Source: Bacteroidales bacterium
Lineage (GTDB): Bacteria; Bacteroidota; Bacteroidia; Bacteroidales; GCA-2711565
Length of the DNA stretch: 64,000 nt
Direction of reading: 5' to 3'
Assembly: GCA_963664245.1 (NCBI GenBank)
Contig: OY760934.1
Coordinates: 165,604 to 229,603 of the forward strand
Below, one piece after another: positions 1 to 64,000 of this stretch. The translations under genes and the position numbers were made by a program. Under the pieces are notes generated by a model. It was not told where the DNA came from, did no database searches, and saw only the letters and a list, made by a program, of their open reading frames with translations. Within the stretch, counting starts at the first letter, position 1, and each line of letters opens with the position of its first letter.

Positions 1-2
1 TT

Positions 3-89
3 CCAATAAATTTAGATCAATCCGGAACCTATTATATTTATATCGAACAAAACGGAAAAGATTATCTTACGATGCTTAAGCTGGATTAA
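3..89 (+). CDS. 3' end of a CDS entering from upstream of the window; the tail resembles a T9SS-type C-terminal sorting domain
   Basis: Frame 3 is open from the window edge to TAA at 87-89. It reads PINLDQSGTYYIYIEQNGKDYLTMLKLD*, which resembles the G-x-Y-x-[IV]...K-[LIV] ending of Bacteroidota Por/T9SS C-terminal domains. Only 28 codons are visible. Confidence 0.3.
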   Translation, partial: PINLDQSGTYYIYIEQNGKDYLTMLKLD

Positions 90-110
90 GTAAATTTCTC
101 AAAAAGTAAA

Positions 111-135
111 AAGGAGCTCTTTTATAGAGCTCCTT
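111..135. terminator. Bidirectional rho-independent terminator between convergent genes
   Basis: Perfect 10-bp inverted repeat AAGGAGCTCT (111-120) / AGAGCTCCTT (126-135) with a 5-nt loop. An A-run lies upstream and a T-run (134-140) downstream. It sits between the + strand CDS tail and the argR stop. Confidence 0.65.
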
Positions 136-138
136 TTT

Positions 139-600
139 TTAAAACTCATCAATTTCACTATAGAGCATTTTGTTTAGATATACTTTGAACTCGTCGTGAT
201 TGTTACTAGTATTACTAAGAGCTATAAAAATAGTGTCTCGTCCGGCAATGGTTCCTTTAATCAGCGGGCTGGGATTGTTATCCATCAAAACTGCCATCGG
301 GCTGGCATACCCTGGCAGGGTTTTGATAATTGCCAAATTACCTGAAAAATCGAGCGATATAAAACTGTGGCTACTTGCCAATGGCTTGAGGTTTTTGTCT
401 TCAACAATTGAATACCGGTGTGATTTATCAGCATCTGTTGTTTTTGAAATATTCATTTTTTTTAAATCCCTCGACAAGGTTGCCTGTGTAAGGTTAAAGC
501 CTTCATTTCTTAAAAGCTTCAAAAGATCTTCCTGGTTGCTGATATGATGGTCGCGTATTATTTCTTTAGTTCTTAGTCTTCTAAGTCGTTTATTGTCCAT
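139..600 (-). CDS. argR: Arginine repressor ArgR
   Basis: 153 aa. The N-terminal winged-helix signature (RLRTKEIIRDHHISNQEDLLKLLRNEGFNLTQATLSRDLKK) and the C-terminal oligomerisation region (GTIAGRDTIFI) are typical of ArgR. Confidence 0.85.
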   Translation of the reverse strand: MDNKRLRRLRTKEIIRDHHISNQEDLLKLLRNEGFNLTQATLSRDLKKMNISKTTDADKSHRYSIVEDKNLKPLASSHSFISLDFSGNLAIIKTLPGYASPMAVLMDNNPSPLIKGTIAGRDTIFIALSNTSNNHDEFKVYLNKMLYSEIDEF

Positions 601-614
601 TTGAAAAGAGGTTT

Positions 615-1229
615 TTATACTTGCTTATTTGCTTTAATTGCCTTCTCAACGGCCAAAATATTTAGCTGGTTTTCATCTTCAATATTGAAGGTGTATGGGT
701 TGTATAACATGGCAGAGCATAAGCATCGGCTATAATTGTTCTTTTTTAAGGTTTCGTAATTCAAACAGTCGCTACAAGCACTCCAGAAATTTTCCGAGGT
801 ACTCAAACGTGAATAATTTACAGTTCTATAACCATTTTCATTATTGATTTTTTGAATGGTTGGACTGGTTGTTAAACTGAAAATTTTTGCTTTGGGGTAG
901 TTCTCCCGTGCTAATTTAAAAGCTTCATTCACCAAGGCTTTTGATAAGCCGCTTTTTCGGTATTCGGGAACAATAACAATGCCCGAAATAGATACATAAT
1001 GTGCTTTTTCACGCCTGCGTAAATAACAAAACCCTGCCAATTTACCATCCTTTGTTGCAATGATGGCGTTCCCGTTTAGCATTTTTTCAGAAAGGTAGTC
1101 GTGGTTCTTTAGGTTTAGCCCCCTGCTTTTTTCTGTAGCTGAAAGTTTTAGAAGGTTTTCAATTTCTTTTGAAAATGAAATGTGTTCTTCGGTTGGAATC
1201 TGAATGGTGAAATCTTCAAACTTTATCAT
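615..1229 (-). CDS. GNAT family N-acetyltransferase with a Cys-rich C-terminus, co-transcribed upstream of argR
   Basis: 204 aa. It has a GNAT core (IVIVPEYRKSGLSKALVNEAF). The C-terminal part carries a CSDC...CLC cysteine pattern. It ends 14 nt before argR. GNAT genes next to argR are common in Bacteroidota arginine loci. Confidence 0.7.
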   Translation of the reverse strand: MIKFEDFTIQIPTEEHISFSKEIENLLKLSATEKSRGLNLKNHDYLSEKMLNGNAIIATKDGKLAGFCYLRRREKAHYVSISGIVIVPEYRKSGLSKALVNEAFKLARENYPKAKIFSLTTSPTIQKINNENGYRTVNYSRLSTSENFWSACSDCLNYETLKKNNYSRCLCSAMLYNPYTFNIEDENQLNILAVEKAIKANKQV

Positions 1230-1499
1230 GGTATAAGAATTTATGATTTATACGTGGATGTGTATATAATTATGCAAATATACTATTATTCTGTATAATA
1301 TGCAAGCAGATTGTAAGATTCTTTATTTGTTTAATCAGCCTTTGCTTCGGTGGAAGAGAAGGAGCGGTGTGGTTCCCTTTTATTTCTGCTGTAGAACAAT
1401 AATTACAAACCTTGCTTTGGGGTTAGCCATTCATTGTAAAGAATGTTTTTGATCTCTGAAAAAATGAAATACAGAAATGGCTGATAACTTTGGATCAGC

Positions 1500-1519
1500 T
1501 TTTTTTTTTTTTTTTTTTA
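1500..1519. repeat. Homopolymeric T20 tract (A20 on the minus strand) in an intergenic region
   Basis: Direct count of 20 consecutive T from 1500 to 1519. A 6-bp hairpin precedes it (GCTGAT 1480-1485 / ATCAGC 1494-1499). A 9-bp hairpin follows it (TGGCAAAAA 1531-1539 / TTTTTGCCA 1543-1551). Confidence 0.95.
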
Positions 1520-1576
1520 TAAAGAAACAGTGGCAAAAATGTTTTTTGCCAGGGCGTTTTTTAGGGCGGATTAATA

Positions 1577-1798
1577 TTAATCCATCCTGCGAGCTTTATC
1601 TTTTGAGTCTTTAGTGATGAGCTGAATGTCTAATTGATGAGTTTTTCCTGAGATAATAATCAAAGACGAAGCACCCGGGTTCCCGGTTTTATAACGCTTA
1701 AAACCAGATGATTTTGAGTGAGGATCGTTGATAATCTTTTTTACTGATTTTCTTGAAACGTATCCTACGCCACTTAGTAGATACTTAAACTCGAGCAT
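1577..1798 (-). CDS. Small hypothetical protein, possibly an S4-like RNA-binding protein
   Basis: The ORF-track frame is 1577..1858. The internal Met at 1798 avoids overlap with the upstream threonine aldolase gene. LEFKYLLSGVGYVSRKSVKKII loosely fits the S4 pattern (hydrophobic-x-K-[FWY]-L...G...SR...LI). The assignment is weak. Confidence 0.3.
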   Translation of the reverse strand: MLEFKYLLSGVGYVSRKSVKKIINDPHSKSSGFKRYKTGNPGASSLIIISGKTHQLDIQLITKDSKDKARRMD

Positions 1799-1832
1799 TT
1801 GTTCTATTTTGTACAAAAATAAACATTCCTGA

Positions 1833-2858
1833 TTAAAAACGAAGCTTGTCCAGTACACTTAGAGTTTGTTCAAGCATCTCTTCTGTAAAATCCAAATGGG
1901 TAACCATTCGGATGTGTTGGGGGCCAAAGCCAATGGCTTTAATATTTTGTTTTTCCAGTGCCGAAAGAAAAATTTCATTCGTGATGCCATCTTTTAGTTT
2001 AAAGATAAGAATGTTTGTTTCGGCCTCAAAAACATGGTCAATGTAAGATTGTTGTTTGAGTTTATCGCAGATTGCTTTTGCCCTGTGGTGGTCATCATCC
2101 AGTCGTTCAATATGATTGTCGAGGGCGTAAATACAGGCAGCAGCCAGGTAGCCGGCCTGGCGCATGGCTCCTCCAAACAGCTTGCGTACATGGCGGGCAC
2201 GGTCAATAAAATTTTTACTGCCAACTAAAGCACTCCCAACCGGGGTTCCCAGTCCTTTCGAAAAACAAATGGAAATAGAATCGAAAACTTCTCCGTATTG
2301 ACGGGGTGTTTCCTTGGTTACCCTTAATGCATTGAAAATCCGGGCTCCATCCAGGTGGAGTCTTAGGTTGAACTCATTGCAAACTTCCTTTATTTTGAGA
2401 ATCTCCTGAAAATCATAACAGCTTCCACCGCCTTTATTGGAAGTGTTTTCGAGCGAGACCAAACTGCTTTTGGGTTTGTGTATATCAAACGGGTTGACGT
2501 TATCGTATACCTGTTTGGCCGTAATTCGGCCGCGGTCGCCCTGCACCAGGCGGACAGATGCCAGCGAATTAAAGGCAATTCCTCCTCCTTCAAAACGGTA
2601 CACGTGCGAATCGGTATCACAAATCACTTCGTCGGCGGGTTTGGTGTGCACGTTTATTGCAATCTGATTGGTTTGTGTCCCCGACGGACAATATATGGCT
2701 GCTTCCTTCCCGAAAATCCCAGCGATTTTTTCTTCTAGTTGGTTTACCGTTGGATCTTCCCCAAAAACATCATCTCCAACTTCGGCTTTAAACATAGCCT
2801 CAAGCATTGGTTTTGTGGGTTTTGTAAAGGTGTCGCTTCTTAAATCTATGTAGCTCAT
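1833..2858 (-). CDS. ltaE: Low-specificity L-threonine aldolase (PLP-dependent)
   Basis: 341 aa. The N-terminus IDLRSDTFTKPTKPMLEAM...GDDVFGEDPTVNQLEEK and the later SICFSKGLGTPVGS (PLP-lysine region) are characteristic of the threonine aldolase family. Confidence 0.85.
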   Translation of the reverse strand: MSYIDLRSDTFTKPTKPMLEAMFKAEVGDDVFGEDPTVNQLEEKIAGIFGKEAAIYCPSGTQTNQIAINVHTKPADEVICDTDSHVYRFEGGGIAFNSLASVRLVQGDRGRITAKQVYDNVNPFDIHKPKSSLVSLENTSNKGGGSCYDFQEILKIKEVCNEFNLRLHLDGARIFNALRVTKETPRQYGEVFDSISICFSKGLGTPVGSALVGSKNFIDRARHVRKLFGGAMRQAGYLAAACIYALDNHIERLDDDHHRAKAICDKLKQQSYIDHVFEAETNILIFKLKDGITNEIFLSALEKQNIKAIGFGPQHIRMVTHLDFTEEMLEQTLSVLDKLRF

Positions 2859-2859
2859 C

Positions 2860-5286
2860 TTAGTGGTGTTTTTTTAAATACTGCCAGTCAAGATAATATA
2901 AAATTTTTAGAGAAAAGCTATTATGCTGCGGAGATTTTAAAAGATTATTAACATTAGTAAAATAATTTTTTTCGTATTTACCTTCGTCGTATTCGAAAAT
3001 TGCATTTTTCCATACCAATGATAATTCGCTCCCGGGCGCAAATTCCCAGCGATAAACCAAATCGATGTTAAACGTATTAAAGGTTGAATTATGTTCGTCA
3101 GAAAAATAAGTAATGGGCGTTAAATCGCCGTTTTGTTCAAGCTTATAAAATTCTTTGTATTTGGTTGCAGAACTGTAATGTCTTAGTCTGAAGTTTAAGG
3201 CAGATTTATTGTTGAAGATATAATTAAGGCTCACGGAGTTTTCGATAACTTTCCGGTTTCTTCTGCCAAATATAATATCATCCGTGCTTTCGTCATCTTC
3301 TACATACCCAAAATTATTGATGTTGTTATTAAATTCTAAGAGATATTCGATGTTACACCTGTCACTTATTTGTAGGGTTGGATTGATATCAAAGTAATAC
3401 CGTTTGGATGAGGTTCGTGGAGCATTATAATAATTGAAACTCTGGCGGTATACAAACCGTTTTCGGCTATCTGTTGCAAAATAGTTGTTGTATTCATAGT
3501 ATTTTGCCCTGCAGAATACATGTCCTTCGCTTCGGGGTTCGAAAAAATCTTTTTCATCCGTTAGCATGGTAAAAAAGGAATTATTTAGCCGGATATTGTT
3601 TTTAAATAAACCACCGGTATATAAGTTTATCATGCTGCTAACGTATGCTTGCGAATCGTAAAGTTTATTGTGTTCGGCGAAAAACTCTGAATACCACTCT
3701 TTTACAATCCAGCTTGGTTTGGTGATGTTATGCGACAGGGAGATGGCATGCTGTATATAGTTGTTCTTCCTGAAATATCCTAAATCGTTTTGGTCATAAT
3801 TTTCAGTGGCAGCATTTCGGGCCATACCCCAGCGAAAGTTCCCTTTTTCTTTGCCAATATGAACCCGGTATTTTATCCCGGTTTTGGCATCACTTTCATT
3901 ATCTTCCTTTACCCGGCTGTAAGCAAGATATCCCGAAATATTATAATTTATGTTTTTGTCGTAAAATTCAAATTCCGAACCGATTACATCCGCGCTAAAA
4001 TGATCGGCTGGAGAAATGACATTGGTATTGATGAGGCTAACAAAAGAGTTGTTCTTTAACGTTTTTTCGATAACACTTACATTGTAATTTGTAAAAGCCT
4101 GTGTGTTTAAGGTTCTGGTTCGATCATTTATCGTATCCAGAATTTCAGCTTCCATGGGTTTTGTCATCGCGTTTAAGAACCCAATCCCAAAACCGTTCTT
4201 TGTTTTGCCACTGATTTTTGTTGCATTAATTAATTTGCTTTCAGCGGGGTTTTCCGAAACAATCTCATTTTCCAATAGTTCGTCTTCAGGATTGTAAAAG
4301 TTTCTGGGTTTGTTTCCAATTCTTCGGGAATAAAATAAATCGCCACGGCTAAATAAATCCAGATTCTCGGTAAAAAATTGTCTTTTCTCCTGGTAATATG
4401 TTTCATAAGGGGAGAGGTTTTGCACAATGTCGTCCGATTCAACCTGCCCAAAATCGGGAATGAGCATCATGTCCAAAGTAAAACTTTCGTTGATGCCGTA
4501 CTTAAGGTCAACGCCTCCTTTTATATCTGTTGTCCATTTCTTTTTTTCCCCGTTATGGGTAAAGTAAGAGGAGAAATAAGGCGAGAATGATAAACGAACT
4601 GGGGGCTCTACATCTTTGATTCCCCTTAAGATGCCTAACTGTGAATTGGTGTTTGATATATTTCGGTCGATAAAGCTCCATGAACTTTCGCCGGAATAAT
4701 GAGAGTGGTAGCGAATAAGGTTAAAGGCCCAATCCTGGCTCTCTTTTGGAAAACGCAATGCCGAGAACGGAATTTCCATTTCGGCAACCCAACCGCTGTC
4801 AGTAACCTGAACGGCTGTTTTATAAACCGCATCCCAGCTTTTAGATCCGTTATAGTCCCATTGTACTCCTGCTGAGGTGACAAAGAAACGGGCAAATGTT
4901 TGCCCGTCGTTAAAAGGATTAATAAGTATCCCAAAATAATCACTGCCTCCCATTTCATCCCTGTTACTCAGGTAAACCCGTACACTATCCCTACTTTGCT
5001 CGTGCATATAAGCGCCAATATAAATGGCTTTGTCGTCATAAATAATCCGTGCCTGTGTTTCGTTATATGCTTTACTTCCGTTATCGGGGTATAATACAAT
5101 AAAGTCGGTTGCTATCGGAGCTTTCTTCCAGGCTTCATCGTTCAGAACCCCGTCAATTTTAGGTGCCTTTTTTACCCTGACGGTTTCATAAATTTTTTTT
5201 TCTTTGTTTACCTGGGAATATACGTTGGTAGAAAAAAATATACTCAAAAATAGAAGGGTCAAGAATGTTTTTCTTGAAGTTTTCAT
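2860..5286 (-). CDS. Secreted CBM9-like / DUF5916-type large beta-rich protein
   Basis: 808 aa with a signal peptide (LLFLSIFFSTNVYSQ). An N-terminal KIDGVLNDEAWKKAPIATDF motif typical of carbohydrate-binding family 9-like domains is followed by a long aromatic/Gly/Asn-rich beta region. Confidence 0.55.
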   Translation of the reverse strand: MKTSRKTFLTLLFLSIFFSTNVYSQVNKEKKIYETVRVKKAPKIDGVLNDEAWKKAPIATDFIVLYPDNGSKAYNETQARIIYDDKAIYIGAYMHEQSRDSVRVYLSNRDEMGGSDYFGILINPFNDGQTFARFFVTSAGVQWDYNGSKSWDAVYKTAVQVTDSGWVAEMEIPFSALRFPKESQDWAFNLIRYHSHYSGESSWSFIDRNISNTNSQLGILRGIKDVEPPVRLSFSPYFSSYFTHNGEKKKWTTDIKGGVDLKYGINESFTLDMMLIPDFGQVESDDIVQNLSPYETYYQEKRQFFTENLDLFSRGDLFYSRRIGNKPRNFYNPEDELLENEIVSENPAESKLINATKISGKTKNGFGIGFLNAMTKPMEAEILDTINDRTRTLNTQAFTNYNVSVIEKTLKNNSFVSLINTNVISPADHFSADVIGSEFEFYDKNINYNISGYLAYSRVKEDNESDAKTGIKYRVHIGKEKGNFRWGMARNAATENYDQNDLGYFRKNNYIQHAISLSHNITKPSWIVKEWYSEFFAEHNKLYDSQAYVSSMINLYTGGLFKNNIRLNNSFFTMLTDEKDFFEPRSEGHVFCRAKYYEYNNYFATDSRKRFVYRQSFNYYNAPRTSSKRYYFDINPTLQISDRCNIEYLLEFNNNINNFGYVEDDESTDDIIFGRRNRKVIENSVSLNYIFNNKSALNFRLRHYSSATKYKEFYKLEQNGDLTPITYFSDEHNSTFNTFNIDLVYRWEFAPGSELSLVWKNAIFEYDEGKYEKNYFTNVNNLLKSPQHNSFSLKILYYLDWQYLKKHH

Positions 5287-5404
5287 TGGCTCTTAAATTT
5301 TAGGTCGCAGTGTCAAAACTAATTGAAGTATATACAATAAACAGCTGTTAACTTGCAGTTTGTTCGTTTTATAAAATATTTGGTTGATATGAGGCAATTT
5401 TTAG

Positions 5405-5923
5405 TTATTCGCTCAAGAGTTTCGTAATTTTTTCTTTCATCTCGTTAAATTCTTCTCGTTTGAATAACCTTGTTTTAAAAACAATTTGCCCTGCTTTATC
5501 AATAATTACGTTACGGGTAACCCCACTCTTTTTTAAGGCAAATAATCCAAAAATATCTGCATTAGGATCCAGGGCAACCGGGTAAGTAATTCCTGTTTCA
5601 CGGGCAAGTTTTTTGGCTGTTCTCAATGGTTCGTCCCGGTCAATTGCAATCACAATAAAATCGTTATCCTTGTGAATCTGCCAGATTTCTTCTTCAATGA
5701 AAGGCATTTCTTTGCGGCAAACGCTGCACCAACTGGCTGTAAACTGAAGCATTACCACTTTCCCTTTTAAGTCTGAAAGTTTTAGGGTGCTTCCATCAGT
5801 TAATTTCATCTTAAAATCAGGAGCCATTTGGCCGTTTTTAACGATGTAGCCCACAGAATCAGCTTCTTGTGCAAAAAATACTGTTGCAGGAAATAATAAA
5901 GCAATAATAATTTGAAAGCGCAT
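5405..5923 (-). CDS. TlpA-family thiol:disulfide oxidoreductase (thioredoxin fold)
   Basis: 172 aa with a signal peptide. It has a WCSVC active-site motif in an AhpC/TSA/TlpA-like context (VVMLQFTASWCSVCRKEMP). Confidence 0.8.
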   Translation of the reverse strand: MRFQIIIALLFPATVFFAQEADSVGYIVKNGQMAPDFKMKLTDGSTLKLSDLKGKVVMLQFTASWCSVCRKEMPFIEEEIWQIHKDNDFIVIAIDRDEPLRTAKKLARETGITYPVALDPNADIFGLFALKKSGVTRNVIIDKAGQIVFKTRLFKREEFNEMKEKITKLLSE

Positions 5924-6059
5924 AAGTGTGTTAAAATTTGGTTGATTGTTTTTTGTCGAAGTTAAAAATTTTTGCCTTTTCCGCTTAATAGATTAACATA
6001 TTGTTAACAACCCTATTGTTTTGCTGTTTTTATTGCAATGATTTCTTAATTTTGGTTTT

Positions 6060-7679
6060 ATGAAAAACAACTTTTGGCTGTTTTTAAGCCTGGCTTTTAT
6101 TCTTTCTTGTTCTTCCAATGTTGGAACCGATCAGGGAAAAAAAATATTTAAGTACAACGAGGCGGCCGGTATTTCATCGCTTGATCCGGCTTTTGCCAAA
6201 GATTTATCGAATATCTGGGCGTGCAACCAATTGTTTAATGGTCTGGTTCAGTTGAATGATAAACTGGAGGTTGTGCCCTGCATTGCCAAAAATTGGGAAA
6301 TATCTGCCGACGGGCGAACCTATACCTTTAATCTACGGAAAGATGTTTTTTTTCATGAGAATCCTAATTTTGCAAAACGGAAAGTTGTGGCCGCTGATTT
6401 TTTGTACAGCTTTAAGCGTATTGTTGATCCGAAAGTGGCTTCGCCCGGTTTGTGGGTGTTCAATGCGGTGGAAAACAAGGCCGGGAACTATGCTTTTGAA
6501 GCTCCCAACGATTCTACCTTTGTTATTAAATTGAAGGAATCGTTTACGCCTTTCCTCGGAATTTTAGCCATGAAATATTGCTCGGTAGTTCCCCACGAAG
6601 CAGTTGAATTTTATGGTGAAGATTTCCGTAAGAACCCGGTGGGAACAGGCCCTTTTAAATTTCAGTTGTGGAAAGAATCAAAGAAACTGGTATTTCGTAA
6701 GAACCCTGATTATTTTGAGTTTGAGGGAGAAAATCGTTTGCCATACCTCGATGCAGTTTCTGTTACTTTTTTGATCGATAAACAATCGGCTTTTTTGCAA
6801 TTTGTGCAGGGAAAACTTGATTTTATGTCGGGCATTGATGCTAGTTATAAAGATGAATTGCTGACCCGCGACGGAAAACTAAGAAGCAAATACCAAGCCG
6901 AAGTTAAGCTGGAAACCCAGCCATATTTGAATACGGAGTACCTCGGAATTTTAGTGGACGCCGAAAAAGAAATTGTACAGCAATCGCCACTGCGGTTTAA
7001 AGAAGTCCGCCAGGCCATAAATTATGGTTTTGACCGGGCAAAGATGATGGAATATTTGCGTAACAATATTGGCGAACCCGGACTGAATGGAATGATCCCG
7101 AAAGGCTTGCCGGCTTTTCAGAACGATAAACAATATTATAGTTACCAACCCGATAAAGCCCGGAAATTATTGCAATCGGTTGGCTATAATTCTCAAAACC
7201 CGGCTGAGATAACCTTGGTTACCAATGCTGATTATTTGGATTTGTGCAAATACATCCAGCACCAGCTCAACGAAATTGGCTTTGAAGTTTCTATAGAAGT
7301 GAACCCGGCGGCTGCTTTGCGGGAAATGAAAGCACAGGCAAAACTGAATTTTTTTCGTGCCTCGTGGATTGCCGATTACCCGGACGAAGAAAATTATTTG
7401 TCGTTGTTTTACTCCAAAAACTTTTGTCCTGACGGACCCAATTATACCCATTTTAAAAACAGTGAATTCGATCGTTTGTACGAAAAATCCCTGGCCGAGA
7501 CCGATGCCGAAAAACGTCAGGTTTTATACCAAAAAATGGATGAGCTCATAATGGAAGAAGCCCCGGTAGTGGTTTTGTATTACGATCAGGTGCTGCGTTT
7601 TTCCCGCAAAAACATTAAAGGCTTGGGGAGCAATGCCGTGAATTTGCTGGATTTGAAAAGGGTGGAAAAGATTAATTGA
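6060..7679 (+). CDS. ABC transporter substrate-binding lipoprotein, family 5 (peptide/nickel type)
   Basis: 539 aa with a lipobox (ILSCSS). It has typical SBP_bac_5 segments (GISSLDPAFA..., PVGTGPFKF). No permease or ATPase genes are adjacent. Confidence 0.8.
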   Translation: MKNNFWLFLSLAFILSCSSNVGTDQGKKIFKYNEAAGISSLDPAFAKDLSNIWACNQLFNGLVQLNDKLEVVPCIAKNWEISADGRTYTFNLRKDVFFHENPNFAKRKVVAADFLYSFKRIVDPKVASPGLWVFNAVENKAGNYAFEAPNDSTFVIKLKESFTPFLGILAMKYCSVVPHEAVEFYGEDFRKNPVGTGPFKFQLWKESKKLVFRKNPDYFEFEGENRLPYLDAVSVTFLIDKQSAFLQFVQGKLDFMSGIDASYKDELLTRDGKLRSKYQAEVKLETQPYLNTEYLGILVDAEKEIVQQSPLRFKEVRQAINYGFDRAKMMEYLRNNIGEPGLNGMIPKGLPAFQNDKQYYSYQPDKARKLLQSVGYNSQNPAEITLVTNADYLDLCKYIQHQLNEIGFEVSIEVNPAAALREMKAQAKLNFFRASWIADYPDEENYLSLFYSKNFCPDGPNYTHFKNSEFDRLYEKSLAETDAEKRQVLYQKMDELIMEEAPVVVLYYDQVLRFSRKNIKGLGSNAVNLLDLKRVEKIN

Positions 7680-7699
7680 TTTTAGTCGTATTAGGATGT

Positions 7700-8251
7700 T
7701 TATTGACCGAGAAAAAGTTTATTGCCAAGAATTTCGTTTGCAGGTATTTTTATTTCAAATATGGTTTGGTTACTCTGCCTACTTTCTGTAATGATTGAAA
7801 AGAATAATACTCCCCATAAAACAAATCCGATTATTATAATTAAAATTTTACCGGTATTTAATTTTTCTTCCGTGTTATAGTTTTTGTCATTTTTAATTGC
7901 AAAATTCAAGGAATTAAGTGGATGGATTAAAAATGTGAATGAGAATATTGATAACATCCAATAGTAATCGGGCAAATAGATTAAAAACAGCGTAGCGAAA
8001 AACCCAAGATACAATAAGAAAGGAGAAAATGTTTTAGCCTTGTTTTTTGATTTAGAATATTTTTTGATCCGGGTAAGTAAAGGGATTAAGTAGAAAATGG
8101 ATAAAAGTGTTTTTTAAGCCGGGTTAATAGTCAAATTATCTTTTTCATTGAAGAACCTCCAGTTTTTATATATCCACCAGGTTGAGTATAAACCAAATGT
8201 TGCTATATGCAGTAGCATAAATATGATAGGCTTGGTAAGGTTGATTTTCAT
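7700..8251 (-). pseudogene. DUF4234-like membrane protein interrupted by one in-frame TAA
   Basis: The ATG at 8251 opens MKINLTKPIIFMLLHIATFGLYSTWWIYKNWRFFNEKDNLTINPA, then TAA at 8116-8114. The same frame stays open and runs into the track ORF 7700..8014, whose 'start' is a TTG. I verified the frame codon by codon (8251-8014 = 237 = 79x3). Confidence 0.4.
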
Positions 8252-8264
8252 TGTTAGTTGTTTT

Positions 8265-8804
8265 TTATATTTCTAAAAAAATAACAGAGTCTGAATTTTT
8301 GGGAGGTAGTGATAAATCACATGTGAAAAATCCAGTTGTGTCATTTACGATACTTTGAATAATTGATTTTGAAATTGAATCATAAGATATTGTTAAAAAG
8401 TATCCTTGTTCATCATTCTCTGAGATAATTAATAACCCATACTGCTCATTGTAAAAGTAGTCTCGTTTATCAATAGATTGGTATCTCGAAACTTTATACT
8501 TTATTCCTTCAATAATTATTGTTTTGTTTAAGGTTAATTTAAAGTCAATATAGCTTTTGATAGTTGAGTCATTTGTCAGATTTTTTGAAAATGAATAGAT
8601 TGACGTGTCGTTTTTGATTTTATATATGTAGTGGATTCTGTCATTTTTATAGTAACGATCTAATTGTATTGTATCAGAGTGTTTTAATTCAAGATGATTA
8701 TAGTATCTGATTATTACATTTTTGTTTTTACAAATAATTCCATCAGAATTACAAGATGAAATTAAGATTGTAATTAAAAAAAGAAATATGAAGTTTTTTT
8801 TCAT
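8265..8804 (-). CDS. Hypothetical lipoprotein
   Basis: 179 aa with a signal peptide and lipobox (LISSCNS). No recognisable domain. The coding sequence is AT-rich. Confidence 0.5.
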   Translation of the reverse strand: MKKNFIFLFLITILISSCNSDGIICKNKNVIIRYYNHLELKHSDTIQLDRYYKNDRIHYIYKIKNDTSIYSFSKNLTNDSTIKSYIDFKLTLNKTIIIEGIKYKVSRYQSIDKRDYFYNEQYGLLIISENDEQGYFLTISYDSISKSIIQSIVNDTTGFFTCDLSLPPKNSDSVIFLEI

Positions 8805-8840
8805 AAGCGAGTTGTTGAGCCTAAAATATCATAAGAAAAT

Positions 8841-9818
8841 TTAAAATTTTTGTTCTCTCTCGATCATTATTTTCTCAAATCTTTTTATTAATTGAATATT
8901 CAGTCTTTCCAGTTCAGATAATTTATTGTTTACGTTCTTTTGTTGTGCTTTGTACCAATCTTGTTTCTCAAAATATTCTTTTATTTCGGGTGTTTTGAAA
9001 ATATAACCATGACGGGCAAATATTTCGTTTCTCATAATCCGGAGTTCTTTGCTTGAGTATTTGTTTAAAATCCCGTCAATTAAAATTTGTGTAGAAGCAA
9101 ATTGGTATTTCCCTTTTAAATTTTTGTTGTTTGAAATGTTGAACCAATGTGTTTTTTTTAGCTTCTTGTATAAGATTCCTGCTTTCCACCCATTATCATA
9201 ATCCGGATGACTTACTTTATAAAATAATAGTTGATTGTTTGATTTTGAAAATTTCAACGCTATTGAGTCAACCAAAATTATTTCAGGATAATCGAATTCA
9301 TAGCCAAATCTATAGGTGCTTGTGTCGGTTTTGCTAAATCCTTTTAAGACCTGTTTGTCAGGATAGAATATAATTGTATCTCCGGTTGAATTATCAAGAT
9401 AGATTCCGGAGAGTTCATGCTTGATAATGTTAGAAATAATAATATCTTTCAAGCTTTTGTCATCATTAGAAATTAGAAAATCAATGATTTCATTGTTTGA
9501 GTTTTTTACAAAAAGACATTTCTTATTATTGATGATTGATATAGAAACAGTGTTTCCTATTTCCCCTATGCTGGGGTGTTCTTTGTCTTCGGGGTATCTT
9601 CCCCAGATGTAAAATTGTTTGTCTGGTTTTTGTATTACGGAGAAAACTGATCCTCCTTCATGCAGATTTCCTCCTTCAAATAAAATCAAACTGTCATTAT
9701 AAATTTCTGACCAAAAGTATTCTAATCCATTCGTCCATTTTCCAATTAGTTCATTCTCTTGGGAGAAAAGATGATTTGTTATCAAAAGTAAAAACAGAAA
9801 GTAAAATGCTTTTTTCAT
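8841..9818 (-). CDS. Secreted YARHG domain-containing protein
   Basis: 325 aa with a signal peptide. The C-terminal LRIMRNEIFARHGYIFKTPEIKEYFEKQDWY is the YARHG motif. Confidence 0.7.
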   Translation of the reverse strand: MKKAFYFLFLLLITNHLFSQENELIGKWTNGLEYFWSEIYNDSLILFEGGNLHEGGSVFSVIQKPDKQFYIWGRYPEDKEHPSIGEIGNTVSISIINNKKCLFVKNSNNEIIDFLISNDDKSLKDIIISNIIKHELSGIYLDNSTGDTIIFYPDKQVLKGFSKTDTSTYRFGYEFDYPEIILVDSIALKFSKSNNQLLFYKVSHPDYDNGWKAGILYKKLKKTHWFNISNNKNLKGKYQFASTQILIDGILNKYSSKELRIMRNEIFARHGYIFKTPEIKEYFEKQDWYKAQQKNVNNKLSELERLNIQLIKRFEKIMIEREQKF

Positions 9819-9853
9819 TGAAATTTTTTAATTTTTAAGTAAGAGGAAGTTTG

Positions 9854-10543
9854 TTAGTTCTTTTTGTATTTCCCCTCAAAATAACAATTATATCCATGCC
9901 AATCACAATTTTCTTCTTTTATAATTAAATGTTCTGAATCAAAACGGAATTCGATTTTCTCACAATTATTATCCCTGTAATAAGCTTCTTCTGAGTTGGA
10001 GAATACAACTAATTGTTTTAGGTATCCTACGCAACCGGATTCTGTCCCTACGGAAAATTCAAAACAAAAAATATTGTCTTTTATGTGAACTAAATATAAT
10101 GCTGCATGATAAGCGTCAGAATTGTTCACGTTTTTATAATGACCTTCAATCTTTTTTGCGCTCTCATCAATAGTAATTGTTTTGTCAGAAATAATTTGAC
10201 TTTTGAAATTTAGTGATTTTTCTTTCCAAATATCTTTCCATTCGCCTTCGAAGCCTTTATAATCAATTTTTCCAACAAATCCCTTTTTGAATTGATCCTC
10301 ATAATCGGGAGATTCTGTTAATTCTATTTTGTTGTTTTTAATAGTTCCTTCAAGTAATATTTTAGTTTTATATTTTGTATAGAAATAGTAGCCTAAAACA
10401 TTATTGTCTTTTATTGTAAGAATCATCTTTATAGGATATTTGTTGGCTATTTTGCCCGATAATTCAATTACTCTTTTTTCTGTTTGTGCAAACAAAACAT
10501 TTGATAATATTATAATGCTAAAGACTAATAATAAGCGTTTCAT
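9854..10543 (-). CDS. Secreted hypothetical protein
   Basis: The track ORF extends to 10591. The Met at 10543 gives a clean signal peptide (MKRLLLVFSIIILSNVLFAQ). No recognisable domain. Confidence 0.5.
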   Translation of the reverse strand: MKRLLLVFSIIILSNVLFAQTEKRVIELSGKIANKYPIKMILTIKDNNVLGYYFYTKYKTKILLEGTIKNNKIELTESPDYEDQFKKGFVGKIDYKGFEGEWKDIWKEKSLNFKSQIISDKTITIDESAKKIEGHYKNVNNSDAYHAALYLVHIKDNIFCFEFSVGTESGCVGYLKQLVVFSNSEEAYYRDNNCEKIEFRFDSEHLIIKEENCDWHGYNCYFEGKYKKN

Positions 10544-10587
10544 AGTAGTAAGTTTTTTATAATCAATCAAAAATATAAAATCATAAA

Positions 10588-11349
10588 TCATAAATCAAAA
10601 CTCAGCCCATCATAAGCCATCACCACATTTTCCGGTAGCTCTTTGCTAACCTCTTCGTGGGTTCCCATCAGGTGGCTGATGTGGGTAAGGTAGGCTTTTT
10701 TTGGGGCGATCCGTTCAATCATTGCCAGGGCCTCTTCCAGGTTAAAATGGGAAAAGTGCGGTTCTTTACGCAGGGCATTTATAATAAGGTATTCGGTGCC
10801 CTTTATTTTTTCGAACTCTTCCTCAGAAATCCGTTTGGTATCTGTAATATAAGTCAGTTTGCCAAGGCGGTAGGCCAGGGTAGGGGTGTTAGAGTGTTCG
10901 GTTAAAATACTTTGGATTTCGAGCTGGTTGATGCTGAACTTTTTCCCGTTCACTTCCACCAGGTTTATTTCGGGAACGCCCGGGTATTTGTCCTGCTCAA
11001 AAGCGTAATAAAATTCGCGCTGCAAATCGGGAAAAGTAAAATTGCCGGCGTACACGTTCATGGCTTTTCGCTGGGTGTAGTTAAATGCCCTCACATCGTC
11101 CAAACCACCCACGTGATCTTTGTGTCCGTGGGTAATCAAAATGCCATCGAGATGCCTGATGCCGCTTCGCAACACCTGTTGCCGGAAATCAGGTCCGGCA
11201 TCGATGATAATGTTGGTTTGCTTGTCCTGGATCAGCAATGAAGTTCGTAAACGTTTGTCGCGTTCGTCGGTTGAGCGGCATGTTTTACATTTACAGGTAA
11301 TTACAGGTACACCCTGCGAAGTTCCGGTTCCAAGAAAGGTAATTTTCAC
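10588..11349 (-). CDS. MBL-fold metallo-hydrolase (PhnP/GPAD-like)
   Basis: 253 aa. It has a HGHKDHVGG metal-binding motif and an N-terminal Cys cluster (CKCKTCRS) like PhnP-type beta-lactamase-fold phosphodiesterases. Confidence 0.8.
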   Translation of the reverse strand: MKITFLGTGTSQGVPVITCKCKTCRSTDERDKRLRTSLLIQDKQTNIIIDAGPDFRQQVLRSGIRHLDGILITHGHKDHVGGLDDVRAFNYTQRKAMNVYAGNFTFPDLQREFYYAFEQDKYPGVPEINLVEVNGKKFSINQLEIQSILTEHSNTPTLAYRLGKLTYITDTKRISEEEFEKIKGTEYLIINALRKEPHFSHFNLEEALAMIERIAPKKAYLTHISHLMGTHEEVSKELPENVVMAYDGLSFDL

Positions 11350-11430
11350 GATATGCGAATAAAATCAGTAATAAAATTTTACTTTTGTGTAAAAGTAACG
11401 AGCCTTATTATATTTTCAAAGTTTATTTGC

Positions 11431-11940
11431 ATGGAAGATTTTAAAGAAATTTTGGCCGATGATTTAAACGCCAACGTAACCCGCTTAATTGGAAAAGAAT
11501 GGATGCTGATTACCGCAGGAACCCTGGATGATTACAACACCATGACGGCAGCCTGGGGCGGCATCGGGTTTTTATGGAACATGCCGGTAGTGTTTGCTTT
11601 TGTTCGCCCGCAGAGATACACCTATGACTTCTGTGAAAAATACCCGGAATTTACCCTCAGTTTTTTTAGCAAGGAACACAAAAAAGCGCTAAGCTATTGC
11701 GGAACCCATTCGGGAAGGGACGTAAATAAAGCCTTGGAAACGGGCTTGGTTCCAATTGCAACCGAAAACGGGAACGTGAGTTTTGAACAATCAAATTTAA
11801 TAATTGAATGCACAAAATTGTATTTTGATGACATAAAAAAAGCTAACTTTATACAGCCGGAAATCGATGAAAAAATTTACCCTGGGGAAGATTATCATCG
11901 CATGTATATCGGTAGGATTGATCACGTGTTTATTAAGTAA
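11431..11940 (+). CDS. Flavin reductase-like (FMN-binding split-barrel) protein
   Basis: A start at Met 11431 (MEDFKEIL...) is more plausible than 11353. The segment GKEWMLITAGT...YNTMTAAWGGIGFLWNMPV is typical of the flavin reductase / flavoredoxin family. Confidence 0.6.
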   Translation: MEDFKEILADDLNANVTRLIGKEWMLITAGTLDDYNTMTAAWGGIGFLWNMPVVFAFVRPQRYTYDFCEKYPEFTLSFFSKEHKKALSYCGTHSGRDVNKALETGLVPIATENGNVSFEQSNLIIECTKLYFDDIKKANFIQPEIDEKIYPGEDYHRMYIGRIDHVFIK

Positions 11941-11945
11941 GTTCA

Positions 11946-12491
11946 ATGGGAATCATTAGATATATAAGGGTTTATGCTGGGAAGTTGTTATTGCAAAAAC
12001 AAGCCAAAAATCTCAGGCGTGCCAAACAAATGCACAATATTGAAACAGCCCGTAGCATCGGAATTATCTATGTGTATAAAAATGAGATTGAGTTCCGAGT
12101 TATTGAAGGATTAATCAGGGATTTGAGAGAACGGAAAAAAGATGTAAAGGCTCTGGTTTATTTGCCTTACATAAATCTTCTGGAATATATTCCCCAAAAA
12201 CTTTCGATTGATTTTGTAACGCCCAACGATTTAAGTTTTTATTATCATTTGCAAGGAACCCGTGTTCACGACTTTATTGCCCGGGACTTTGATATATTGC
12301 TCGATTTTAACTTTATGAAATTCTTTCCTTTAGAAACCGTTACCGCCATTTCGCATGCCAAATTTAAGGTGGGTTATTACGATGACGACCATTTGGCAAT
12401 GTATGATATGATCCTTAAATCAAATATCCACAACCTGGAAGAAGTGATTAAACATAGCATGCATTATTTAGAGATGGTTACACCGGGGTAA
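11946..12491 (+). CDS. Conserved hypothetical protein
   Basis: 181-aa ORF with normal composition, 5 nt after the preceding gene. No recognisable motif. Confidence 0.45.
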   Translation: MGIIRYIRVYAGKLLLQKQAKNLRRAKQMHNIETARSIGIIYVYKNEIEFRVIEGLIRDLRERKKDVKALVYLPYINLLEYIPQKLSIDFVTPNDLSFYYHLQGTRVHDFIARDFDILLDFNFMKFFPLETVTAISHAKFKVGYYDDDHLAMYDMILKSNIHNLEEVIKHSMHYLEMVTPG

Positions 12492-12531
12492 GTGATGGCT
12501 AACAATATATTTATAAATAACCGAATTAAAA

Positions 12532-13098
12532 ATGACTTCTTTTTTTAATGAAAACACGCAACACTATTTGAATCAAAATAGTTTTGAGCGTCAGATGGCT
12601 AATCGATTTCTTTATGAACAACAGGAACGTAAACGAAAACGGAAGAAATTGATTCGTGCAGTCTTGATTTTAGCCGGTATTGCTTTGCTTGTTCTTGGCT
12701 TTGTTTTTTTTCCGAAAGAGGCTCCAAAAGTTTTAGCTTTTGTTTTTGCAACGGCTGTTTTAACGGCTTTTGCTGCTTGGCATGCTTCAATTTTAATTCG
12801 TATGAGTGAAAATGAAGAGGTGTATGGATTGGAAAAAATTGGTGCTTTGTTAACCGGAGCCGTTTTTAGTCTGGGGCTTATCTCTATATTGAATTGGTTA
12901 TACCTGTTAATTTTTAGAAAAGATTCAAATTTAAACATCATTATCGGAGCCCTTTTTAATACCCTGCTGATGCTTTCGTTGGGATTGCTTTTCTTGCTTG
13001 GAGAAGATGATCTTTGGTTGGGAATTATTTGCTGGGTCTATTATATATTGATTGTTGAAGGGATGCTTCTTTGGGGAATTCTGAGAAAAAAATCATAA
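12532..13098 (+). CDS. Hypothetical integral membrane protein
   Basis: 188 aa with a basic stretch (ERKRKRKK) followed by about 5 hydrophobic helices. Confidence 0.5.
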   Translation: MTSFFNENTQHYLNQNSFERQMANRFLYEQQERKRKRKKLIRAVLILAGIALLVLGFVFFPKEAPKVLAFVFATAVLTAFAAWHASILIRMSENEEVYGLEKIGALLTGAVFSLGLISILNWLYLLIFRKDSNLNIIIGALFNTLLMLSLGLLFLLGEDDLWLGIICWVYYILIVEGMLLWGILRKKS

Positions 13099-13103
13099 AA
13101 AAA

Positions 13104-13129
13104 AGCTATTCTCCAACTGTCGAATAGCT
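13104..13129. terminator. Bidirectional rho-independent terminator
   Basis: AGCTATTC (13104-13111) / GAATAGCT (13122-13129) with a 10-nt loop. An A-run lies upstream and TTTTT downstream. It sits between convergent genes. Confidence 0.55.
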
Positions 13130-13154
13130 TTTTGTCTTTATTTAAAGAATGTTT

Positions 13155-14402
13155 TTATTTTCCAACTTCAGCAAATACTTCGGTTGAGTATTCTTTGTTG
13201 TCTAGTTTTTGTTTTACCTCTTTAAATGCTTTAATGGTGTATTCAACATCTTCGAGGGTGTGAACCGCGGTCGGGATCAAACGCAATAAAATCATGCCTT
13301 TAGGAACAACCGGGTAAATTACGATTGAACAGAAAATATTGTAATTTTCACGCAAGTCTTTGGTAATTTGAGTGGCTTCCGGAACGGTTCCGTTCAGCAT
13401 TACCGGGGTAACGGGTGATTCGGTATTGCCAATGTTTAATCCGTTTGCTTTTAAACCGTCTTGTAGCGCATTTACAATTTTCCATAAATTGTTTTTGTGT
13501 TCCGGGTTGTCGCGAAGCATCTCCAAACGTTTTAAAGCTCCAAGAACCATTGGCATAGGCAATGATTTTGCATAGGTTTGCGAACGCATGTTGTACATCA
13601 AATAGCGAATTACTTCTTTTTTACTGGCTACAAACCCGCCAATTCCGGCCATGGCTTTGGCAAAGGTTCCGAAATAAACATCCACGCCTTCTTGCACGCC
13701 AAAGTGTTCATCGGTTCCGGCACCGCTTGGCCCCATGGTTCCAAATCCGTGGGCATCATCAACCAGTAAACGGAAATTGAAATCTTTTTTTAGCTCAACA
13801 ATATCTTTTAATTTACCCAAATCGCCAGACATACCATAAACACCTTCGGTAATTACCAAAATGCCACCACCAGTTTCATTGGTGATTTTTTTAGCTCTGC
13901 TCAGTTGTTTTTTTAGGTTTTCGATATTGTTGTGTGGATATACAAAACGTTTCCCGATGTGTAAGCGCATGCCGTCGATAATACAAGCATGAGCTTCAGA
14001 ATCGTACACGATTACATCTTTACGGTCAACCAGCGAATCGATGATAGAAAGCATGCCCTGGTATCCGTAGTTTAATAAAAAGGCAGCTTCACGTTTTACA
14101 AAAGCAGCTAACTCATTTTCCAGTTGCTCATGGTATTTGGTTTGTCCCGACATCATGCGGGCACCCATTGGGTAAGCCATACCGTATTGGGCAGCAGCCT
14201 CGGCATCGGCTTTTCTAACTTCCGGGTGGTTTGCCAGGCCCAGGTAGTTGTTCAAGCTCCAAACCAATCGTTCTTTGCCCATAAACATCATGTGAGGTTT
14301 AATTTCTCCTTCCAACTTTGGGAAAGTGTAATAACCATGGGATTGTTCGGCATATATCCCAATTTCACCCATTCTTTGAGTACATTTATTAAATATATCC
14401 AC
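13155..14402 (-). CDS. Alpha-oxoamine synthase family PLP enzyme (KBL / BioF / serine-palmitoyltransferase-like)
   Basis: 415 aa. NNYLGLANHPEV, the DDAHGFG motif and GTFAKAMAGIGGF (PLP-lysine) are hallmarks of the 8-amino-7-oxononanoate synthase / SPT family. The exact substrate cannot be told from sequence alone. Confidence 0.8.
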   Translation of the reverse strand: MDIFNKCTQRMGEIGIYAEQSHGYYTFPKLEGEIKPHMMFMGKERLVWSLNNYLGLANHPEVRKADAEAAAQYGMAYPMGARMMSGQTKYHEQLENELAAFVKREAAFLLNYGYQGMLSIIDSLVDRKDVIVYDSEAHACIIDGMRLHIGKRFVYPHNNIENLKKQLSRAKKITNETGGGILVITEGVYGMSGDLGKLKDIVELKKDFNFRLLVDDAHGFGTMGPSGAGTDEHFGVQEGVDVYFGTFAKAMAGIGGFVASKKEVIRYLMYNMRSQTYAKSLPMPMVLGALKRLEMLRDNPEHKNNLWKIVNALQDGLKANGLNIGNTESPVTPVMLNGTVPEATQITKDLRENYNIFCSIVIYPVVPKGMILLRLIPTAVHTLEDVEYTIKAFKEVKQKLDNKEYSTEVFAEVGK

Positions 14403-14575
14403 GTCTCGTAATTTTATGTTTATAATTAAGGTGCAAAAGTATGAATAAATATTCTTATAGCAAACTCACATTTTGGGACTTGTAAAATAAGGACTTATTA
14501 AAAAACGTTAAAAGTTTACAATGGCTTAATAATAAATTAAATGTATTATAAATTTGCAGTACGTACCATAAAAAA

Positions 14576-15391
14576 ATGTATTTTTGCGCCATGATTAAAA
14601 AAGGGAGAATTTTATTATTGCTTGTATTTATTGCAGCCTTAACGTCTTGCAGCAAATACCAACGGGTTTTAAATGATAATGCTGATGCCGGAGGGAAATA
14701 CGGTGCAGCCGTTGATTATTACGAGCAGGGTAAATATTATAAAGCCTTACGTTTGTTTGAAGACTTGCGTTCACGTTTTAGAGGAACACCACGTGATGAA
14801 CGATTAAATTATTATATCGCTCATTGTTATTATGAAGAAAATGATTACGTGTTAGGAAGCTATTATTTTAACAAGTTTGCAAAAGATTTCCCGAATAGCA
14901 AGGATGCCGAGGAAGCAAAATTTATGGCAGCTTTTTGTTATTACAAAGATTCACCCCGTTATTCGTTGGATCAGTCAACGACTATGGAAGCGATTAAAGA
15001 ATTCCAGGTGTTTATCGATCAATACCCTAACAGTGAACGCATTTCGGAATGTAACCGGATTCTGGATGATTTACGAGGTAAGCTGGAGAAAAAAGATTAT
15101 GAAAATGCATATTTGTATTTTAAAATCGGTGATTACCAGGCTTCTGTCGTAGCCTTGGAAAATGTACTGAAAGATTATCCTGATTCTGATAGAAAAGAAA
15201 ATATTTTGTTTACTATTTTGAAAGCAAGGTATATCTATGCAAGCAGAAGTATACAGCAACGTCAAAAAGAACGCTATGAGCTTGCGTTGAAAGCATATGA
15301 AGAATTTATCAAAGAATTCCCTTCGAGCGATTATTTGAAAGAAGTGAATGATATTTATACAAAATCATTAAGTCAATTGGAGCATTTATAA
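14576..15391 (+). CDS. bamD: Outer membrane protein assembly factor BamD (TPR lipoprotein)
   Basis: 271 aa with a lipobox (ALTSCS) and TPR-like repeats. Its position directly upstream of rpoZ-coaBC is the conserved Bacteroidota synteny. The start may be the Met at 14591. Confidence 0.75.
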   Translation: MYFCAMIKKGRILLLLVFIAALTSCSKYQRVLNDNADAGGKYGAAVDYYEQGKYYKALRLFEDLRSRFRGTPRDERLNYYIAHCYYEENDYVLGSYYFNKFAKDFPNSKDAEEAKFMAAFCYYKDSPRYSLDQSTTMEAIKEFQVFIDQYPNSERISECNRILDDLRGKLEKKDYENAYLYFKIGDYQASVVALENVLKDYPDSDRKENILFTILKARYIYASRSIQQRQKERYELALKAYEEFIKEFPSSDYLKEVNDIYTKSLSQLEHL

Positions 15392-15392
15392 C

Positions 15393-15725
15393 ATGGATTA
15401 CAAAAAAGTTAAAACAGAAAATACTACCGTTACCAGAAATAAAAATGATTTTTACGAACAAACTGGTAATATTTACGAGAGCGTAGTTGTGATGGCTCGA
15501 AGAGCTAATCAAATCGGTTTGGAAATTAAAGACGAATTGAACAAGAAAATTGCTGAATTTGCCAGCCCGACCGATAATTTGGAAGAAGTTTTTGAAAATC
15601 GTGAGCAAATTGAAATCGCGAAATATTATGAGCAACTTCCAAAGCCAACTCTCATTGCTGTTCATGAGTTTTTGAACGAAAAAATTTATTTTAGAAAACC
15701 TGAAGTGGAAGCAGAAAAACAATAA
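15393..15725 (+). CDS. rpoZ: DNA-directed RNA polymerase subunit omega
   Basis: 110 aa. TGNIYESVVVMARRANQI...LEEVFENREQIEIAKYYEQLPKPTLIA matches the Bacteroidota omega subunit. It begins 1 nt after bamD. Confidence 0.8.
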   Translation: MDYKKVKTENTTVTRNKNDFYEQTGNIYESVVVMARRANQIGLEIKDELNKKIAEFASPTDNLEEVFENREQIEIAKYYEQLPKPTLIAVHEFLNEKIYFRKPEVEAEKQ

Positions 15726-15744
15726 TTCTCCAGGGTAAAAATTT

Positions 15745-16947
15745 ATGCTAACAGGAAAGAAAATTCTTATCGGTATTACCGGAGGAATTGCAGCCTATAA
15801 AATTCCTCTACTCGTTCGTCTTTTTAAAAAAGCAGGAGCTGAAGTGCAAATATTGTTCAGCCCGATGGCGCATGAGTTTGTAACACCTTTAACGCTTTCC
15901 ACCCTTTCGGGCAACCCGGTATTAACCGATTCTCATAATCCTGAAACTGGCGAATGGAATTCGCATGTGGAGCTTGGAATGTGGCCCGATGTGATGTTGA
16001 TTGCCCCGGCCACGGCATCTACCATGGGGAAAATGGTAAATGGTATTGCCGATAATTTGTTGGTCACCACTTATCTTTCGGCAAAATGCCCGGTGGTATT
16101 GGCTCCGGCTATGGATTTGGATATGTACAAACATCCTTCTACCAAAACCAATGTTGAAAAACTAAAAGAATTTGGACATCTCATTATTGAACCTAAAGAA
16201 GGTGAGCTGGCCAGCGGATTATGTGGTGAGGGCAGGATGGAAGAACCCCTGGAAATTTTCAATATCATTGCTGGTATCCTAAAAAAAAAAGCTGATTTAA
16301 AAGGGAAAAGATTTTTGATTTCGGCGGGGCCTACTTACGAAGCCATTGACCCTGTTCGTTTTATTGGGAACCATTCTTCTGGCTTGATGGGTTACTCTTT
16401 GGCTGAAGAAGCTGCTTCAAGAGGAGCAACGGTCGAACTGGTGAGCGGGCCAACGCATTTAAGTGTTTCACACCCGGCTATTAAGCTTACCGAAGTTACC
16501 AGTGCTGAAGAAATGTACCGGGCTGTTACGGCTAAATTTTTGGCGGCTGATGTTACAATAATGTCGGCGGCAGTAGCTGATTATAAACCCGAACAGCTTG
16601 CCGAACAAAAAATCAAAAAGTCTTCTGAAAGCCCCAAAATAAAACTGGTTCCAACAAAAGATATTTTAGCGGAACTAGGAAAACAAAAGAAAAACTCCCA
16701 ACTTTTGGTTGGATTTGCCCTCGAAACAAACGATGAAATTTCGAATGCTGAAAAGAAATTGAAAAATAAAAACCTCGATTTTATCGTTCTTAATTCATTA
16801 AAAGATAAAGGTGCCGGATTTGGACATCAAACCAATAAAGTCTTCATTCTTGATAAAAATAAAAAGATCACTCACTTTGATTTGAAACCGAAGAAAGAAG
16901 TAGCGGTTGACATTATTAATAAAATCGTTGAAATTTCAGCAGAATAG
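15745..16947 (+). CDS. coaBC: Bifunctional phosphopantothenoylcysteine decarboxylase / phosphopantothenate-cysteine ligase
   Basis: 400 aa. The N-terminal flavoprotein domain (KILIGITGGIAAYK...PAMDLDMY) and the C-terminal DFP ligase domain (ISAGPTYEAIDPVRFIGNHSSG) are both present. Confidence 0.9.
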   Translation: MLTGKKILIGITGGIAAYKIPLLVRLFKKAGAEVQILFSPMAHEFVTPLTLSTLSGNPVLTDSHNPETGEWNSHVELGMWPDVMLIAPATASTMGKMVNGIADNLLVTTYLSAKCPVVLAPAMDLDMYKHPSTKTNVEKLKEFGHLIIEPKEGELASGLCGEGRMEEPLEIFNIIAGILKKKADLKGKRFLISAGPTYEAIDPVRFIGNHSSGLMGYSLAEEAASRGATVELVSGPTHLSVSHPAIKLTEVTSAEEMYRAVTAKFLAADVTIMSAAVADYKPEQLAEQKIKKSSESPKIKLVPTKDILAELGKQKKNSQLLVGFALETNDEISNAEKKLKNKNLDFIVLNSLKDKGAGFGHQTNKVFILDKNKKITHFDLKPKKEVAVDIINKIVEISAE

Positions 16948-16954
16948 GTCGCTT

Positions 16955-17851
16955 ATGAAAAGATTTTTTTTCGTCATATTTTTTATCCTTTTCTCAATTA
17001 GCGTTTTTTCGCAGGAATTTTTGTGTAATGTTTCTGTAAACTCATCCCAGATTGAGGGAACCGACAAAAGGGTGTATGAAAATTTGCAGTCATCCTTAAC
17101 TGAGTTTATCAATAACCGCGTGTGGACCAATTACTCGTTCAAGCCGGAAGAGCGGATTGAATGTTCGATTTTGATTACGATCGACGAAAGATCGGGCGAT
17201 GTTTTTTCGGGTAAGCTCAACCTTGCCCTTCGCAGGCCGGTGTTTAATACAAGCTACAACACGGTTTTGTTTAATTTCATAGATGAGAGTTTTCAGTTTG
17301 AATTTGTCGAATTTCAAACACTTGAGTTTGTTGAAAACACTTACACTTCTAACCTGACCTCGGTTGTTGCATATTATTTGTATTTATTTTTAGGATTGGA
17401 TTTTGATAGTTTTTCTATGTACGGGGGAACCCCGTTTTTTGAAAAAGCCCAGGCCATTGTCAACACGGCTCAGGCTTCTCGCTTTATCGGCTGGAAAGCT
17501 TATGAAAGTACTAAAAACCGTTACTGGATTATTGAAAATATATTGAACCCTTCGTATCGTGATATCCGGAAATTCTTGTATGAATATCACCGCCTGGGTT
17601 TTGATGTAATGTCTGATAATATGGTTGAAGGAAGAGATAAAATTAGTAAGTCTCTTCGATTGCTACGGGTTGTACACAATGAACGCCCTAATTTATTCTT
17701 TTTGCAATTGTTCCTTGCTGCAAAACGCGACGAGTTCATTAAGCTTTTTTCTGACGCTTCTAAGCTCGAAAAGACGGAAGCTATTGAAATCCTTTCAGAA
17801 ATAGACCCTGCAAACACGGCTAAATACCAGGCTATCCAAAAACAAAATTAA
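16955..17851 (+). CDS. DUF4835-family secreted protein
   Basis: The Met at 16955 gives a signal peptide (MKRFFFVIFFILFSISVFSQ). Its position between coaBC and recN is the conserved slot for the DUF4835 family in Bacteroidota. Confidence 0.6.
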   Translation: MKRFFFVIFFILFSISVFSQEFLCNVSVNSSQIEGTDKRVYENLQSSLTEFINNRVWTNYSFKPEERIECSILITIDERSGDVFSGKLNLALRRPVFNTSYNTVLFNFIDESFQFEFVEFQTLEFVENTYTSNLTSVVAYYLYLFLGLDFDSFSMYGGTPFFEKAQAIVNTAQASRFIGWKAYESTKNRYWIIENILNPSYRDIRKFLYEYHRLGFDVMSDNMVEGRDKISKSLRLLRVVHNERPNLFFLQLFLAAKRDEFIKLFSDASKLEKTEAIEILSEIDPANTAKYQAIQKQN

Positions 17852-17911
17852 AGTTCATTTGTTGCATTATTTTAGTTAATTTTGAGGCTATTCAGTCAGA
17901 AATCTTTTTGA

Positions 17912-19567
17912 ATGCTTCAGAATTTATTCATCGAAAATTACGCTTTAATTGAAGAACTGGATATCCGGTTTCCCGAAGGTTTTTCGGTAATTACCGGAGA
18001 AACCGGTGCCGGTAAATCCATTATGTTGGGGGCTTTGTCGCTTATTTTGGGTTCACGGGCCGATACAAAGGTGCTCAAAAATGAATCAAAAAAATGTATT
18101 ATTGAAGGAAGTTTCCATGTAGGTGATTATCATTTAGAACCCTTTTTTGAGAAACACGATCTTGATTTTGACGAGCTAAGTATTCTGCGCCGTGAAATTT
18201 CTCCGGGCGGAAAATCCAGGGCATTTATCAACGATACTCCGGTTACCCTGAATGTGCTGAAAGAATTAGGCGATCGTTTGGTGAATATTCATTCCCAGCA
18301 TGAAACCATTACCCTGAATGATGCCAATTTTCAACTGGCCGTGGTGGATAGTTTTGCGAGGACTTCAGGATCCTTACAGGCTTATCAGCAGGAATACCGG
18401 AGTTACAAAGCGCATCTTAAAGAACTAGAAGATTTAAAATCCATTGATTCAAAAGCAAAATCTGATCTGGATTATATCCAGTTTCAGTTTAATGAACTGG
18501 AAGAAGCTAAATTGGAAAAAGATGAGCAGCAAGATTTGGAAGAAGACCAAAAAATACTTTCGCATGCCGAAGAGATTAAATCAGCAATATTGGAATCATC
18601 CGAAAAATTGGATGCTGGCGAAATTAATATCTTAAATCTGTTGAACGAGATTGAACGCTCGTTGCAACATATTGCTCCTTATCATAACGAAGTTGAAGAA
18701 CTTTCGGAACGGATTACTTCCTGCTTGATTGAATTGAAAGATATCAGCCGTGAGTTGAGTTTTACGGGAGATGGTATAAATGTTGATCCTTTTAAGCTTT
18801 CGGAAATTACTGAACGTTTGGATTTAATTTACCAGTTGCAACAAAAACATAAAGTTCAGTCGGTTGAAGAACTTCTGGACTTGAAGGAGCGGCTTGACAA
18901 CCAACTTAATTCCATTGAAAGCATTGATGAGCAAATTGAAGTCCTGAGTAAACAAATTAAAGAGGAAGAAAAAGCACTCAATGATTTGGCCATGGATCTT
19001 TCAGACATGCGTCGCCATGCCATTGCTGATATCGAATCTGAGATTATAGGGATGCTTTGCCAGTTGGGTATGCCTGATGCACGTTTTACCGTGTTGATGG
19101 AACCCTTGCCCGAGCCTGGAAAAGAAGGAATTGACCGTATTAAATTTTTGTTTAATGCCAATAAAGGAGCTGCTTTGCATGAGATCAGCAAGATTGCTTC
19201 GGGAGGTGAATTGTCGCGTTTGATGCTGGCCATTAAATCGATGATTTCAGGGAAACGGTTGTTGCCCACTATTATTTTTGATGAAATTGACATGGGGGTT
19301 TCGGGCGAAGTGGCCGATAAAGTAGGGGATATCCTTTCAAAAATGGCACGGCAAATGCAGGTGATTACCATCACGCACTTACCACAAATTGCCGGAAAAG
19401 GAAATGTTCATTTCCGTGTGTATAAAGATAATTCGGGGGAAATTGCAAAATCTGTAATTGAAAAGTTAAATGCCGATGAACGGGTGGTTGAAATTGCCAA
19501 AATGATGAGTGGGGCAGAAGTCACCGATATTGCCATGGAAAATGCCAGGGTACTTCTCTCAAATTAA
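17912..19567 (+). CDS. recN: DNA repair protein RecN
   Basis: 551 aa. It has an N-terminal Walker A (GETGAGKS), a long coiled-coil middle and a C-terminal SMC signature (ASGGELSRLMLAIK...IIFDEID). Confidence 0.9.
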   Translation: MLQNLFIENYALIEELDIRFPEGFSVITGETGAGKSIMLGALSLILGSRADTKVLKNESKKCIIEGSFHVGDYHLEPFFEKHDLDFDELSILRREISPGGKSRAFINDTPVTLNVLKELGDRLVNIHSQHETITLNDANFQLAVVDSFARTSGSLQAYQQEYRSYKAHLKELEDLKSIDSKAKSDLDYIQFQFNELEEAKLEKDEQQDLEEDQKILSHAEEIKSAILESSEKLDAGEINILNLLNEIERSLQHIAPYHNEVEELSERITSCLIELKDISRELSFTGDGINVDPFKLSEITERLDLIYQLQQKHKVQSVEELLDLKERLDNQLNSIESIDEQIEVLSKQIKEEEKALNDLAMDLSDMRRHAIADIESEIIGMLCQLGMPDARFTVLMEPLPEPGKEGIDRIKFLFNANKGAALHEISKIASGGELSRLMLAIKSMISGKRLLPTIIFDEIDMGVSGEVADKVGDILSKMARQMQVITITHLPQIAGKGNVHFRVYKDNSGEIAKSVIEKLNADERVVEIAKMMSGAEVTDIAMENARVLLSN

Positions 19568-19582
19568 GGATGTCTGGTTTGT

Positions 19583-20056
19583 ATGAAAATTAAACTGATT
19601 TTAATAGGCAAGACCGATAGTGATTACCTAAAAACAGGGGTAGAGGAATATGTTAAACGCCTTACCCATTATATTGGTTTTGAAATGATTGTTGTTCCCG
19701 ATCTGAAAAATACCAAGAAATTATCGGTTCAGCAGCAAAAACAAAAAGAAGGCGAATTAATTACAAAGCATATTCAGCCGGGTGATCATGTTGTTTTGCT
19801 TGATGAAAACGGCAAAGAATTTACTTCGCCCGAATTTGCCACCTTTATCGAGAAACAAAGCCTGAGCGGATTGAAAACCCTGGTTTTTGTGATTGGTGGT
19901 CCTTATGGTTTTTCGGAAGAGCTTTATAAAATAGGGAACCGAAAAATTGCTCTTTCCCGCATGACCTTTTCACACCAAATGGTGCGCCTGATCTTTCTGG
20001 AGCAATTGTATCGTGCAATGACGATCATTAAAGGCGAACCGTATCATCATAATTAA
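19583..20056 (+). CDS. rlmH: 23S rRNA (pseudouridine1915-N3)-methyltransferase RlmH
   Basis: 157-aa SPOUT-fold protein. VFVIGGPYGFSEEL...LSRMTFSHQMVRLIFLEQLYRA is the RlmH signature. Confidence 0.9.
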   Translation: MKIKLILIGKTDSDYLKTGVEEYVKRLTHYIGFEMIVVPDLKNTKKLSVQQQKQKEGELITKHIQPGDHVVLLDENGKEFTSPEFATFIEKQSLSGLKTLVFVIGGPYGFSEELYKIGNRKIALSRMTFSHQMVRLIFLEQLYRAMTIIKGEPYHHN

Positions 20057-20168
20057 ATAATGCTAATTAAGAAATAAATCTAAATTGGGCGTATTGCTGT
20101 ATTGTTTTTATTGAGTATAAATAATTTCGTAATTTTGCGGCTGTCTAAGTATTTCTAAATTTAAAGCT

Positions 20169-21002
20169 ATGTCGTATAATTTGCTTAAAGGGAAAAAAGG
20201 GATCATTTTCGGAGCCCTTGATGAAAAATCAATTGCCTGGAACGTTGCCGAACGTGCCTACGAAGAAGGTGCTACCTTTACCTTAACAAACACTCCGACT
20301 TCCATTCGTTTTGGAACCATTGATAAACTGGCCGAGAAAACCAATTCGATTGTTATTCCTGCCGATGCAACAAACGTTGATGATTTAACGAACCTGATCC
20401 AAAAATCGATGGAGCACCTTGGCGGGAAAGTGGATTTTATTTTACATTCTATCGGGATGTCGCTCAATGTGCGCAAGAAACGCGTGTATAATGATTTGAA
20501 TTATAATTTTCTGGAGAAAACCCTTGATATTTCGGCGGTTTCTTTTCATAAAGTGTTGCAAACCGCTTTTAAACTGGATGCCATTAACGATTGGGGCTCG
20601 GTAGTAGCTTTGTCGTACATCGCGGCTCAACGAACCTTGTTTGGCTATAATGATATGGCCGATGCCAAAGCCCTGCTCGAATCCATTGCCCGTAGTTTTG
20701 GCTACATTTATGGCCGCGAAAAAAGGATCAGGATCAATACTATTTCACAGTCGCCCACGCCAACCACGGCCGGTAGCGGAATCCGTGATTTAGATGGTTT
20801 GATGGATTTTACCGAGCGGATGTCTCCACTTGGAAATGCCACCGCCCTTGAGTGTGCCGATTATTGCATTACCCTTTTCTCAGATTTAACACGTAAGGTT
20901 ACTATGCAAAATTTGTTTCACGACGGAGGTTTCTCAAACATGGGTATGAGCATGCGTGCCATGCACCAATACGAAAAAAGTATTAATTGTAAAGAGTGCT
21001 AG
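20169..21002 (+). CDS. fabI: Enoyl-[acyl-carrier-protein] reductase, FabI type (SDR)
   Basis: 277 aa. The N-terminus LLKGKKGIIFGALDEKSIAW and SYIAAQRTLFGYNDMADAKALLES closely resemble Bacteroides-type FabI. Confidence 0.8.
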   Translation: MSYNLLKGKKGIIFGALDEKSIAWNVAERAYEEGATFTLTNTPTSIRFGTIDKLAEKTNSIVIPADATNVDDLTNLIQKSMEHLGGKVDFILHSIGMSLNVRKKRVYNDLNYNFLEKTLDISAVSFHKVLQTAFKLDAINDWGSVVALSYIAAQRTLFGYNDMADAKALLESIARSFGYIYGREKRIRINTISQSPTPTTAGSGIRDLDGLMDFTERMSPLGNATALECADYCITLFSDLTRKVTMQNLFHDGGFSNMGMSMRAMHQYEKSINCKEC

Positions 21003-21004
21003 TT

Positions 21005-22537
21005 TTATTCGGGATAGGTAAGTTCTTCCACTTTGAATTTTTCAAGAGCCCTCAATAAATTGTCTTCGGGTAAAATAAAATTGTTTTTCCCCCAGTATTC
21101 ATTGATATTTTCGATGTAAGGATGCTTTAATTCAGTTAAGATTTCTTGTGGACTAATTCTTTCTTTCCCCTTGATCCGTAAAATGTTTGCTTCTTTTACG
21201 TCGGTTGTGATCATCTCAAAGCTGATTCTGTAGTTGGAAGACAACAGTTTTCTTTTGTGTCGGGCTTTTAATTGTAAATCACCTTTTACGTGATTAATGT
21301 AAAAATAGTCGCCCGATTTTTTATACGTGATGCTGTAAGCAATTTTTTTAGGATAGGATCTTACCCGGGATTTAGACCTTAAAATAAATTTTCGGACAAA
21401 ATAACTTCTGCGTTTGGTGTTGATTTCAAAATCAGTTTTAACGATGGCGTACGTTTTACTATCTATATAAATAGTTCCACTGAAATTGTCCTCATCTTCT
21501 TTTTTGATCGTTTCGAAATAGATAACGTGAACGGACATCCCATCTGCTGTTTCCATGCCTTCGTATTCATACAGATAATTATTTAGCTCTTCTTCCTTAA
21601 TAAATCCAGGTGGATTCTTAACAATGTCGAGGAATAAGCTTGCATCGATACCGCCTTGTAATTTAAAAAGGATGGTGTCATTGCTTTCGATATTTGTGAA
21701 TTTCCGCAGTTGTAAAAGTTTTGCTGCATCGTTGAACAGAGTGGGGCGATACCTTGTTTTGTATATGTCGAGCAAGCCTTCAATATAAAGCATGTACTTT
21801 TTATTTCTCTGCAGGCTTTCGCGGTAGAATGTTCGTAATTGTGTGGGATGGTCGGGGTAATTGTCGTTGAACGATTGAATGGCCCGGCTTACAATTTCTT
21901 TGGGATCACTCCATCGGATAAATATTTCCTGCAATGAAACAACCTTTGGTTCCAGAAAAAAAGTAGTGTCTATAATATCTTTATTTGCTGTAAAAAACAA
22001 ATGATTGTATCCTAAAAAGGAGATCATTAAACTGTCGTTGAAATATTTCTCCGGAAGCCTAAAGTTAAATTTTCCATTCTCATTGCTAATGGTTCCCATG
22101 CTTTCCCCCAATATGCTAATGGTTGAATATGCCAATGGTTCTTTCGTCTTTTTATCAATGATTTTGCCTTTAATAATCCTGTAGTTTTGGGCGGTTTCTT
22201 CGCTTGGCATTTCGTTTTCTTCTTCTAGTTTTGGGTAGATGACAATTTGTTTGTCGATGGTTTTATAAGCCAGCACCGGATCATTAAATAAACTATCAAG
22301 GATAACCGTTAAAGGATAGTCCTCAAAATAAGCATTTATTTTCCCTTTATTATTAGTGAGTTTTGAATTATAGATAAAAAAATAATCCATATCAACTTCT
22401 ATTCTGTTTAGTGCAGAATCGACAGTGATATTTCGGAAGTGGTATGAAAATGTTTTTAAAAGAATATCTTCCTCATTTGCTGAGGTTTGAAAGACAATGA
22501 GCCCCAGGAAAATAATATTAATGAGAATCTTCTTCAA
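21005..22537 (-). CDS. STN-domain + CarboxypepD_reg-domain protein without a TonB plug or barrel; last gene of an ECF/FecR module
   Basis: 510 aa with a signal peptide. An N-terminal STN-like segment (FRNITVDSALNRIEVDMDYFFIYNS...LAYKTIDKQIVIYP) is followed by a CarboxypepD_reg-like segment (IKGKIIDKKTKEPLAYSTISILG...GKFNF). The roughly 300-aa C-terminal region is alignable with ORF 24130..25389. Its start overlaps the FecR stop by 20 nt. Confidence 0.6.
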   Translation of the reverse strand: MKKILINIIFLGLIVFQTSANEEDILLKTFSYHFRNITVDSALNRIEVDMDYFFIYNSKLTNNKGKINAYFEDYPLTVILDSLFNDPVLAYKTIDKQIVIYPKLEEENEMPSEETAQNYRIIKGKIIDKKTKEPLAYSTISILGESMGTISNENGKFNFRLPEKYFNDSLMISFLGYNHLFFTANKDIIDTTFFLEPKVVSLQEIFIRWSDPKEIVSRAIQSFNDNYPDHPTQLRTFYRESLQRNKKYMLYIEGLLDIYKTRYRPTLFNDAAKLLQLRKFTNIESNDTILFKLQGGIDASLFLDIVKNPPGFIKEEELNNYLYEYEGMETADGMSVHVIYFETIKKEDEDNFSGTIYIDSKTYAIVKTDFEINTKRRSYFVRKFILRSKSRVRSYPKKIAYSITYKKSGDYFYINHVKGDLQLKARHKRKLLSSNYRISFEMITTDVKEANILRIKGKERISPQEILTELKHPYIENINEYWGKNNFILPEDNLLRALEKFKVEELTYPE

Positions 22538-23399
22538 TCGGATCTTGTTTGTTTAAGATATGGATTTTGTTCCCTGTTTTTTTATAATCAAAATTAAAGG
22601 CCAGGCAAATTGACTCAACAATGGTATCTAACGGAACCTGATCAAACTTAGCAGTTAGCTTTAGGTTCGAACTTAAATTGTTATCAATAATAATATTCGA
22701 AGCATATGTTTTATTGATGGTTGTGATAACATAATCTAATGGAGATTCCCTGAAATCGATTAACTTGGTTTTCCACGACATGTAATTGATGTCTGAAATA
22801 GCCTTGCGGTTAAGGATGTTTCTTTCCAGGATAGCTGTTTCACCTTTGATTAAAATCAGGTTGTTATTGTTTAGTTTGCTTGAAAATTTAACGGAACCGC
22901 TCTCAACGCTTACTTCAACGGTTTTTTGGGATGAGTTTGACAATATGTTGAATGAGGTTCCTAATACTTCAACTTGTGCCTCGTTAACATTGATGATAAA
23001 CGGGCGGTTTTTATCTTTTGTAACTTCAAAAAAGGCTTCTCCTTTTAAAGTGATTTCACGTTTATTTTTTTCAAATCTTTTTGGAAAAATAATTTTACTG
23101 TTGGTATTTAAATATACAGTTGTTCCGTCGGGTAAAACTTCAATGGTTTGTTCATTGGCAAAGGTTTCTTTTTCAATAATCTTATTGCTGTTTATTAAGA
23201 TGATTCCAACAATGGATAAGGCTGCAAAAAGAACAATTGTTGCTGCAACCCTGAAAAACGATTTGCTGTTCGTAAATAAAATCCTGCTTGAATCTTTTTC
23301 GTCTACCTGGATTTTTGAACGTAATTCATTCCACGCCTTATTGGTTCCCTCATCATACATGTATGATGCTCCCTCTATTTTATCTTTGTTCGTTTCCAT
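22518..23399 (-). CDS. FecR-family anti-sigma factor / transmembrane sensor
   Basis: 293 aa with a single TM (FFRVAATIVLFAALSIVGIILI). It has a FecR-like periplasmic domain (TLKGEAFFEVTKDKNRPFII) and a C-terminal DUF4974-like segment. Confidence 0.75.
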   Translation of the reverse strand: METNKDKIEGASYMYDEGTNKAWNELRSKIQVDEKDSSRILFTNSKSFFRVAATIVLFAALSIVGIILINSNKIIEKETFANEQTIEVLPDGTTVYLNTNSKIIFPKRFEKNKREITLKGEAFFEVTKDKNRPFIINVNEAQVEVLGTSFNILSNSSQKTVEVSVESGSVKFSSKLNNNNLILIKGETAILERNILNRKAISDINYMSWKTKLIDFRESPLDYVITTINKTYASNIIIDNNLSSNLKLTAKFDQVPLDTIVESICLAFNFDYKKTGNKIHILNKQDPIEEDSH

Positions 23400-23465
23400 T
23401 ATTTCAAAAAGTTAAAATTCTTTTTAGCTGTTTTAAGTTATTATGGCTATTTTGATATTGATTTA

Positions 23466-24083
23466 TTATGTTTGAATGTACTCTGCTAAATGTTTTCTGA
23501 AATATTTCAGTGCTTTGGTTATGTTTGCTTCAACCGTTTTTATGGAAATCGATAAATGATCGGCAATTTCTTGGTATCTCATTCCTTGAAAACGGTTCAT
23601 TTTAAATATCTTTCTACAATTTTCCGGTAATCCTTCTAATATTAAACCTATTTTATGGTTTAATTCGATTGCTTCCATTTCTTCGCCCGGATTTATTGAT
23701 TCAATTTTTTGTTGATTTTTATATTGTTTGTACTTGTTGTCGAGCTTTTTTCTTCGCAATAGCTGCAAACTATTGTTGTAAACCGATCGGTACAAATATG
23801 AATTTACAGTGTTTCTGATTTCAATTTCATTTCGTTTTTCCCATAGCTTTAAAAAAATTTCCTGAACAACTTCATTGGCTTCATCCTCGTCATTGACAAT
23901 TTGCTGGCTATATATTAATAATGGTTTATAATAAGCCCTGAATAATGCTTCAAATGATTTTATATCTCCTTTCTTTATAGCATCAAAACTATTTATGTTT
24001 GTATCGATATAAGTCACTTGTTCTGTTTTAGTTGTTTCAGTTTGCAAAGTTATGAAAACGACCGGAGGAAGCAATTTTTTCAA
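23466..24083 (-). CDS. ECF-type RNA polymerase sigma-70 factor
   Basis: 205 aa. It has region 2 (EANEVVQEIFLKLWEKR) and region 4 HTH (MRYQEIADHLSISIKTVEANITKALKYFR). Confidence 0.85.
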   Translation of the reverse strand: MKKLLPPVVFITLQTETTKTEQVTYIDTNINSFDAIKKGDIKSFEALFRAYYKPLLIYSQQIVNDEDEANEVVQEIFLKLWEKRNEIEIRNTVNSYLYRSVYNNSLQLLRRKKLDNKYKQYKNQQKIESINPGEEMEAIELNHKIGLILEGLPENCRKIFKMNRFQGMRYQEIADHLSISIKTVEANITKALKYFRKHLAEYIQT

Positions 24084-24129
24084 ACAACTTTCCTCCGGAT
24101 CGGGAAATTATAATGAACTGGAACCAATA

Positions 24130-25389
24130 TTATTTGTTAACTCTTTTTAAACGTTTAATTGCCGACTCAATTGATTCATCCGGTTTAATGGTGTTGTATT
24201 TTCCCCAGAAATCCTCATCGTAAAAGTCTTGTACTTTTTCGGTAAAAAAGTCTGATTTTTTAAAGCGTTCTTTTGATTTAATTTTTTGGGCCATATTTTT
24301 ACTTCTGTCAGTGATGGCAATCTCAAAAGTGGTTGCGTATTTTGTAGAGAATAATTTTTTATCCCATTTAATCCTAAATTCGTTGTTTCCAGAGGCATAA
24401 TTGAAATACCATTTGCCATCCTGATACTTATACATGACTTTATAGCTTGCTTTCTCAACATATAATTTCAAGCCTGCGGGTTTTTTACGTAGGAAAATAC
24501 TAGCGGCTTTGGCTTCATCAATTATGTTCAGGTCAAGTTCGGCACCGCTGATTGCCAAGCTTTCAGTGTCGATGAATATTTTTCCGTTAAACAGAGGATA
24601 TTCCGATACATATTTTTGAGTGAATTTTACCACGTAGTTTGTGCGATCGTAAAGGGTTACCGGTGGTTCCATGGTAAATTCATAGTAGTCTAATTCATTT
24701 TCTTCAAATAACGTTTTCGGATCTTTGGCAATATCAAGCATTAATATCGTTGCCGGCCCACCTTGAACTTTGAATAATAAAGTGTCTAAACGTCTTTTGT
24801 CGGTACCTTTTCTTCCTTTTAATATTTTTGTCTGGTCATAAGTAGCCATGTTTGTATAACTTGATTTGTAAACATCAAGCACGGCTTCTGCCAATGAAAC
24901 ATAGTTTTTCCGTTTTTTGATATACTCTCTGAAAAAAGCGGTCATTTGATTAGGCTCAGATGAATAGTTCTTTGGAATCTTTTTTAAAGCTGCCAATAAT
25001 AATTCTTTTGGTGTTTTGGGCGAAACAACAACTTCTGACAGATTAATAATAGTAGGTTCTAATTTAATCGTAATCATTTTTTTACCGAAGTTGCTGATAG
25101 GATATGTCAGATCTTTATAACCCAGATAAGAAATGATTATGTTTTTTGCATTACTGGCATTATCAATTTTTAATTGAAATTCTCCATCTTCGTTGGAGAT
25201 TGTGGCGGTATTTTCACCTTCTACGGTGATGGTTGCATATACTAGCCTTTTATTTGTTTTGGCATCAACAATTTTACCGTTGATTTCAAAATATGATTTA
25301 TTTTGAGCTGATAGGGAAATTGATATGCTGAAGATAAAAAGTAGCATCCATGATAAGGTTAATCCTTTTTTGTTAATTATCGTTTTCAT
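24130..25389 (-). CDS. CarboxypepD_reg-domain protein, paralogue of 21005..22537 lacking the STN domain
   Basis: 419 aa with a signal peptide and a CarboxypepD_reg-like N-terminus (INGKIVDAKTNKRLVYATITVEG...GEFQL). Its C-terminal domain shares blocks with the 510-aa protein (LDVYKSSY... vs LDIYKTRY...; LLFKVQGGPA vs ILFKLQGGID). Confidence 0.6.
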   Translation of the reverse strand: MKTIINKKGLTLSWMLLFIFSISISLSAQNKSYFEINGKIVDAKTNKRLVYATITVEGENTATISNEDGEFQLKIDNASNAKNIIISYLGYKDLTYPISNFGKKMITIKLEPTIINLSEVVVSPKTPKELLLAALKKIPKNYSSEPNQMTAFFREYIKKRKNYVSLAEAVLDVYKSSYTNMATYDQTKILKGRKGTDKRRLDTLLFKVQGGPATILMLDIAKDPKTLFEENELDYYEFTMEPPVTLYDRTNYVVKFTQKYVSEYPLFNGKIFIDTESLAISGAELDLNIIDEAKAASIFLRKKPAGLKLYVEKASYKVMYKYQDGKWYFNYASGNNEFRIKWDKKLFSTKYATTFEIAITDRSKNMAQKIKSKERFKKSDFFTEKVQDFYDEDFWGKYNTIKPDESIESAIKRLKRVNK

Positions 25390-25604
25390 GATGTTTGTAT
25401 ATTAAGTTTGTACTTCTTGTTTTAACCTAATGATTACAAAACATCATTCTACCCTATTGTGTTTTTTTAAAACTAAATGATTTTTATCATTTTTTTGAAA
25501 ATATTTGGTATGTGTGATTTGCAATCTATGGGATTATGCTAAATATTGAAGGGGGGTTGAACAACGTTTTTGAAGTTCACTATTACAATGGAAAGATTAT
25601 AGGC

Positions 25605-26171
25605 TCAAGAATTTATCCAATTCGAAATCATTACACTCCCCTTAACAGTGATGATAGATTCCGGATGAAACTGAAACCCTTTAATGTCAAACTTCTTGTG
25701 CCTGATTGCCATGATGGTTCCGTTTTCGTCATACGCTAAAACTTCCAGTTCGTTACTAAGGCTATGTTTGTTAACGGCCCATGAATGATATAGCCCGATG
25801 GGAGTTCGTTGTGGAACATTATTAAAAATAGTATCCTCTTTAATAATGTGCAAAAAATGTTTTTGCCCATGAAAAGGTTTGTCCAGGTTAAAAAGTTCTG
25901 ATCCGAAATGTTCAGCAATAGCCTGCAGACCCATGCAAATCCCTAAAATATTTTTTTTAGAACCGTATTCTGCCAAAATTTTTTTCATAATGGGAAAATT
26001 ATCGGGCAGAGAAGGTCCCGGCGAAAACATTATTTTGTCAAAAGAATTCACATCCTCCAGCCTTATCTCTGCATGATTATGAACCGTTACTTCAGCCGCA
26101 TTGGTTTCGTTAACCAATTGTACGAGGTTGTATGTAAACGAATCATTATTGTCGACAATCAATAATTTCAT
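25605..26171 (-). CDS. pabA: Aminodeoxychorismate/anthranilate synthase component II (glutamine amidotransferase)
   Basis: The Met at 26171 gives MKLLIVDNNDSFTYNLV. The GICMGLQA catalytic Cys motif and the HPES histidine motif define a class I GATase of the TrpG/PabA type. Confidence 0.8.
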   Translation of the reverse strand: MKLLIVDNNDSFTYNLVQLVNETNAAEVTVHNHAEIRLEDVNSFDKIMFSPGPSLPDNFPIMKKILAEYGSKKNILGICMGLQAIAEHFGSELFNLDKPFHGQKHFLHIIKEDTIFNNVPQRTPIGLYHSWAVNKHSLSNELEVLAYDENGTIMAIRHKKFDIKGFQFHPESIITVKGSVMISNWINS

Positions 26172-26207
26172 ATCACGAATGTTTATCTTTGCAGCTTTCG
26201 GCTTAAA

Positions 26208-27188
26208 ATGGGAACACAAAGTAACGAAACATATTTCGAAAAATTAAATCGTTTAGGAAAACAGCATGTGCCGTTTTTTTTTCTGATTGATTTTGAACAA
26301 AAAAAACCATTGGTGTTTTTGCTGGATGAAATCCCTGCGGATGTTTTATTTGCAATTCCCGGATTTGAGAATGCCCCAAAACAGAAAGATGAGCTCCCCG
26401 TCCGCATTCATTTTGAAAGAAAAATGGTGGGTTTTGATCGTTATAAAACAGCTTTTGAAAATGTGATGGCTCATCTTAAACACGGAGATTCTTATTTATT
26501 GAACCTTACCATGTCTTCGGAAATCTCGTTGAACCTGAGCTTGAAACAGATTTTTGATCATAGCTGTTCCTTGTTTCGTTTGTATTATAAAAATGAGTTT
26601 GTTTGTTTTTCGCCCGAAATTTTTGTGAGGATAAAAAACGGGATAATTTCTTCTTATCCGATGAAAGGAACCATTGATTCAAACATCCCGGGAGCGGAAA
26701 AAAATTTGCTGAATAATTCCAAGGAGTTTGCCGAGCATAATACTATTGTTGATTTAATTCGCAATGACTTGAGTATGGTTGCCCGAGAAGTACGGGTTAA
26801 ACGTTTTCGTTATGTTGAGAAACTGGAAACGATTCGGGGAGGCTTGTTACAAACAAGTTCCGAAATCGTTGGGAAATTGGAGGATGATTATCCCTCAAAA
26901 ATTGGAAGCATCTTGTCAAAATTATTACCAGCCGGATCTATAAGCGGGGCTCCAAAGCAAAAAACGCTGGAGATTATCAAAGCTTCAGAAAAATATACCC
27001 GTGGCTATTATACCGGTATTTTTGGGGTGTTCGACGGTAAAAATCTGGAAAGTGCCGTTGCTATCCGTTACATTGAAAACCAAAAAGGAAACTTGGTCTT
27101 TAAAAGCGGTGGTGGAATTACTGTTTTAAGTAACTTAGAAGAAGAATACCAGGAATTATGTGATAAAGTTTATGTACCCATTATTTGA
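26208..27188 (+). CDS. pabB: Aminodeoxychorismate synthase component I (short form)
   Basis: 326 aa. It has chorismate-binding family motifs (PMKGTI..., HNTIVDLIRND, PAGSISGAPK, RGYYTGIFG, GGGIT). Confidence 0.8.
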   Translation: MGTQSNETYFEKLNRLGKQHVPFFFLIDFEQKKPLVFLLDEIPADVLFAIPGFENAPKQKDELPVRIHFERKMVGFDRYKTAFENVMAHLKHGDSYLLNLTMSSEISLNLSLKQIFDHSCSLFRLYYKNEFVCFSPEIFVRIKNGIISSYPMKGTIDSNIPGAEKNLLNNSKEFAEHNTIVDLIRNDLSMVAREVRVKRFRYVEKLETIRGGLLQTSSEIVGKLEDDYPSKIGSILSKLLPAGSISGAPKQKTLEIIKASEKYTRGYYTGIFGVFDGKNLESAVAIRYIENQKGNLVFKSGGGITVLSNLEEEYQELCDKVYVPII

Positions 27189-27768
27189 GAGCATAAAAAT
27201 TAAAAATGGTTTTGCATACCATATTGCCCTGCATCAGCAGCGTATAAGCAATTCGTATAAGGCTGTTTACAATAAAGAGTGTAGTTTAGAAATAGCTGAT
27301 TGTTTAGAAAAAATGTTGTTGCCCAAGACGGGCTTGTTTAAATACAGGCTACGTTATAATGAACACACCTTTGATGCAGAAATCATTCCTTATATTCCTC
27401 GAGAAATTAATTCGCTGAAAGTTATAAGATCAGATATTAGCTATCAGTACAAATTTACCAAGCGGGATCAAATTAATAAGTTGTTTCAGCAAAAGGGCAA
27501 CGCCGATGACATTATTATTGCTAAAGATGGTTTAATCACCGATTCATCGTATTCAAACCTGGTATTTTTTGATGGGGATGATTGGTTCACCTCTGATACC
27601 CCTTTGCTAAAAGGAATACAGCGCGAACACCTGTTGAGTACAGCTAAAATAAAAGAAAGACAAATCGCTGAACAGGATTTGTCTTCTTATAAGCTAGTGG
27701 GGTTGATTAATGCAATGCTTGACTTTGAGGATAAAATGGTCGTCCCCGTGTCGAACATAATTTTCTGA
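27160..27768 (+). CDS. pabC: Aminotransferase class IV family, probable aminodeoxychorismate lyase
   Basis: 202 aa. It overlaps pabB by 29 nt. It has class IV-like segments (DDIIIAKDGLITDSSYSNLVF, LLKGIQRE). The function is assigned mainly from context. Confidence 0.55.
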   Translation: MIKFMYPLFESIKIKNGFAYHIALHQQRISNSYKAVYNKECSLEIADCLEKMLLPKTGLFKYRLRYNEHTFDAEIIPYIPREINSLKVIRSDISYQYKFTKRDQINKLFQQKGNADDIIIAKDGLITDSSYSNLVFFDGDDWFTSDTPLLKGIQREHLLSTAKIKERQIAEQDLSSYKLVGLINAMLDFEDKMVVPVSNIIF

Positions 27769-27953
27769 TTCAAATATATTCCGAAGCTTTTATTGGTTGT
27801 TCTTAATAGGTTTATTAAAATCTTTTTTAGAATATTTTTATGTATAAACAAACCATTATGCCGAATATTCATTTAAGGATAGGGGAGTTAATAAATGAGA
27901 TATGCACGTAAATGAATTGTAAATGTACAATTATGATGTGTGAAATGCAAATT

Positions 27954-29906
27954 TTATTGCGAACAAAAACGTTTTAAAAGAGTGTATGAAACACTTAAAC
28001 CTAGTTCTCCCGAACGGCTTAAATCTTTACAGCCAAGTTCGCGTTCATTTAAATACAGTAATACGAGTCCCCGGTTATAGTAAGCTTCTGAGAAATTTGG
28101 CATAAGTTTTATTACCTCCGAGAAATCGTCGATGGCACGATGAAAATTTCCATTCACGGTTTTTACAAAAGCACGATTGTAGTATGCAAAAGCAAAACGT
28201 TTATCAAGTTGAATAGCTTTATCGTAATCTTTAATAACTTTTTCGTAAGTGTGCTCTTCGATGGTTACTTCTTGTTTGTTTTTTGTCGGATTTCCAATAG
28301 AAATCTGGTTCCGTTTACTGTTAATCGATTCCAGGAAATCAATTAAATTATGCCTTACCCGGGCACGGCTAAAATAGGCCAGAACATATTTGGGGTCTTC
28401 ATTTAAACAATCGTCAAAATCTTTAAATGCCTGGTTGTAATCTTCGATGTTGGCATTTATGATGGCTCGTTTGTAGTACAGTTCGGCTTTATTTGTACTG
28501 GTTTCTAATTGCTTATCAATAAGTGCTATTTGGCGGTTGGCAGAGTCCAAAGAGTTTGTGTACAAGCTGTTGGTAAAACAAACAATAGGTGCGAAATATC
28601 CATGGTGGTGGTAAGCATCGTAGAAGCGGTTTTGCTGGTGTTGGCTCGGATCTAAAACAACCTGGTAAACCGGGAGTATATCAATTTCGCGTATTTGGTT
28701 CTGAACCAGTTTCATACTTTCGCTGTCTTCAAAAGAACCGCTTAATTTTACAATACTGTGAAGATATTCTGCCATTTCCTTGGTCTCCGGAATTTCTTTT
28801 ACCCCATTTCCTGCTGCCAGTTCTTCCATCTTTTCGTAATCGGCGTAAGCTTCTTTATTTCTTCCGAGCCTTTGCCTTACGTTGTAGCGTTCGCGATAAG
28901 CATTGATGTAAAGTGGAAAAAGTTCAATAGTTTTACTGAAATCTTTTTCTGCTTCCTTAAAATTTTCAAGACTTGCATTTATCAATCCGCGGTAAAAATT
29001 ACTCATTATATTATCCGGGTTGATTTGTAAAACAGAGTTGAAGTCTAATAAAGCCTTTTGGTGATCCTTATTATTGAAATGTATAATGGCTCTGTTATAG
29101 TATGCATAGGCATTGTAGGGACTTAAGCGAATTACTTTTTCAAGGTTTATCAATGCCGAATCAAATTCTTTCATGCGCATATACGCGATAGATTTACTGA
29201 AAATTCCATACGAGTTCAGCGAATCTAATTTAAGGGCGGCGTTCAAGTCTACCAGGGCCGAATCGTATTTTTGAAGTTCGGTATAAATATTCCCCCGTTG
29301 AATTAAACTCGAAATATTTTCAGGGTTGTAATTTATGGCTTTGTTGATATCATTTAGGGCTTCTGTATATTTTTCGAGTCCGGCTTTGGCGATTCCTCTT
29401 AAAATATAAACCGATTCAAGAGATAGTTTCAGGCTAATTGTTTTGTTGCAATCTTCAATGGATTTTTCATAATTTTTCAGGCTTAGGTAGGTTTGAGCCC
29501 GGCTAAAATAAATACGCGCATTGGTTGAATCGTACTTTATTGCTTTTGAATAATCGCTGAGGGCTTGTTCAAATTTGTTTTGTTGGCTGTAAACTGCAGC
29601 CCGGTTAAAATAAGCATCGTCAAAATATGGAGCCAGCTCCAGGGTTTTGGTGTAATCATATTCGGCTCCTACAAAATCGTCGAGGTAGTATTTAGCAATG
29701 CCACGTAAAAAGTATGCCTGATGGGATTTTGGATCAAGTTTTAACTCCATGTTTAAAAACTTAACTGCCTCCAGATATTTTGAATTAATAATGGCAGTTC
29801 TTCCAGCTTGTAAAAAATAATTTTTATATTGTGCTTCAGAGATCGTGCAAATACTCAAAAACCAGGTTAGTAAAATGATTATTTTGTAGAATATGCCGGA
29901 TTTCAT
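27954..29906 (-). CDS. Secreted tetratricopeptide (TPR) repeat protein
   Basis: 650 aa with a signal peptide. It has many consecutive 34-residue A-x-x-Y-x-x-A/YYNRG-type TPR units. Confidence 0.8.
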   Translation of the reverse strand: MKSGIFYKIIILLTWFLSICTISEAQYKNYFLQAGRTAIINSKYLEAVKFLNMELKLDPKSHQAYFLRGIAKYYLDDFVGAEYDYTKTLELAPYFDDAYFNRAAVYSQQNKFEQALSDYSKAIKYDSTNARIYFSRAQTYLSLKNYEKSIEDCNKTISLKLSLESVYILRGIAKAGLEKYTEALNDINKAINYNPENISSLIQRGNIYTELQKYDSALVDLNAALKLDSLNSYGIFSKSIAYMRMKEFDSALINLEKVIRLSPYNAYAYYNRAIIHFNNKDHQKALLDFNSVLQINPDNIMSNFYRGLINASLENFKEAEKDFSKTIELFPLYINAYRERYNVRQRLGRNKEAYADYEKMEELAAGNGVKEIPETKEMAEYLHSIVKLSGSFEDSESMKLVQNQIREIDILPVYQVVLDPSQHQQNRFYDAYHHHGYFAPIVCFTNSLYTNSLDSANRQIALIDKQLETSTNKAELYYKRAIINANIEDYNQAFKDFDDCLNEDPKYVLAYFSRARVRHNLIDFLESINSKRNQISIGNPTKNKQEVTIEEHTYEKVIKDYDKAIQLDKRFAFAYYNRAFVKTVNGNFHRAIDDFSEVIKLMPNFSEAYYNRGLVLLYLNERELGCKDLSRSGELGLSVSYTLLKRFCSQ

Positions 29907-29991
29907 GCTTGCATTTTATATTTTATGCAAAATAAGCTTTTAATTTTAAATTTTAAAAGTAAAGTTCTGTGAATTAAGAAAAATTAACGGG

Positions 29992-31422
29992 TTATTTATT
30001 GTACTCTTCGCATTTGGTGTATAAATTCTCAACCGATGAAATTTCAATGAATGAAGCACCGTTTGAAGGTCCGTAATTCCCGGCTAAAACAACCACGGTG
30101 TCAGACGGTTTTAGAATGCCTTTTTGTGTGAGTAAATTAAGGGCCTTGCATATGAATTCATCGGAGTTTTTAACCGGTTTTATAAAATTTGCATCAATAC
30201 CATACGAAAGTGCCGATTCTCTCATAATTCGTTTGTCGTAGCACATGGCATAGATAATATTGTCGCCCCGGTATGCTGCCAGGCTCCGAAGCGTTCTTCC
30301 GGAAGTGGTATCGGCAATAATGGCTTTTGAAGATAATTCTTTGGTGGCAATTACCGCTGAACGGGCCAGAAATGCAGAAATCTCGTTGTTGATAACTACG
30401 ATTGGGATTTTATTATACGCTTTTTTAGTAGCTTCTATTTCTTTAGCTGTATCAACCATTACATTTACCGCTTCAAGTGCGTAGTGGCCAAATGCAGTTT
30501 CGCCGCTTAACATCATGGCATCGGTTCCATCATAAACGGCATTTGCAATATCGCTGATTTCTGCCCGGGTTGGCCGCGGGTGGTCAATCATCGAATAAAG
30601 CATCTGCGTTGCAATAATTACCGGTTTGCGTAATTCGATGCATTTGTTTGTAATCTCTTTTTGGATCACCGGGATTTTCATTTGTGGAATTTCGATGGCC
30701 AAATCTCCCCGGGCAACCATAATTCCATAAGAATGTTCCAGTATTTCGTCAATGTTATCCACTCCTTCTTTATTTTCAATTTTGGCAATCAATTTTATCC
30801 TGCTGCTTTTTTGATCCAATATTTTTTGGATTTCCATCAGGTCTTCTTTTCTTCTTACAAACGAGTGGGCAATAAAATCAACATTGATATCAATAGCAAA
30901 ATCAATAAACTCACGGTCTTTTTTGCTAAGGCTTGGAAGTTTTATCTCTACCGAAGGGGTGTTAACACTTTTGTTCTTTTTTACGATGCCGTTGTTTTCA
31001 ACCCGGCATATTAATTCGTTTTTTGTTTTCTCGATAACCTGGAGTGCAATTTCCCCATCATCAATTAATATTAAGTTGCCCACGCTAAGGTCGTTAACAT
31101 AGCCACTATAATTAACCGATAAATTATCTTTTGAACCATTGGAGTCGTCGTTTCCGTTAATTCTGACAATATCGTTTTTTGAGAGTTCAATGGGATCTTT
31201 GAAATTTGCAGTACGAACTTCCGGTCCTTTGGTATCAATTAAAATCGCTATTTTCTCAGATACCTTACGGACGTTTTTTATTACTTTTTCTGCTTGTTCA
31301 GGAGTTTGGTGAGCTGTGTTTAATCGAACAACATTCATTCCGGCTTCATAAAGCGAGCGTAAAAAATCTACATCGCATTTTTGATCTGAAATGGTAGCTA
31401 TGATTTTTGTTTTCTTTTCCAT
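29992..31422 (-). CDS. pyk: Pyruvate kinase
   Basis: The Met at 31422 gives MEKKTKIIATI. It has canonical motifs (MNVVRLNTAH, IDTKGPEVR, MVARGDLAIEIP, MLSGETA). Confidence 0.9.
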   Translation of the reverse strand: MEKKTKIIATISDQKCDVDFLRSLYEAGMNVVRLNTAHQTPEQAEKVIKNVRKVSEKIAILIDTKGPEVRTANFKDPIELSKNDIVRINGNDDSNGSKDNLSVNYSGYVNDLSVGNLILIDDGEIALQVIEKTKNELICRVENNGIVKKNKSVNTPSVEIKLPSLSKKDREFIDFAIDINVDFIAHSFVRRKEDLMEIQKILDQKSSRIKLIAKIENKEGVDNIDEILEHSYGIMVARGDLAIEIPQMKIPVIQKEITNKCIELRKPVIIATQMLYSMIDHPRPTRAEISDIANAVYDGTDAMMLSGETAFGHYALEAVNVMVDTAKEIEATKKAYNKIPIVVINNEISAFLARSAVIATKELSSKAIIADTTSGRTLRSLAAYRGDNIIYAMCYDKRIMRESALSYGIDANFIKPVKNSDEFICKALNLLTQKGILKPSDTVVVLAGNYGPSNGASFIEISSVENLYTKCEEYNK

Positions 31423-31539
31423 TTTTTTATAGTCACAAATTTCTGCAAAAGTATGAAATTTGAGCATGCCTTAAAGAATTAGCAATTAATATTATATTAC
31501 ATTTGTTGCTTATTTTTCTCAAATGCCTGTTTCAAACGA

Positions 31540-32334
31540 ATGAATAAAGTTCTGCTTGTTAACGTTTTGTTTTCCTTCTTTTTAGCGGGTGGATGGATTG
31601 CATTTGCCACATTGTTTGCAGAGAAGTTTGGGAGCAAAATCGGGGGATCGATTTCAAATTTGCCCTCAAATATTCTGATTAGCTTTATTTTTGTGAGCTT
31701 TGTAAATGATATAAATTATGTTTCTGAAGCCGCTATGGCTGTTCCTGCCGGTTTGATTGCAACAACTGTTTTTATGCTCTTTTTTGTTGCCTTGTTAAGA
31801 TTTGGATTGGCAGTTGCCAGTGTTGTTTCAATTATATTATGGTTTGGAGCTGCTTTTTTGATTGAGAGGTCGGGATTAGAAAAAAGCCTTATGCTTTCCT
31901 CCATTATTTATTTTGCAGTTGTTATTATCTGTATGTTGATTATTGAAAAGGTATTCAGAGTAGGGTGTGTTGAAATAGAAAAACGTAAGTACAGCATTGT
32001 GCAGATGATTGGGCGAGCCGTTTTTGCGGGAAGTATTGTGGCTTTGGTTGTGGTATTGTCAAAATCTGTTCCTCCTAATTTTACCGGGGTATTAGCTGCT
32101 TTTCCGGCCATGATATTTTCAACGCTTTTTATATTGGCAAAGAACCAAGGGCCTAAATTCGCAAAAGCTACCGGAAAGGTTTTGGTACTGACGACCTCAA
32201 ATATTTGGGTGTATTCTCTCGCTGTTCATTATTTTTATCTAGGGTTTGGTGTTTTATGGGGGACGATATTTTCGTATTTTGTTGCGGCAATTTGGGTTGT
32301 TTTATTGTTTCCAATTATAAAAAAAATGGCATAG
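31540..32334 (+). CDS. Hypothetical polytopic membrane protein
   Basis: 264 aa, about 8 hydrophobic helices, no recognised motif. Confidence 0.5.
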   Translation: MNKVLLVNVLFSFFLAGGWIAFATLFAEKFGSKIGGSISNLPSNILISFIFVSFVNDINYVSEAAMAVPAGLIATTVFMLFFVALLRFGLAVASVVSIILWFGAAFLIERSGLEKSLMLSSIIYFAVVIICMLIIEKVFRVGCVEIEKRKYSIVQMIGRAVFAGSIVALVVVLSKSVPPNFTGVLAAFPAMIFSTLFILAKNQGPKFAKATGKVLVLTTSNIWVYSLAVHYFYLGFGVLWGTIFSYFVAAIWVVLLFPIIKKMA

Positions 32335-32335
32335 T

Positions 32336-32974
32336 ATGAAATCAAAACGACTGATTAAACTTGAAGAAATATTGAATTCAGTTTCTCACGGGATAGGGAT
32401 TTTGTTGGCATTTGCTGGCGTTACATTATTGGTTGTGTTTGGTGCAATTCGCGGAGATGCCTGGCATGTTGTGAGCTTTGCTGTTTTTGGAGCCAGCATG
32501 ATTATGCTTTATACGGCTTCAACCATTTTTCACGGGGCGAAAAACCCACGCTTAAAATATAAATTGAACCGCTTTGACCATTCAGCCGTTTTTATTCTGA
32601 TTGCTGGAACCTATACCCCTTTGGCACTGGTTTCCTTGCGTGGAACTTTGGGCTGGGTGTTGTTTGGATTTATTTGGGCCTGTGCAATTGCAGGGGTCGT
32701 ATTTAAAGTGTGGTTTTACCAACAAAAATACCGTAAAATTTCGGCCTGGATGTATTTGTTGATGGGATGGTCGGTGATTGCCGTTATTGTTCCCGTTATT
32801 AAAAATGTTCCGGCTGTTTCGCTGTGGTATATACTAATTGGGGTGTTGTCTTATTCGGCGAGTGTGTTTTTTTATATCCGAAAAGAGATTCCTTTCGGGC
32901 ATTTGGTTTTTCACCTATTTGTTTTAGGTGGCAGTATTTGCCACTTCTTTGCTTTTCTTAAGCTTGTAGTATAA
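32336..32974 (+). CDS. Hemolysin III / PAQR family membrane protein
   Basis: 212 aa with 7 TM. EEILNSVSHGIG, STIFH and FDHSAVFILIAGTYTP are PAQR/YplQ hallmarks. Confidence 0.85.
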   Translation: MKSKRLIKLEEILNSVSHGIGILLAFAGVTLLVVFGAIRGDAWHVVSFAVFGASMIMLYTASTIFHGAKNPRLKYKLNRFDHSAVFILIAGTYTPLALVSLRGTLGWVLFGFIWACAIAGVVFKVWFYQQKYRKISAWMYLLMGWSVIAVIVPVIKNVPAVSLWYILIGVLSYSASVFFYIRKEIPFGHLVFHLFVLGGSICHFFAFLKLVV

Positions 32975-33006
32975 TTCAGTTTTTGAAAAGCATTCCTTTA
33001 TATTTT

Positions 33007-34389
33007 CTATTTTTTGTTCCCTTTTTCGTAGCGTTTGAGCTTTTCTTTTAGTTCTTTAATTCTAAATTCACGGCCAATAAACAGTTTGTTAAAACGTTCC
33101 AGTTCTTCGTTTTTATCTTCCAGCTCTTTGGTTCTTTGTTTTACCATTTCTTCGAGCTGGGTTTGGTGTTTGTGTAGCTCTGTTTCGGTTTCTTTCCTTT
33201 TGGAGATGTTTCTGCAACTTCCAAAGATAGTTCCGTTTGGGAGCGTAACCGCATTTAGGTCGACCGGAACAATTTCTTTCTTTTTATTAAGCAGGTTTAG
33301 TTCTACAAATAGGTTCTTGTTGATCTCTATAGATTTGAATAATCTAACATAATGATCAACTTCGTTTTTGGGCGATAAATCTTTGATGTTCATTTTTAAT
33401 AATTCATCTTGAGTATAGCCTAATAAATTGGTCGCCATTTTATTCACGTAAAGATAATTCCCTTTTTTATCGCAGATAAAAATAGCATCAGCAGAGTTTT
33501 CAATAAAGGTTCTGAATTTTTCTTCGCTTTCTTTTAGCTTGGTGTTTTTTTCTTCTATCTCGTTAATCATGTGGTTTGAGACCTGGGCAATATCTTCTAA
33601 TTCTTTGATGGAAAGATCACCCAGATCAATCAATTCTCCGGGGACAGAGTTTTTGTAATAGGTTTCAAAAACATTAAACTCCCTTTTAACATATTTTGAT
33701 AAAGAATAAGACATAAGAAATATAATCAAAAGAAGAATTACAAATAAAAGAATTATTAATAGCACCCTGGTTTGTAATCGTTGGGAAAGCTCGCTTTCCA
33801 CCTGTTTAATTTCTTTGTCGATGTCAACTAAATAATTTCCTGCACCAATAATCCATCCCCATTTATGATAACCTTTTGTGTACGAAAGTTTAGGTTCTTC
33901 TTTGCTGCCGCCAATTCGTTTGAAGTAGTATTGTATGAAAGCACCCTTTCTATTATGGAATGCTTCAATTTGTGGGGCGAAGATGTCTGTTCCGCGAGAG
34001 TCTTTTAGTCCCAGGTTGTTGCGGTGTTCAGTTAGTTTTTTGCCATCAAATATCAAGGCTTGCCCGTCAATTTTATTTACAAAGATGTAGCCTCCATAGC
34101 CAAATCGGATGGTTGATAAGTAATCCAGAGTTTCATTTTGTAGTTCTTTAATGCCGAGATTTATATTTGTTGAGTCTCTGTAAGCAATGTAATCGAGGGC
34201 AATTTCAACTTCGCGCTGAAGTTTTTCTTTTTGAAAAGCAATGGACTTTTCGTGCAACTCATCCTTTTCTTTTTTTGATCCTTTTATTTCGTCATAAATC
34301 CAGAAAATACTAATAATAGAAACCGCAATGGCTGATATTAATAGTAATGATATGAAAATCGCTTTCTTTATCCGTATGTTTTTATTCAT
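33007..34389 (-). CDS. Membrane sensor with periplasmic Cache-like domain, cytoplasmic PAS domain and terminal coiled coil; no output domain
   Basis: 460 aa with two TMs flanking about 190 aa of Cache-like sequence. A PAS block (FRTFIENSADAIFICDKKGNYLYVNKMATNLLGYTQDELL) follows. It ends in LEEMVKQRTKELEDKNEELERFNKLFIGREFRIKELKEKL with no HisKA/HATPase, GGDEF or other effector. Confidence 0.7.
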   Translation of the reverse strand: MNKNIRIKKAIFISLLLISAIAVSIISIFWIYDEIKGSKKEKDELHEKSIAFQKEKLQREVEIALDYIAYRDSTNINLGIKELQNETLDYLSTIRFGYGGYIFVNKIDGQALIFDGKKLTEHRNNLGLKDSRGTDIFAPQIEAFHNRKGAFIQYYFKRIGGSKEEPKLSYTKGYHKWGWIIGAGNYLVDIDKEIKQVESELSQRLQTRVLLIILLFVILLLIIFLMSYSLSKYVKREFNVFETYYKNSVPGELIDLGDLSIKELEDIAQVSNHMINEIEEKNTKLKESEEKFRTFIENSADAIFICDKKGNYLYVNKMATNLLGYTQDELLKMNIKDLSPKNEVDHYVRLFKSIEINKNLFVELNLLNKKKEIVPVDLNAVTLPNGTIFGSCRNISKRKETETELHKHQTQLEEMVKQRTKELEDKNEELERFNKLFIGREFRIKELKEKLKRYEKGNKK

Positions 34390-34592
34390 TTACAGCGGTA
34401 ATAATTAGATGATTTAGTTCGTGCGGTTAAGTGCAAAGTTAGCTATTGGATCAAAAAAAGCAATAGCTTATTTTTAAAATGTAACATTTCTATTTTGCTT
34501 AGGATCTGTTGGGCGTAGAGGTAGGAACGGTGTGTTTGTAGAAGAGCGAGCAAGGATGAGATTGTAATTCAATTTTTCTATGCAATAAAAAA

Positions 34593-34622
34593 AGCCTTCT
34601 GAAAAAACAGAAGGCTTTTTTT
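34593..34622. terminator. Rho-independent terminator (works on either strand)
   Basis: AGCCTTCTG (34593-34601) / CAGAAGGCT (34608-34616) with loop AAAAAA. An A-run and a T-run flank it. It lies just downstream of the minus-strand gene ending at 34633. Confidence 0.7.
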
Positions 34623-34632
34623 ATAAAAGTTA

Positions 34633-35811
34633 TTAAGAGTTATCTCTATGTTCTCCGATAATGGTTCCCATTTCTTCCATAAAGTCTGCAATAACATCTA
34701 ATGCAGGTTCATAAGTTTCATCTTTATATACAATGCATACCACATCTTCGCCTTCAACTTCTTTGAATTCAATAGTAGCTACAGCATAATAGTTGTAATA
34801 AACTACTGCAGTAAACCAAGAGTTTTTCTCAGTTAATGATGGTTCTTCTTCTGAAGAAAGAAGATCAAAGAAGGTAGCTAAATTAAATGCACCTTCTATT
34901 CTAAGGTTATTTAAATAGAATATCGCAGTGGCTGATTCAAAAGGATCGGTAATTGATGCTTTTGTTTGTTGTTCATCATTGTCAAGATAACCAAATAATA
35001 TTGAGAATAAGTCTTCGTTGGTGTCAACTGAAACCCCAAGGCCACAGGCGCTATTGTCGTCACCGGCTTGCAATGCAGCATTATAAGTGTAAGTACCGGC
35101 TTGAGAAGTTGCACTGTAATCAAACTCGAATGAAGTTGGTGCGAAATATGCACTTAAATCAATCAAGGTTGGGTACATTTCTGTTGGGTTGTAGGTTGCA
35201 CTGTTTAAGTTAAGTTCAAGAACCTTAGTTCCATCTTTTTTAAGATTAATAAGAAACCCAGTTGGAAGCCATGCATCATCAGATTCTACTAAAGCTGATT
35301 TTAAGGTGCTAGGTATGGTTAATTGAACATCAGTATAAGATGATATTGTTAACAGCATATCGTTTGATGTTGCTGTTTGTGTTGACGGAAACTCAAAAAC
35401 CATATCATTACTGGCTGTTTTGGTCCATTGTTGTGTTGTTAAGTTGTAGGTGTACTTTCCAACATAGGTGCTAAAATAAAAACGGTGGTCGTAATCAAGA
35501 GCATCCTCAATGTCTTCCCATAAAATAAAATCACCAAGTTGATCCCACATAATTTCCACCCATGTCCTAGTGTCTGGTGCAATTTTTAAATCAGGGCTGG
35601 TGTTGGTTATCATTCCCATAATGAGCTCCATGGTGGCCATCCCTTGTCCTTCATTCATGGTTTGTACCATTCCGACCAAAGCATCTAAACTTAATTGGAT
35701 ATTCGCTTTGTCTTCATCAACAGTTGTTTGAACTGGGTTGTCGTCATTACATGCTACAAAAGCTATTGCAGCCAAAAGAAATAATAAAATAAATCTTTTC
35801 ATTGTTTTCAT
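34633..35811 (-). CDS. Hypothetical acidic lipoprotein
   Basis: 392 aa with a lipobox (AFVACND). It is Asp/Glu/Thr-rich with no recognisable domain. Confidence 0.5.
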   Translation of the reverse strand: MKTMKRFILLFLLAAIAFVACNDDNPVQTTVDEDKANIQLSLDALVGMVQTMNEGQGMATMELIMGMITNTSPDLKIAPDTRTWVEIMWDQLGDFILWEDIEDALDYDHRFYFSTYVGKYTYNLTTQQWTKTASNDMVFEFPSTQTATSNDMLLTISSYTDVQLTIPSTLKSALVESDDAWLPTGFLINLKKDGTKVLELNLNSATYNPTEMYPTLIDLSAYFAPTSFEFDYSATSQAGTYTYNAALQAGDDNSACGLGVSVDTNEDLFSILFGYLDNDEQQTKASITDPFESATAIFYLNNLRIEGAFNLATFFDLLSSEEEPSLTEKNSWFTAVVYYNYYAVATIEFKEVEGEDVVCIVYKDETYEPALDVIADFMEEMGTIIGEHRDNS

Positions 35812-35962
35812 ATGGTTAAAGTTTTAGGTTAAATTATTTTTATAAAATTCAATATTTTCTTAGTCTTTTTGGTAAGACAGATGAAGTATAAGTTAGCTTG
35901 CAAATTTATTTTTAGACATTCAAAGATAGTAAATTTAAGTTTATCTCATGTAAAATTATTTT

Positions 35963-37267
35963 CTAAAATCGGAAGGTGATGCCGCTATTTACATCAAAAT
36001 AGTTGATTTTGTAATCGTTTTGGGTTTTATTACTCATCGTATTTAATTGGTATTTATATAATGGCGATATTGTGAAATACAGTTTTTTACTTATGGGGTA
36101 CTCAAAAGTAAAACCAATTACACTTCTAAGCGTAAATTTATTTATGGCTTCTGTATCGCCTATAGAACTTTGGTCGTCGCTATCAATATAAACATTGTTC
36201 CCAATCAAAAACCCGGTACTTATACCGCCTGTTAAAGCAAATCTGTATTTATTGTTTAAAATACTGTAGTTTACCAATAAAGGGAGTTCAATATATTTTA
36301 AGTCTTGAATAAGGTCATTCTCGAAAGAACTATACTGATAAACGATATTGGCATAATCGGGGACAACAAAATTTGCTTCTTCGAGTAAGGGTTGGCTATT
36401 GTTAATATTTATTGCTCCTAAATTAGAATTTGCGGAAAATACAGACCCGTTGCCTGTATTGTCTTTTAGTAAGAAATAATCTGATAGTTTGTTTTTTTGT
36501 CTGAAATAAGACACCCCTGATCTAAGCTCAATTTTTTCAGAAAGTTTAAAAGAGAATTGTATGCCCACACTAAAACTAGGTAGTAATTCTTCTTTTAAGC
36601 TATTGGAGGAAGTCCTTTCATCGTTTGGGGTTGCTGGTAATCCATAGGCTTGATAAGTTGAATTTGAAGATGAGTAGCTTGACGAACCAAAGCCCGGGGC
36701 GTAAGAAAGCCCAAGCTTCCATTTGTTTTTATTGTTTTTCTCGTCCTCAAATTGCAGGATGTGCGATTTTACATTCTTATCAGCAATTTTATTGTAGGGG
36801 GACACTTCTTTTTTATATACCTGGTGATTTAAATTATTTTCAAAAGGTTCAATATAAAATGAATGGTGAATAGAAAAAATGTTCCTTCTGTAAGGTGTTA
36901 TTTCACGATGACTAATTAATGGAACCGTTTTTGATTCATGGGGAATAAAACGGGTTGTGTTTAAATTTGAACTAAGTTTGGCGATAAAATATCTTGTTTT
37001 TTTTACCGAATCAGGCTTAGGCTGGTCATTGCCACTAATAAGGTGTTCTTTTTCTTTGTTTGGAAGAGTAAATATGAAAATTGATCCAACGAAGAGTAAC
37101 AGGATCGCTGCTGCTGATAACCGATAAATCAGATGCTTCTTTTTAGCATAACCGGCCTGATCCAGAGTAGCCGAAATTTCTTCCCAGCAATGCGTAGGTG
37201 GAACAGCTTCTGTATAAAGGAGCTTCTCTTTTGTCAGTTTGTCAATATGTTCAGTTTTATTACTCAT
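35963..37267 (-). CDS. Putative anti-sigma factor with N-terminal TM anchor and C-terminal outer-membrane beta-barrel-like domain
   Basis: 434 aa. Its start overlaps the sigma gene stop (TAATG). It has one TM (LSAAAILLLFVGSIFIF). The C-terminal ~230 aa have alternating amphipathic strands and end in GITFRF, a typical OMP terminal Phe. Confidence 0.5.
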   Translation of the reverse strand: MSNKTEHIDKLTKEKLLYTEAVPPTHCWEEISATLDQAGYAKKKHLIYRLSAAAILLLFVGSIFIFTLPNKEKEHLISGNDQPKPDSVKKTRYFIAKLSSNLNTTRFIPHESKTVPLISHREITPYRRNIFSIHHSFYIEPFENNLNHQVYKKEVSPYNKIADKNVKSHILQFEDEKNNKNKWKLGLSYAPGFGSSSYSSSNSTYQAYGLPATPNDERTSSNSLKEELLPSFSVGIQFSFKLSEKIELRSGVSYFRQKNKLSDYFLLKDNTGNGSVFSANSNLGAININNSQPLLEEANFVVPDYANIVYQYSSFENDLIQDLKYIELPLLVNYSILNNKYRFALTGGISTGFLIGNNVYIDSDDQSSIGDTEAINKFTLRSVIGFTFEYPISKKLYFTISPLYKYQLNTMSNKTQNDYKINYFDVNSGITFRF

Positions 37268-37815
37268 TATCTTATTTCCAGCGTATAAGTTTTGTTTAGT
37301 TTTTGTTTTAAAATACTTCGGGCTCTTGCCAGGTTCGATTTTGAGGTTCCTTCGCTGATATTTAACATTTTAGAAATTTCTTTATGCGAGTAACCTTCAA
37401 TGGCATAAAGGTTAAAAACCAGCCTGTAAGCCGGGCTTAACTCCTGAATGATTTTAATCAGTTCATCGGCATCAATTTTATCTTCAATTTGTTCACTGGC
37501 GACATAATTGTTTGAGTTTATTTCATCCTCACGCGTGAAAAGCATTTTATTTTTCCGGTAATCTTCCAATATGTTATTAACAAAGACCCTTCTCATCCAG
37601 CCCTCAAACGAGCCTTTCCCTTTGAATTTATGAATGTTTTGGAAAACCTTAATGAACCCGTTTTGCAACTGATCTTCAGCATCACTTTTGTTTTTTGAAT
37701 AATATAAACACAGTCCGAACATTTTAGCTGAGAAAAAACGGTACAAAAGAGCCTGGGAGTCTCTTTTTCCCTTTATACAACCTTGAATTACTTTTTCGAG
37801 CTCGCCTGAATTCAC
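37267..37815 (-). CDS. ECF-type RNA polymerase sigma-70 factor
   Basis: 182 aa. It has region 2 (DAEDQLQNGFIKVFQNIHKF) and region 4 (GYSHKEISKMLNISEGTSKSNLARARSILKQKL). Confidence 0.85.
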   Translation of the reverse strand: MNSGELEKVIQGCIKGKRDSQALLYRFFSAKMFGLCLYYSKNKSDAEDQLQNGFIKVFQNIHKFKGKGSFEGWMRRVFVNNILEDYRKNKMLFTREDEINSNNYVASEQIEDKIDADELIKIIQELSPAYRLVFNLYAIEGYSHKEISKMLNISEGTSKSNLARARSILKQKLNKTYTLEIR

Positions 37816-38124
37816 GCTGTTGGCATTCGTTTTGTTTCGTTGAACAAATATAGCAAATCATATTCCCAATTTTTAAACAGGAACGGGAAAAATGGAATGT
37901 CGCCCATTTTCCCGGTTCACTGTTTGACCCAATACTTAACCAAAGAATGATTAGCAGTCTTAAACCTATTAAAAAGATAGAAACTAATCACTGTCTTTAA
38001 CTTTATTTAAAAAGTACATATCTTTTAATTGCTTCGCTTAAAATGTATTCGGTTTTTTTGTGCAATATTAGAGCAACATGTTTTCTGAGAAGATGAAGAA
38101 TGCAATAAAAAGGTTGCGTGTGGT

Positions 38125-38155
38125 AAAAAAAAAGCCCCCTGAATTTCCAGGAGGC
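38125..38155 (-). terminator. Rho-independent terminator of the TonB-dependent receptor gene
   Basis: On the minus strand GCCTCCTGG / CAGGGGGC forms a stem with one mismatch, followed by a run of 9 U (A-run 38125-38133 on the plus strand). It lies 39 nt downstream of the stop at 38194. Confidence 0.6.
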
Positions 38156-38193
38156 TCCGCAATCATGAATTAATAGTAACAAAATTAACCATG

Positions 38194-40530
38194 CTATTTA
38201 AACATGTTCCCTAATTTTAGTCCAAAATAGATGGTGCGGGGTGATCCTGGGCCATAAATATAAGCCGGGTCACGTTCGGCACCAGTATCAAAATCGTCCT
38301 GGTAAGAATTAAACAGGTTCTTAACCCCAGCGTAAAGTTTTAAAGAGGTTCCGTTTAATTTGATTGAACGGCTCAATTTAAAACCTAGTTCAAAGAATTC
38401 GTCAGATTCTCTAAGTTCACCGATAGGGTCACCTGTAACAGGATCTATTGCCGCTTCGGTTCCAAAATAAGGAACTTTCATTTTTCCGGTGTAATTTCCG
38501 GTAAGGCTTACTTTCCATTTTTTATTTGGAGTCCATAACATATTTATGTAACCGTAGCTTTCGGGCGAACGGAAGAACTCTTTGGAGTTGAAATCTTGTG
38601 GTTCGTTGTATTTGCTTGATTGGAAGGTGAAACTAGCAATCAGATTAAACTTTTTAGAGGGAATATAAGTTATTTCAGTATTTACTCCCTGAACTGTAGC
38701 TCCTGAAGTTTCGTTATAGCGGGTGTAAATTACATTTCCTTGGGTGTCAGGATCACCATAATGCGTGGCAAAAGGATTGTCTAATTTGGTGTAAAAATAT
38801 TCTGCTAAAAATTCAATATCTCCAATGCTGGTTACCGGATGAAAATCAATAGAACCTAAAAAGCTATGGCTGGTTTCTTGTTCCAAATCGGCATCATTAA
38901 CAATGGTAATCCGGCGTGATTCGGAAGAAGTAATGTGCAGGTCTTCGTCAAAAACCTGTGGTGCCCGATAGCCTTTTGAGTAGCTGGCTCTAAATTGCAA
39001 ATGTTCGGTAGCATCAAAAAGAATGTTAACTCTTGGGCTCAAAACATCACCTTTGGTAGAATCTTCAGTTGCACCGTTTTTAATATTGTAATGATCGTAG
39101 CGTATTCCTAAAGCAAATTTAAAAGCATTTAAACGGTAATCGTATTGGGCATAACCTCCCGAAATATTCATTTTTTGATCGGCAATAATTGTTGTTGGTT
39201 GGTATTCTCCCAGTTCATCGGTGAATCCTAAATTGTCGTCTTCCAGTTTTTCGCCTTTGTGTTCAAGCCCGATTACAAAGTTAGATTTGTCGAATTGAGC
39301 TTTGTAGGTAGCTCCTGAAACGTAAGTAAAACTATTGGTGTGCCCATAATTTTCCAGGCCGCCTGCACCATAGTACGAATCGCGATCAACTTCTTGTGCC
39401 GAGAAAAATACTGAAAGCATGTTTTTTGATTTAAGGAAACGGTCGTAGCTGATAGATCCTGAACGAACCGTATGTTTTAGTGATTCGGCAATTTGTGATT
39501 CGTGTTCCGGGCGATCCAGATTGTCACCCCCACGGCGTTCTTCTTTAATAATGTAAATGTCTGCATTGATTTTGCTTTTAACGTCAACCGAGTGGAAAAA
39601 ACGGGATCCAAAAGTAGTGTTGTTAATCCTTCCAAGTTCTGTAAAGCCATCTCCATTATCATCATAGCCTTGTTTTTTCCGGTGGAAGGCATATAAAGTG
39701 ATTCCTGATTTATGGTCGTCGGATACCAAAGAAACATTTGCTTTGTAGCCCTGATCCAGAGCCGGGCTGTTTGTGCCGACAGAAGCAACGTCGTAACCAA
39801 ATTCGTAGCTGTTTGCAATAGGATCTTTTAATATAACATTTACGGTTCCGGCAATGGCGTTGCTGCCATATATGGCAGATCCCCCGCCGCGTACTACTTC
39901 GATGCGTTCGACCATGTTGTCTGGGATGAATTCCAGCCCGTATACCCCGGCCAATCCGCTAAAAATCGGGCGACTGTTAATTAAGATTTGTGAATAGGGA
40001 CCTTCCATGCCGTTCATCCTAAGCTGGGTGAAACCACAATTCTGGCAATTGTTTTCTACACGTAAACCGGGGCAAAAATTTAAGCCTTCGCAAATGGTGA
40101 TTGATTGTGTTTGTGTAAGAAGTTTTGCTGGTATTGCATTTACAATCACCGGCGATTCTTTCCTGTTCATCTCGTTTCTGTCGCCGGTTACAACAACTTC
40201 TTCCAGACCTAAAATATCTTCTGTTAAATTAAAGTTTACTTCAATTGTTTTTCCTTTTTTTATGGTGATCTTTTTTTCTTCGGGTTTAAATCCTACCACT
40301 TTGGCGACAATAATAAATTCTCCTTCGGGCAGGTTTAGTAAACGATAGTGTCCGGTTTGATCGGTTGAAACACCGATGGTGGTTCCTTTTAAAAACACAC
40401 TCGCAAAAGGGATGTGTTCTGATCCGCTAACAACGTGTCCAAAAATATTGGCGTCTGTTTTTTCTTTTTTTTCTGCAAATAAGCATACAGTAATGCTTAA
40501 TGCAATTAACATTAAACTTAGTTTTTTCAT
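38194..40530 (-). CDS. TonB-dependent receptor with N-terminal CarboxypepD_reg domain
   Basis: 778 aa with a signal peptide. It has a CarboxypepD_reg segment (IFGHVVSGSEHIPFASVFLKGTTIGVSTDQTGHYRL), a plug (ERIEVVRGGGSAIYGSNAIAGTVNV) and a barrel ending in the terminal Phe-type motif GLKLGNMFK. Confidence 0.9.
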   Translation of the reverse strand: MKKLSLMLIALSITVCLFAEKKEKTDANIFGHVVSGSEHIPFASVFLKGTTIGVSTDQTGHYRLLNLPEGEFIIVAKVVGFKPEEKKITIKKGKTIEVNFNLTEDILGLEEVVVTGDRNEMNRKESPVIVNAIPAKLLTQTQSITICEGLNFCPGLRVENNCQNCGFTQLRMNGMEGPYSQILINSRPIFSGLAGVYGLEFIPDNMVERIEVVRGGGSAIYGSNAIAGTVNVILKDPIANSYEFGYDVASVGTNSPALDQGYKANVSLVSDDHKSGITLYAFHRKKQGYDDNGDGFTELGRINNTTFGSRFFHSVDVKSKINADIYIIKEERRGGDNLDRPEHESQIAESLKHTVRSGSISYDRFLKSKNMLSVFFSAQEVDRDSYYGAGGLENYGHTNSFTYVSGATYKAQFDKSNFVIGLEHKGEKLEDDNLGFTDELGEYQPTTIIADQKMNISGGYAQYDYRLNAFKFALGIRYDHYNIKNGATEDSTKGDVLSPRVNILFDATEHLQFRASYSKGYRAPQVFDEDLHITSSESRRITIVNDADLEQETSHSFLGSIDFHPVTSIGDIEFLAEYFYTKLDNPFATHYGDPDTQGNVIYTRYNETSGATVQGVNTEITYIPSKKFNLIASFTFQSSKYNEPQDFNSKEFFRSPESYGYINMLWTPNKKWKVSLTGNYTGKMKVPYFGTEAAIDPVTGDPIGELRESDEFFELGFKLSRSIKLNGTSLKLYAGVKNLFNSYQDDFDTGAERDPAYIYGPGSPRTIYFGLKLGNMFK

Positions 40531-40653
40531 TACTTAAATTATTCGAATTAGTTTGTTATAATTTTTTTTAAGCATCAATACAGGCTGGCACAGTTTAATG
40601 TGTCAGGCAAATGATTTGCTTGGAAATTTTGATAAAAATGATGTAAGGAATGT

Positions 40654-41022
40654 TTAGCAAAGTGGGGGAGAACGACCGCTGGAGTATTTATACAACTCAA
40701 TTAGAATAATGGATTCCGTGAGTTGAGTAGTATGTTTTTGTTTTGCTACTATTTGAAAGAACAGCGCAATACAAAAAAATACAAATATACTTGCCAAGCT
40801 AAGATCGCTAATTAATAAGTATTGTGCCGTTGAGTGTTTGTGTGATGAAAAAGGTATTTGGCTGTTTTCCGAACTTTTATTGTAAGGGTGAGCGTGGGTA
40901 ATTAATGTGCCGTCAAGCAATTGGTGGGTGTGTAAGTAAAGGCTTTGGTTTGCAACAATAAAAACAATCAGGGAGATGAAAATCCCTGACGTAATAAGTT
41001 TATGTGCATTGTTGCGTAACAT
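40654..41022 (-). CDS. Small His-rich membrane protein upstream of the TonB-dependent receptor
   Basis: 122 aa with 2 TM segments flanking LHTHQLLDGTLITHAHPYNKSSENSQIPFSSHKHS (8 His in about 35 aa). It lies 123 nt upstream of the receptor gene. Confidence 0.45.
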   Translation of the reverse strand: MLRNNAHKLITSGIFISLIVFIVANQSLYLHTHQLLDGTLITHAHPYNKSSENSQIPFSSHKHSTAQYLLISDLSLASIFVFFCIALFFQIVAKQKHTTQLTESIILIELYKYSSGRSPPLC

Positions 41023-41096
41023 TGGTGCAAATGTATCTGTTTTTGTTGAAAAAATAACATTAAATAAAGTTAATTCTAAATAAATAGAAATAGTAC

Positions 41097-43520
41097 TTAA
41101 AATATTTTTGGGTATTTGCTAGGGTTGCTTTCGTGCATAATATTATAAACGGTTTCAAAAACATCTTCAGCATTCGGGTTCGAAAAATAATCACCGTCGG
41201 TGCTGTAAGCGGATCGGTGTGCTTTGGCTGAGAGTGTTCTGGGTTCCGAATCAAGATAATAATAACCTTTTTGTTCTTCAATAACTTTTTGCATCATATA
41301 AGCGGTTGCCCCGCCTGGAACATCTTCGTCGAAAAATAAAATGCGGTTGGTCTTTTTCAGAGATTCGCTAATGGTATGATTAATGTCAAAAGGTAAAAGC
41401 GATTGGACGTCAATCAGCTCAACTTCAATATTAAATTCGTTTAATTGCTTAACGGCATCTTCGGCAATACGAACGCAGGCACCATAAGTTACCAGGGTAA
41501 TGTCTTTTCCTTGCTGAAGAATTTCCGGTTTCCCCAGTGGAACCCTGAAATTACCGATGTTTTCCGGTAATTTTTCACGCAAACGGTAAGCGTTTAAGGG
41601 TTCAATAATCAGTGCCGGATCATCGGAAGCCAGCATGGTGTTATAAAAACCTGCAGCCTGGGTCATATTTCTGGGAACCAATACATGTATTCCACGAATA
41701 GAGTTGATAACCATGCTTAAGGGCGAGCCACTGTGCCAAATGCCTTCCAAACGGTGACCACGGGTGCTGATGATTAGAGGTGCTTTTTGTGTTCCTTTGG
41801 TCCTGTATTGCAGGGTTGCGAGGTCGTCGCTCATCACCTGCAAGCCATACAGCAGGTAATCGAAATATTGGATTTCGGCGATGGGACGGAGGCCGCGTAA
41901 TGCCAGGCCAATGCCTTGACCAATAATGGTGGCTTCACGGATTCCTGTATCTGAAATGCGATGCTCACCATATTTTTCCTGCATGCCCTCCATGGTTTGG
42001 TTTACCCCGCCAATTTTTCCAACGTCTTCTCCAAAAGCTAAAGCTTCGGGGTATTTGGCAAAAATCTGGTCAAAGTTTTTTTGCAGAACCTCTCGTCCCG
42101 GAACGGTGGGGGCATCTTCTGAATATTCTGCTTTGATTTCCTCAACGTTCAATGCCGAATATTTTGATTCGCTATATAAGTGGCTGCTGTAGTGTTCTCT
42201 CTCTTGAACCATCTGGTTTTCCATCCATTGGGTGACGTTTTGTTTTAAGGAGTTTTTGGGGTTGCTGCACGAATCACAAATTAAGCGTAATATTTTGCGG
42301 GCCGATGAAATAATATCTTTTCGGATGGGTTCGCCAATTTGGGCCAATTCCTTTTTTATTTGGGCAATTTTTTCGGTTTTTGCACAATTACAGGTAGTAA
42401 TGTCTGTCATGTCCAGAAACTCTTTCCGCTTTTGTTTGATCGGGTTTTGAAAATTTTCCCAGGCAGCTTTCTTTGTTTCTTTTGCTTTTTTAACGGCATC
42501 TTTTTCAATGTTGAGCAATTCTTCTTCGGTCGCAATTTTTTCCGAAAGGATCCATTCCCTCATTTTTTTGATGCCGTCGAGTTCCAGTTCCCATTCCAGT
42601 TGTTCTTTGCTTTTATACCTTTCGTGCGAACCGGAAGTGGAATGCCCTTGAGGCTGTGTCATTTCTGTAATGTGGAACAACACCGGGATATGGTTCTTGC
42701 GGCATTTTTCAATCCCTTCTTTATACATTTCAACCAAAGCAGGGTAATCCCAGCCTTTGGCTTTGTACATCAGGTAGCCTTCGCCGGCTTTGTTTTTTTC
42801 AAACCCTTTGAGAATCTCAGAAATATTTTGCTTAGTTGTTTGGTATTTATTAGGAACCGAAATTCCCCAACCGTCGTCCCAAACAGATACTGCCAAAGGA
42901 ACCTGTAAAACACCTGCCGCATTGATGGTTTCAAAAAAATGTCCTTCGGAAGTACTGGCATCACCAATGGTTGCAAAAGCTACCTCGTTGCCATTGTTTG
43001 AAAAGTTTTTACTGTTTTTGTAATTTTTGAGTTCCCGGTAAATTTTTGATGCCTGGGCCAATCCTAATACTCGTGGCATTTGGCTTGCCGTAGGGGAGGT
43101 GTCGGCTGCCGAATTTTTTAATTTGGTTTGATTCAGCCAGTTTCCGTCTTTGTCAATGGTTCGGGTTGAAAAATGGTTGTTCATTAATCGCCCGGAAGTA
43201 CCTGGGTTAAAATTCGAATCTGTATCCCCGTAGAGCTGTGCAAAAAATTCTTCGTACTTCATCATCCCTGTGGCAAACATAAAGGTTTGATCGCGGTAAT
43301 AACCCGAACGCCAGTCGCCTTCTTTAAAAACTTTTGCCATGGCCAGCTGCGGAATTTCTTTGCCATCTCCGAAAATCCCAAATTTAGCTTTGCCGGTAAG
43401 AACCTCTCTGCGTCCCAATAAACTGAGCTGACGACTAATGTTTGCAATTTGATAATCGTTTAAAATATCTTTCTTGTTAATTTTAAAAGATTTTAGGCTT
43501 GATTGTTCAAATACTTTCAT
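41097..43520 (-). CDS. Fused alpha/beta E1 component of a 2-oxoacid (branched-chain type) dehydrogenase, TPP-dependent
   Basis: 807 aa. The N-terminal half is E1-alpha-like (IGDASTSEGHFFETINAA). The C-terminal half is transketolase-like E1-beta (DTGIREATIIGQGIGLALRGLRPIAEIQYFDY). No E2 or E3 genes are adjacent. Confidence 0.8.
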   Translation of the reverse strand: MKVFEQSSLKSFKINKKDILNDYQIANISRQLSLLGRREVLTGKAKFGIFGDGKEIPQLAMAKVFKEGDWRSGYYRDQTFMFATGMMKYEEFFAQLYGDTDSNFNPGTSGRLMNNHFSTRTIDKDGNWLNQTKLKNSAADTSPTASQMPRVLGLAQASKIYRELKNYKNSKNFSNNGNEVAFATIGDASTSEGHFFETINAAGVLQVPLAVSVWDDGWGISVPNKYQTTKQNISEILKGFEKNKAGEGYLMYKAKGWDYPALVEMYKEGIEKCRKNHIPVLFHITEMTQPQGHSTSGSHERYKSKEQLEWELELDGIKKMREWILSEKIATEEELLNIEKDAVKKAKETKKAAWENFQNPIKQKRKEFLDMTDITTCNCAKTEKIAQIKKELAQIGEPIRKDIISSARKILRLICDSCSNPKNSLKQNVTQWMENQMVQEREHYSSHLYSESKYSALNVEEIKAEYSEDAPTVPGREVLQKNFDQIFAKYPEALAFGEDVGKIGGVNQTMEGMQEKYGEHRISDTGIREATIIGQGIGLALRGLRPIAEIQYFDYLLYGLQVMSDDLATLQYRTKGTQKAPLIISTRGHRLEGIWHSGSPLSMVINSIRGIHVLVPRNMTQAAGFYNTMLASDDPALIIEPLNAYRLREKLPENIGNFRVPLGKPEILQQGKDITLVTYGACVRIAEDAVKQLNEFNIEVELIDVQSLLPFDINHTISESLKKTNRILFFDEDVPGGATAYMMQKVIEEQKGYYYLDSEPRTLSAKAHRSAYSTDGDYFSNPNAEDVFETVYNIMHESNPSKYPKIF

Positions 43521-43707
43521 ACGATAAAGCTAAATTTCACACAAAGTTAATTAAAATTATTCTAAATAAGAAAGGGTGTTCTATTAAATATCCAAAACTT
43601 TAGATGTTTGAGTTCTCGCTTTTCCCTTTTATTAATAAGTTGTTAACAATTATTGACTTATATATTCACAAAACTTTATATTTATAACAACTGAATACAA
43701 ACTATTT

Positions 43708-44502
43708 ATGATTGAACATGATACTAAAACAGCTATTGTTACAGGAGCCTATGGTGCCATAGGTTTTGCTATTGCTAAAGGTTTGGTTTCAAAAGGATTT
43801 GAAGTTATCCTTGCCGGACGGAATGAACGCCGTTTGGAAGAGGCCGTTTCTACCATACAGGTGCTGGTTCCAGATGCACTGGTGTGGTACGAAGTTGTTG
43901 ATTTATCCAGAGAACGTTGCATTAAAGATTTATCCAGTCGTTTTGAAGGTGTGTTGGATGTTATTGTAAATAATGCCGCAACAACTCCCCGCGAAAGATT
44001 GCAAACACCTGAAGGTTTGGAAGTGCAGTTTGCTACGAATGTTATGGGGTATTTTTGGATGATGAAATATATGCACCCGCATATGAAACAATCTGAAGAC
44101 CCCCGGATTGTAAATGTTGCCAGCTACTGGGCCGGCGACCTGGATTTGGACGATTTGCAGTTTAAAAGCCGTCCGTATAATAATGATAAAGTTTACCGTC
44201 AATCGAAACAAGCCGACCGCATGCTGACTATGGCTTTTTCTGAAGTTTTCAAACCTTTAGGAATTTCGGTTAATGCCTGTCATCCGGGCGATGTTAATTC
44301 AAAATTGAGTAATAATTTAGGTTATGGGGGCCATGAGTTGCCGGAAGAAGGTGCTAGGACTCCGGTTTGGCTGGCCTGGAGCGAAAAAGTAAAAGGAGCT
44401 ACCGGTAAATATTTTGATAATGAAAATGAATCGTTTTGCCAGTTTTCTCAAGATAAAGAAGCGATAGAAAAACTCTACCGCTTCTGCGATCACCTATCGT
44501 AA
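43708..44502 (+). CDS. SDR family oxidoreductase
   Basis: 264 aa. It has TGAYGAIG (a TGxxxGxG variant), NNAA and YRQSK catalytic motifs. Confidence 0.85.
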   Translation: MIEHDTKTAIVTGAYGAIGFAIAKGLVSKGFEVILAGRNERRLEEAVSTIQVLVPDALVWYEVVDLSRERCIKDLSSRFEGVLDVIVNNAATTPRERLQTPEGLEVQFATNVMGYFWMMKYMHPHMKQSEDPRIVNVASYWAGDLDLDDLQFKSRPYNNDKVYRQSKQADRMLTMAFSEVFKPLGISVNACHPGDVNSKLSNNLGYGGHELPEEGARTPVWLAWSEKVKGATGKYFDNENESFCQFSQDKEAIEKLYRFCDHLS

Positions 44503-44530
44503 CCGATAGTAAATATGAAAAGGGAAAATG

Positions 44531-46219
44531 TTAATTGAATTTATCAGCCAGGGCTAACATTATCGAACCAAATACACGATTATTTTCGTTTTTTTCAGAA
44601 AGCACTAACTCTTTAGTTGTTACATTGCTTGTTTTGTTCTCATATTCTTCCATTTCTTCCAAACCGTGCTCTGTCATAATAAAGTATTCCTTCGACCAAT
44701 ATTTGTAGGAATAGCCCCTTCTTTTTCGGAGCATGCGGTGCCTGTCGTATTTGGGACTCATTTTTATAATGGTTCCAACAGGGATTTTAAATTCGAGTTC
44801 TACTTCCGGATCGGACCATGATATTTCATTGGGAACCCCGAAGAAAATATCAAAATCAAAAGAGTTTCCGTTTTGTTTAAAATAATAAAGAACCTCCTGC
44901 GTTTTCTGGCGGGCATCAGGCATTGATTTTCCCCTGGCCGAAACATGTTTGATTAGCTCAAATTTATCATCTTTGCTTGGCACTAAATCTAAGCGGGCTT
45001 GGTTAATATAGTAAGCATCTTTTTTGAATATAAACGTTACTTCTTCATCAAATTGAAAATAATTGCTGTAATGTAGCTTCGCTTCCCCATTTAATTTATT
45101 AACGTTAATGTTGATTTTATTTGAGTTTGGTTGTTCAATTTTGAGTTTTGCATAATCTTCTGCTTCGTAACGGAAGTTGCGTGCAATTTTTAGTCCAAGG
45201 AAAATGGTAAAAGCCAATCCAATGAGCCAGAGTACAAACATGGTGCTTCCCAGTTGTCGTATCCTTTCAAAGCCAATAATCATACGTAACCCGTGATAAA
45301 TAAGCATGATGACGGGGATAATAAACAGTAATATCAACCCGACTTTAAATAAGCCCGGATTTCCACTGGCTCCAATTATAATATCCAAAAATTGGGCAAC
45401 GGGAAATATCATGATGTCTTCATTATGAATTGATAACACCCCATCGGCAAAAAAACTTCCAAGAAATCCAATGGTAAAAGCAAAGCCAATTATCAGGAGA
45501 ATAACCCCGAATAAAATAATAAATGCTTTCCCGAAGAAACGTAAAATCCCGGATAATGCGTATCCGATATTGTCGAAAAAGTTTTTAGTATTTGGCTTGT
45601 TCTTTTTGTATGTTTTTTTTGCTTCTTCACCCAAATCACTGACTTTCTCTTTAAGGTTTTCAAATTCTTTTTTTAACGATTTTTCAATGTTTGAGATAGT
45701 TACGCGTTCTCCTTTCATTTCTAAACGTTCGGCCGTTGTTTCTGCTTCGGGAACCGCCAGCCATAATATAAGATAAATGAAAGGTCCCAGGGTTGTGAAA
45801 ATGGAAACGACGAAAATCAAGCGTACCCAAATCGGTTCGATATTAAAGTATGCAGCAATACCACTTGCAACGCCGCCAATTATTTTATCTTCCGGGTCGC
45901 GGTATAAACGTTTTGTTCTTACGTTAGCATAACTGTTGCTTTTTTCGTCCTCATCTTCGTCCGTAAATTCGCTGGGTTCGCCCATGCGCTGTATTACATC
46001 ATTGATGTCTCCAATGACAATGACCTGTTTGTTTTCATTAAGCTTGGATTGCAGGATTTCAGCAATGCGGCTTTCTATATCTGCAATGATTTCGTCCCTG
46101 CCTTCAAGGTTCTCAAAATGGCTCTTTATGCTTACCAGGTAAGCATTTAATTTATTGTACGCATCTTCATCAATGTGAAAAATGATGCCGCTTACATTTA
46201 TGGTGAGTGTTTTTTTCAT
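44531..46219 (-). CDS. PspC domain-containing membrane protein
   Basis: 562 aa. RLYRDPEDKIIGGVASGIAAYFNIEPIWVRLIFVV is the PspC motif. Several TMs and a large C-terminal domain follow. It lies 2 nt downstream of padR. Confidence 0.7.
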   Translation of the reverse strand: MKKTLTINVSGIIFHIDEDAYNKLNAYLVSIKSHFENLEGRDEIIADIESRIAEILQSKLNENKQVIVIGDINDVIQRMGEPSEFTDEDEDEKSNSYANVRTKRLYRDPEDKIIGGVASGIAAYFNIEPIWVRLIFVVSIFTTLGPFIYLILWLAVPEAETTAERLEMKGERVTISNIEKSLKKEFENLKEKVSDLGEEAKKTYKKNKPNTKNFFDNIGYALSGILRFFGKAFIILFGVILLIIGFAFTIGFLGSFFADGVLSIHNEDIMIFPVAQFLDIIIGASGNPGLFKVGLILLFIIPVIMLIYHGLRMIIGFERIRQLGSTMFVLWLIGLAFTIFLGLKIARNFRYEAEDYAKLKIEQPNSNKININVNKLNGEAKLHYSNYFQFDEEVTFIFKKDAYYINQARLDLVPSKDDKFELIKHVSARGKSMPDARQKTQEVLYYFKQNGNSFDFDIFFGVPNEISWSDPEVELEFKIPVGTIIKMSPKYDRHRMLRKRRGYSYKYWSKEYFIMTEHGLEEMEEYENKTSNVTTKELVLSEKNENNRVFGSIMLALADKFN

Positions 46220-46221
46220 CG

Positions 46222-46572
46222 TTATTTGCTTTGTGTTTTGGTTTGATTGTTTTTTGTCAGGTTGGCTACTGCTTTTACTAATTCTTTCCAGCTGATGTCC
46301 AGTTCGTTTAAGACGGTTTTACCGATTTCGGTAATTTCATAGTATTTACGAGGGGGGCCAGATTTTGATTCTTCCCACCTGTAACTCAATAACCCTTCGT
46401 TTTTTAAGCGGGTTAAAAGGGGGTAGAGGGTGCCTTCAACTACGATGAGTTGGGCAGATTTTAAATCCTCCAATATGTCGGAAGCATAAGCTTCTTTACC
46501 GGAAATGATTGATAGAATACATAGCTCCAGTACCCCTTTTTTCATCTGTGCTTTTGTTTTTTCTATATTCAT
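46222..46572 (-). CDS. PadR family transcriptional regulator
   Basis: 116 aa. LELCILSIISGKEAYASDILEDL...GTLYPLLTRLKNEGLLSYRWEES...PRKYYEIT is the canonical PadR winged helix. Confidence 0.85.
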   Translation of the reverse strand: MNIEKTKAQMKKGVLELCILSIISGKEAYASDILEDLKSAQLIVVEGTLYPLLTRLKNEGLLSYRWEESKSGPPRKYYEITEIGKTVLNELDISWKELVKAVANLTKNNQTKTQSK

Positions 46573-46754
46573 GTTACAAACATAATATAAATTTTAGTAC
46601 TATGCAATACAAAGTAGTATTATATTTATAATAATTTGTTAAAGATAATACTGTAAAATTTTTATATCTCTGGTAAAGAGGGTGTAGTGTGATTTGAGAG
46701 TGGTGTAAAAAAGTTAAGTGGGTAATACAGGAGACAATATCCAGTAAAAAGAAA

Positions 46755-48047
46755 TTAATGAATTCTGATTTTGTGCGAGAAAAATGTCAATATAATACCT
46801 CGCGATAACATAAACAGCATGAATGACATCCAAAGGCCGTGGTTTCCCATGGGTTTTCCAATGAGGTAATAAAACGGAAAGAATAAAACAAGGGTTGAGA
46901 TAATCATGGCGTTGCGCAGCGAAGGAGATTCGGTGGCACCGATAAAAATACCATCCCAGATAAATGCTGCAAAAGTTAATAAAGGAATGCTTGCCATCCA
47001 GATTAAATAGGGGATAGCATCGGAAATTACTTTTGGATCATCGGTGATAATATATAAAATATGTTTGCCACTTATATAATATATGAGTGTGAAAATAATG
47101 GCGATGGCAGTCCCCCAATAGAAAAGTTTTTTGATCGTTTGTTTTAATAAGCGACCGTCTTTTGCCCCGATGTATTTCCCAATCAATGCTTCGGCGGCAT
47201 AAGCAAACCCGTCGATCAGGTAAGAGAAAATAAAGAAAAACTGAAGTAAAATGCTGTTTGCTGCCAGTATATTGTCTCCTAAGTTAGCTGATTCGGCGGT
47301 GAAGAACGAAAGCGTTGCAAGCAGCATTAAGGTTCGGATCAAAATATCACGGTTCACCAAAAAGAATCGTTTTAATGCCGTAATCTGCATCATGGCTTTG
47401 TAGGTCCAGAAGCTCAGGTAGGAACGGTATTTTTTTAGGAAGAGAATGATTGCCAAAGCGAGCCCGCAATATTGTGCTAAGAGGGTTCCCCAGGCAACTC
47501 CGTCTGATTTCATGCCTAAACCGTAAATGAAAATCAGGTTGAATAATAAGTTTAGTAAGGTAACAACCAAGGCAATTATCATGGGGTATCTGGCATTTTG
47601 CATGCCTAAGAACCATCCTGTTATGGCAAATAAACTAACGGCTGCCGGGGCTGCAAAAATGCGGATAAAGAAATATTGCCGGGCAAGCATTTCTACCTCG
47701 GCACTGCCTGAGATCAATCCAAATCCGATCCAGGCAATGGGATATTGTAGTAAAAGAACAATAATGCTTCCGGCTAAAGCAGCTGTGAGTGCACGTCCCA
47801 GGGTTAGAATAACTTCCTGTTTGTTTTTTGCCCCGTAAGCCTGGGCTGTAAATCCCGAAGTGCTCATCCGGAGAAAACCGAAGCCAAAATAAATGAAGTT
47901 AAAGATCATGCTTCCCAGGGCCACGGCACCGATGTAAATCCCCGATTCTAAATGTCCCAGTATAGCCAGATCAACCAACCCTAGTAAAGGAATACTAATA
48001 TTGCTGACAATATTGGGAATAGCTATACGGAGGATTTCTTTATTCAC
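46755..48047 (-). CDS. MATE family efflux transporter (DinF-like)
   Basis: 430 aa with about 12 TM. It has the typical MATE N-terminus (ILRIAIPNIVSNISIPLLGLVDLAILGHL). Confidence 0.85.
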   Translation of the reverse strand: MNKEILRIAIPNIVSNISIPLLGLVDLAILGHLESGIYIGAVALGSMIFNFIYFGFGFLRMSTSGFTAQAYGAKNKQEVILTLGRALTAALAGSIIVLLLQYPIAWIGFGLISGSAEVEMLARQYFFIRIFAAPAAVSLFAITGWFLGMQNARYPMIIALVVTLLNLLFNLIFIYGLGMKSDGVAWGTLLAQYCGLALAIILFLKKYRSYLSFWTYKAMMQITALKRFFLVNRDILIRTLMLLATLSFFTAESANLGDNILAANSILLQFFFIFSYLIDGFAYAAEALIGKYIGAKDGRLLKQTIKKLFYWGTAIAIIFTLIYYISGKHILYIITDDPKVISDAIPYLIWMASIPLLTFAAFIWDGIFIGATESPSLRNAMIISTLVLFFPFYYLIGKPMGNHGLWMSFMLFMLSRGIILTFFSHKIRIH

Positions 48048-48105
48048 AAGGATTATTTTTTTGCGAAGGTAATGTTTTTAAGTAGTAAGGAGACTGAAGA
48101 TATTT

Positions 48106-48177
48106 GTCATTTTGAAGAATCCGTAGGATTCATTCAGAATCTCTTTACTTTATTAGACCCTGAAACAAGTTCAGGGT
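48106..48177. repeat. REP-like palindromic intergenic element (two hairpins)
   Basis: Hairpin 1 is GAATCC (48117-48122) / GGATTC (48126-48131). Hairpin 2 is ACCCTGAA (48157-48164) / TTCAGGGT (48170-48177). The word CATTTTGAAGA recurs near 48893. The sequence resembles the short palindromic repeats scattered in many Bacteroidota genomes. Confidence 0.4.
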
Positions 48178-48279
48178 GACATTCTTTTAAAATATCCTGT
48201 CAACCTAAAAAATCTTTATACTTTAATTAAAAAAGGAACCATTGTTGGTTCCCTTAAAATTATTTTACGTTCAAACACC

Positions 48280-48717
48280 TTATTTAATTTCAATTTGCCG
48301 TGCAGGTTTTGTTTTAGCTTCCTCTTTTTTCGGGATATGTACTTTAAGGATCCCGCCTTCGTATTTTGCCGAAATTTTATCACTCTCAACAAAGCTTGGC
48401 AAAGTAAACGAACGGCTAAACGACTGATAGCTAAATTCCCTGCGGGTAAATTGTTGTCCTTCCTTGGTTTCATTATCCACTTGTTTTTCCGAAGAAATAC
48501 TGAGCAGGTTGTTGTTCAGATCGATGTTGAAATCTTTCTTTTCAAATCCCGGCGCAGCCATTTCAACTTCAAAAGCATCGTTATCCTCCTTGATGTTTAC
48601 CGAAGGTAGGGTAGTGTTTGTGTTTGAAAAATTGCGATTCGACCAGTCAAATAAATCATTATCAAAAAAGCGGTCGAATAAACTTGGAAACTGATTGCTA
48701 AATCTGATAAGTGACAT
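48280..48717 (-). CDS. Hsp20 / alpha-crystallin family small heat-shock protein
   Basis: 145 aa. It has an alpha-crystallin domain (PSVNIKEDNDAFEVEMAAPGFEKKDFNIDL...FTLP...I.AKYEGGILKVHIPK). Confidence 0.85.
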   Translation of the reverse strand: MSLIRFSNQFPSLFDRFFDNDLFDWSNRNFSNTNTTLPSVNIKEDNDAFEVEMAAPGFEKKDFNIDLNNNLLSISSEKQVDNETKEGQQFTRREFSYQSFSRSFTLPSFVESDKISAKYEGGILKVHIPKKEEAKTKPARQIEIK

Positions 48718-49001
48718 AACTTTTATCCTCCATACTTTTTAGTTAAACAATTGAATTTCGTTTTTTGTTTTTCAAAATAAATGCCAAAAAATGGGCCTCG
48801 ATTTTAGTTTTCTGAAATTCAATGATTTTTAGGAATATTTTTTCGAGAGTTGTTTCTTATGGTCTAGCAGTCAGTGTCATGATGACATTTTGAAGATTGT
48901 TTTGGTTGTCAAAATGACGTTTGAGAATCGGTTCTTATTTGTAAATAAAAACCGGTTCTCTGTCTTAATTAATGCTGTTTGCTGTATTCTATAATTGGAG
49001 G

Positions 49002-49502
49002 TTAGGCATTCTCTTCAATGTATTTGTCTAATGTTCCTTTTTTCTTCATCTTGATATATTTCTCTACATTCTTATCTTTTGGCATAAACTCTCTGTTTGC
49101 ATTATAAAATTCAATAACAGATTCAATACCTGCTTTACTTCCTTTAACCTTATTGTCAAAATCCTTGGTTTCAAGCGAATATTTTGCCCAGGCTCCCATA
49201 AAAATCATTAATAAATCAGGTGAAGAACTCATAAATGTTACAATTTCTTGTTTGATTTCGATATGCACATTCGGACTACCTGTTAACCATTTTAATAAAA
49301 ACGCATTCACTTCCTTTCTTTTATTGGTCTGTTCATTGAGTGGTGTTTTTAATAGCCATTTTACACCATTTATTACATCCTGTTCATAAGGAGCATAATC
49401 TTTGGCTTTTTTTAGTTTGTAATTTTTAGGAATTTCAAAGTCTTGGGTGAAAGCGCCAATGCTAATTGTTAAGGCAAATAGAAATAAAAATAATTTTTTC
49501 AT
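49002..49502 (-). CDS. Secreted hypothetical protein
   Basis: 166 aa with a signal peptide (LFLFLFALTISIGAFTQ) and no recognised domain. It shares an upstream element with the next gene. Confidence 0.5.
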   Translation of the reverse strand: MKKLFLFLFALTISIGAFTQDFEIPKNYKLKKAKDYAPYEQDVINGVKWLLKTPLNEQTNKRKEVNAFLLKWLTGSPNVHIEIKQEIVTFMSSSPDLLMIFMGAWAKYSLETKDFDNKVKGSKAGIESVIEFYNANREFMPKDKNVEKYIKMKKKGTLDKYIEENA

Positions 49503-49555
49503 GTTTTATAATATTTAAGTGTTACAATGTTTGTTATTAATTGCACCGTTTCTTT

Positions 49556-49606
49556 CCTGTCAACATCTGTTGTGCAATTGGGGAGTCATAAAAATCAAAT
49601 ATAATC
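49556..49606 (-). promoter_or_regulatory. Copy A of a shared ~51-bp upstream element containing a TAnnTTTG -7 box
   Basis: On the minus strand it reads GATTATATTTGATTTTTATGACTCCCCAATTGCACAACAGATGTTGACAGG. TATATTTG (49603-49596) matches the Bacteroidota -7 consensus, about 94 nt upstream of the ATG at 49502. Confidence 0.45.
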
Positions 49607-49691
49607 TTTTTTTAGATATGATAATAGAAGACAAGTTTACCTTTTATTTTTTATTCCGGAAAATGCTGAACGTATTTCTTCCTCTGACAAA

Positions 49692-50201
49692 TTAATACTT
49701 CCAGTTAACATACAAGGGCTTTTCCATCCAGGGAAATCTTATGGTGGAAAAAGAAAAAGGAATTTGGTTTATAAGCACATCATAAGCTCTTTGTTCAACG
49801 GTTAATTGCCAGCAATTTTCTTCTTCGGTTAACATACCCCCACGGATCAGCCAGCTTTCCCGGAAGACTTCTACGGATTGTTGATTAATGGGTTTCCAGT
49901 GATCAATAATGGACTTGATTAATCCTTCGGCTAGTTCTTCTTCCTGCGGTTTTAAATCAATGTGAAGGGGAACGTCTTCCGAAACGGGAAGCCCGCAAAT
50001 TATTTTATTAAGGAACAAGTCTGTTTGCATACTTTCCATTTTTCCGGTGGCTAGATATTGCAGATAGCAGACTGCTTTTTGCTGATCTTCTTTGGAGCGA
50101 AAAGCCTTTTCTTGCAATAAACCTAAGCGTTCAAAAAATGTGGGTAGAAAAGACTGGGTGATGACCAGCCCGGCATTGTTGATGAAAATTTTTTCGTTCA
50201 T
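49692..50201 (-). CDS. Stand-alone protein resembling the conserved C-terminal domain of contractile-injection-system (eCIS) tape-measure proteins
   Basis: 169 aa. NNAGLVITQSFLPTFFERLGLL...AVCYLQYLATG...LNKIICGLP...IDHWKP...FRESWLIRGGMLTEEENCWQLTVEQRAYDVLINQIPFSFSTIRFPWMEKPLYVNW matches my recollection of that domain's conserved blocks. This was not verified by search. Confidence 0.4.
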   Translation of the reverse strand: MNEKIFINNAGLVITQSFLPTFFERLGLLQEKAFRSKEDQQKAVCYLQYLATGKMESMQTDLFLNKIICGLPVSEDVPLHIDLKPQEEELAEGLIKSIIDHWKPINQQSVEVFRESWLIRGGMLTEEENCWQLTVEQRAYDVLINQIPFSFSTIRFPWMEKPLYVNWKY

Positions 50202-50249
50202 GATTTGTGTTTTAAGAATTCAAAAAAATATAACATAATATTTTTCTAT

Positions 50250-50299
50250 CCTGTTAATATTCGTCGTGCAATGGGGAGTCCTAAAACTCAAATATACGG
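50250..50299 (-). promoter_or_regulatory. Copy B of the shared upstream element with a TAnnTTTG -7 box
   Basis: On the minus strand it reads CCGTATATTTGAGTTTTAGGACTCCCCATTGCACGACGAATATTAACAGG. TATATTTG (50296-50289) lies about 88 nt upstream of the ATG at 50201. About 40 of 51 aligned positions are identical to copy A, counted by eye. Confidence 0.45.
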
Positions 50300-50444
50300 A
50301 AATTTTGGATGTGATGATAAAAGCTGGCGCGAGCTTCACCTATTTTGTTATCCTGTTTTTACAGAATATTCCAGAACCTTATTTTAGGTTTAATAGTGAC
50401 CATAGGGAATGCCAGGGAAACATTCCCTCAGAAATGGACGAACC

Positions 50445-50894
50445 TTATTTGGTTAGTTTCACATTTGTAGCTGCAGGGCCTTTCGGGCCGTTCTCAATTT
50501 CAAAATTGACAAGGTTGCCTTCCTTAATAGGATCAATTAAATTTTTGGCATGTACAAATACGCTTTCTTTTGAATCTTTGATCCGGATAAAGCCAAAGCC
50601 TTTGTCTTCGTTAAAAAAGCTAACGGTTCCATGTTTCACCGGGTCATCTTCCTGGGCCTCGCGTTTTGGTACACTGATTTCAATGTCTTCAATATTAACT
50701 TTTTCTTTTTTTGACGGATCGGGAGGGGTGGATGTCAGGTTTCCATTTTCATCCACATAGGCAATCATATCATCTAAACTGCCCGATTTTTCTTGCTCTT
50801 TGCGAGCCAGCCTCTTTTTTTCTTTGTCTTTTCTCTTTTTTTCCTGTTTGTTTCTTACGTTTTTTTTGTTAAATGTTTCTTGTGATCTTCCCAT
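50445..50894 (-). CDS. Cold-shock domain protein with a long Lys/Glu-rich N-terminal extension
   Basis: 149 aa. The C-terminal CSD is GTVSFFNEDKGFGFIRIKDSKESVFVHAKNL (RNP1/RNP2-like). The N-terminal ~80 aa are highly charged (KKNVRNKQEKKRKDKEKKRLARKEQEK). Confidence 0.85.
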   Translation of the reverse strand: MGRSQETFNKKNVRNKQEKKRKDKEKKRLARKEQEKSGSLDDMIAYVDENGNLTSTPPDPSKKEKVNIEDIEISVPKREAQEDDPVKHGTVSFFNEDKGFGFIRIKDSKESVFVHAKNLIDPIKEGNLVNFEIENGPKGPAATNVKLTK

Positions 50895-50914
50895 AAATTA
50901 TTTAAGATTTTTTA

Positions 50915-52042
50915 TTAGTACTCGTTTTTCTGCCCTATTAAGGGATTTATATTTTTAAGTTGTTGTTCAAGCTTTATTTTAGCTTGTAAAAATTCATCTT
51001 TGAGTTCCTGGAATATATTTTTTACCGAAGTAATTATCTTGATTTTTCCGGCATTAGCCCCGCAAAAAGCAAACCCATCATTCATGTTGCCATGATAAGC
51101 AGCGTTTAAAGCATTTGCAATGCAATACGAAGTGGTTTTTGGGTTGCACGATCTTATACAATGAAAAGGACAAACCGCAGGGCGGCGAAGCCCAAGGTTG
51201 GTTTCGTTGAGAAAGTTGTTGAAGATGGCCCGGCCGGGCAATCCAACAGGGCTTTTTATAATCTGGATATCTCCTTTTTTTATGTCGATAAAAGCCTTTT
51301 TAAATTCAGGTGATGCATCGCATTCTTCGGTGGCTATAAAACGGGTTCCCAACTGAACTCCGGCCGCTCCTTTTTCCATGATCTGAAAAGCATCATCGCC
51401 ACTATGAATACCCCCGGCCGCAATAACCGGAATGTCTTTGTTGAACCTTTCTTTCATCCTTTTGGTTACTTCCAGTACATTGCCCAGGATGTTTTCCAAT
51501 TGATTGTTTTCATCCTGGAGCTCATTGGCTTTAAATCCAAGATGTCCTCCGGCTTTTGGTCCTTCAACGACAAAAGCGTCGGGTAAATAGTTGAAATTTT
51601 GCATCCATTTTTCGCAAATAATTGAGGCTGCCCGTGAAGACGATACAATAGGAACCAGCTTTGTTTTGATCCCTTTTCCCAAATATTTGGGGAGATCCAA
51701 GGGTAATCCTGCTCCGGCAAAGATAATATCAATCTTTTCTTCGATGGAGGTTTTTACCATGTCCGAAAAATTGGTCAGCACCGACATGATGTTGACGGCA
51801 ATAACCCCCATGCTCATTTTTCGGGCTTTTTGTATTTCCTGGCGCAGGGTTTCAATATGGTTCAAACGGATATTTATGTTTTGATTTCGGTTTGTTAACC
51901 CAATGGCTACCGTAGAAATGGTACCGATACCCCCCATATTTGCAACAGCCGATGCCAGTCCTGACAATGAAATACCAACGCCCATGCCTCCCTGAATAAT
52001 AGGAATGCGAATTTTGAGGTCGCCAATGTTAAATGATTTCAA
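50915..52042 (-). CDS. Nitronate monooxygenase / FabK-like FMN-dependent enoyl reductase family protein
   Basis: 375 aa. PIIQGGMGVGIS, VVEGPKAGGHLG and IPVIAAGGI are NMO/NPD (FabK-type TIM barrel) motifs. An unusual Cys-rich C-terminal insert (CPFHCIRSC) is present. Confidence 0.7.
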   Translation of the reverse strand: MKSFNIGDLKIRIPIIQGGMGVGISLSGLASAVANMGGIGTISTVAIGLTNRNQNINIRLNHIETLRQEIQKARKMSMGVIAVNIMSVLTNFSDMVKTSIEEKIDIIFAGAGLPLDLPKYLGKGIKTKLVPIVSSSRAASIICEKWMQNFNYLPDAFVVEGPKAGGHLGFKANELQDENNQLENILGNVLEVTKRMKERFNKDIPVIAAGGIHSGDDAFQIMEKGAAGVQLGTRFIATEECDASPEFKKAFIDIKKGDIQIIKSPVGLPGRAIFNNFLNETNLGLRRPAVCPFHCIRSCNPKTTSYCIANALNAAYHGNMNDGFAFCGANAGKIKIITSVKNIFQELKDEFLQAKIKLEQQLKNINPLIGQKNEY

Positions 52043-52290
52043 TTTTTTTGATATTAGATATTAAATGAAAAAATAGATGCTAAAAAGACAGGACATAAAA
52101 AAGGATATGGAAACAGAAATGTGAGGCATCCATTCTTAAACCGGAATTTTGTGTAAAGGTACGCTAAATTTACGGGTAAAAAACAATTAGCTGCGAATTA
52201 GGGGATAAAGTTTTTCAGATTAGTAATTTTTTTAATTTTCACCTTTGTTAAATTAGTGTTAAAGCAAATACGTTTTTTGTCTTTAATCTA

Positions 52291-52298
52291 TATATTTG
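52291..52298 (+). promoter_or_regulatory. Candidate -7 promoter box for the beta-propeller cluster
   Basis: TATATTTG matches the Bacteroidota TAnnTTTG -7 consensus, 35 nt upstream of the ATG at 52333. I found no convincing -33 element. Confidence 0.3.
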
Positions 52299-52332
52299 AT
52301 TCCAGTGATAACCTAATTTAAAAGATTTAGCT

Positions 52333-53550
52333 ATGAAAAAGAATCTCTTTTTTATTGTCTCCCTGTTATTTTCAATAACCCTTTTCTCGCAAAATATAAG
52401 CCAATGGCGGGGCAAAAACCGTGATGGAAAATACCCGGATAAAAACTTGTTAAAAGAATGGCCCGCCGAAGGGCCTAAATTACTTTGGCATTTTGATGAG
52501 TTGGGTGAGGGGCATAGCTCGGTTGCTCCTTGGGAGAATTATATTTTTATTTCAGGAACCATTGATGGAAACGGCTACATTTTTAAGTTTACAGTGGATG
52601 GAAATCTGGTGTGGAAAAAATCGTACGGTAAAGAATGGGTGGAAAGCTGGCCCGGTGTGCGTTCAACGCCTCTTATTGTTGATGGACAATTGTACATGTT
52701 AACGGGCTTTGGTAAGTTGTTTTCGATGAATGCCGATGATGGAAGTATTGACTGGACTGTTCAAATCACGGATGCTTATGATGCCCCAAACATCAGGTGG
52801 GCCTTTTGTGAGAACCTTGCCGTGGATGGGGATAAACTGTTTGTTACGGCAGGTGGCAAAGAGGCAAATGTGTTAGCATTAAATAAAAACGACGGCTCGT
52901 TAATATGGAAAAGCCAGGCTTTGGGCGAAAAAAGTGCTTATGGGTCGCCCGCACTTATTACGCATAACAGACGTAAATTATTGGTGGCACATACCGAGTT
53001 TTCAGTTATCGGACTGGATGCCGGAACCGGGGAGTTTTTATGGTCGCACGAGAAGAAAAACCGATGGTCGGTTCACCCGAACACACCGCTTTATCACGAT
53101 GGACAGATATATGTTGTCAGTGGTTACGGCTCTGGCGGAAAGATCCTGAAATTAAATGAAGATGGAAGTCAGGTAACCCAAGTTTGGGAAAATATTTCGC
53201 TGGATAACCAAATGGGAGGCGTTGTTTTGTTGGATGGCTATTTATACGGTGGCGGACATAACAGCCGCAGCTTTTTTGTCCTGGACTGGAAAAGCGGTGA
53301 AGAAGTTTTTTCAACTCAGGAAATAGGTGCCGGAAATATTATTTATGCCGATGGACTGCTTTATTTTTATGATGAAAAAAAAGGCGTGGTAAACCTGATT
53401 CAACCCGCTGCCGGAAACACTAAAATAATCAGCAAATTTAAAGTGCCTTACGGATCAGCTCAACATTGGGCACATTTGGTAATTAATAATCAAAGATTAT
53501 ATGTCAGGCATGGAAATTCGTTAATGGTATATTCCATTGCAGCCGACTAA
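52333..53550 (+). CDS. Secreted PQQ-like (BamB-type) beta-propeller repeat protein, tandem paralogue 1
   Basis: 405 aa with a signal peptide (LFFIVSLLFSITLFSQ). It has the N-terminal motif SQWRGKNRDGKYPDKNLLKEWPAEGPKLLW and repeated blade signatures (DG.L.W, G.LY). The C-terminus is HLVINNQRLYVRHGNSLMVYSI. Confidence 0.8.
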   Translation: MKKNLFFIVSLLFSITLFSQNISQWRGKNRDGKYPDKNLLKEWPAEGPKLLWHFDELGEGHSSVAPWENYIFISGTIDGNGYIFKFTVDGNLVWKKSYGKEWVESWPGVRSTPLIVDGQLYMLTGFGKLFSMNADDGSIDWTVQITDAYDAPNIRWAFCENLAVDGDKLFVTAGGKEANVLALNKNDGSLIWKSQALGEKSAYGSPALITHNRRKLLVAHTEFSVIGLDAGTGEFLWSHEKKNRWSVHPNTPLYHDGQIYVVSGYGSGGKILKLNEDGSQVTQVWENISLDNQMGGVVLLDGYLYGGGHNSRSFFVLDWKSGEEVFSTQEIGAGNIIYADGLLYFYDEKKGVVNLIQPAAGNTKIISKFKVPYGSAQHWAHLVINNQRLYVRHGNSLMVYSIAAD

Positions 53551-53685
53551 TTTTATGTCTATAAATAAATATTATTACCATAAGCTTTTTTGCTGTTGGT
53601 AGATAACAGATTAACTTATTGGGTATTTCAATTAAAAAATGTTTTTTTTGCAATGCCAACAATTGAACTTAATTAAATAAATAGT

Positions 53686-54933
53686 ATGAAAAAAACAACT
53701 TTAGTAGCCATCGTGATTATGTTTGCTGCAACGATTAATGCACAGGTTATTGATGAATTTAGAGGTCTTGGAAGAACCGGTGTTTTCCCGGAAAAAAAAT
53801 TGTTGGAACAATGGCCTGCAGAAGGGCCTGAAATGCTTTGGTCAGTTGAGAAACTCCCGCAGGGGCATTCTTCCATGACCATTGCCTATAATACCATTTA
53901 CTTGACCGGCACTATTGATACCCTCGATTATGTGGTTGCACTGGATATGAACGGCAATTTGAAATGGCAAAAACCCTATGGCCGTGCCTGGAATAAATCT
54001 TTTCCCCGGAGCCGTTGTACTCCGACCATTGAAAATAAACGATTATATATTTCCAGTGGAATAGGTGATTTGGCTTGTGTGGATGCCATGAATGGTGACA
54101 TGATCTGGCAACTAAAGGCTTCCGATAAATTTGCAGGAAGCTATGGTCCTTGGGGAATTGCCGAGTCTCTCATTGTAAAAGGAGAGAAATTGTTTTTTAC
54201 TCCCGGAGGAAATGAAACCACTATGGTTGCCTTGAATAAAAATACCGGGGAAACCATCTGGAAATCGGAAAGCTTGAAAGATAATCCGTCCTACACTTCC
54301 CCCTTGTGGATTGAAGATGGCGATAAGAAACAAATTGTAAATGTTAGCCAGAATTATATTTTTGGGGTGAATCCCGATGATGGAACTATTGTTTGGAAAT
54401 TCTCATACGGTGAGTATGCAGGCCCACCATATCATTCGAACATCAATGCCAATACTCCGCTTTTTTATAAAAATGCTTTGTTTGTTACCAATGGTTACAA
54501 TCATACAAACCTCATGCTTGAGTTGGACAATGCCTGGAAAAATGTAATTCTAAAATGGAAGACTGATGACTTGGATACGCATCATGGAGGGGTAGTCAAA
54601 GTTGGGGGATATATTTACGGCTCAAACTGGATCAATAACGGGATGGGAAATTGGGTCTGTCTTGACTGGGAAACCGGAGAACTGAAATATGAAACCAAAT
54701 GGTTTAACAAAGGGCCTATTATTACTGCCGATGGAATGTTGTATTGTTACGATGAAAAATTCGGGAACATTGGAATAGCAAAGGCTACACCCGATGAATT
54801 TAAAGTCATTAGTTCAATGAAAATTACCTTGGGAGAAAAAGGGCCGTTTTGGTCGCACCCGGTAATTAAAGACGGTATTTTATATGTTCGTCACTTAGAT
54901 GCTGTTATGGCTTTTGATATTGCTGGTGAATAA
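53686..54933 (+). CDS. Secreted PQQ-like beta-propeller repeat protein, tandem paralogue 2
   Basis: 415 aa with a signal peptide. It has EFRGLGRTGVFPEKKLLEQWPAEGPEMLW and a C-terminus HPVIKDGILYVRHLDAVMAFDI. It aligns with paralogue 1 by eye. Confidence 0.8.
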   Translation: MKKTTLVAIVIMFAATINAQVIDEFRGLGRTGVFPEKKLLEQWPAEGPEMLWSVEKLPQGHSSMTIAYNTIYLTGTIDTLDYVVALDMNGNLKWQKPYGRAWNKSFPRSRCTPTIENKRLYISSGIGDLACVDAMNGDMIWQLKASDKFAGSYGPWGIAESLIVKGEKLFFTPGGNETTMVALNKNTGETIWKSESLKDNPSYTSPLWIEDGDKKQIVNVSQNYIFGVNPDDGTIVWKFSYGEYAGPPYHSNINANTPLFYKNALFVTNGYNHTNLMLELDNAWKNVILKWKTDDLDTHHGGVVKVGGYIYGSNWINNGMGNWVCLDWETGELKYETKWFNKGPIITADGMLYCYDEKFGNIGIAKATPDEFKVISSMKITLGEKGPFWSHPVIKDGILYVRHLDAVMAFDIAGE

Positions 54934-54982
54934 TTTGCTATTCGTTAATTCAAATTAACCATTTGCATATCTGATTGTTAAT

Positions 54983-55032
54983 ATAAGTAATTAGGTTAAG
55001 ATATTCGTTACTTATTAATCCTTAACCTAATT
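54983..55032 (+). promoter_or_regulatory. Nested, mutually exclusive inverted repeats immediately upstream of paralogue 3
   Basis: There is a perfect 12-bp repeat AATTAGGTTAAG (54989-55000) / CTTAACCTAATT (55021-55032). There is also a perfect 8-bp repeat ATAAGTAA (54983-54990) / TTACTTAT (55008-55015) whose loop contains the first arm of the 12-bp repeat. The ATG is at 55036. Confidence 0.4.
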
Positions 55033-55035
55033 ATC

Positions 55036-56253
55036 ATGAAAAAAACTTTTTTAGCTTTGATATTACTTTTTGTAATACATACACAGCAAATGGTTGCTCA
55101 GGACGTGAGCCAGTGGCGAGGTCCCGAACGTAACGGGTTCTTTCCCGATAAAGGCTTGTTAAAATCGTGGCCGGCCGAAGGTCCCGAACTATTATGGAGA
55201 TACGATGGCCTCGGCCTCGGATATTCTACTGTAGCCATTGCAAATAATCAAATTTATACGGCTGGAACCATCGATAGTATAAATTATATTTTTTCCTTTA
55301 ATTTTGATGGTAGACTGAATTGGAAGAAAAAACTCGGCTCCGGATGGATGGTGAATTATCCGGGGGTTCGTGCCACCCCCGTTATATACAAAGGATTAGG
55401 GTATTTGAGAAATGGATTTGGCGTAGTCTATTGTTTTGATGCTAGTAACGGGAATATTGTTTGGGAGAAAGATGTAGATAAAGAATTTGATGGGAAATAT
55501 TGCACTTTTGGTGTTTCAGAAAGTGTTATTGTTGACGAAAATTACTTGTATTGTGTTCCCGGCGGTAAGGACGCTAATCTGCTGGCTTTGGACAGAAAAA
55601 CCGGTGATTTCGTTTGGAAATCGTCTGGGAACGGAGAACCCAATACGTACTCATCTCCGGTATTATTTGAAAGAGGCGGAAATAAATATATTGCCGTACT
55701 TACCACTTCTTCTCTTTTTGCGGTGAATACCCAAAACGGTGAATTAGCCTGGAAACATGATCTTGGATCAAAACAATGCTCAAATACGCCAATTTATAAA
55801 GATGGAATTATTTATGTTTCATTGAGCGAAAAGGGCATTGCCTTAAAGTTGAACGAAGATGGTTCAGTTTATCACCCTCTTTGGGAAAATAATGATTTCA
55901 TGATTTTTCAGGGAGATGCTGTTCTGGTTGGTGAAAGACTTTACGCGCATACTGGCAAGTATCGGACCTTACGTTGTATCAACTGGAAAACGGGAAAAGA
56001 AATTTTTTCTGAAAAATTGGACCCAAAATTCCAAATTGCTTCTTTGGTTTTTGCCGACAACAGGCTTTATTGGTATTCTTATCTCGGGAACATGAGATTA
56101 TTTTCGGTTGATAATAACAAATTTGTACAAAAAGGATCGTTTGATTTACCCGTTGAATTAAAAAATCATTGCTCTTATATGGTGATCCATGATGGGAAAC
56201 TGTTTGTGAGGTATCAAGATACCTTATTGGTTTATAATATTTCTAACAATTAA
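55036..56253 (+). CDS. Secreted PQQ-like beta-propeller repeat protein, tandem paralogue 3
   Basis: 405 aa with a signal peptide. It has SQWRGPERNGFFPDKGLLKSWPAEGPELLW and a C-terminus MVIHDGKLFVRYQDTLLVYNI. Confidence 0.8.
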   Translation: MKKTFLALILLFVIHTQQMVAQDVSQWRGPERNGFFPDKGLLKSWPAEGPELLWRYDGLGLGYSTVAIANNQIYTAGTIDSINYIFSFNFDGRLNWKKKLGSGWMVNYPGVRATPVIYKGLGYLRNGFGVVYCFDASNGNIVWEKDVDKEFDGKYCTFGVSESVIVDENYLYCVPGGKDANLLALDRKTGDFVWKSSGNGEPNTYSSPVLFERGGNKYIAVLTTSSLFAVNTQNGELAWKHDLGSKQCSNTPIYKDGIIYVSLSEKGIALKLNEDGSVYHPLWENNDFMIFQGDAVLVGERLYAHTGKYRTLRCINWKTGKEIFSEKLDPKFQIASLVFADNRLYWYSYLGNMRLFSVDNNKFVQKGSFDLPVELKNHCSYMVIHDGKLFVRYQDTLLVYNISNN

Positions 56254-56265
56254 AAGCATATAGTC

Positions 56266-57492
56266 ATGAAAAAAGTAATTTTTGCAATATTTATTCTGGC
56301 TATATTCCTTGTTTCCTGTAACCATCAGAATATAGAGATTGCCCAGTGGGGAGGTTTGGATCGTAGTAGTTTTTATCCCGATAAAGACCTTTTGGATAAG
56401 TGGAAAGAAGGTGGGCCGGATTTAATCTGGAAATACGACAGCTTGGGCTGTGGATATGCCTCGGCGGCAGTGCTTTCCGATAAGGTAATTACAATTGCAA
56501 CTACTGATAGCATTAGCTATGTAGTAGCTTTTGACCATAAAGGAAGTGTCCTTTATAAAGAAAAATTGGGCCGGGAGTGGATGGCGAATTTCCCGGGAAA
56601 CCGATCTACGCCAATTATTTATGATGGCTTTGGCTATTTTCAGGGAAGCCTTGGGGTGCTTTATTGTTTTAATGCCGATAATGGCAAAGTCGTTTGGTCA
56701 AAAGATTTGTTTAAAGACTTTGATGGCGTAAACAACCATTATGGAATAACGGAAAATTTTGTAATCGACGGCGAAAAAATATTTGCTACCCCGGGAGGAG
56801 TGAAAAATAATATCATTGCCTTGAATCGTTTTAACGGTGATTTGATTTGGAGTATTAGCGCGAACAAAGAAGAAAGTGCTTATGGTGCGCCTAATATTAT
56901 TGAAGTAGAGAGTCAAAAATATTTGATAATTTTTACAAAGGGGAGTTTGTTTTCAATTAATCCTGAAACAGGAGAGATTTTTTGGAGCATGCTTTTAGAA
57001 GGAAAATCGACCAAAGCGATTACCCCAATTTATAAAAACGGATACCTATACGTAGGTGCCGGTTATAAAAATGGGTACATGAAATTGAAAATAGCTGAAG
57101 ATGGGCATTCTGTTAAAACAATTTGGGTAAATAAGGATATTACGAACGGCATGAATGGCGGTTTTATTTACGGTAACAAACTGTATGCTGGAACCGGTGG
57201 GCATCCTGCAAAAATGTTTTGCTCAATTGATCTGAACACGGGGAAGATTGTGGATTCTTTAAAAATGAATCCGCCAATGACAACTATTGGGGCTGATGGA
57301 AAAGCATACGTTTATTTGTTTCGATCGGGCGAAATAAAATTGATTGATCTGGAGAATGGCTTGAAAATAGTTGGTAGCTTACACATTCCAGGAGGAATTG
57401 AAAATGAACACTGCTCACATCCGGTAATTCATGATGGAAGATTATATGTTCGTCACGATAATAATTTGTTTGTCTACAATATTAAAGAATAG
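56266..57492 (+). CDS. PQQ-like beta-propeller repeat lipoprotein, tandem paralogue 4
   Basis: 408 aa with a lipobox (FLVSCNH). It has AQWGGLDRSSFYPDKDLLDKWKEGGPDLIW and a C-terminus HPVIHDGRLYVRHDNNLFVYNI. It begins 12 nt after paralogue 3. Confidence 0.8.
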   Translation: MKKVIFAIFILAIFLVSCNHQNIEIAQWGGLDRSSFYPDKDLLDKWKEGGPDLIWKYDSLGCGYASAAVLSDKVITIATTDSISYVVAFDHKGSVLYKEKLGREWMANFPGNRSTPIIYDGFGYFQGSLGVLYCFNADNGKVVWSKDLFKDFDGVNNHYGITENFVIDGEKIFATPGGVKNNIIALNRFNGDLIWSISANKEESAYGAPNIIEVESQKYLIIFTKGSLFSINPETGEIFWSMLLEGKSTKAITPIYKNGYLYVGAGYKNGYMKLKIAEDGHSVKTIWVNKDITNGMNGGFIYGNKLYAGTGGHPAKMFCSIDLNTGKIVDSLKMNPPMTTIGADGKAYVYLFRSGEIKLIDLENGLKIVGSLHIPGGIENEHCSHPVIHDGRLYVRHDNNLFVYNIKE

Positions 57493-57558
57493 TTTTAAGC
57501 ATTTTGTAAATTAGAGCTTTATTAAGAAAAACAGATTTTTTTTAGAGAAGTTGGAAAA

Positions 57559-58986
57559 ATGATACAGAGCCGAAAAGAATTAATGCTTGTTGTTTTGGGT
57601 GTTTTTATTGCGCTCAGCATACTTTTTTACTGGTTGGCATACAATCCTGTGACTGATCTGTCAGTGAGTTTGCCCGGAATGGATAACCGCCCCGAAGGCG
57701 GTGTTGCCGACGGGGAAGTGGTTACTATAGGAGCCAGCTTTATGAAATATGCCGATCATTCTTCCTGGCTTACCGGAAAATGGACCCGTTTCCGCGGGGC
57801 TGATTTTGATAATATCAATAAAGAAAACATTCCGCTGATTGATAACTGGAGCGGAGGTCCGAAAATTCTTTGGGAACACGATCTTGGAGAAGGTCATGCG
57901 GCTCCGGTAATTTATAACGGCAAAGTATATCTGCTCGATTATATTGAGAACCGGCGAACCGATGCTCTGCGTTGCTTTTCGCTGGAAACCGGCGAAGAAT
58001 TATGGAGCCGCTGGTATTTGGTAAAAATCAAGCGTAACCACGGCATGTCGCGTACAATTCCGGCCATCACAGATAAATATCTGGTGACCATAGGTCCGCG
58101 TTGCCATGTAATGTGCGTAAATCCCGAAAACGGGGATATGCTTTGGGGTATCGATATGGTAAAAGAATACGGCACTGAAGTGCCTTTCTGGTATACCGGC
58201 CAATGCCCGTTGATCGTTGATGATGTGGCCATCCTCGCCCCGGGAGGTTCTTCCCTGATTATTGGCGTGGATTGTGCCACTGGTAAAGTGCTTTGGGAAA
58301 CGCCCAATCCCGATAATTGGCAAATGTCGCACTCTTCCATCATGCCAATGACATACAACGGAAAGAAAATGTACATTTACATGGCCGTTGGAGGCATTGT
58401 TGGCATTTCTGCCGAAGGCGAAGATGTTGGCAAAATTTTATGGAAAACCACCGATTTTAACCCGAATGTTTTGGCCTCTTCGCCGCTTGTGTTGGACAAT
58501 GGGAAGTTTTATGTGACGGCTGGTTATGGAGCCGGAGCAGCCGTTTTTCAGCTCCAGGAAAATGCAGGGAACTATGCGGTTAAATTACTTGATAAATATA
58601 AACCTAAAGATGGGATTGCTTCCGAGCAACAAACCCCTATTTATTACAAAGGAAAAGTATTTGGGATTTTGCCCAAAGATGCCGCAGGAAACCGCAATCA
58701 ACTGGTTTGTGTTGATCCTGCAAATTTTCAGGAATTTGTGTGGACAAGCGGGAAAACGCATCGTTTCGGATTGGGACCATACGTTGTTGCCGACGACAAG
58801 TTCTTTATTTTAAATGATGATGGAACACTGACCATCGCCAAAGTAAACTTGAACCAGTTCGAGTTTTTGGATGAATACCGAATTACCGAGGGACACGATG
58901 CTTGGGGGCCGCTTGCCATTGCCGATGGTTACCTACTGATGAGAGATTCGAAAAAAATGGTGTGTCTAAATATAAAAGCCGACTAA
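57559..58986 (+). CDS. Membrane-anchored PQQ-like beta-propeller repeat protein (single N-terminal TM)
   Basis: 475 aa with an N-terminal anchor (LMLVVLGVFIALSILFYWLAY). It has WTRFRGADFDN...GGPKILW and blade motifs (GEELW, GDMLW, GKVLW, GKILW). The C-terminus is LAIADGYLLMRDSKKMVCLNI. Confidence 0.8.
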   Translation: MIQSRKELMLVVLGVFIALSILFYWLAYNPVTDLSVSLPGMDNRPEGGVADGEVVTIGASFMKYADHSSWLTGKWTRFRGADFDNINKENIPLIDNWSGGPKILWEHDLGEGHAAPVIYNGKVYLLDYIENRRTDALRCFSLETGEELWSRWYLVKIKRNHGMSRTIPAITDKYLVTIGPRCHVMCVNPENGDMLWGIDMVKEYGTEVPFWYTGQCPLIVDDVAILAPGGSSLIIGVDCATGKVLWETPNPDNWQMSHSSIMPMTYNGKKMYIYMAVGGIVGISAEGEDVGKILWKTTDFNPNVLASSPLVLDNGKFYVTAGYGAGAAVFQLQENAGNYAVKLLDKYKPKDGIASEQQTPIYYKGKVFGILPKDAAGNRNQLVCVDPANFQEFVWTSGKTHRFGLGPYVVADDKFFILNDDGTLTIAKVNLNQFEFLDEYRITEGHDAWGPLAIADGYLLMRDSKKMVCLNIKAD

Positions 58987-58990
58987 ACCG

Positions 58991-59980
58991 ATGAAAAACA
59001 AAGGAATTCTTATACTAATGATCGCCTTACTCCTGATAATTGTCGGGTTTATGGCAAGGGATTTATTTTTCGCGCCACAGGCAGAACCGAAAAATCCCTA
59101 TGAATACAATGTCGATCAGTTTAAAAAGGCTGATTCAGCATTGCTTTGTTATCGGGAAGTTGAACAGATTCAACCTAAAACGGAGATTCTTAATGCCATC
59201 GCTATTGATAAAAACGATCGTCTTTATGTATCCGGTAAAGAAAAGCTTTTTGTTTATGATGCAAATTTTCAGTTAGTTCATTTTTTTGAAACAGATAGTC
59301 AGATAAACGATCATATCAAATTTTCTGAAGATATTTATTGCATCAGTATTTCTGAGGATGGAACCATCTACCTCGGAATGGTTGATCATATTGAGGTTTA
59401 TTCCGCATCTGGCGGGAAAATTGCATCCTGGGAAAGTCGCGGGGAAGGAGCCATTTTTACCTCCATTGCACAAACGGAGACTTCGGTTTTTGTAGCTGAT
59501 GCCGGGAACAAAATCGTATATCATTATAACCATAAGGGGGATTTACTTAATACGATTGACGGGAAAAATCCGGACAATCCAAAAGGCTTTATTATCCCCA
59601 GTGCTTATTTCGATTTGTTGATAGGACGAAACGATGAGCTTTGGATCGTCAATCCTGGTTTGCACCAACTGGGAATGTATCGTCCGAATGGGGAATTGAT
59701 TTCTTCTTGGGGAGAAACATCCATGCGTTGGGAAGGTTTTTGCGGATGTTGTAACCCTTCGCATATTGCCATGCTTTCGGACGGTTCTTTCGTAACTTCC
59801 GAAAAAGGAATAGAAAGGGTTAAAATTTACCACCCCGATGGCGAGTTTAAATGCGTGGTGGCTGCACCCGACGATTTTATTGATGGTACACGCGATTTGG
59901 ATTTGTCCGTGGATTCAAAAGACAGGATTTATGTGATGGATAAAGAAAAAGGTTTAATCAGGATATTTGACAAAAAATAA
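58991..59980 (+). CDS. Membrane-anchored six-bladed NHL-repeat beta-propeller protein with a CGCC motif
   Basis: 329 aa with an N-terminal TM (ILILMIALLLIIVGFM). Six NHL-like units are visible (e.g. AIAIDKNDRLYVSG, ISISEDGTIYLG, VFVADAGNKIVYHYN, DELWIVNPGLHQLGMY, IAMLSDGSFVTSEKGIERVKIY, LSVDSKDRIYVMDKEKGLIRIF). The motif WEGFCGCCNPSH lies in blade 5. It begins 4 nt after the previous gene. Confidence 0.7.
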   Translation: MKNKGILILMIALLLIIVGFMARDLFFAPQAEPKNPYEYNVDQFKKADSALLCYREVEQIQPKTEILNAIAIDKNDRLYVSGKEKLFVYDANFQLVHFFETDSQINDHIKFSEDIYCISISEDGTIYLGMVDHIEVYSASGGKIASWESRGEGAIFTSIAQTETSVFVADAGNKIVYHYNHKGDLLNTIDGKNPDNPKGFIIPSAYFDLLIGRNDELWIVNPGLHQLGMYRPNGELISSWGETSMRWEGFCGCCNPSHIAMLSDGSFVTSEKGIERVKIYHPDGEFKCVVAAPDDFIDGTRDLDLSVDSKDRIYVMDKEKGLIRIFDKK

Positions 59981-59983
59981 AAG

Positions 59984-60184
59984 ATGGATAGAAAAGAATT
60001 TTTTAGAACTATCGGGCGAGGGGTTTTGTTTGCTGCTTTAATTGGTGGTGGGATATATTTGATGACAAGACCTAAGAAAACGGATGAATGTGAGCTTGAT
60101 TTTGTTTGTAAAAAATGCAACAAGTTGGACAAGTGTCGCTTGCCAGAAGCAAAAAAATATAAAGAAACAGAAAAGCTGAGGTGA
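59984..60184 (+). CDS. 66-aa micro-protein with Tat-like N-terminus, one TM and a C-terminal Cys4 motif
   Basis: It reads MDRKEFFRTIGRGVLFAALIGGGIYLM (an R-K variant of the S/T-R-R-x-F-L-K Tat motif), then ECELDFVCKKCNKLDKC (C-x6-C-x2-C-x5-C). The gaps are 3 nt to the upstream gene and 1 nt to the downstream gene. Confidence 0.55.
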   Translation: MDRKEFFRTIGRGVLFAALIGGGIYLMTRPKKTDECELDFVCKKCNKLDKCRLPEAKKYKETEKLR

Positions 60185-60185
60185 T

Positions 60186-60764
60186 ATGTCGGATCAGGAA
60201 AAGAAAAAAAATGTCGACCGCAGGGAGTTCATCAACACCGGGCTTCGGTTTTCGCTAGCCATTGGTATTGGTGGGCTGGCTCTCTCATTGGCTAAAAATG
60301 CCATCGGCGAAGAAATGGTTTGGCAGTTGGATGCGGCTAAATGTGTGCAATGTGGGCGGTGTGCCGATCATTGTGTATTACAGGTTTCTGCTGTGAAATG
60401 TATGCACGTTTACGATATGTGCGGTTATTGCGATTTATGCGGGGGGTATTATCGCCCGGAAGCCAGGGATCGCTCCACGGCCGCTGAAAATCAACTTTGT
60501 CCAACGGCTGCTATTGAGCGTAAATTCATCGAAGAACCTTTCTTTGAGTATCACATCAACGAAGATTTATGCATAGGCTGTGGGAAATGTGTAAAAGGTT
60601 GCGGGGCTTTCGGAAACGGGTCCATGCAATTGCAGGTTAATCACAGCATTTGCGTGAATTGCAACGAATGTTCTATTGCCCGTGTTTGTCCGGCAGATGC
60701 TTTTACCCGCGTGCCGGCCAGCAACCCTTATTTATTTAAAGGATTTGATTCATCAAAAAAATAG
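60186..60764 (+). CDS. Tat-signal periplasmic poly-ferredoxin (NapG / MauM / NosG-like, up to four 4Fe-4S motifs)
   Basis: 192 aa with a twin-arginine signal (VDRREFINTGLRFSLAIGIGGLALSLA). The Cys motifs are CVQCGRCADHC, CGYCDLCGG...LCP, CIGCGKCVKGC and CVNCNECSIARVCP. Confidence 0.75.
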   Translation: MSDQEKKKNVDRREFINTGLRFSLAIGIGGLALSLAKNAIGEEMVWQLDAAKCVQCGRCADHCVLQVSAVKCMHVYDMCGYCDLCGGYYRPEARDRSTAAENQLCPTAAIERKFIEEPFFEYHINEDLCIGCGKCVKGCGAFGNGSMQLQVNHSICVNCNECSIARVCPADAFTRVPASNPYLFKGFDSSKK

Positions 60765-60772
60765 TTCGCCGA

Positions 60773-62059
60773 ATGAAAAAGAAAATTCTAATACTTTTAA
60801 TGATCGTCATTAGCGGACTACAATTTGTTGAGCTGCAGGCTCAGCAAAGGTTTCCTAAGCCCGAGTTCGAATCGGGTCATACCCAGCCACCAACCATTAC
60901 CCCCGAGCCGCGCTCAACCACTATGGAATATGTGGATATATTTTTGCTCTTGGCTTCACTTTCATTGGTTACTTGGTTGGTGTTAAAAAAGCGTTCAAGA
61001 ATAAGCGTGTTTTGGGTGTCGGTTTTTGCGTTGGTTTATTTTGGCTTTATCAGGGAAGGCTGTGTCTGCTCGGTCGGTTCGTTGCAAAATATTGTATTGG
61101 CTCTTTTTAACCCCAATTACCAAATCCCGGTTTCGGTTATAGTGTTCTTTGCCCTGCCCTTGATTTTCTCATTGTTTTACGGACGGGTCTTTTGTGCTGC
61201 TGTTTGTCCTTTGGGAGCTATCCAGGATTTCTTCTTGATCCGCCCGGTAAGTATGAAAAAATGGTTGCAGTCGGTGCTTGGCTTGATCCCCTATATCTAT
61301 TTAGGATTAGCCATTTTATATGCGGCAACATCCACCGATTTTATTATTTGCCGTTACGATCCCTTTGTCGGGATTTTTAGGTTCAATGCTACCTTTATGA
61401 TGTATGTAATTGGTGGAGCTATACTGTTGATTTCTATGTTTGTTGGCAGGCCTTATTGCCGGTTTTTGTGTCCTTACGGTGTCCTGTTGAACCTCACCAG
61501 CCGCTTGTCGAAAAAGCATTTAAGCATTACACCAACCGAATGTATTCAGTGTCGTTTATGCGAAAATTCCTGTCCGTTCGGAGCCATTGATAAGCCCGTT
61601 GAAGCCAGAAAAGTAGAAGACCGTAGAAAAATTGTTAGACGATATTCGTGGATGGTGTTGCTGCTTCCCGTGCTGATGTTTATCGGCGGGTGGACGTTTG
61701 CCAGTTTCCACGAAACCCTGGCAAAAGTAAACCCTAAAGTTGAACTGGCCGGCTTGATTTTGGAAAATCCCGAGGTTCTTACCAAAGACATGAGCGAAGA
61801 TATTGATGCTTTCCGTGACTCCGGGAAAACCAAAGAACAACTGTTTACTGAGGCCGCTACCATTGTGAGCGATTTTTATAAAGGTTCGTGGTTGTTGGGT
61901 GGATTTCTTGGGCTGGTATTTGGCTTGACCCTCATGAAATTGACGATTGTAAGGTATCGAACCGATTACACCCCGAATAAAGGAGGCTGTTTTAGTTGTG
62001 CCCGTTGTGTAGACTATTGCCCGGTAGAAAAGGTGGATCATATTAGAATTGAAAAATAA
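60773..62059 (+). CDS. Polytopic membrane FeS protein (NapH / MauN / NosH-NosR C-terminal family)
   Basis: 428 aa with multiple TMs. It has two CX3CP motifs (GRVFCAAVCPLGAIQDF; GRPYCRFLCPYGVLLNL) and two ferredoxin motifs (CIQCRLCENSCP; CFSCARCVDYCP). About 130 aa containing two further TMs separate the ferredoxin motifs. Confidence 0.75.
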   Translation: MKKKILILLMIVISGLQFVELQAQQRFPKPEFESGHTQPPTITPEPRSTTMEYVDIFLLLASLSLVTWLVLKKRSRISVFWVSVFALVYFGFIREGCVCSVGSLQNIVLALFNPNYQIPVSVIVFFALPLIFSLFYGRVFCAAVCPLGAIQDFFLIRPVSMKKWLQSVLGLIPYIYLGLAILYAATSTDFIICRYDPFVGIFRFNATFMMYVIGGAILLISMFVGRPYCRFLCPYGVLLNLTSRLSKKHLSITPTECIQCRLCENSCPFGAIDKPVEARKVEDRRKIVRRYSWMVLLLPVLMFIGGWTFASFHETLAKVNPKVELAGLILENPEVLTKDMSEDIDAFRDSGKTKEQLFTEAATIVSDFYKGSWLLGGFLGLVFGLTLMKLTIVRYRTDYTPNKGGCFSCARCVDYCPVEKVDHIRIEK

Positions 62060-63930
62060 TGAGTTCAGAAATGAAGAATAAAAATATAAGACTTTGGAGA
62101 TGGGTAGCGGTTATTTCAGGCGCATTTACCATTTTAATTTGCTTTTTGTTGATGGCAACGTATTTTCAGTTGAACCGTTTGAATCCGGTTGAAACGGAAG
62201 CCATCAATACTTTGGTTCAGCGCTTAAGCGAAAACCCGGATGACGAAGCCTTGAGAAACGAAATCAGGTCGTTGGATTTGTTGGTTCGCAAAGCTTATTT
62301 TACGAACCAATGGCAGGTGAAAATCGGTGGTTATATCGCATTTATCAGCCTGGCCATTATGCTGATCGCCATCCAAATAATTTCCCAGTCAAAGCCTGTT
62401 GATCCTAAACTGGAAGAATTGGAAGATACCGACGATTTGCTGTTCAAAAAACGCTCCCGCAAGTGGATTTCCATCGGAGGCGTTTCAATAGTGTTGATCG
62501 CTTTGGTGTTGGCTTTTCTGACCCATGAAAAACTGGAAGCCAAATTTATCCGGGCAGCCATTGCCGAAGTAAATGAGCTTGAGGTTAAGACCGAGGTCGA
62601 GAATAAGCTTGAAAAAGAAGTGGTGAAAAATATGGAACAAGATACAGTTGCCCCTGATAATACCCCGGACGCTAAAACAGATGAAAAAGAAATTGTAAAA
62701 GAGACAAATCCTGCTAAACCTAAACCTAAATCTCAATCTCAAAAAAAAGAAACTCTCAGGGTATCTACTGCCAGCTACATGGAAAAAATGAAGAGTCAGT
62801 TCCCAACATTCAGAGGTGCTGGCGGCTTGGGGATCGCTTACCAAAAAAACATTCCCACTCAATGGGATGGGGCAAATAATCAAAACATAAAATGGAAAGT
62901 TAAGATTGATTATAAAGGCTACAATTCGCCGATTATATGGGACGATAAATTATTCCTGACCGGGGCGGATGCCAGCAAAAAAGAAGTTTTCTGTTACAAT
63001 AAAAATACCGGGGCTTTGCTTTGGTCAAAAGAAATTACAGGTATCCCAAATTCTCCGGAAGCTCCTGCCGTAACCGACGATACCGGGCATGCAGCACCAA
63101 CAGCTGCAACCGATGGCGAACGGGTTTATGCCATTTTTTCAAACGGAGATATTGTTGCCCTTGATATGAACGGGAAGATGGTGTGGGGCAATAACCTCGG
63201 TCTGCCACGCAACCATTACGGACATTCATCTTCATTATACACTTACGAGGATAAACTGATTGTGCAATACGACCAGGGAAACGCGGCGAAAATCTTGGCT
63301 CTGTCAACCAAAGATGGTTCTCAAATCTGGAGCACTCCGCGCCAGGTAAAAATATCCTGGGCATCGCCGGTTCTGATTGAAAGAAACGGGACGGTTGAGG
63401 TTGTTTTAAGTGCCGATCCTTTTGTTTGTGGCTACGATGTGGACACCGGTAAAGAATTGTGGAGCATCAAGTGCATGATGGGGGAGGTTGGCCCTTCTGT
63501 GGCTTATGAAAATGGGCTGGTGTTTGCCGTAAACGAATATGCCAGTTTGGTGGCTATTTCCGGTGGGAACACTCCCGAAATTCTCTGGGAAAGTTATGAT
63601 TACCTTTCAGATGTGCCAAGCCCGATTGCATACCACGATCTGTTGTTCTTGCCAACCAGTTACGGCGTGGTCGTTTGCCATAATGCCAAAACCGGAGAGA
63701 TTATTTGGGAACACGAATTCCCGGACGGATTTTATTCTTCCCCCATTTTGGTTAATGGGTTGATTTATCTGCCCGACATGAGTGGGAACATCCAGATATT
63801 TAAAGCCGAAAACAAATTTGAACTGGTGGCAAGCTGTCCTTTGGGAGAACGAATGGTTACTACCCCGGCTTTTGCCGACGGGCAAATATTCCTCCGTAGT
63901 GAAGAACATTTATGGTGTATTGGAAAATAA
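62059..63930 (+). CDS. Triple-TM-anchored PQQ-like beta-propeller repeat protein with a charged low-complexity linker
   Basis: 623 aa. The start overlaps the previous stop by 1 nt (TAATG). It has three TMs in the first ~165 aa and a Lys/Glu/Pro-rich linker (KTDEKEIVKETNPAKPKPKSQSQKKE). The propeller follows FPTFRGAGGLG, with blade motifs GALLW, GKMVW, GSQIW, GKELW, PEILW and GEIIW. Confidence 0.8.
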   Translation: MSSEMKNKNIRLWRWVAVISGAFTILICFLLMATYFQLNRLNPVETEAINTLVQRLSENPDDEALRNEIRSLDLLVRKAYFTNQWQVKIGGYIAFISLAIMLIAIQIISQSKPVDPKLEELEDTDDLLFKKRSRKWISIGGVSIVLIALVLAFLTHEKLEAKFIRAAIAEVNELEVKTEVENKLEKEVVKNMEQDTVAPDNTPDAKTDEKEIVKETNPAKPKPKSQSQKKETLRVSTASYMEKMKSQFPTFRGAGGLGIAYQKNIPTQWDGANNQNIKWKVKIDYKGYNSPIIWDDKLFLTGADASKKEVFCYNKNTGALLWSKEITGIPNSPEAPAVTDDTGHAAPTAATDGERVYAIFSNGDIVALDMNGKMVWGNNLGLPRNHYGHSSSLYTYEDKLIVQYDQGNAAKILALSTKDGSQIWSTPRQVKISWASPVLIERNGTVEVVLSADPFVCGYDVDTGKELWSIKCMMGEVGPSVAYENGLVFAVNEYASLVAISGGNTPEILWESYDYLSDVPSPIAYHDLLFLPTSYGVVVCHNAKTGEIIWEHEFPDGFYSSPILVNGLIYLPDMSGNIQIFKAENKFELVASCPLGERMVTTPAFADGQIFLRSEEHLWCIGK

Positions 63931-63945
63931 GAATTGAAGTACGGA

Positions 63946-64000
63946 ATGATTGATATAATAAATCGGATAATAGAACAACACGGGAAGTCGGTAGAGAAGG
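63946..64000 (+). CDS. Possible 5' end of a further cluster gene running off the window
   Basis: The ATG at 63946, 15 nt after the previous stop, opens MIDIINRIIEQHGKSVEK with no stop before the window edge. Only 18 codons are visible and the identity is unknown. Confidence 0.25.
   Translation, partial: MIDIINRIIEQHGKSVEK

Follow-up and report, generated by a model that had tools for sequence, protein, structure and literature searches.

What an envelope gene cluster of beta-propeller and iron-sulfur (FeS) proteins does in a Bacteroidales bacterium, and where it would take its electrons from, is the question raised by the last part of the stretch of DNA analysed here (64,000 nucleotides, hereafter the window). 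A preliminary description had reported ten co-directional open reading frames (ORFs) separated by gaps of 135, 102, 12, 66, 4, 3, 1 and 8 nt and then a 1-nt overlap, an arrangement confirmed on the forward strand (Table 1), and had seen no catalytic subunit among their products; that absence holds inside the window but not beyond it, where the eleventh ORF, which leaves the window, proved to be the start of a NuoE-NuoF flavoprotein of the Bfu type (H). The translation of this ORF is the N-terminus of H (MIDIINRIIEQHGKSVEK) and is identical to H of locus L001. The ten window genes make up the front of a conserved operon of ~15 genes, labelled A(n)-B-C-D-E-F-G followed by H-I-J-K-L-M, of which the window covers four A copies to the first codons of H, while the gene content past position 64,000 was read from a relative with 97% identity and not from the window's own contig record. 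H, I and J come next in three relatives, one with 97% identity in F and two with about 63%, and in the close relatives H is followed by a BfuA-like FeS flavoprotein (I), a seventh propeller (J), a GT4 glycosyltransferase (K) and a LolD/MacB-type ABC transporter (L-M). TAnnTTTG is the -7 promoter consensus of Bacteroidota, and one element 5' of the first gene fits it weakly; a scan for sigma-70 promoters performed no better than on shuffled sequences.

Table 1. Coordinates of the operon features within the window.
Feature	Position	Strand	Description	Basis
Putative promoter element	52291..52298	+	TATATTTG, ~35 nt 5' of the first ATG	Fits TAnnTTTG; weak
A1	52333..53550	+	405-aa PQQ_2 propeller, signal peptide; variable accessory paralogue	Pfam
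A2	53686..54933	+	415-aa PQQ_2 propeller, signal peptide	Pfam; 35% identical to A1
A3	55036..56253	+	405-aa PQQ_2 propeller, signal peptide	Pfam
A4	56266..57492	+	408-aa PQQ_2 propeller, lipobox LVSC	Pfam, sequence reading
B	57559..58986	+	475-aa eight-bladed propeller, N-terminal TM anchor; core component	AlphaFold pLDDT 86.4
C	58991..59980	+	329-aa six-bladed NHL propeller, N-terminal TM anchor; core component	Weak NHL match; AlphaFold pLDDT 86.5
D	59984..60184	+	66-aa peptide: Tat-like R-[RK]-x-F, hydrophobic stretch, basic patch, CX5CX2CX5C	
E	60186..60764	+	192-aa Tat-signal ferredoxin	Fer4 match (Pfam)
F	60773..62059	+	428-aa NapH-like membrane FeS protein, signal peptide and seven TM segments	Fer4_5, E 6.7e-18
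G	62059..63930	+	623 aa: three TM, conserved periplasmic loop, charged linker, eight-bladed propeller; core component	
H (first 18 codons)	63946..64000, runs past window	+	Full H: 779-aa NuoE + extra 2Fe-2S + NuoF + 2x[4Fe-4S] fusion (BfuC-BfuB type)	

The protein families expected for the ten products were recovered with Pfam, including PQQ_2 in six of them (E 1e-14 to 1e-25), a weak NHL match in one, Fer4 in ORF 8 and Fer4_5 in ORF 9, and the reported lack of haem c was upheld, since all ten window proteins are devoid of the C-x2-4-CH motif. Sequence and hydropathy also agree with the export devices proposed for the propellers, which are signal peptides in A1–A3, a lipobox in A4, one N-terminal TM segment in B and three TM segments in G; all TM topologies given here derive from hydropathy alone. 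The N-terminal motif once attributed to all six propellers is present in five of them but not in G, which has FRG without GP-x-LL-W.

The gene arrangement goes far beyond what chance would give; some 80 species of Bacteroidota show the order A(1–7 copies)-B-C-(D)-E-F-G-H-I-J. As had been proposed from the window, the propeller genes go with the FeS pair, B-C-(D)-E-F adjoining in 68 of 69 Bacteroidota loci, F-G in 73 of 75 and G-H in 59 of 60, in addition to gene fusions; H-I adjoin in 57/59 loci and I-J in 50/53 in the same count over 80 species, and a LolD-like ATPase gene follows directly downstream in 29 loci, an FtsX/MacB permease gene in at least 22. The operon core is also present in high-GC genomes (61–73% GC), and at least one of these carriers belongs to Planctomycetota, the B-C fusion cluster of P0395 including P0518, which is named Planctomycetota. 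G-H and H-I adjacency is found in three of five high-GC loci and D is missing from three of the five; one locus (L090) carries J-K-L-M-B-C-D-E-F-G-H-I in a single run, and another (L084) consists of L-M-[B-C]-E-[F-G] only, the Bfu genes being absent. Genes for MopE-Cu-binding/NosD-like beta-helix proteins are located upstream in L084. Fusion of B to the NHL gene was observed in five high-GC representative proteins, two of which retain a 19-residue hydrophobic segment between the two parts that, if membrane-spanning, would place the NHL domain on the opposite side from B. F and G are fused in L084 and L085 with three TM segments between the domains, compatible with the predicted topology, G is fused to B in P0391, and in L087, where F is without its own hairpin, a TM-loop-TM hairpin is found at the N-terminus of the Bfu subunit. 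Together, these fusions and membrane anchors argue for a physical complex.

Profile scores, neighbourhoods and the literature bear out the earlier view that the locus is of none of the nap, nos, nrf and mau types, and revealed no described system that it matches. A search of the window, of the 8–10 kb that follow in relatives and of about 88 related loci detected no napA, nosZ or mauAB gene, and no description of the operon was found in the searchable literature; a known terminal enzyme beyond position 64,000, named beforehand as a refutation, was not found, and the genes there form an input module. The membrane protein F carries two CX3CP and two CX2CX2CX3CP motifs, which hydropathy predicts to be cytoplasmic and which are invariant in 29 orthologues; it is polytopic, and its two CX3CP and two C-terminal 4Fe-4S motifs align with those of E. 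coli NapH. Features of F that NapH lacks are a signal peptide, a periplasmic peptide conserved at the N-terminus, one more TM segment and a TM-loop-TM hairpin dividing the ferredoxin domain; the three family-specific cysteines of F (C97, C99 and C193), predicted by hydropathy to lie on the periplasmic face, are without counterpart in E. coli NapH. All 15 cysteines of F match cysteines in three of four high-GC homologues, and in that of L087 one (C257) aligns to Glu. F was rejected as NapH itself (TIGR02163 47.0 bits against a cutoff of 213; NF007013 43.6 against 234; 24% identity to E. coli NapH) and as NosR/NirI (NF046105 33.7 bits against 1000; no FMN_bind match).

The ferredoxin E resembles NapG in its Tat RRxF signal, its four cluster motifs and the adjacency of its gene to that of F; it has 16–17 cysteines, of which 16 are conserved, enough for four [4Fe-4S] clusters, and R12, R13 and F15 (RRxF) are invariant in 79 sequences. 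Its assignment to NapG/MauM was rejected (TIGR00397 20.6 bits against 178.85; only weak local matches to E. coli NapG by BLASTP, E 4e-4). A twin-arginine motif before a hydrophobic stretch was recognised in both E and D, and export is predicted for the two proteins. The earlier reading of D as a Tat-like Cys4 peptide stands for the motif and the four cysteines, but the window copy has RK, not RR; among 60 orthologues, RR occurs in 38, RK in 16 and the spacing CX5CX2CX5C in 58. Only R3, F6 and the four cysteines are invariant in the D alignment. An analogy of D to the methylamine dehydrogenase light chain (MauA) found no support, as D matches no Pfam or NCBIfam family and shares only its four cysteines and Tat motif throughout. 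The partner genes of the E-F pair are propellers and a Bfu module, instead of those found with NapGH, NosGH or MauMN. Nothing ties F to quinol, and no quinol-binding feature was identified; the quinone link first suggested is unsupported, and the conserved downstream pair of cytoplasmic Bfu-type NADH/ferredoxin FeS flavoproteins is the more likely electron source.

The Bfu family includes electron-bifurcating enzymes such as HydABC and NfnABC/StnABC (PMC9304861). H matches NfnB, StnB-like and HydB chains over their full length (E 1e-173 to 1e-201), the N-terminal 2Fe-2S and C-terminal 2x[4Fe-4S] domains included; its residues 175–777 align to residues 7–593 of NfnB (9n5u_B, the best PDB match, E 1.8e-201) and its residues 1–150 are NuoE-like. 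H has all the extra cluster domains of a BfuBC core together with the NuoE-like part, and differs from other Bfu enzymes in that BfuC and BfuB are fused. I aligns to residues 4–287 and then 441–670 of Bfu A subunits (StnA-like/NfnA chains), matching their N-terminal 2Fe-2S, 4Fe-4S and FAD part and a later FeS part, but it skips the NADPH Rossmann domain and is without the formate-dehydrogenase-like C-terminal half. The FAD domain is also gone in other phyla, the equivalents of I in two high-GC loci (L086 and L087) having none, which would make them a pure FeS wire. A role of I as the GltD-like subunit of an Nfn-Bfu/Stn transhydrogenase was rejected because the NADP(H)-binding Rossmann domain is absent, and without this domain, or the whole FAD domain, the enzyme is not a normal Nfn. 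The apparent third partner here, unlike in other Bfu enzymes, is the NapH-like membrane protein; Schut et al. (2022; PMC9304861) predict no membrane-bound Bfu types other than those with Mbh and Nuo modules. The core of L084 does without Bfu genes, so the Bfu module is no obligatory part of the system, and quinol, ferredoxin or some other donor may supply F instead.

Differential conservation was observed among the propellers. In the alignments it is B, G and C that hold the invariant pocket residues. Many invariant polar residues of B fall in the D-A and B-C loops of the top face (alignment and AlphaFold model), with R165, W211, Q215, H258, S260 and R462 invariant across phyla; C carries an invariant vicinal-Cys motif, C253-C254-N-P, with CCNP...EK kept across phyla; and the G propeller has its own invariant motifs NHYGHSSSL, QYD and GEVGPS. 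The A family varies from one to seven copies per locus, and its conservation is limited to Gly/Trp/structural residues. These patterns suggest that B, C and G are active components and not scaffolds. In none of the three was a cofactor or metal site recognised, and structure searches gave generic propeller matches only, those of B by Foldseek being BamB, tetrathionate hydrolase and PQQ-ADH. The eight-bladed PQQ_2-type fold is shared with BamB, PQQ dehydrogenases and tetrathionate hydrolase (Foldseek TM-scores 0.5–0.6), and weak profile matches to quinoprotein ethanol dehydrogenase (4e-5) and tetrathionate hydrolase (4e-4) were obtained; B and G differ from all of these in having TM anchors, FeS partners and invariant loop motifs of their own, and no score comes near the curated cutoffs. 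That a cofactor-free propeller of the same fold can be an enzyme is indicated, as a precedent only, by tetrathionate hydrolase. The six window propellers were rejected as BamB (TIGR03300 24.7–70 bits against 285, BamB equivalog cutoffs being 285–423; lipobox in A4 only) and as PQQ methanol/ethanol dehydrogenases (TIGR03075 19–52 bits against 480; mature ~380 aa against ~570 aa, from PDB-match lengths). Further downstream, J, K and L-M are a co-inherited sub-module. L and M resemble MacB/LolCDE/DevCA-type (type VII) ABC transporters, with L at 238 bits in the LolD model, below its cutoff of 308, and M (1063–1111 aa) containing MacB_PCD and FtsX domains in a duplicated, ADOP-like permease; genes for a membrane-fusion protein or TolC were not seen near L-M.

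The cluster had been interpreted as a quinone-linked electron-transfer module serving the propellers, an idea of which the linkage between FeS proteins and propellers has survived and the quinone link has not. From the gene content, families, synteny, fusions and conserved residues we infer a transmembrane electron conduit operating without haem or molybdopterin, from the Bfu module to F, then E, and finally B, G and C, a reading given about an even chance of being correct; the inference extends to every single transfer of electrons, to the way in which they run and to the catalytic role of B, C and G. In the cytoplasm, H, with FMN and an NADH site, and I, with a GltD-type FAD domain, would take electrons from NADH and reduced ferredoxin and pass them to the two cytoplasmic [4Fe-4S] clusters of F. 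F would form the membrane crossing, with the four CX3CP cysteines inside and the three family-specific cysteines outside, and the next acceptor would be the Tat-exported four-cluster ferredoxin E, together with the Cys4 peptide D where present. The path would end at the membrane-anchored periplasmic B, C (with its vicinal Cys-Cys) and G, reducing an envelope or periplasmic substrate, and the A propellers, four in the window, would be variable accessory or adaptor copies.

Two other readings are unlikely, and to a similar degree. F and E could act as a quinol dehydrogenase of the NapGH kind, carrying electrons from the menaquinone pool to the periplasmic propellers, with the Bfu genes encoding a separate cytoplasmic enzyme adjacent by chance; F does belong to the NapH/Fer4_5 superfamily with both CX3CP motifs kept, E is designed like NapG, and the L084 core lacks the Bfu genes, but chance adjacency fits poorly with the G-H and H-I counts in Bacteroidota and high-GC loci, with an I that is no part of a normal Nfn and with the membrane anchor of the Bfu subunit in L087, and no quinol-binding feature was identified. 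The FeS chain and the ABC transporter could also serve maturation, building a centre in B and/or G or keeping it reduced, with catalytic electrons or substrates coming from elsewhere. The parts do parallel those of nos, where a periplasmic propeller enzyme, a NapH-like FeS electron supply, a periplasmic ferredoxin and an ABC transporter come together in one operon; the upstream genes of L084 point the same way, as does the top face of B, where His, Arg, Gln and Ser residues are conserved. However, there is no NosZ, CuA/CuZ ligand pattern, FMN-binding NosR domain or His-rich or Cys-rich metal motif, B has only two or three conserved His, the transporter is of the MacB/LolCDE type and not the NosFY type, NosD/NosL-like genes are absent from 80 Bacteroidota loci, and the NosR score of F is far below its cutoff.

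Inward flow, in which B, C and G would oxidise a low-potential periplasmic donor, E and F pass the electrons in and H-I bifurcate them onto NAD+ and ferredoxin, appears quite improbable. Reducing NAD+ and ferredoxin together, as this reading would require, takes a donor whose potential lies at roughly -400 mV or lower (H2, formate, CO and phosphite are examples), yet the locus encodes no hydrogenase, molybdopterin or Ni/Fe catalytic subunit. The direction is not fixed by sequence, and Bfu enzymes are reversible by design (PMC9304861). Least credible, and very improbable indeed, is a scaffold for outer-membrane or lipoprotein assembly formed by BamB-like propellers, the LolCDE-like transporter and GT4 next to unrelated redox genes, for although the propellers are called BamB-like in Pfam/NCBIfam, L and M are similar to LolD and LolCE and A4 is a lipoprotein, the BamB scores (25–70 bits) lie far below their cutoffs, the F-G and B-NHL fusions and cross-phylum synteny bind the propellers to the FeS proteins, and B and G, unlike the A copies, have conserved top-face pockets.

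Returning to the outward conduit, a broader and more tentative proposal, which we consider possible but doubtful, is that the operon represents a third, undescribed membrane-bound Bfu type of the flavin-based electron-confurcating kind, in which low-potential electrons from NADH and ferredoxin would pass through the NapH-like protein to the periplasm for new reductive chemistry by B, C and G on an envelope component or an external sink. The envelope component may be an isoprenoid-derived glycolipid handled by GT4 and the MacB-type transporter; alternatively, the target may be an external electron sink of fermenting Bacteroidota and Planctomycetota, and the "fermentative-type" Fe(III)/Mn(IV) reduction reported for Labilibaculum (PMC5760507), which is unexplained, could be such a sink.

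If the outward conduit is real, fermenting Bacteroidota and relatives that live in sediments would have a dedicated route for NADH and ferredoxin electrons through the inner membrane that needs neither cytochromes nor quinone-dependent complexes nor molybdoenzymes, the Bfu enzyme family would gain a new class of output, and three propeller/NHL families that now stand in databases as "BamB family" or "hypothetical" would obtain a role. In cultured Marinilabiliales, among them Labilibaculum, Marinifilum and Draconibacterium, the operon would be a concrete candidate behind electron-sink phenotypes that are unexplained. The gene fusions and invariant residues offer direct handles for mutagenesis.

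The ten co-directional open reading frames of the preliminary description were reproduced at exactly the same coordinates in the ORF list, with intergenic gaps of 135, 102, 12, 66, 4, 3, 1 and 8 nt, the last pair overlapping by 1 nt, and the Pfam content agreed as well (PQQ_2 in six products, a weak NHL match, Fer4 families and Fer4_5). The genes are labelled A (variable propellers of ~405 aa) to G within the window, and H (NuoEF fusion), I (FeS flavoprotein), J (propeller), K (GT4), L (ABC ATPase) and M (FtsX/MacB permease) downstream. None of the ten window proteins carries a haem c motif, and hydropathy together with the N-terminal sequences bears out three signal peptides, one lipobox (LVSC), one single-TM and one triple-TM anchor among the propellers. 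The N-terminal motif held to be common to all six propellers is present in five of them but not in G, and the Tat-like motif of the small peptide D reads RK, not RR, in the window copy.

Operon genes within the window and other annotated genes of the window
Gene	Position	Strand	Basis
DUF5916/CBM9 protein, 808 aa	2860-5286	-	
TonB-dependent receptor	38194-40530	-	
Fused E1-dehydrogenase/transketolase-like protein, 807 aa	41097-43520	-	
PspC-domain protein, 562 aa	44531-46219	-	
NMO/FabK-like gene, divergent from operon	50915-52042	-	
A1, propeller	52333-53550	+	ORF list, Pfam PQQ_2
A2, propeller	53686-54933	+	ORF list, Pfam PQQ_2
A3, propeller	55036-56253	+	ORF list, Pfam PQQ_2
A4, propeller	56266-57492	+	ORF list, Pfam PQQ_2
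B, TM propeller	57559-58986	+	ORF list, Pfam PQQ_2
C, 329-aa NHL protein	58991-59980	+	ORF list, weak Pfam NHL match
D, 66-aa peptide	59984-60184	+	ORF list; no Pfam family
E, 192-aa Tat ferredoxin	60186-60764	+	ORF list, Pfam Fer4 families
F, 428-aa NapH-like protein	60773-62059	+	ORF list, Pfam Fer4_5
G, 3-TM propeller	62059-63930	+	ORF list, Pfam PQQ_2

The five minus-strand genes are not kept beside the operon in other genera. At 52291-52298, ~35 nt upstream of the first operon gene, TATATTTG matches TAnnTTTG, the Bacteroidota -7 promoter consensus. A sigma-70 promoter scan of the locus gave matches no better than shuffles, and the predicted terminators lie inside genes. No riboswitch or other Rfam family was detected in the window locus and seven related loci, so RNA gives no hint of a cofactor. 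The GC content is 0.28 at 8001-10000, 0.32-0.34 at 22001-26000 and ~0.38 elsewhere in the window, rising to 0.42-0.44 in the operon FeS genes, and the GC skew of the locus is strongly positive (0.11-0.21).

The ten genes are real, but the first reading of them was incomplete, since the operon runs on past the window end. An eleventh ORF, starting at 63946, translates to MIDIINRIIEQHGKSVEK, and the genes beyond it were read from the relative L001 (97%), not from the window's own contig. The F protein of L001 is identical to that of the window, the remaining proteins are 90-100% identical, and G is followed by three more genes encoding proteins of 779, 517 and 370 aa. The 779-aa protein (H) has the N-terminus MIDIINRIIEQHGKSVEK, matching the eleventh ORF, and comprises NuoE-type 2Fe-2S, NuoF FMN, NADH_4Fe-4S and C-terminal dicluster domains; the 517-aa protein (I) comprises Fer2_4, Fer4_20 and an FAD Rossmann domain; and the 370-aa protein (J) is a propeller with a signal peptide. 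Labilibaculum euxinus and Marinifilum fragile continue past G in the same way, and the window thus truncates the operon. Further along L001 (18184-20800, ~8 kb past the window end), a 259-aa ORF without a family follows the GT4 gene, and the LolD-like ATPase gene is apparently split into short fragments, which suggests a pseudogene or long-read assembly indel errors.

In comparisons with solved structures, H aligns with the B subunits of electron-bifurcating (Bfu) enzymes over their full length, best of all with NfnB (9n5u_B, E 1.8e-201); close behind come, among others, chains deposited as HydB of [FeFe] and [NiFe] hydrogenases (1e-173 to 1e-197). Residues 1-150 of H are NuoE-like, and the alignments cover the 2Fe-2S domain at the N-terminus and the 2x[4Fe-4S] domain at the C-terminus, both of which respiratory NuoF lacks. 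I aligns with the Bfu A subunits over stretches 4-287 and then 441-670; it lacks the Rossmann domain that binds NADPH in the GltD-like module, as well as the C-terminal formate-dehydrogenase-like half of the A subunits, so the H-I pair is not an ordinary Nfn/Stn transhydrogenase. By sequence, H-I qualifies as a BfuBC core accompanied by an A-like subunit, but not as Nfn/Stn. From these sequences, we rate the system as a putative Bfu enzyme with a NapH-type membrane output. Membrane-bound Bfu forms have been predicted solely with Mbh and Nuo modules, and a NapH-linked type is absent from the Bfu family listing (PMC9304861).

Conservation was surveyed by scanning one genome per species with an alignment of F orthologues, and at least 553 species contain a relative. 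The best 80 are all Bacteroidota, with the named genera Marinifilum, Labilibaculum, Ancylomarina, Draconibacterium, Maribellus, Sunxiuqinia, Mariniphaga, Gaoshiqia and Perlabentimonas, and with MAGs labelled Lentimicrobiaceae, Rikenellaceae, Prolixibacteraceae, Cytophagales, Cyclobacteriaceae and Saprospiraceae. When the ORFs of these 80 loci were labelled by BLASTP against the reference proteins and counted over loci long enough to judge, B-C-(D)-E-F were adjacent in 68 of 69 loci, F-G in 73 of 75, G-H in 59 of 60, H-I in 57 of 59, I-J in 50 of 53 and J-K in 31 of 49, while at least one A preceded B in 62 of 64 (one to seven copies per locus, most commonly two). Unbiased clustering of the leftover ORFs yielded two more conserved downstream genes, namely L, a LolD-like ABC ATPase (29 loci), and M, a permease in which MacB_PCD and FtsX domains are combined (present in at least 22 loci, a count limited by the length of the flanks). 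The gene cluster can be split, as L013 has only SHC-like-A-B-C-E-F and L052 only A-E-F-G-H-I-J, E-F being shared by both reduced loci. In Marinifilum fragile, a PDDEXK_3 gene sits between F and G (L003, 11589-11966), and Marinifilum loci contain an additional A-type propeller downstream of the ABC ATPase.

The B profile, searched against 1.84 billion representative proteins, gave 706 matches at E 1e-30 or better, with >150 clusters below 1e-64, several of them fusions. Five representatives (P0370, P0386, P0395, P0402 and P0434) are B-NHL fusions retaining the CCNP...V-T-x-E-K signature; P0391 combines a BlaR1/M56 membrane domain with one G-type and one B-type propeller; in P0364, a squalene-hopene-cyclase-like domain and a TM segment are fused to B; and the P0395 cluster has one member named Planctomycetota. 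The core gene system recurs in the genomic contexts of these proteins, at 61-73% GC. With fused genes in square brackets, the orders are L-M-[B-C]-E-[F-G] in L084/L085, where the Bfu genes are absent; redoxin, propeller, FGE-like, [B-C]-E-F-G-H-I'-K-J-L in L086; [B-C]-E-F-H-I' in L087; A, ferredoxin, radical SAM, DUF116-polyprenyl synthase, prenyltransferase-like, [SHC-like-B]-C-D-E-F in L088; and radical SAM, DUF116-polyprenyl synthase, prenyltransferase-like, J-K-L-M-B-C-D-E-F-G-H-I in L090. Genes for MopE-Cu-binding/NosD-like beta-helix proteins lie ahead of the core in L084 (1447-6029), and genes for an AhpC/TSA redoxin, another propeller and an FGE-sulfatase-like (SenA/EgtB-like) protein in L086 (2291-5498).

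The F-G fusion has three TM segments between the cytoplasmic C-terminus of F and the propeller, in agreement with the hydropathy topologies of the separate proteins. The Bfu NuoEF fusion of L087 (7773-10616, 947 aa) has gained an N-terminal TM-loop-TM hairpin, while F of the same locus has only 340 aa and is without the TM-loop-TM hairpin that interrupts the ferredoxin domain in window F; the membrane hairpin has apparently moved between F and its Bfu partner. The I equivalents of L086 and L087 lack the FAD domain and are FeS proteins only. The fusions and high-GC contexts link B with C and F with G, and connect the Bfu module to the membrane beside F; the Bfu module is frequent, yet not obligatory. 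Two of the five B-NHL fusions, of the P0386/P0395 type, keep a hydrophobic segment between the domains, which, if membrane-spanning, would conflict with a periplasmic location of both.

F combines a signal peptide with seven hydrophobic segments. If its N-terminus lies outside, hydropathy predicts both CX3CP and both 4Fe-4S motifs to be cytoplasmic, the same placement as in NapH, and C97-x-C99 and C193 to lie in two periplasmic loops, in contrast to E. coli NapH, which has no cysteine at these three positions. All 15 cysteines of F align to cysteines in three of four high-GC homologues, and in L087 C257 aligns to Glu. E conserves RRxF and 16 cysteines, and D conserves R3, F6 and CX5CX2CX5C. 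The AlphaFold model of C (pLDDT 86.5) is a six-bladed NHL propeller whose nearest folds in the PDB by Foldseek, the NHL domains of TRIM2, Thin and Brat, are generic, and profile searches against the PDB gave marginal matches. Its cross-phylum invariants are C253-C254-N255-P256, E271-K272, R276 and K278; an FGE-type C-x-P-x-R site in the CCNP motif was discarded, since position +4 is occupied by H, S or N instead of R.

The model of B (pLDDT 86.4) has an N-terminal TM helix followed by an eight-bladed propeller. Foldseek against the PDB returned BamB, tetrathionate hydrolase and PQQ dehydrogenases (TM-scores 0.5-0.6), a resemblance that is generic and at the fold level only, and the B profile had almost no match, and that marginal, among PDB sequences. 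The invariant polar motifs of B in Bacteroidota (GEGH, DYxE, KRNHGxSRTxPA, PxWYTGQCP, MSHSS, TAGYGAG, SEQQTP, PKD, RFGLGP and RD) map, on our reading of the model, to the D-A and B-C loops and would form the top face, the usual ligand-binding side in propeller enzymes. The residues R138, C139, R165, P168, W211, Q215, P217, H258, S260, G326, R462 and C469 are invariant across phyla. The conserved C-strand cysteines were ruled out as ligands, as they occupy the buried Ala/Cys position of the repeat; C216 is not conserved outside Bacteroidota. G is homologous to B (hhalign probability 99.6%), with invariant loops unlike those of B (NHYGHSSSL, QYD, GEVGPS, NEYA and TSYG), and the A copies have B as their nearest relative (hhalign E 6e-54) and conserve structural Gly and Trp positions only.

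Among known systems, the window propellers do not reach the curated thresholds of BamB or of the PQQ dehydrogenases, and a 2026 PQQ preprint deals with six-bladed Ln-PQQ enzymes. NapGH, NosGH and MauMN share the design of the F-E pair, but F-E scores below their curated values and lacks their served enzyme, and it is without the FMN domain of NosR. The nos cluster comes closest in the logic of its parts list, although all nos-specific proteins are absent from the operon. A hopanoid-transport preprint proved unrelated on inspection, and no description of this gene combination was found in the literature outside subscription journals. The finding is real and not a trivial one: the operon is strongly conserved, present in more than one phylum and uncharacterised, and, as judged from sequence, serves envelope redox functions.

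On the best-supported reading, the operon encodes a conduit with a cytoplasmic NADH/ferredoxin module at its start and a membrane-anchored periplasmic ensemble at its end; a redox module for propellers, as first proposed, was right in outline, but its quinone link found no support. H-I would take electrons from NADH/ferredoxin in the cytoplasm and pass them to F, which would carry them through the membrane to E (with D) in the periplasm, and from there they would reach B-C and G as the membrane-anchored catalytic ensemble. For inward flow to feed both NAD+ and ferredoxin, the outside donor would have to lie near -400 mV, and the locus contains neither a hydrogenase nor a molybdenum/tungsten subunit, so outward flow is preferred. 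Labilibaculum, a genus carrying the operon, includes strains that reduce Fe(III) while fermenting, one of them also Mn(IV), by a route that was not explained (PMC5760507); an outward electron sink is compatible with this metal reduction, which is not evidence for it.

The co-inheritance of J-K-L-M points, as a lead only, to the involvement of a lipid-linked or glycosylated envelope molecule, and the terpenoid-type genes beside eight of ~88 loci (L044, L048, L080, L088, L090, L013, L069 and L033) point the same way. This set comprises a DUF116 and polyprenyl-diphosphate synthase fusion, a squalene-hopene-cyclase-like/prenyltransferase-repeat protein (fused to B in P0364/L088), a SPASM-type radical SAM protein and a small cytoplasmic 2x[4Fe-4S] protein, and tblastn found no homologue of these accessory genes within the 64-kb window. 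The vicinal cysteine pair of C and the redoxin gene of L086 would fit thiol-based chemistry, and the basic, His-rich putative pocket of B would fit an anionic ligand. The fold link to tetrathionate hydrolase indicates only that cofactor-free propellers can be enzymes. There is a real chance that the terminal propeller/NHL chemistry of this operon is new.

Follow-up and report, generated by a model that had tools for sequence, protein, structure and literature searches.

What does a pair of NapG/NapH-like iron-sulfur proteins serve when its genes lie among β-propeller genes rather than beside a nap, nos, or mau reductase? This question is raised by a same-strand gene array toward the end of the Bacteroidales sequence analyzed here, a stretch of 64,000 nucleotides (the window), in which, as in the rest of its contig, no napA, nosZ, or mauAB gene is found. 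The operon order is the transmembrane (TM)-anchored propeller P5, an NHL propeller, a small Cys4 protein, the NapG-like protein, the NapH-like protein, and the 3-TM propeller P6 (Table 1); the intergenic gaps from P5 through P6 are, in order, 4, 3, 1, 8, and -1 nt, the last reflecting an overlap of 1 nt between the P6 start codon and the NapH-like stop. The answer that we favor is that the cluster most likely serves as an electron path linking NAD(P)H enzymes of the cytoplasm with propellers located outside the inner membrane.

Table 1. Genes and motifs of the propeller and NapGH-like array, in positions of the window
Feature	Position	Strand	Basis
Four secreted paralogous PQQ_2-like propellers P1-P4 (P4 with a lipoprotein-type signal), head of the same-strand gene array	52333..57492	+	ORF list, Pfam, hydropathy
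P5, PQQ_2/BamB-like propeller with N-terminal TM anchor	57559..58986	+	ORF list, Pfam, hydropathy, orthologues
NHL-type six-bladed propeller, TM-anchored, invariant GCCNP motif	58991..59980	+	ORF list, Pfam, orthologues
66-aa Cys4 protein: RR/RK-x-F motif, one TM helix, then Cx5Cx2Cx5C, then LPEA	59984..60184	+	ORF list
NapG-like Tat-exported polyferredoxin, 192 aa, four [4Fe-4S]-type Cys groups	60186..60764	+	ORF list, motif location, locus conservation
NapH-like polytopic FeS membrane protein, 428 aa: predicted signal peptide, 7 TM helices, split ferredoxin domain	60773..62059	+	ORF list, hydropathy, Fer4_5 match, NapH/NosR comparison, conservation
C97-x-C99, predicted periplasmic loop after TM2 of NapH-like protein	61061..61069	+	98-99% conserved (113 representatives)
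CX3CP motif 1, C141-P146, predicted cytoplasmic end of TM3	61193..61210	+	100% conserved; aligns with NapH and NosR motif
C193, predicted periplasmic loop TM4-TM5 of NapH-like protein	61349..61351	+	98% conserved
CX3CP motif 2, C229-P234, predicted cytoplasmic end of TM5	61457..61474	+	Motif location, conservation, NapH/NosR alignment
Ferredoxin motif 1, CxxCxxCxxxCP, C257-P268, cytoplasmic (predicted)	61541..61576	+	Motif location, Pfam, conservation
Insertion relative to NapH: TM6 (61652-61708); 62-aa acidic, mostly helical, predicted periplasmic segment (61709-61894); TM7 (61895-61951)	61652..61951	+	Hydropathy, charge bias
Ferredoxin motif 2, CxxCxxCxxxCP, C406-P417, cytoplasmic C-terminus (predicted)	61988..62023	+	Motif location, conservation
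P6, three-TM N-terminal domain and periplasmic PQQ_2-like propeller	62059..63930	+	ORF list, Pfam, hydropathy

We scored more than 7,800 homologues of the NapH-like protein and assessed conservation in a sample of 113 representatives of 50%-identity clusters. The Pfam model Fer4_5 (PF12801) matches the protein in two stretches with 64.8 bits (cut-off 22), and the protein has the membrane module with two CX3CP motifs that defines the NapH/NosR/RdhC superfamily (Fer4_5, COG0348). Profile comparison by hhalign gives a probability of 94% with Escherichia coli NapH (residues 116-269) and 97% with Paracoccus NosR (residues 119-245), and pairs both CX3CP motifs with those of NapH and NosR. Against the curated family models, however, it scores 47.0 bits for TIGR02163 (NapH/MauN; cut-off 213.05), 43.6 bits for PRK09477 (NapH/MauN; cut-off 234), and 33.7 bits for the NosR model (cut-off 1000), values so far below the cut-offs that it is not an orthologue of NapH, NosH, MauN, or NosR. 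The tandem C-terminal ferredoxin motifs on a four-TM protein that characterize NapH/MauN are likewise not seen. No FixG, CcoG, or FixG_C model appears among its Pfam matches (E up to 0.01) or its 25 best NCBIfam matches, and Pfam yields no FMN_bind match, the periplasmic domain with the covalent-FMN threonine motif of NosR/NirI. These profile results support its placement as a divergent member of the NapH/NosR membrane-module superfamily. The first-pass annotation of the window had proposed a divergent quinol-dehydrogenase family member adapted to a new partner, rather than an ordinary orthologue; the divergent membership stands on the Fer4_5 and hhalign results, while the term quinol dehydrogenase is an extrapolation from NapH. 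The clade comprises about 400 clusters at 50% identity from Bacteroidota, Planctomycetota, Verrucomicrobiota, Kiritimatiellia, and Lentisphaeria.

The NapG-like and NapH-like ORFs are present at precisely the coordinates of the first reading. All four motifs recognized earlier in the NapH-like protein, two CX3CP and two CxxCxxCxxxCP, were located and are conserved in the 113 representatives, in which all 15 Cys are at least 96% conserved; given this conservation and the number of homologues scored, the motif pattern is not a product of chance. The ferredoxin motifs lie 137 residues apart (about 130 in the first-pass estimate) and are indeed separated by two hydrophobic helices (294-312 and 375-393), which flank the 62-residue acidic segment. 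This insert is present in all 113 representatives and is weakly conserved in sequence, none of 285 plasmid-borne homologues covers it, and, in keeping with the earlier impression that it contains no familiar motif, no Pfam or NCBIfam model matches it. C97, C99, and C193 are not found in E. coli NapH, E. coli YccM, or Paracoccus NosR. By hydropathy, the periplasmic N-terminal segment amounts to only about 28 residues. The signal peptide and the additional TM helix, these three Cys, the 66-aa Cys4 gene, and the continuation of the operon past base 64000 had all escaped the first reading.

By hydropathy and the positive-inside rule, the ferredoxin and CX3CP motifs would face the cytoplasm, while the periplasmic side would hold the insert, the CxC motif, and C193. 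An AF2 model built from a 36-sequence alignment also contains the helices of the insert at low confidence; its mean pLDDT is 60, with the FeS regions below 50, and since the model is this poor the predicted topology is drawn from hydropathy only. The natural fusions described below, in which the C-terminus of the NapH-like protein continues into the first TM of P6, fit this prediction. A Foldseek search of the model against the PDB returned noise only, with nothing at E <= 0.001, and PDB searches with the sequence and the profile found generic ferredoxin motifs and no detectable solved structure.

The NapG-like protein carries the twin-arginine signal and the four ferredoxin-type Cys groups attributed to it on first inspection, a combination that is the hallmark of NapG/MauM. 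The RREF motif (residues 12-15; 60219-60230) is followed by the hydrophobic core, and the 17 Cys are distributed over the groups C53/56/59/63, C72/79/82/85 with C105-P, C129/132/135/139, and C156/159/162/168-P. Its gene is present in 76/80 related loci, and RR.F and every Cys group are kept across these 76 orthologues. Its score with the MauM/NapG model TIGR00397 is 20.6 bits, below the cut-off of 178.85, and a PDB search matched only generic ferredoxin motifs. The Cys4 protein encoded upstream has no family match in Pfam or NCBIfam; an ORF of the same pattern lies between the NHL and NapG-like genes in loci of Bacteroidota, Planctomycetota, and Kiritimatiellia. No protein of the cluster contains a CxxCH heme motif. 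As for regulation, an Rfam scan of the whole window found no riboswitch or other RNA; sigma-70 promoter-like sites occur at the level of shuffled controls and terminator-like sites at about twice that level, none of them at an operon boundary. In Draconibacterium, the clusters include an embedded LytTR two-component system.

The absence of a cognate reductase, as the first-pass annotation put it, is an artifact of where the window ends. Past base 64000, the same contig encodes two further proteins, a NuoE-NuoF-Fer4 chain of 779 aa and a GltD-like one of 517 aa, neither with a signal peptide. Among related loci with contig room, NuoEF is present directly after the propeller in 62/63 and the GltD-like flavoprotein in 59/59, an association that favors NAD(P)H over quinol as the redox partner on the cytoplasmic side. 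The best solved relative of the NuoE-NuoF fusion is 9n5u NfnB (1.8e-201, covering 7-593 of 602), and those of the GltD-like protein are 9n5u NfnA (8.5e-79), StnC, and 9bov_A (about 1e-79 to 1e-88); the closest solved relatives of the two proteins are chains of the same entries (9n5u, 9bov, and the Stn entry 8oh5). Their domain content is that of the Bfu enzymes, namely a NuoF-like BfuB with N-terminal [2Fe-2S] and C-terminal 2x[4Fe-4S] domains, a NuoE-like BfuC, and a GltD-type BfuA. By these sequence comparisons, the module most resembles bifurcating Nfn-Bfu/Stn and is itself probably bifurcating.

The remaining associations were counted in a synteny sample of 80 related loci, those of the NHL and P5 genes, like NuoEF and GltD above, being restricted to loci with contig room. 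P6 adjoins the NapH-like gene in 76/80 loci, and 10 of the top 150 representatives have the two joined in a single protein, which bears out the conjecture that an unnamed clade with a constant propeller neighborhood would be found. The NHL propeller lies upstream in 68/70 loci, P5 is present in 61/67, and one to six paralogues of the P1-P4 type occur in 57/80. The gene set recurs across at least five phyla, and in Planctomycetes the gene order is permuted with the gene set unchanged, which argues for one functional unit. Among the longer representatives there are no NapG::NapH fusions, the added length being internal insertions; nor was any Bfu subunit found fused to a membrane component. The 10 kb on either side of the 80 loci are occupied by genes of the propeller, Bfu, GT4, and ABC set, and the remaining ORFs checked in five loci (L001, L024, L064, L071, and L076) are unrelated. 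We found no description of this gene cluster in the literature, papers on Caldithrix and Kiritimatiellales having no bearing on it; the current annotation of its 8-11 genes consists only of "4Fe-4S binding protein" and "PQQ-like repeat protein."

The propellers themselves offer little guidance. PDB searches found nothing for P5, only TRIM-type and designed NHL propellers for the NHL protein, and, for P6, BamB together with weak hits on tetrathionate hydrolase and on PQQ dehydrogenases; these matches provide no functional lead. The propellers belong to the PQQ-dehydrogenase-like superfamily, score far under the PQQ-dehydrogenase cut-offs, resemble the cofactor-less BamB-like proteins, and have no recognizable redox cofactor site.

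In the reading that we prefer, to which we assign a probability of roughly 0.45, the NapG-like and NapH-like proteins would together make up the membrane-spanning FeS core of a conserved redox complex that contains no heme and links the Bfu NAD(P)H module to the periplasmic propellers. The cytoplasmic Nfn-Bfu/Stn-type flavoprotein, with its NuoE-NuoF fusion and GltD-like subunit, would oxidize NAD(P)H, and the cytoplasmic ferredoxin domain of the NapH-like protein would stand in for soluble ferredoxin as its acceptor. This cytoplasmic face would present, besides the two CX3CP motifs, a 2x[4Fe-4S] ferredoxin domain whose halves are split by the TM hairpin; the hairpin would in turn put the acidic helical loop in the periplasm, where the three extra conserved Cys are also predicted to lie. 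The predicted complement is two [4Fe-4S] clusters, with possibly a further site built by the CX3CP or periplasmic Cys. Electrons would cross the roughly 30 Å of membrane by way of the CX3CP motifs and the periplasmic Cys, reach the NapG-like ferredoxin, which is Tat-exported and has four clusters, and pass from there to the membrane-anchored propellers, namely P6 as the direct partner, P5, and the NHL protein, which has a vicinal Cys pair; these propellers may reduce a periplasmic substrate. In Bfu/Stn, the NuoF-like subunit is proposed to reduce ferredoxin at its C-terminal 2x[4Fe-4S] domain (PMC10482914). A precedent exists in the cytoplasmic NapF, which interacts with NapH through the first CX3CP motif (PMC5928378). 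Among the membrane proteins encoded here, only the NapH-like protein has a cytoplasmic redox domain of any size, namely its FeS domain. The one line of evidence for coupling between the Bfu module and the NapH-like protein is synteny. With NADPH, NAD, and soluble ferredoxin, an Nfn-Bfu enzyme needs no further partner, so it could be a transhydrogenase in its own right that simply co-occurs.

A more far-reaching form of the same scheme, which we put forward tentatively and consider rather doubtful, is that the cluster constitutes a heme-free, quinone-independent export of ferredoxin-level reductant to the periplasm, in which a bifurcating Nfn-Bfu docks on the split-ferredoxin NapH-like protein and feeds, through the Tat polyferredoxin, cofactor-less β-propeller enzymes that carry out a difficult reduction. 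Candidate acceptors would then be sulfur, a metal, or an organic compound, and the system would occur widely among sediment Bacteroidota and PVC bacteria. Sulfur reduction was considered in its own right, in view of NsoC, a relative of StnC, the weak match of P6 to tetrathionate hydrolase, and the vicinal Cys pair of the NHL protein, and was set aside, this evidence being too thin.

The homology to the NapH/NosR core bearing both CX3CP motifs and the Tat-exported four-cluster ferredoxin partner, like NapG, would also suit a NapGH-type quinol dehydrogenase, in which the NapH-like protein would oxidize menaquinol, the NapG-like ferredoxin would hand the electrons on to a periplasmic reductase of the propeller type, and NuoEF/GltD would act as a separate soluble transhydrogenase or in redox balancing only. 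NapGH-like modules are the proposed quinol dehydrogenases for Nap (PMC5928378) and for a reductive dehalogenase (PMC4585668). However, no member of the family has a defined quinol site, the NapH-like protein falls far under the NapH/MauN cut-offs, and the linkage to NuoEF and GltD, which survives permutation of the gene order, is hard to square with an unrelated enzyme, so that we regard this route as unlikely.

Electron supply might alternatively serve maintenance or maturation instead of bulk catabolic reduction, keeping a periplasmic cofactor or thiol reduced and active, as NosR does for NosZ or CcoG for copper; one candidate thiol would be the invariant vicinal Cys pair of the NHL propeller, and a related option is the reduction of a metal ion for insertion. 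Members of the family such as NosR are thought to activate and maintain a periplasmic enzyme in addition to transferring electrons to it (PMC5928378), and the invariant GCCNP motif, the three extra periplasmic Cys of the NapH-like protein, and the want of obvious cofactor sites in the propellers are all compatible with such a role. Yet a whole bifurcating NAD(P)H module with up to nine propeller genes would be a heavy investment for this purpose, and the cluster contains no recognizable metalloenzyme or chaperone genes, which makes it distinctly improbable.

The flow of electrons might also be inward, with the propellers oxidizing a low-potential periplasmic donor and the NapG-like and NapH-like proteins delivering the electrons to the Bfu module, where confurcation with NADH would yield NADPH; Bfu, Stn, and Nfn enzymes are reversible (PMC10482914, PMC9304861). 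The membership of the propellers in the PQQ-dehydrogenase-like superfamily is in its favor, but we judge it very improbable, as their low scores and likeness to cofactor-less BamB-like proteins speak against it, and no Mo/W, Ni, or heme site for H2, formate, or similar donors is present in the cluster. Moreover, PQQ chemistry is far too oxidizing for the reduction of ferredoxin-level clusters. Finally, the idea that the pair is simply a NapGH, NosGH, or MauMN orthologue, with the reductase that it serves encoded in another part of the genome, draws on generic domain similarity only and is already contradicted by curated HMM scores 5- to 30-fold under the cut-offs, the split ferredoxin domain and extra Cys, the lack of any nap, nos, or mau gene within +/-10 kb of the inspected loci, and a propeller and Bfu context that is constant over the 80 loci.

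Few respiratory components are as poorly understood as the membrane modules of the NapH/NosR type, and in this clade such a module has been recruited to an entirely different partner set. Its conserved periplasmic Cys could mark the missing electron exit site, the genetic tie to an NAD(P)H-oxidizing, probably bifurcating flavoprotein is a feature of the clade, and the natural fusions of the NapH-like protein with a propeller suit structural work. Culturable hosts include Draconibacterium, Mariniphaga, Maribellus, Marinifilum, and Labilibaculum. If the coupling to the Bfu module holds, it would give the 8-11 gene cluster a role and add, in sediment bacteria that are abundant and degrade polysaccharides, a new way of delivering low-potential electrons to the periplasm.

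The closest parallels among named systems are NapH/NapG (E. coli, Wolinella), NosH/NosG, and MauN/MauM, which likewise combine two CX3CP motifs at cytoplasmic TM ends with two cytoplasmic CxxCxxCxxxCP motifs; as with NapH/NapG, the neighboring gene encodes a Tat-exported ferredoxin with four Cys groups. However, core identity between NapH and the NapH-like protein is only 24%; the ferredoxin motifs, about 25 residues apart in E. coli NapH, are here separated by two TM helices and the 62-aa predicted periplasmic loop; and a signal peptide, an N-terminal TM, and three conserved, presumably periplasmic Cys are added. The context also differs, consisting of propellers and an NAD(P)H flavoprotein in place of nap, nos, or mau genes. 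With NosR/NirI and RdhC (PceC), the NapH-like protein has in common the CX3CP membrane module and a periplasmic N-terminus followed by a TM, and the partner of NosR, NosZ, is also a propeller protein; unlike NosR, it lacks the periplasmic FMN-binding domain and has no nosZ or rdhA nearby, and, unlike the NapH-like protein, RdhC is without any FeS motifs (PMC5928378). E. coli YccM and other COG0348 "polyferredoxins" resemble it in the Fer4_5 core, the two ferredoxin motifs, and a TM helix beyond the NapH core, but in YccM the extra TM follows both ferredoxin motifs instead of lying between them, the CxC motif and C193 are absent, and there is no linkage to propellers. On the cytoplasmic side, the NuoE-NuoF fusion can be aligned over nearly its whole length with NfnB, StnB, and HydB, the [2Fe-2S] domain at the N-terminus and the 2x[4Fe-4S] domain at the C-terminus both being covered. 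The GltD-like subunit corresponds to two parts of NfnA and StnC, the NuoG-like N-terminus and the GltD domain. A survey of Bfu enzymes (PMC9304861) makes no mention of NapH, polyferredoxin, or transmembrane, nor of a link to such a cluster. In contrast to Nfn-Bfu/Stn, BfuC and BfuB are here fused in one chain, the BfuA-like subunit is devoid of the C-terminal FdhF-like domain (517 aa versus 963-1178 aa), and the module is encoded within a cluster of membrane and periplasmic genes.

A hydrophobic stretch follows RREF (residues 12-15) in the 192-aa NapG-like product, whose 17 cysteines group into four ferredoxin-type sets. The 428-aa NapH-like product has CX3CP motifs at residues 141-146 and 229-234 and CxxCxxCxxxCP ferredoxin motifs at 257-268 and 406-417; between the latter, two hydrophobic helices (294-312 and 375-393, Kyte-Doolittle) bound a segment of 62 residues (12 acidic, 7 basic), which is covered by no Pfam or NCBIfam model. 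Since coordinates, motifs, interposed helices, and the unmatched segment were all reproduced, the first-pass annotation described these two forward-strand ORFs accurately, but it did not mention that the NapH-like protein also has a signal-like peptide at its N-terminus, one more pair of TM helices, and cysteines C97, C99, and C193.

Genes of the propeller and iron-sulfur cluster (positions in the window)
Gene	Position	Strand	Product
P1-P4	52333-57492		four PQQ_2-like propellers, secreted
P5	57559-58986		propeller, TM-anchored
NHL	58991-59980	+	NHL propeller, TM-anchored, invariant GCCNP motif
small	59984-60184	+	66 aa; RK/RR-x-F, one TM helix, Cx5Cx2Cx5C, then LPEA
NapG-like	60186-60764	+	Tat polyferredoxin
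NapH-like	60773-62059	+	FeS membrane protein, polytopic
P6	62059-63930		three TM helices plus propeller

By profile score, the NapH-like protein is a member of the Fer4_5 superfamily (64.8 bits). It is homologous to Escherichia coli NapH over its residues 116-269 (24% identity, hhalign 94%) and to Paracoccus NosR over residues 119-245 (hhalign 97%); these two proteins and E. coli YccM lack the CxC and C193 cysteines. None of the 285 plasmid-borne homologues (NosR, YccM, and others) reaches beyond query residue ~290. The protein falls below the cut-off of every curated family model (NapH/MauN, 47 versus 213 bits; NapH PRK09477, 43.6 versus 234; NosR, 33.7 versus 1000), and the CcoG model is absent among the matches listed; the NapG-like protein scores 20.6 against a cut-off of 178.85 for MauM/NapG. 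The NapH-like protein is accordingly not classed with NapH, NosH, MauN, or NosR. For the membrane module, neither sequence nor profile searches detected a solved structure.

In a word-indexed search, 7,864 homologues were scored; the best 120 are full length, 60-80% identical, and mostly labelled only "4Fe-4S binding protein." An exhaustive search gave 397 clusters at E <= 1e-30 (representatives at 50% identity), and nearly all of the best 150 representatives align through residue ~420, thus covering the split ferredoxin. Among 113 full-length representatives, each of the 15 cysteines is at least 96% conserved, and the insert (TM6, the 62-residue segment, and TM7) is present in all, with weakly conserved sequence. 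Genome matches come from Bacteroidota (Marinilabiliales, Cytophagales), Planctomycetota, Verrucomicrobiota, Kiritimatiellia, Lentisphaeria, and one Poribacteria MAG.

Seven TM helices are predicted after the signal peptide. Loop K+R counts (3, 4, 14, and 7 for the putatively cytoplasmic loops versus 3, 1, 2, and 7 for the others) would make the two CX3CP and the two ferredoxin motifs cytoplasmic; the insert, the N-terminal RFPxPxF segment, and the loops with C97-x-C99 and C193 would then face the periplasm. Because the inserted helices number two, the ferredoxin half-sites keep to the same side of the membrane and presumably can still build one two-cluster domain. In natural fusions, the C-terminus is joined directly to the downstream propeller protein at its first TM, consistent with a C-terminus on the cytoplasmic side. 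The AF2 model (pLDDT 60) is too poor for topology testing, and Foldseek with it returned only noise.

Gaps between successive genes from P5 to P6 measure 4, 3, 1, 8, and -1 nt, and P6 ends 70 bases before the window does. Past P6, the source contig (L082) encodes a 779-aa NuoE-NuoF-2x[4Fe-4S] fusion (NuoEF) and a 517-aa protein joining a NuoG-like [2Fe-2S] N-terminus to a GltD-like NAD(P)H/FAD domain (GltD), then one more secreted propeller, a GT4 glycosyltransferase, and ABC-transporter genes. Across 80 related loci, the NapH-like gene is accompanied by P6 in 76 and by the NapG-like gene in 76; on long enough contigs, NHL is present in 68/70, P5 in 61/67, NuoEF in 62/63, and GltD in 59/59. 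Planctomycetes hold the same set in permuted order (PQQ7, GT4, ABC, FtsX, P5, NHL, G, H, P6, NuoEF, GltD), which argues for a single functional unit rather than chance adjacency. This counts against the less likely alternative that the protein is a quinol dehydrogenase and the neighbouring transhydrogenase is unrelated. Ten of the best 150 representatives are NapH-like::P6 fusions of ~1,000 aa; therefore, P6 is very probably a direct physical partner. A NosR-like maintenance role is another alternative. Neither the window nor its contig has nap, nos, or mau genes, and in five related loci the ORFs checked beyond the conserved genes are unrelated. No cluster protein has a CxxCH motif, and literature searches found no description of this cluster.

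Loci from Bacteroidota, Planctomycetota, and Kiritimatiellia repeat the small Cys4 pattern at the same position, between NHL and the NapG-like gene. The protein, which has no family match, is possibly a miniature FeS or metal protein with a Tat anchor; with basic residues flanking the TM on both sides, its orientation is uncertain. Invariant across 68 NHL orthologues is a GCCNP motif (residues ~250-256) whose two cysteines are vicinal; a conserved TsEKg..R.K comes after it, and the site is a candidate for redox activity or metal binding.

Several further observations concern the surroundings. The 12-kb same-strand cluster (52001-64000) has persistently high GC skew (+0.11 to +0.21) and GC up to 0.42-0.44, against ~0-0.1 and 0.28-0.40 in the preceding 50 kb. 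GT4 and PQQ7 constantly accompany the redox genes, often with a MacB-type ABC/FtsX transporter, and the GT4 proteins of two loci (L082:18184-19377, L001:18278-19573) have a CxxC (GGSFYCGNCLRD) in their first 25 residues. An ABC ATPase gene downstream of the cluster (L082:20243-20924, +) is split into three short ORFs, suggesting assembly frameshift errors or a pseudogene. In a Tangfeifania MAG, one 1,427-codon ORF (L019:5764-10047, +) covers the P6 propeller and NuoEF; with one part periplasmic and the other a cytoplasmic flavoprotein, such a fusion is topologically implausible and probably reflects a lost stop codon or assembly error. Draconibacterium clusters (L024:3405-5178, L024:15490-15945) include a LytS-type histidine kinase and LytTR response regulator among the propeller genes and a thioredoxin-fold protein between NuoEF and GltD, which may be lineage-specific regulators or accessories. 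A 169-aa ORF at 49692-50201 (-) matches only the C-terminal third of the contractile-injection-system tape-measure model PF19268 (positions 298-463 of 463, E 2.7e-65) and is either a gene that has been truncated or frameshifted or a fragment standing on its own.

Among solved structures, NuoEF and GltD have their best relatives in chains of the same entries (9n5u, 9bov, and the Stn complex 8oh5), with 9n5u matching at 1.8e-201 (NfnB) and 8.5e-79 (NfnA). These are electron-bifurcating NADPH:NAD+/ferredoxin enzymes of the Bfu family, in which a NuoF/NuoE-like core performs bifurcation and the NuoF-like subunit carries the proposed ferredoxin site in its C-terminal 2x[4Fe-4S] domain (PMC10482914; PMC9304861). 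On the best-supported reading, drawn from synteny, fusion, and homology, the NapH-like protein would take the place of soluble ferredoxin and trade electrons with the Bfu module through its split 2x[4Fe-4S] domain in the cytoplasm. The three cysteines on the periplasmic side would, together with the CX3CP sites, carry electrons across the membrane, and the membrane-anchored propellers would receive them from the Tat-exported four-cluster ferredoxin. Inward flow is the less favoured direction because the propellers resemble cofactor-less BamB-like proteins, not dehydrogenases, and because no cluster component could oxidise a low-potential periplasmic donor; outward flow is favoured. Of the first-pass interpretation, a divergent quinol dehydrogenase adapted to a new partner, the new clade and new partners were supported, while neither "quinol dehydrogenase" nor "no cognate reductase" was demonstrated.

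Cytoplasmic FeS partners of a NapH-type module have a precedent in cytoplasmic NapF, which interacts with the first CX3CP of NapH (PMC5928378), and the Bfu-family survey mentions neither NapH nor polyferredoxins or transmembrane partners (PMC9304861). The NapGH-type FeS module and the Bfu flavoprotein are of known kinds; the novelty appears to lie in the splitting of the ferredoxin, the additional cysteines on the periplasmic side, the partnership with propellers, and the linkage to a bifurcating NAD(P)H module.
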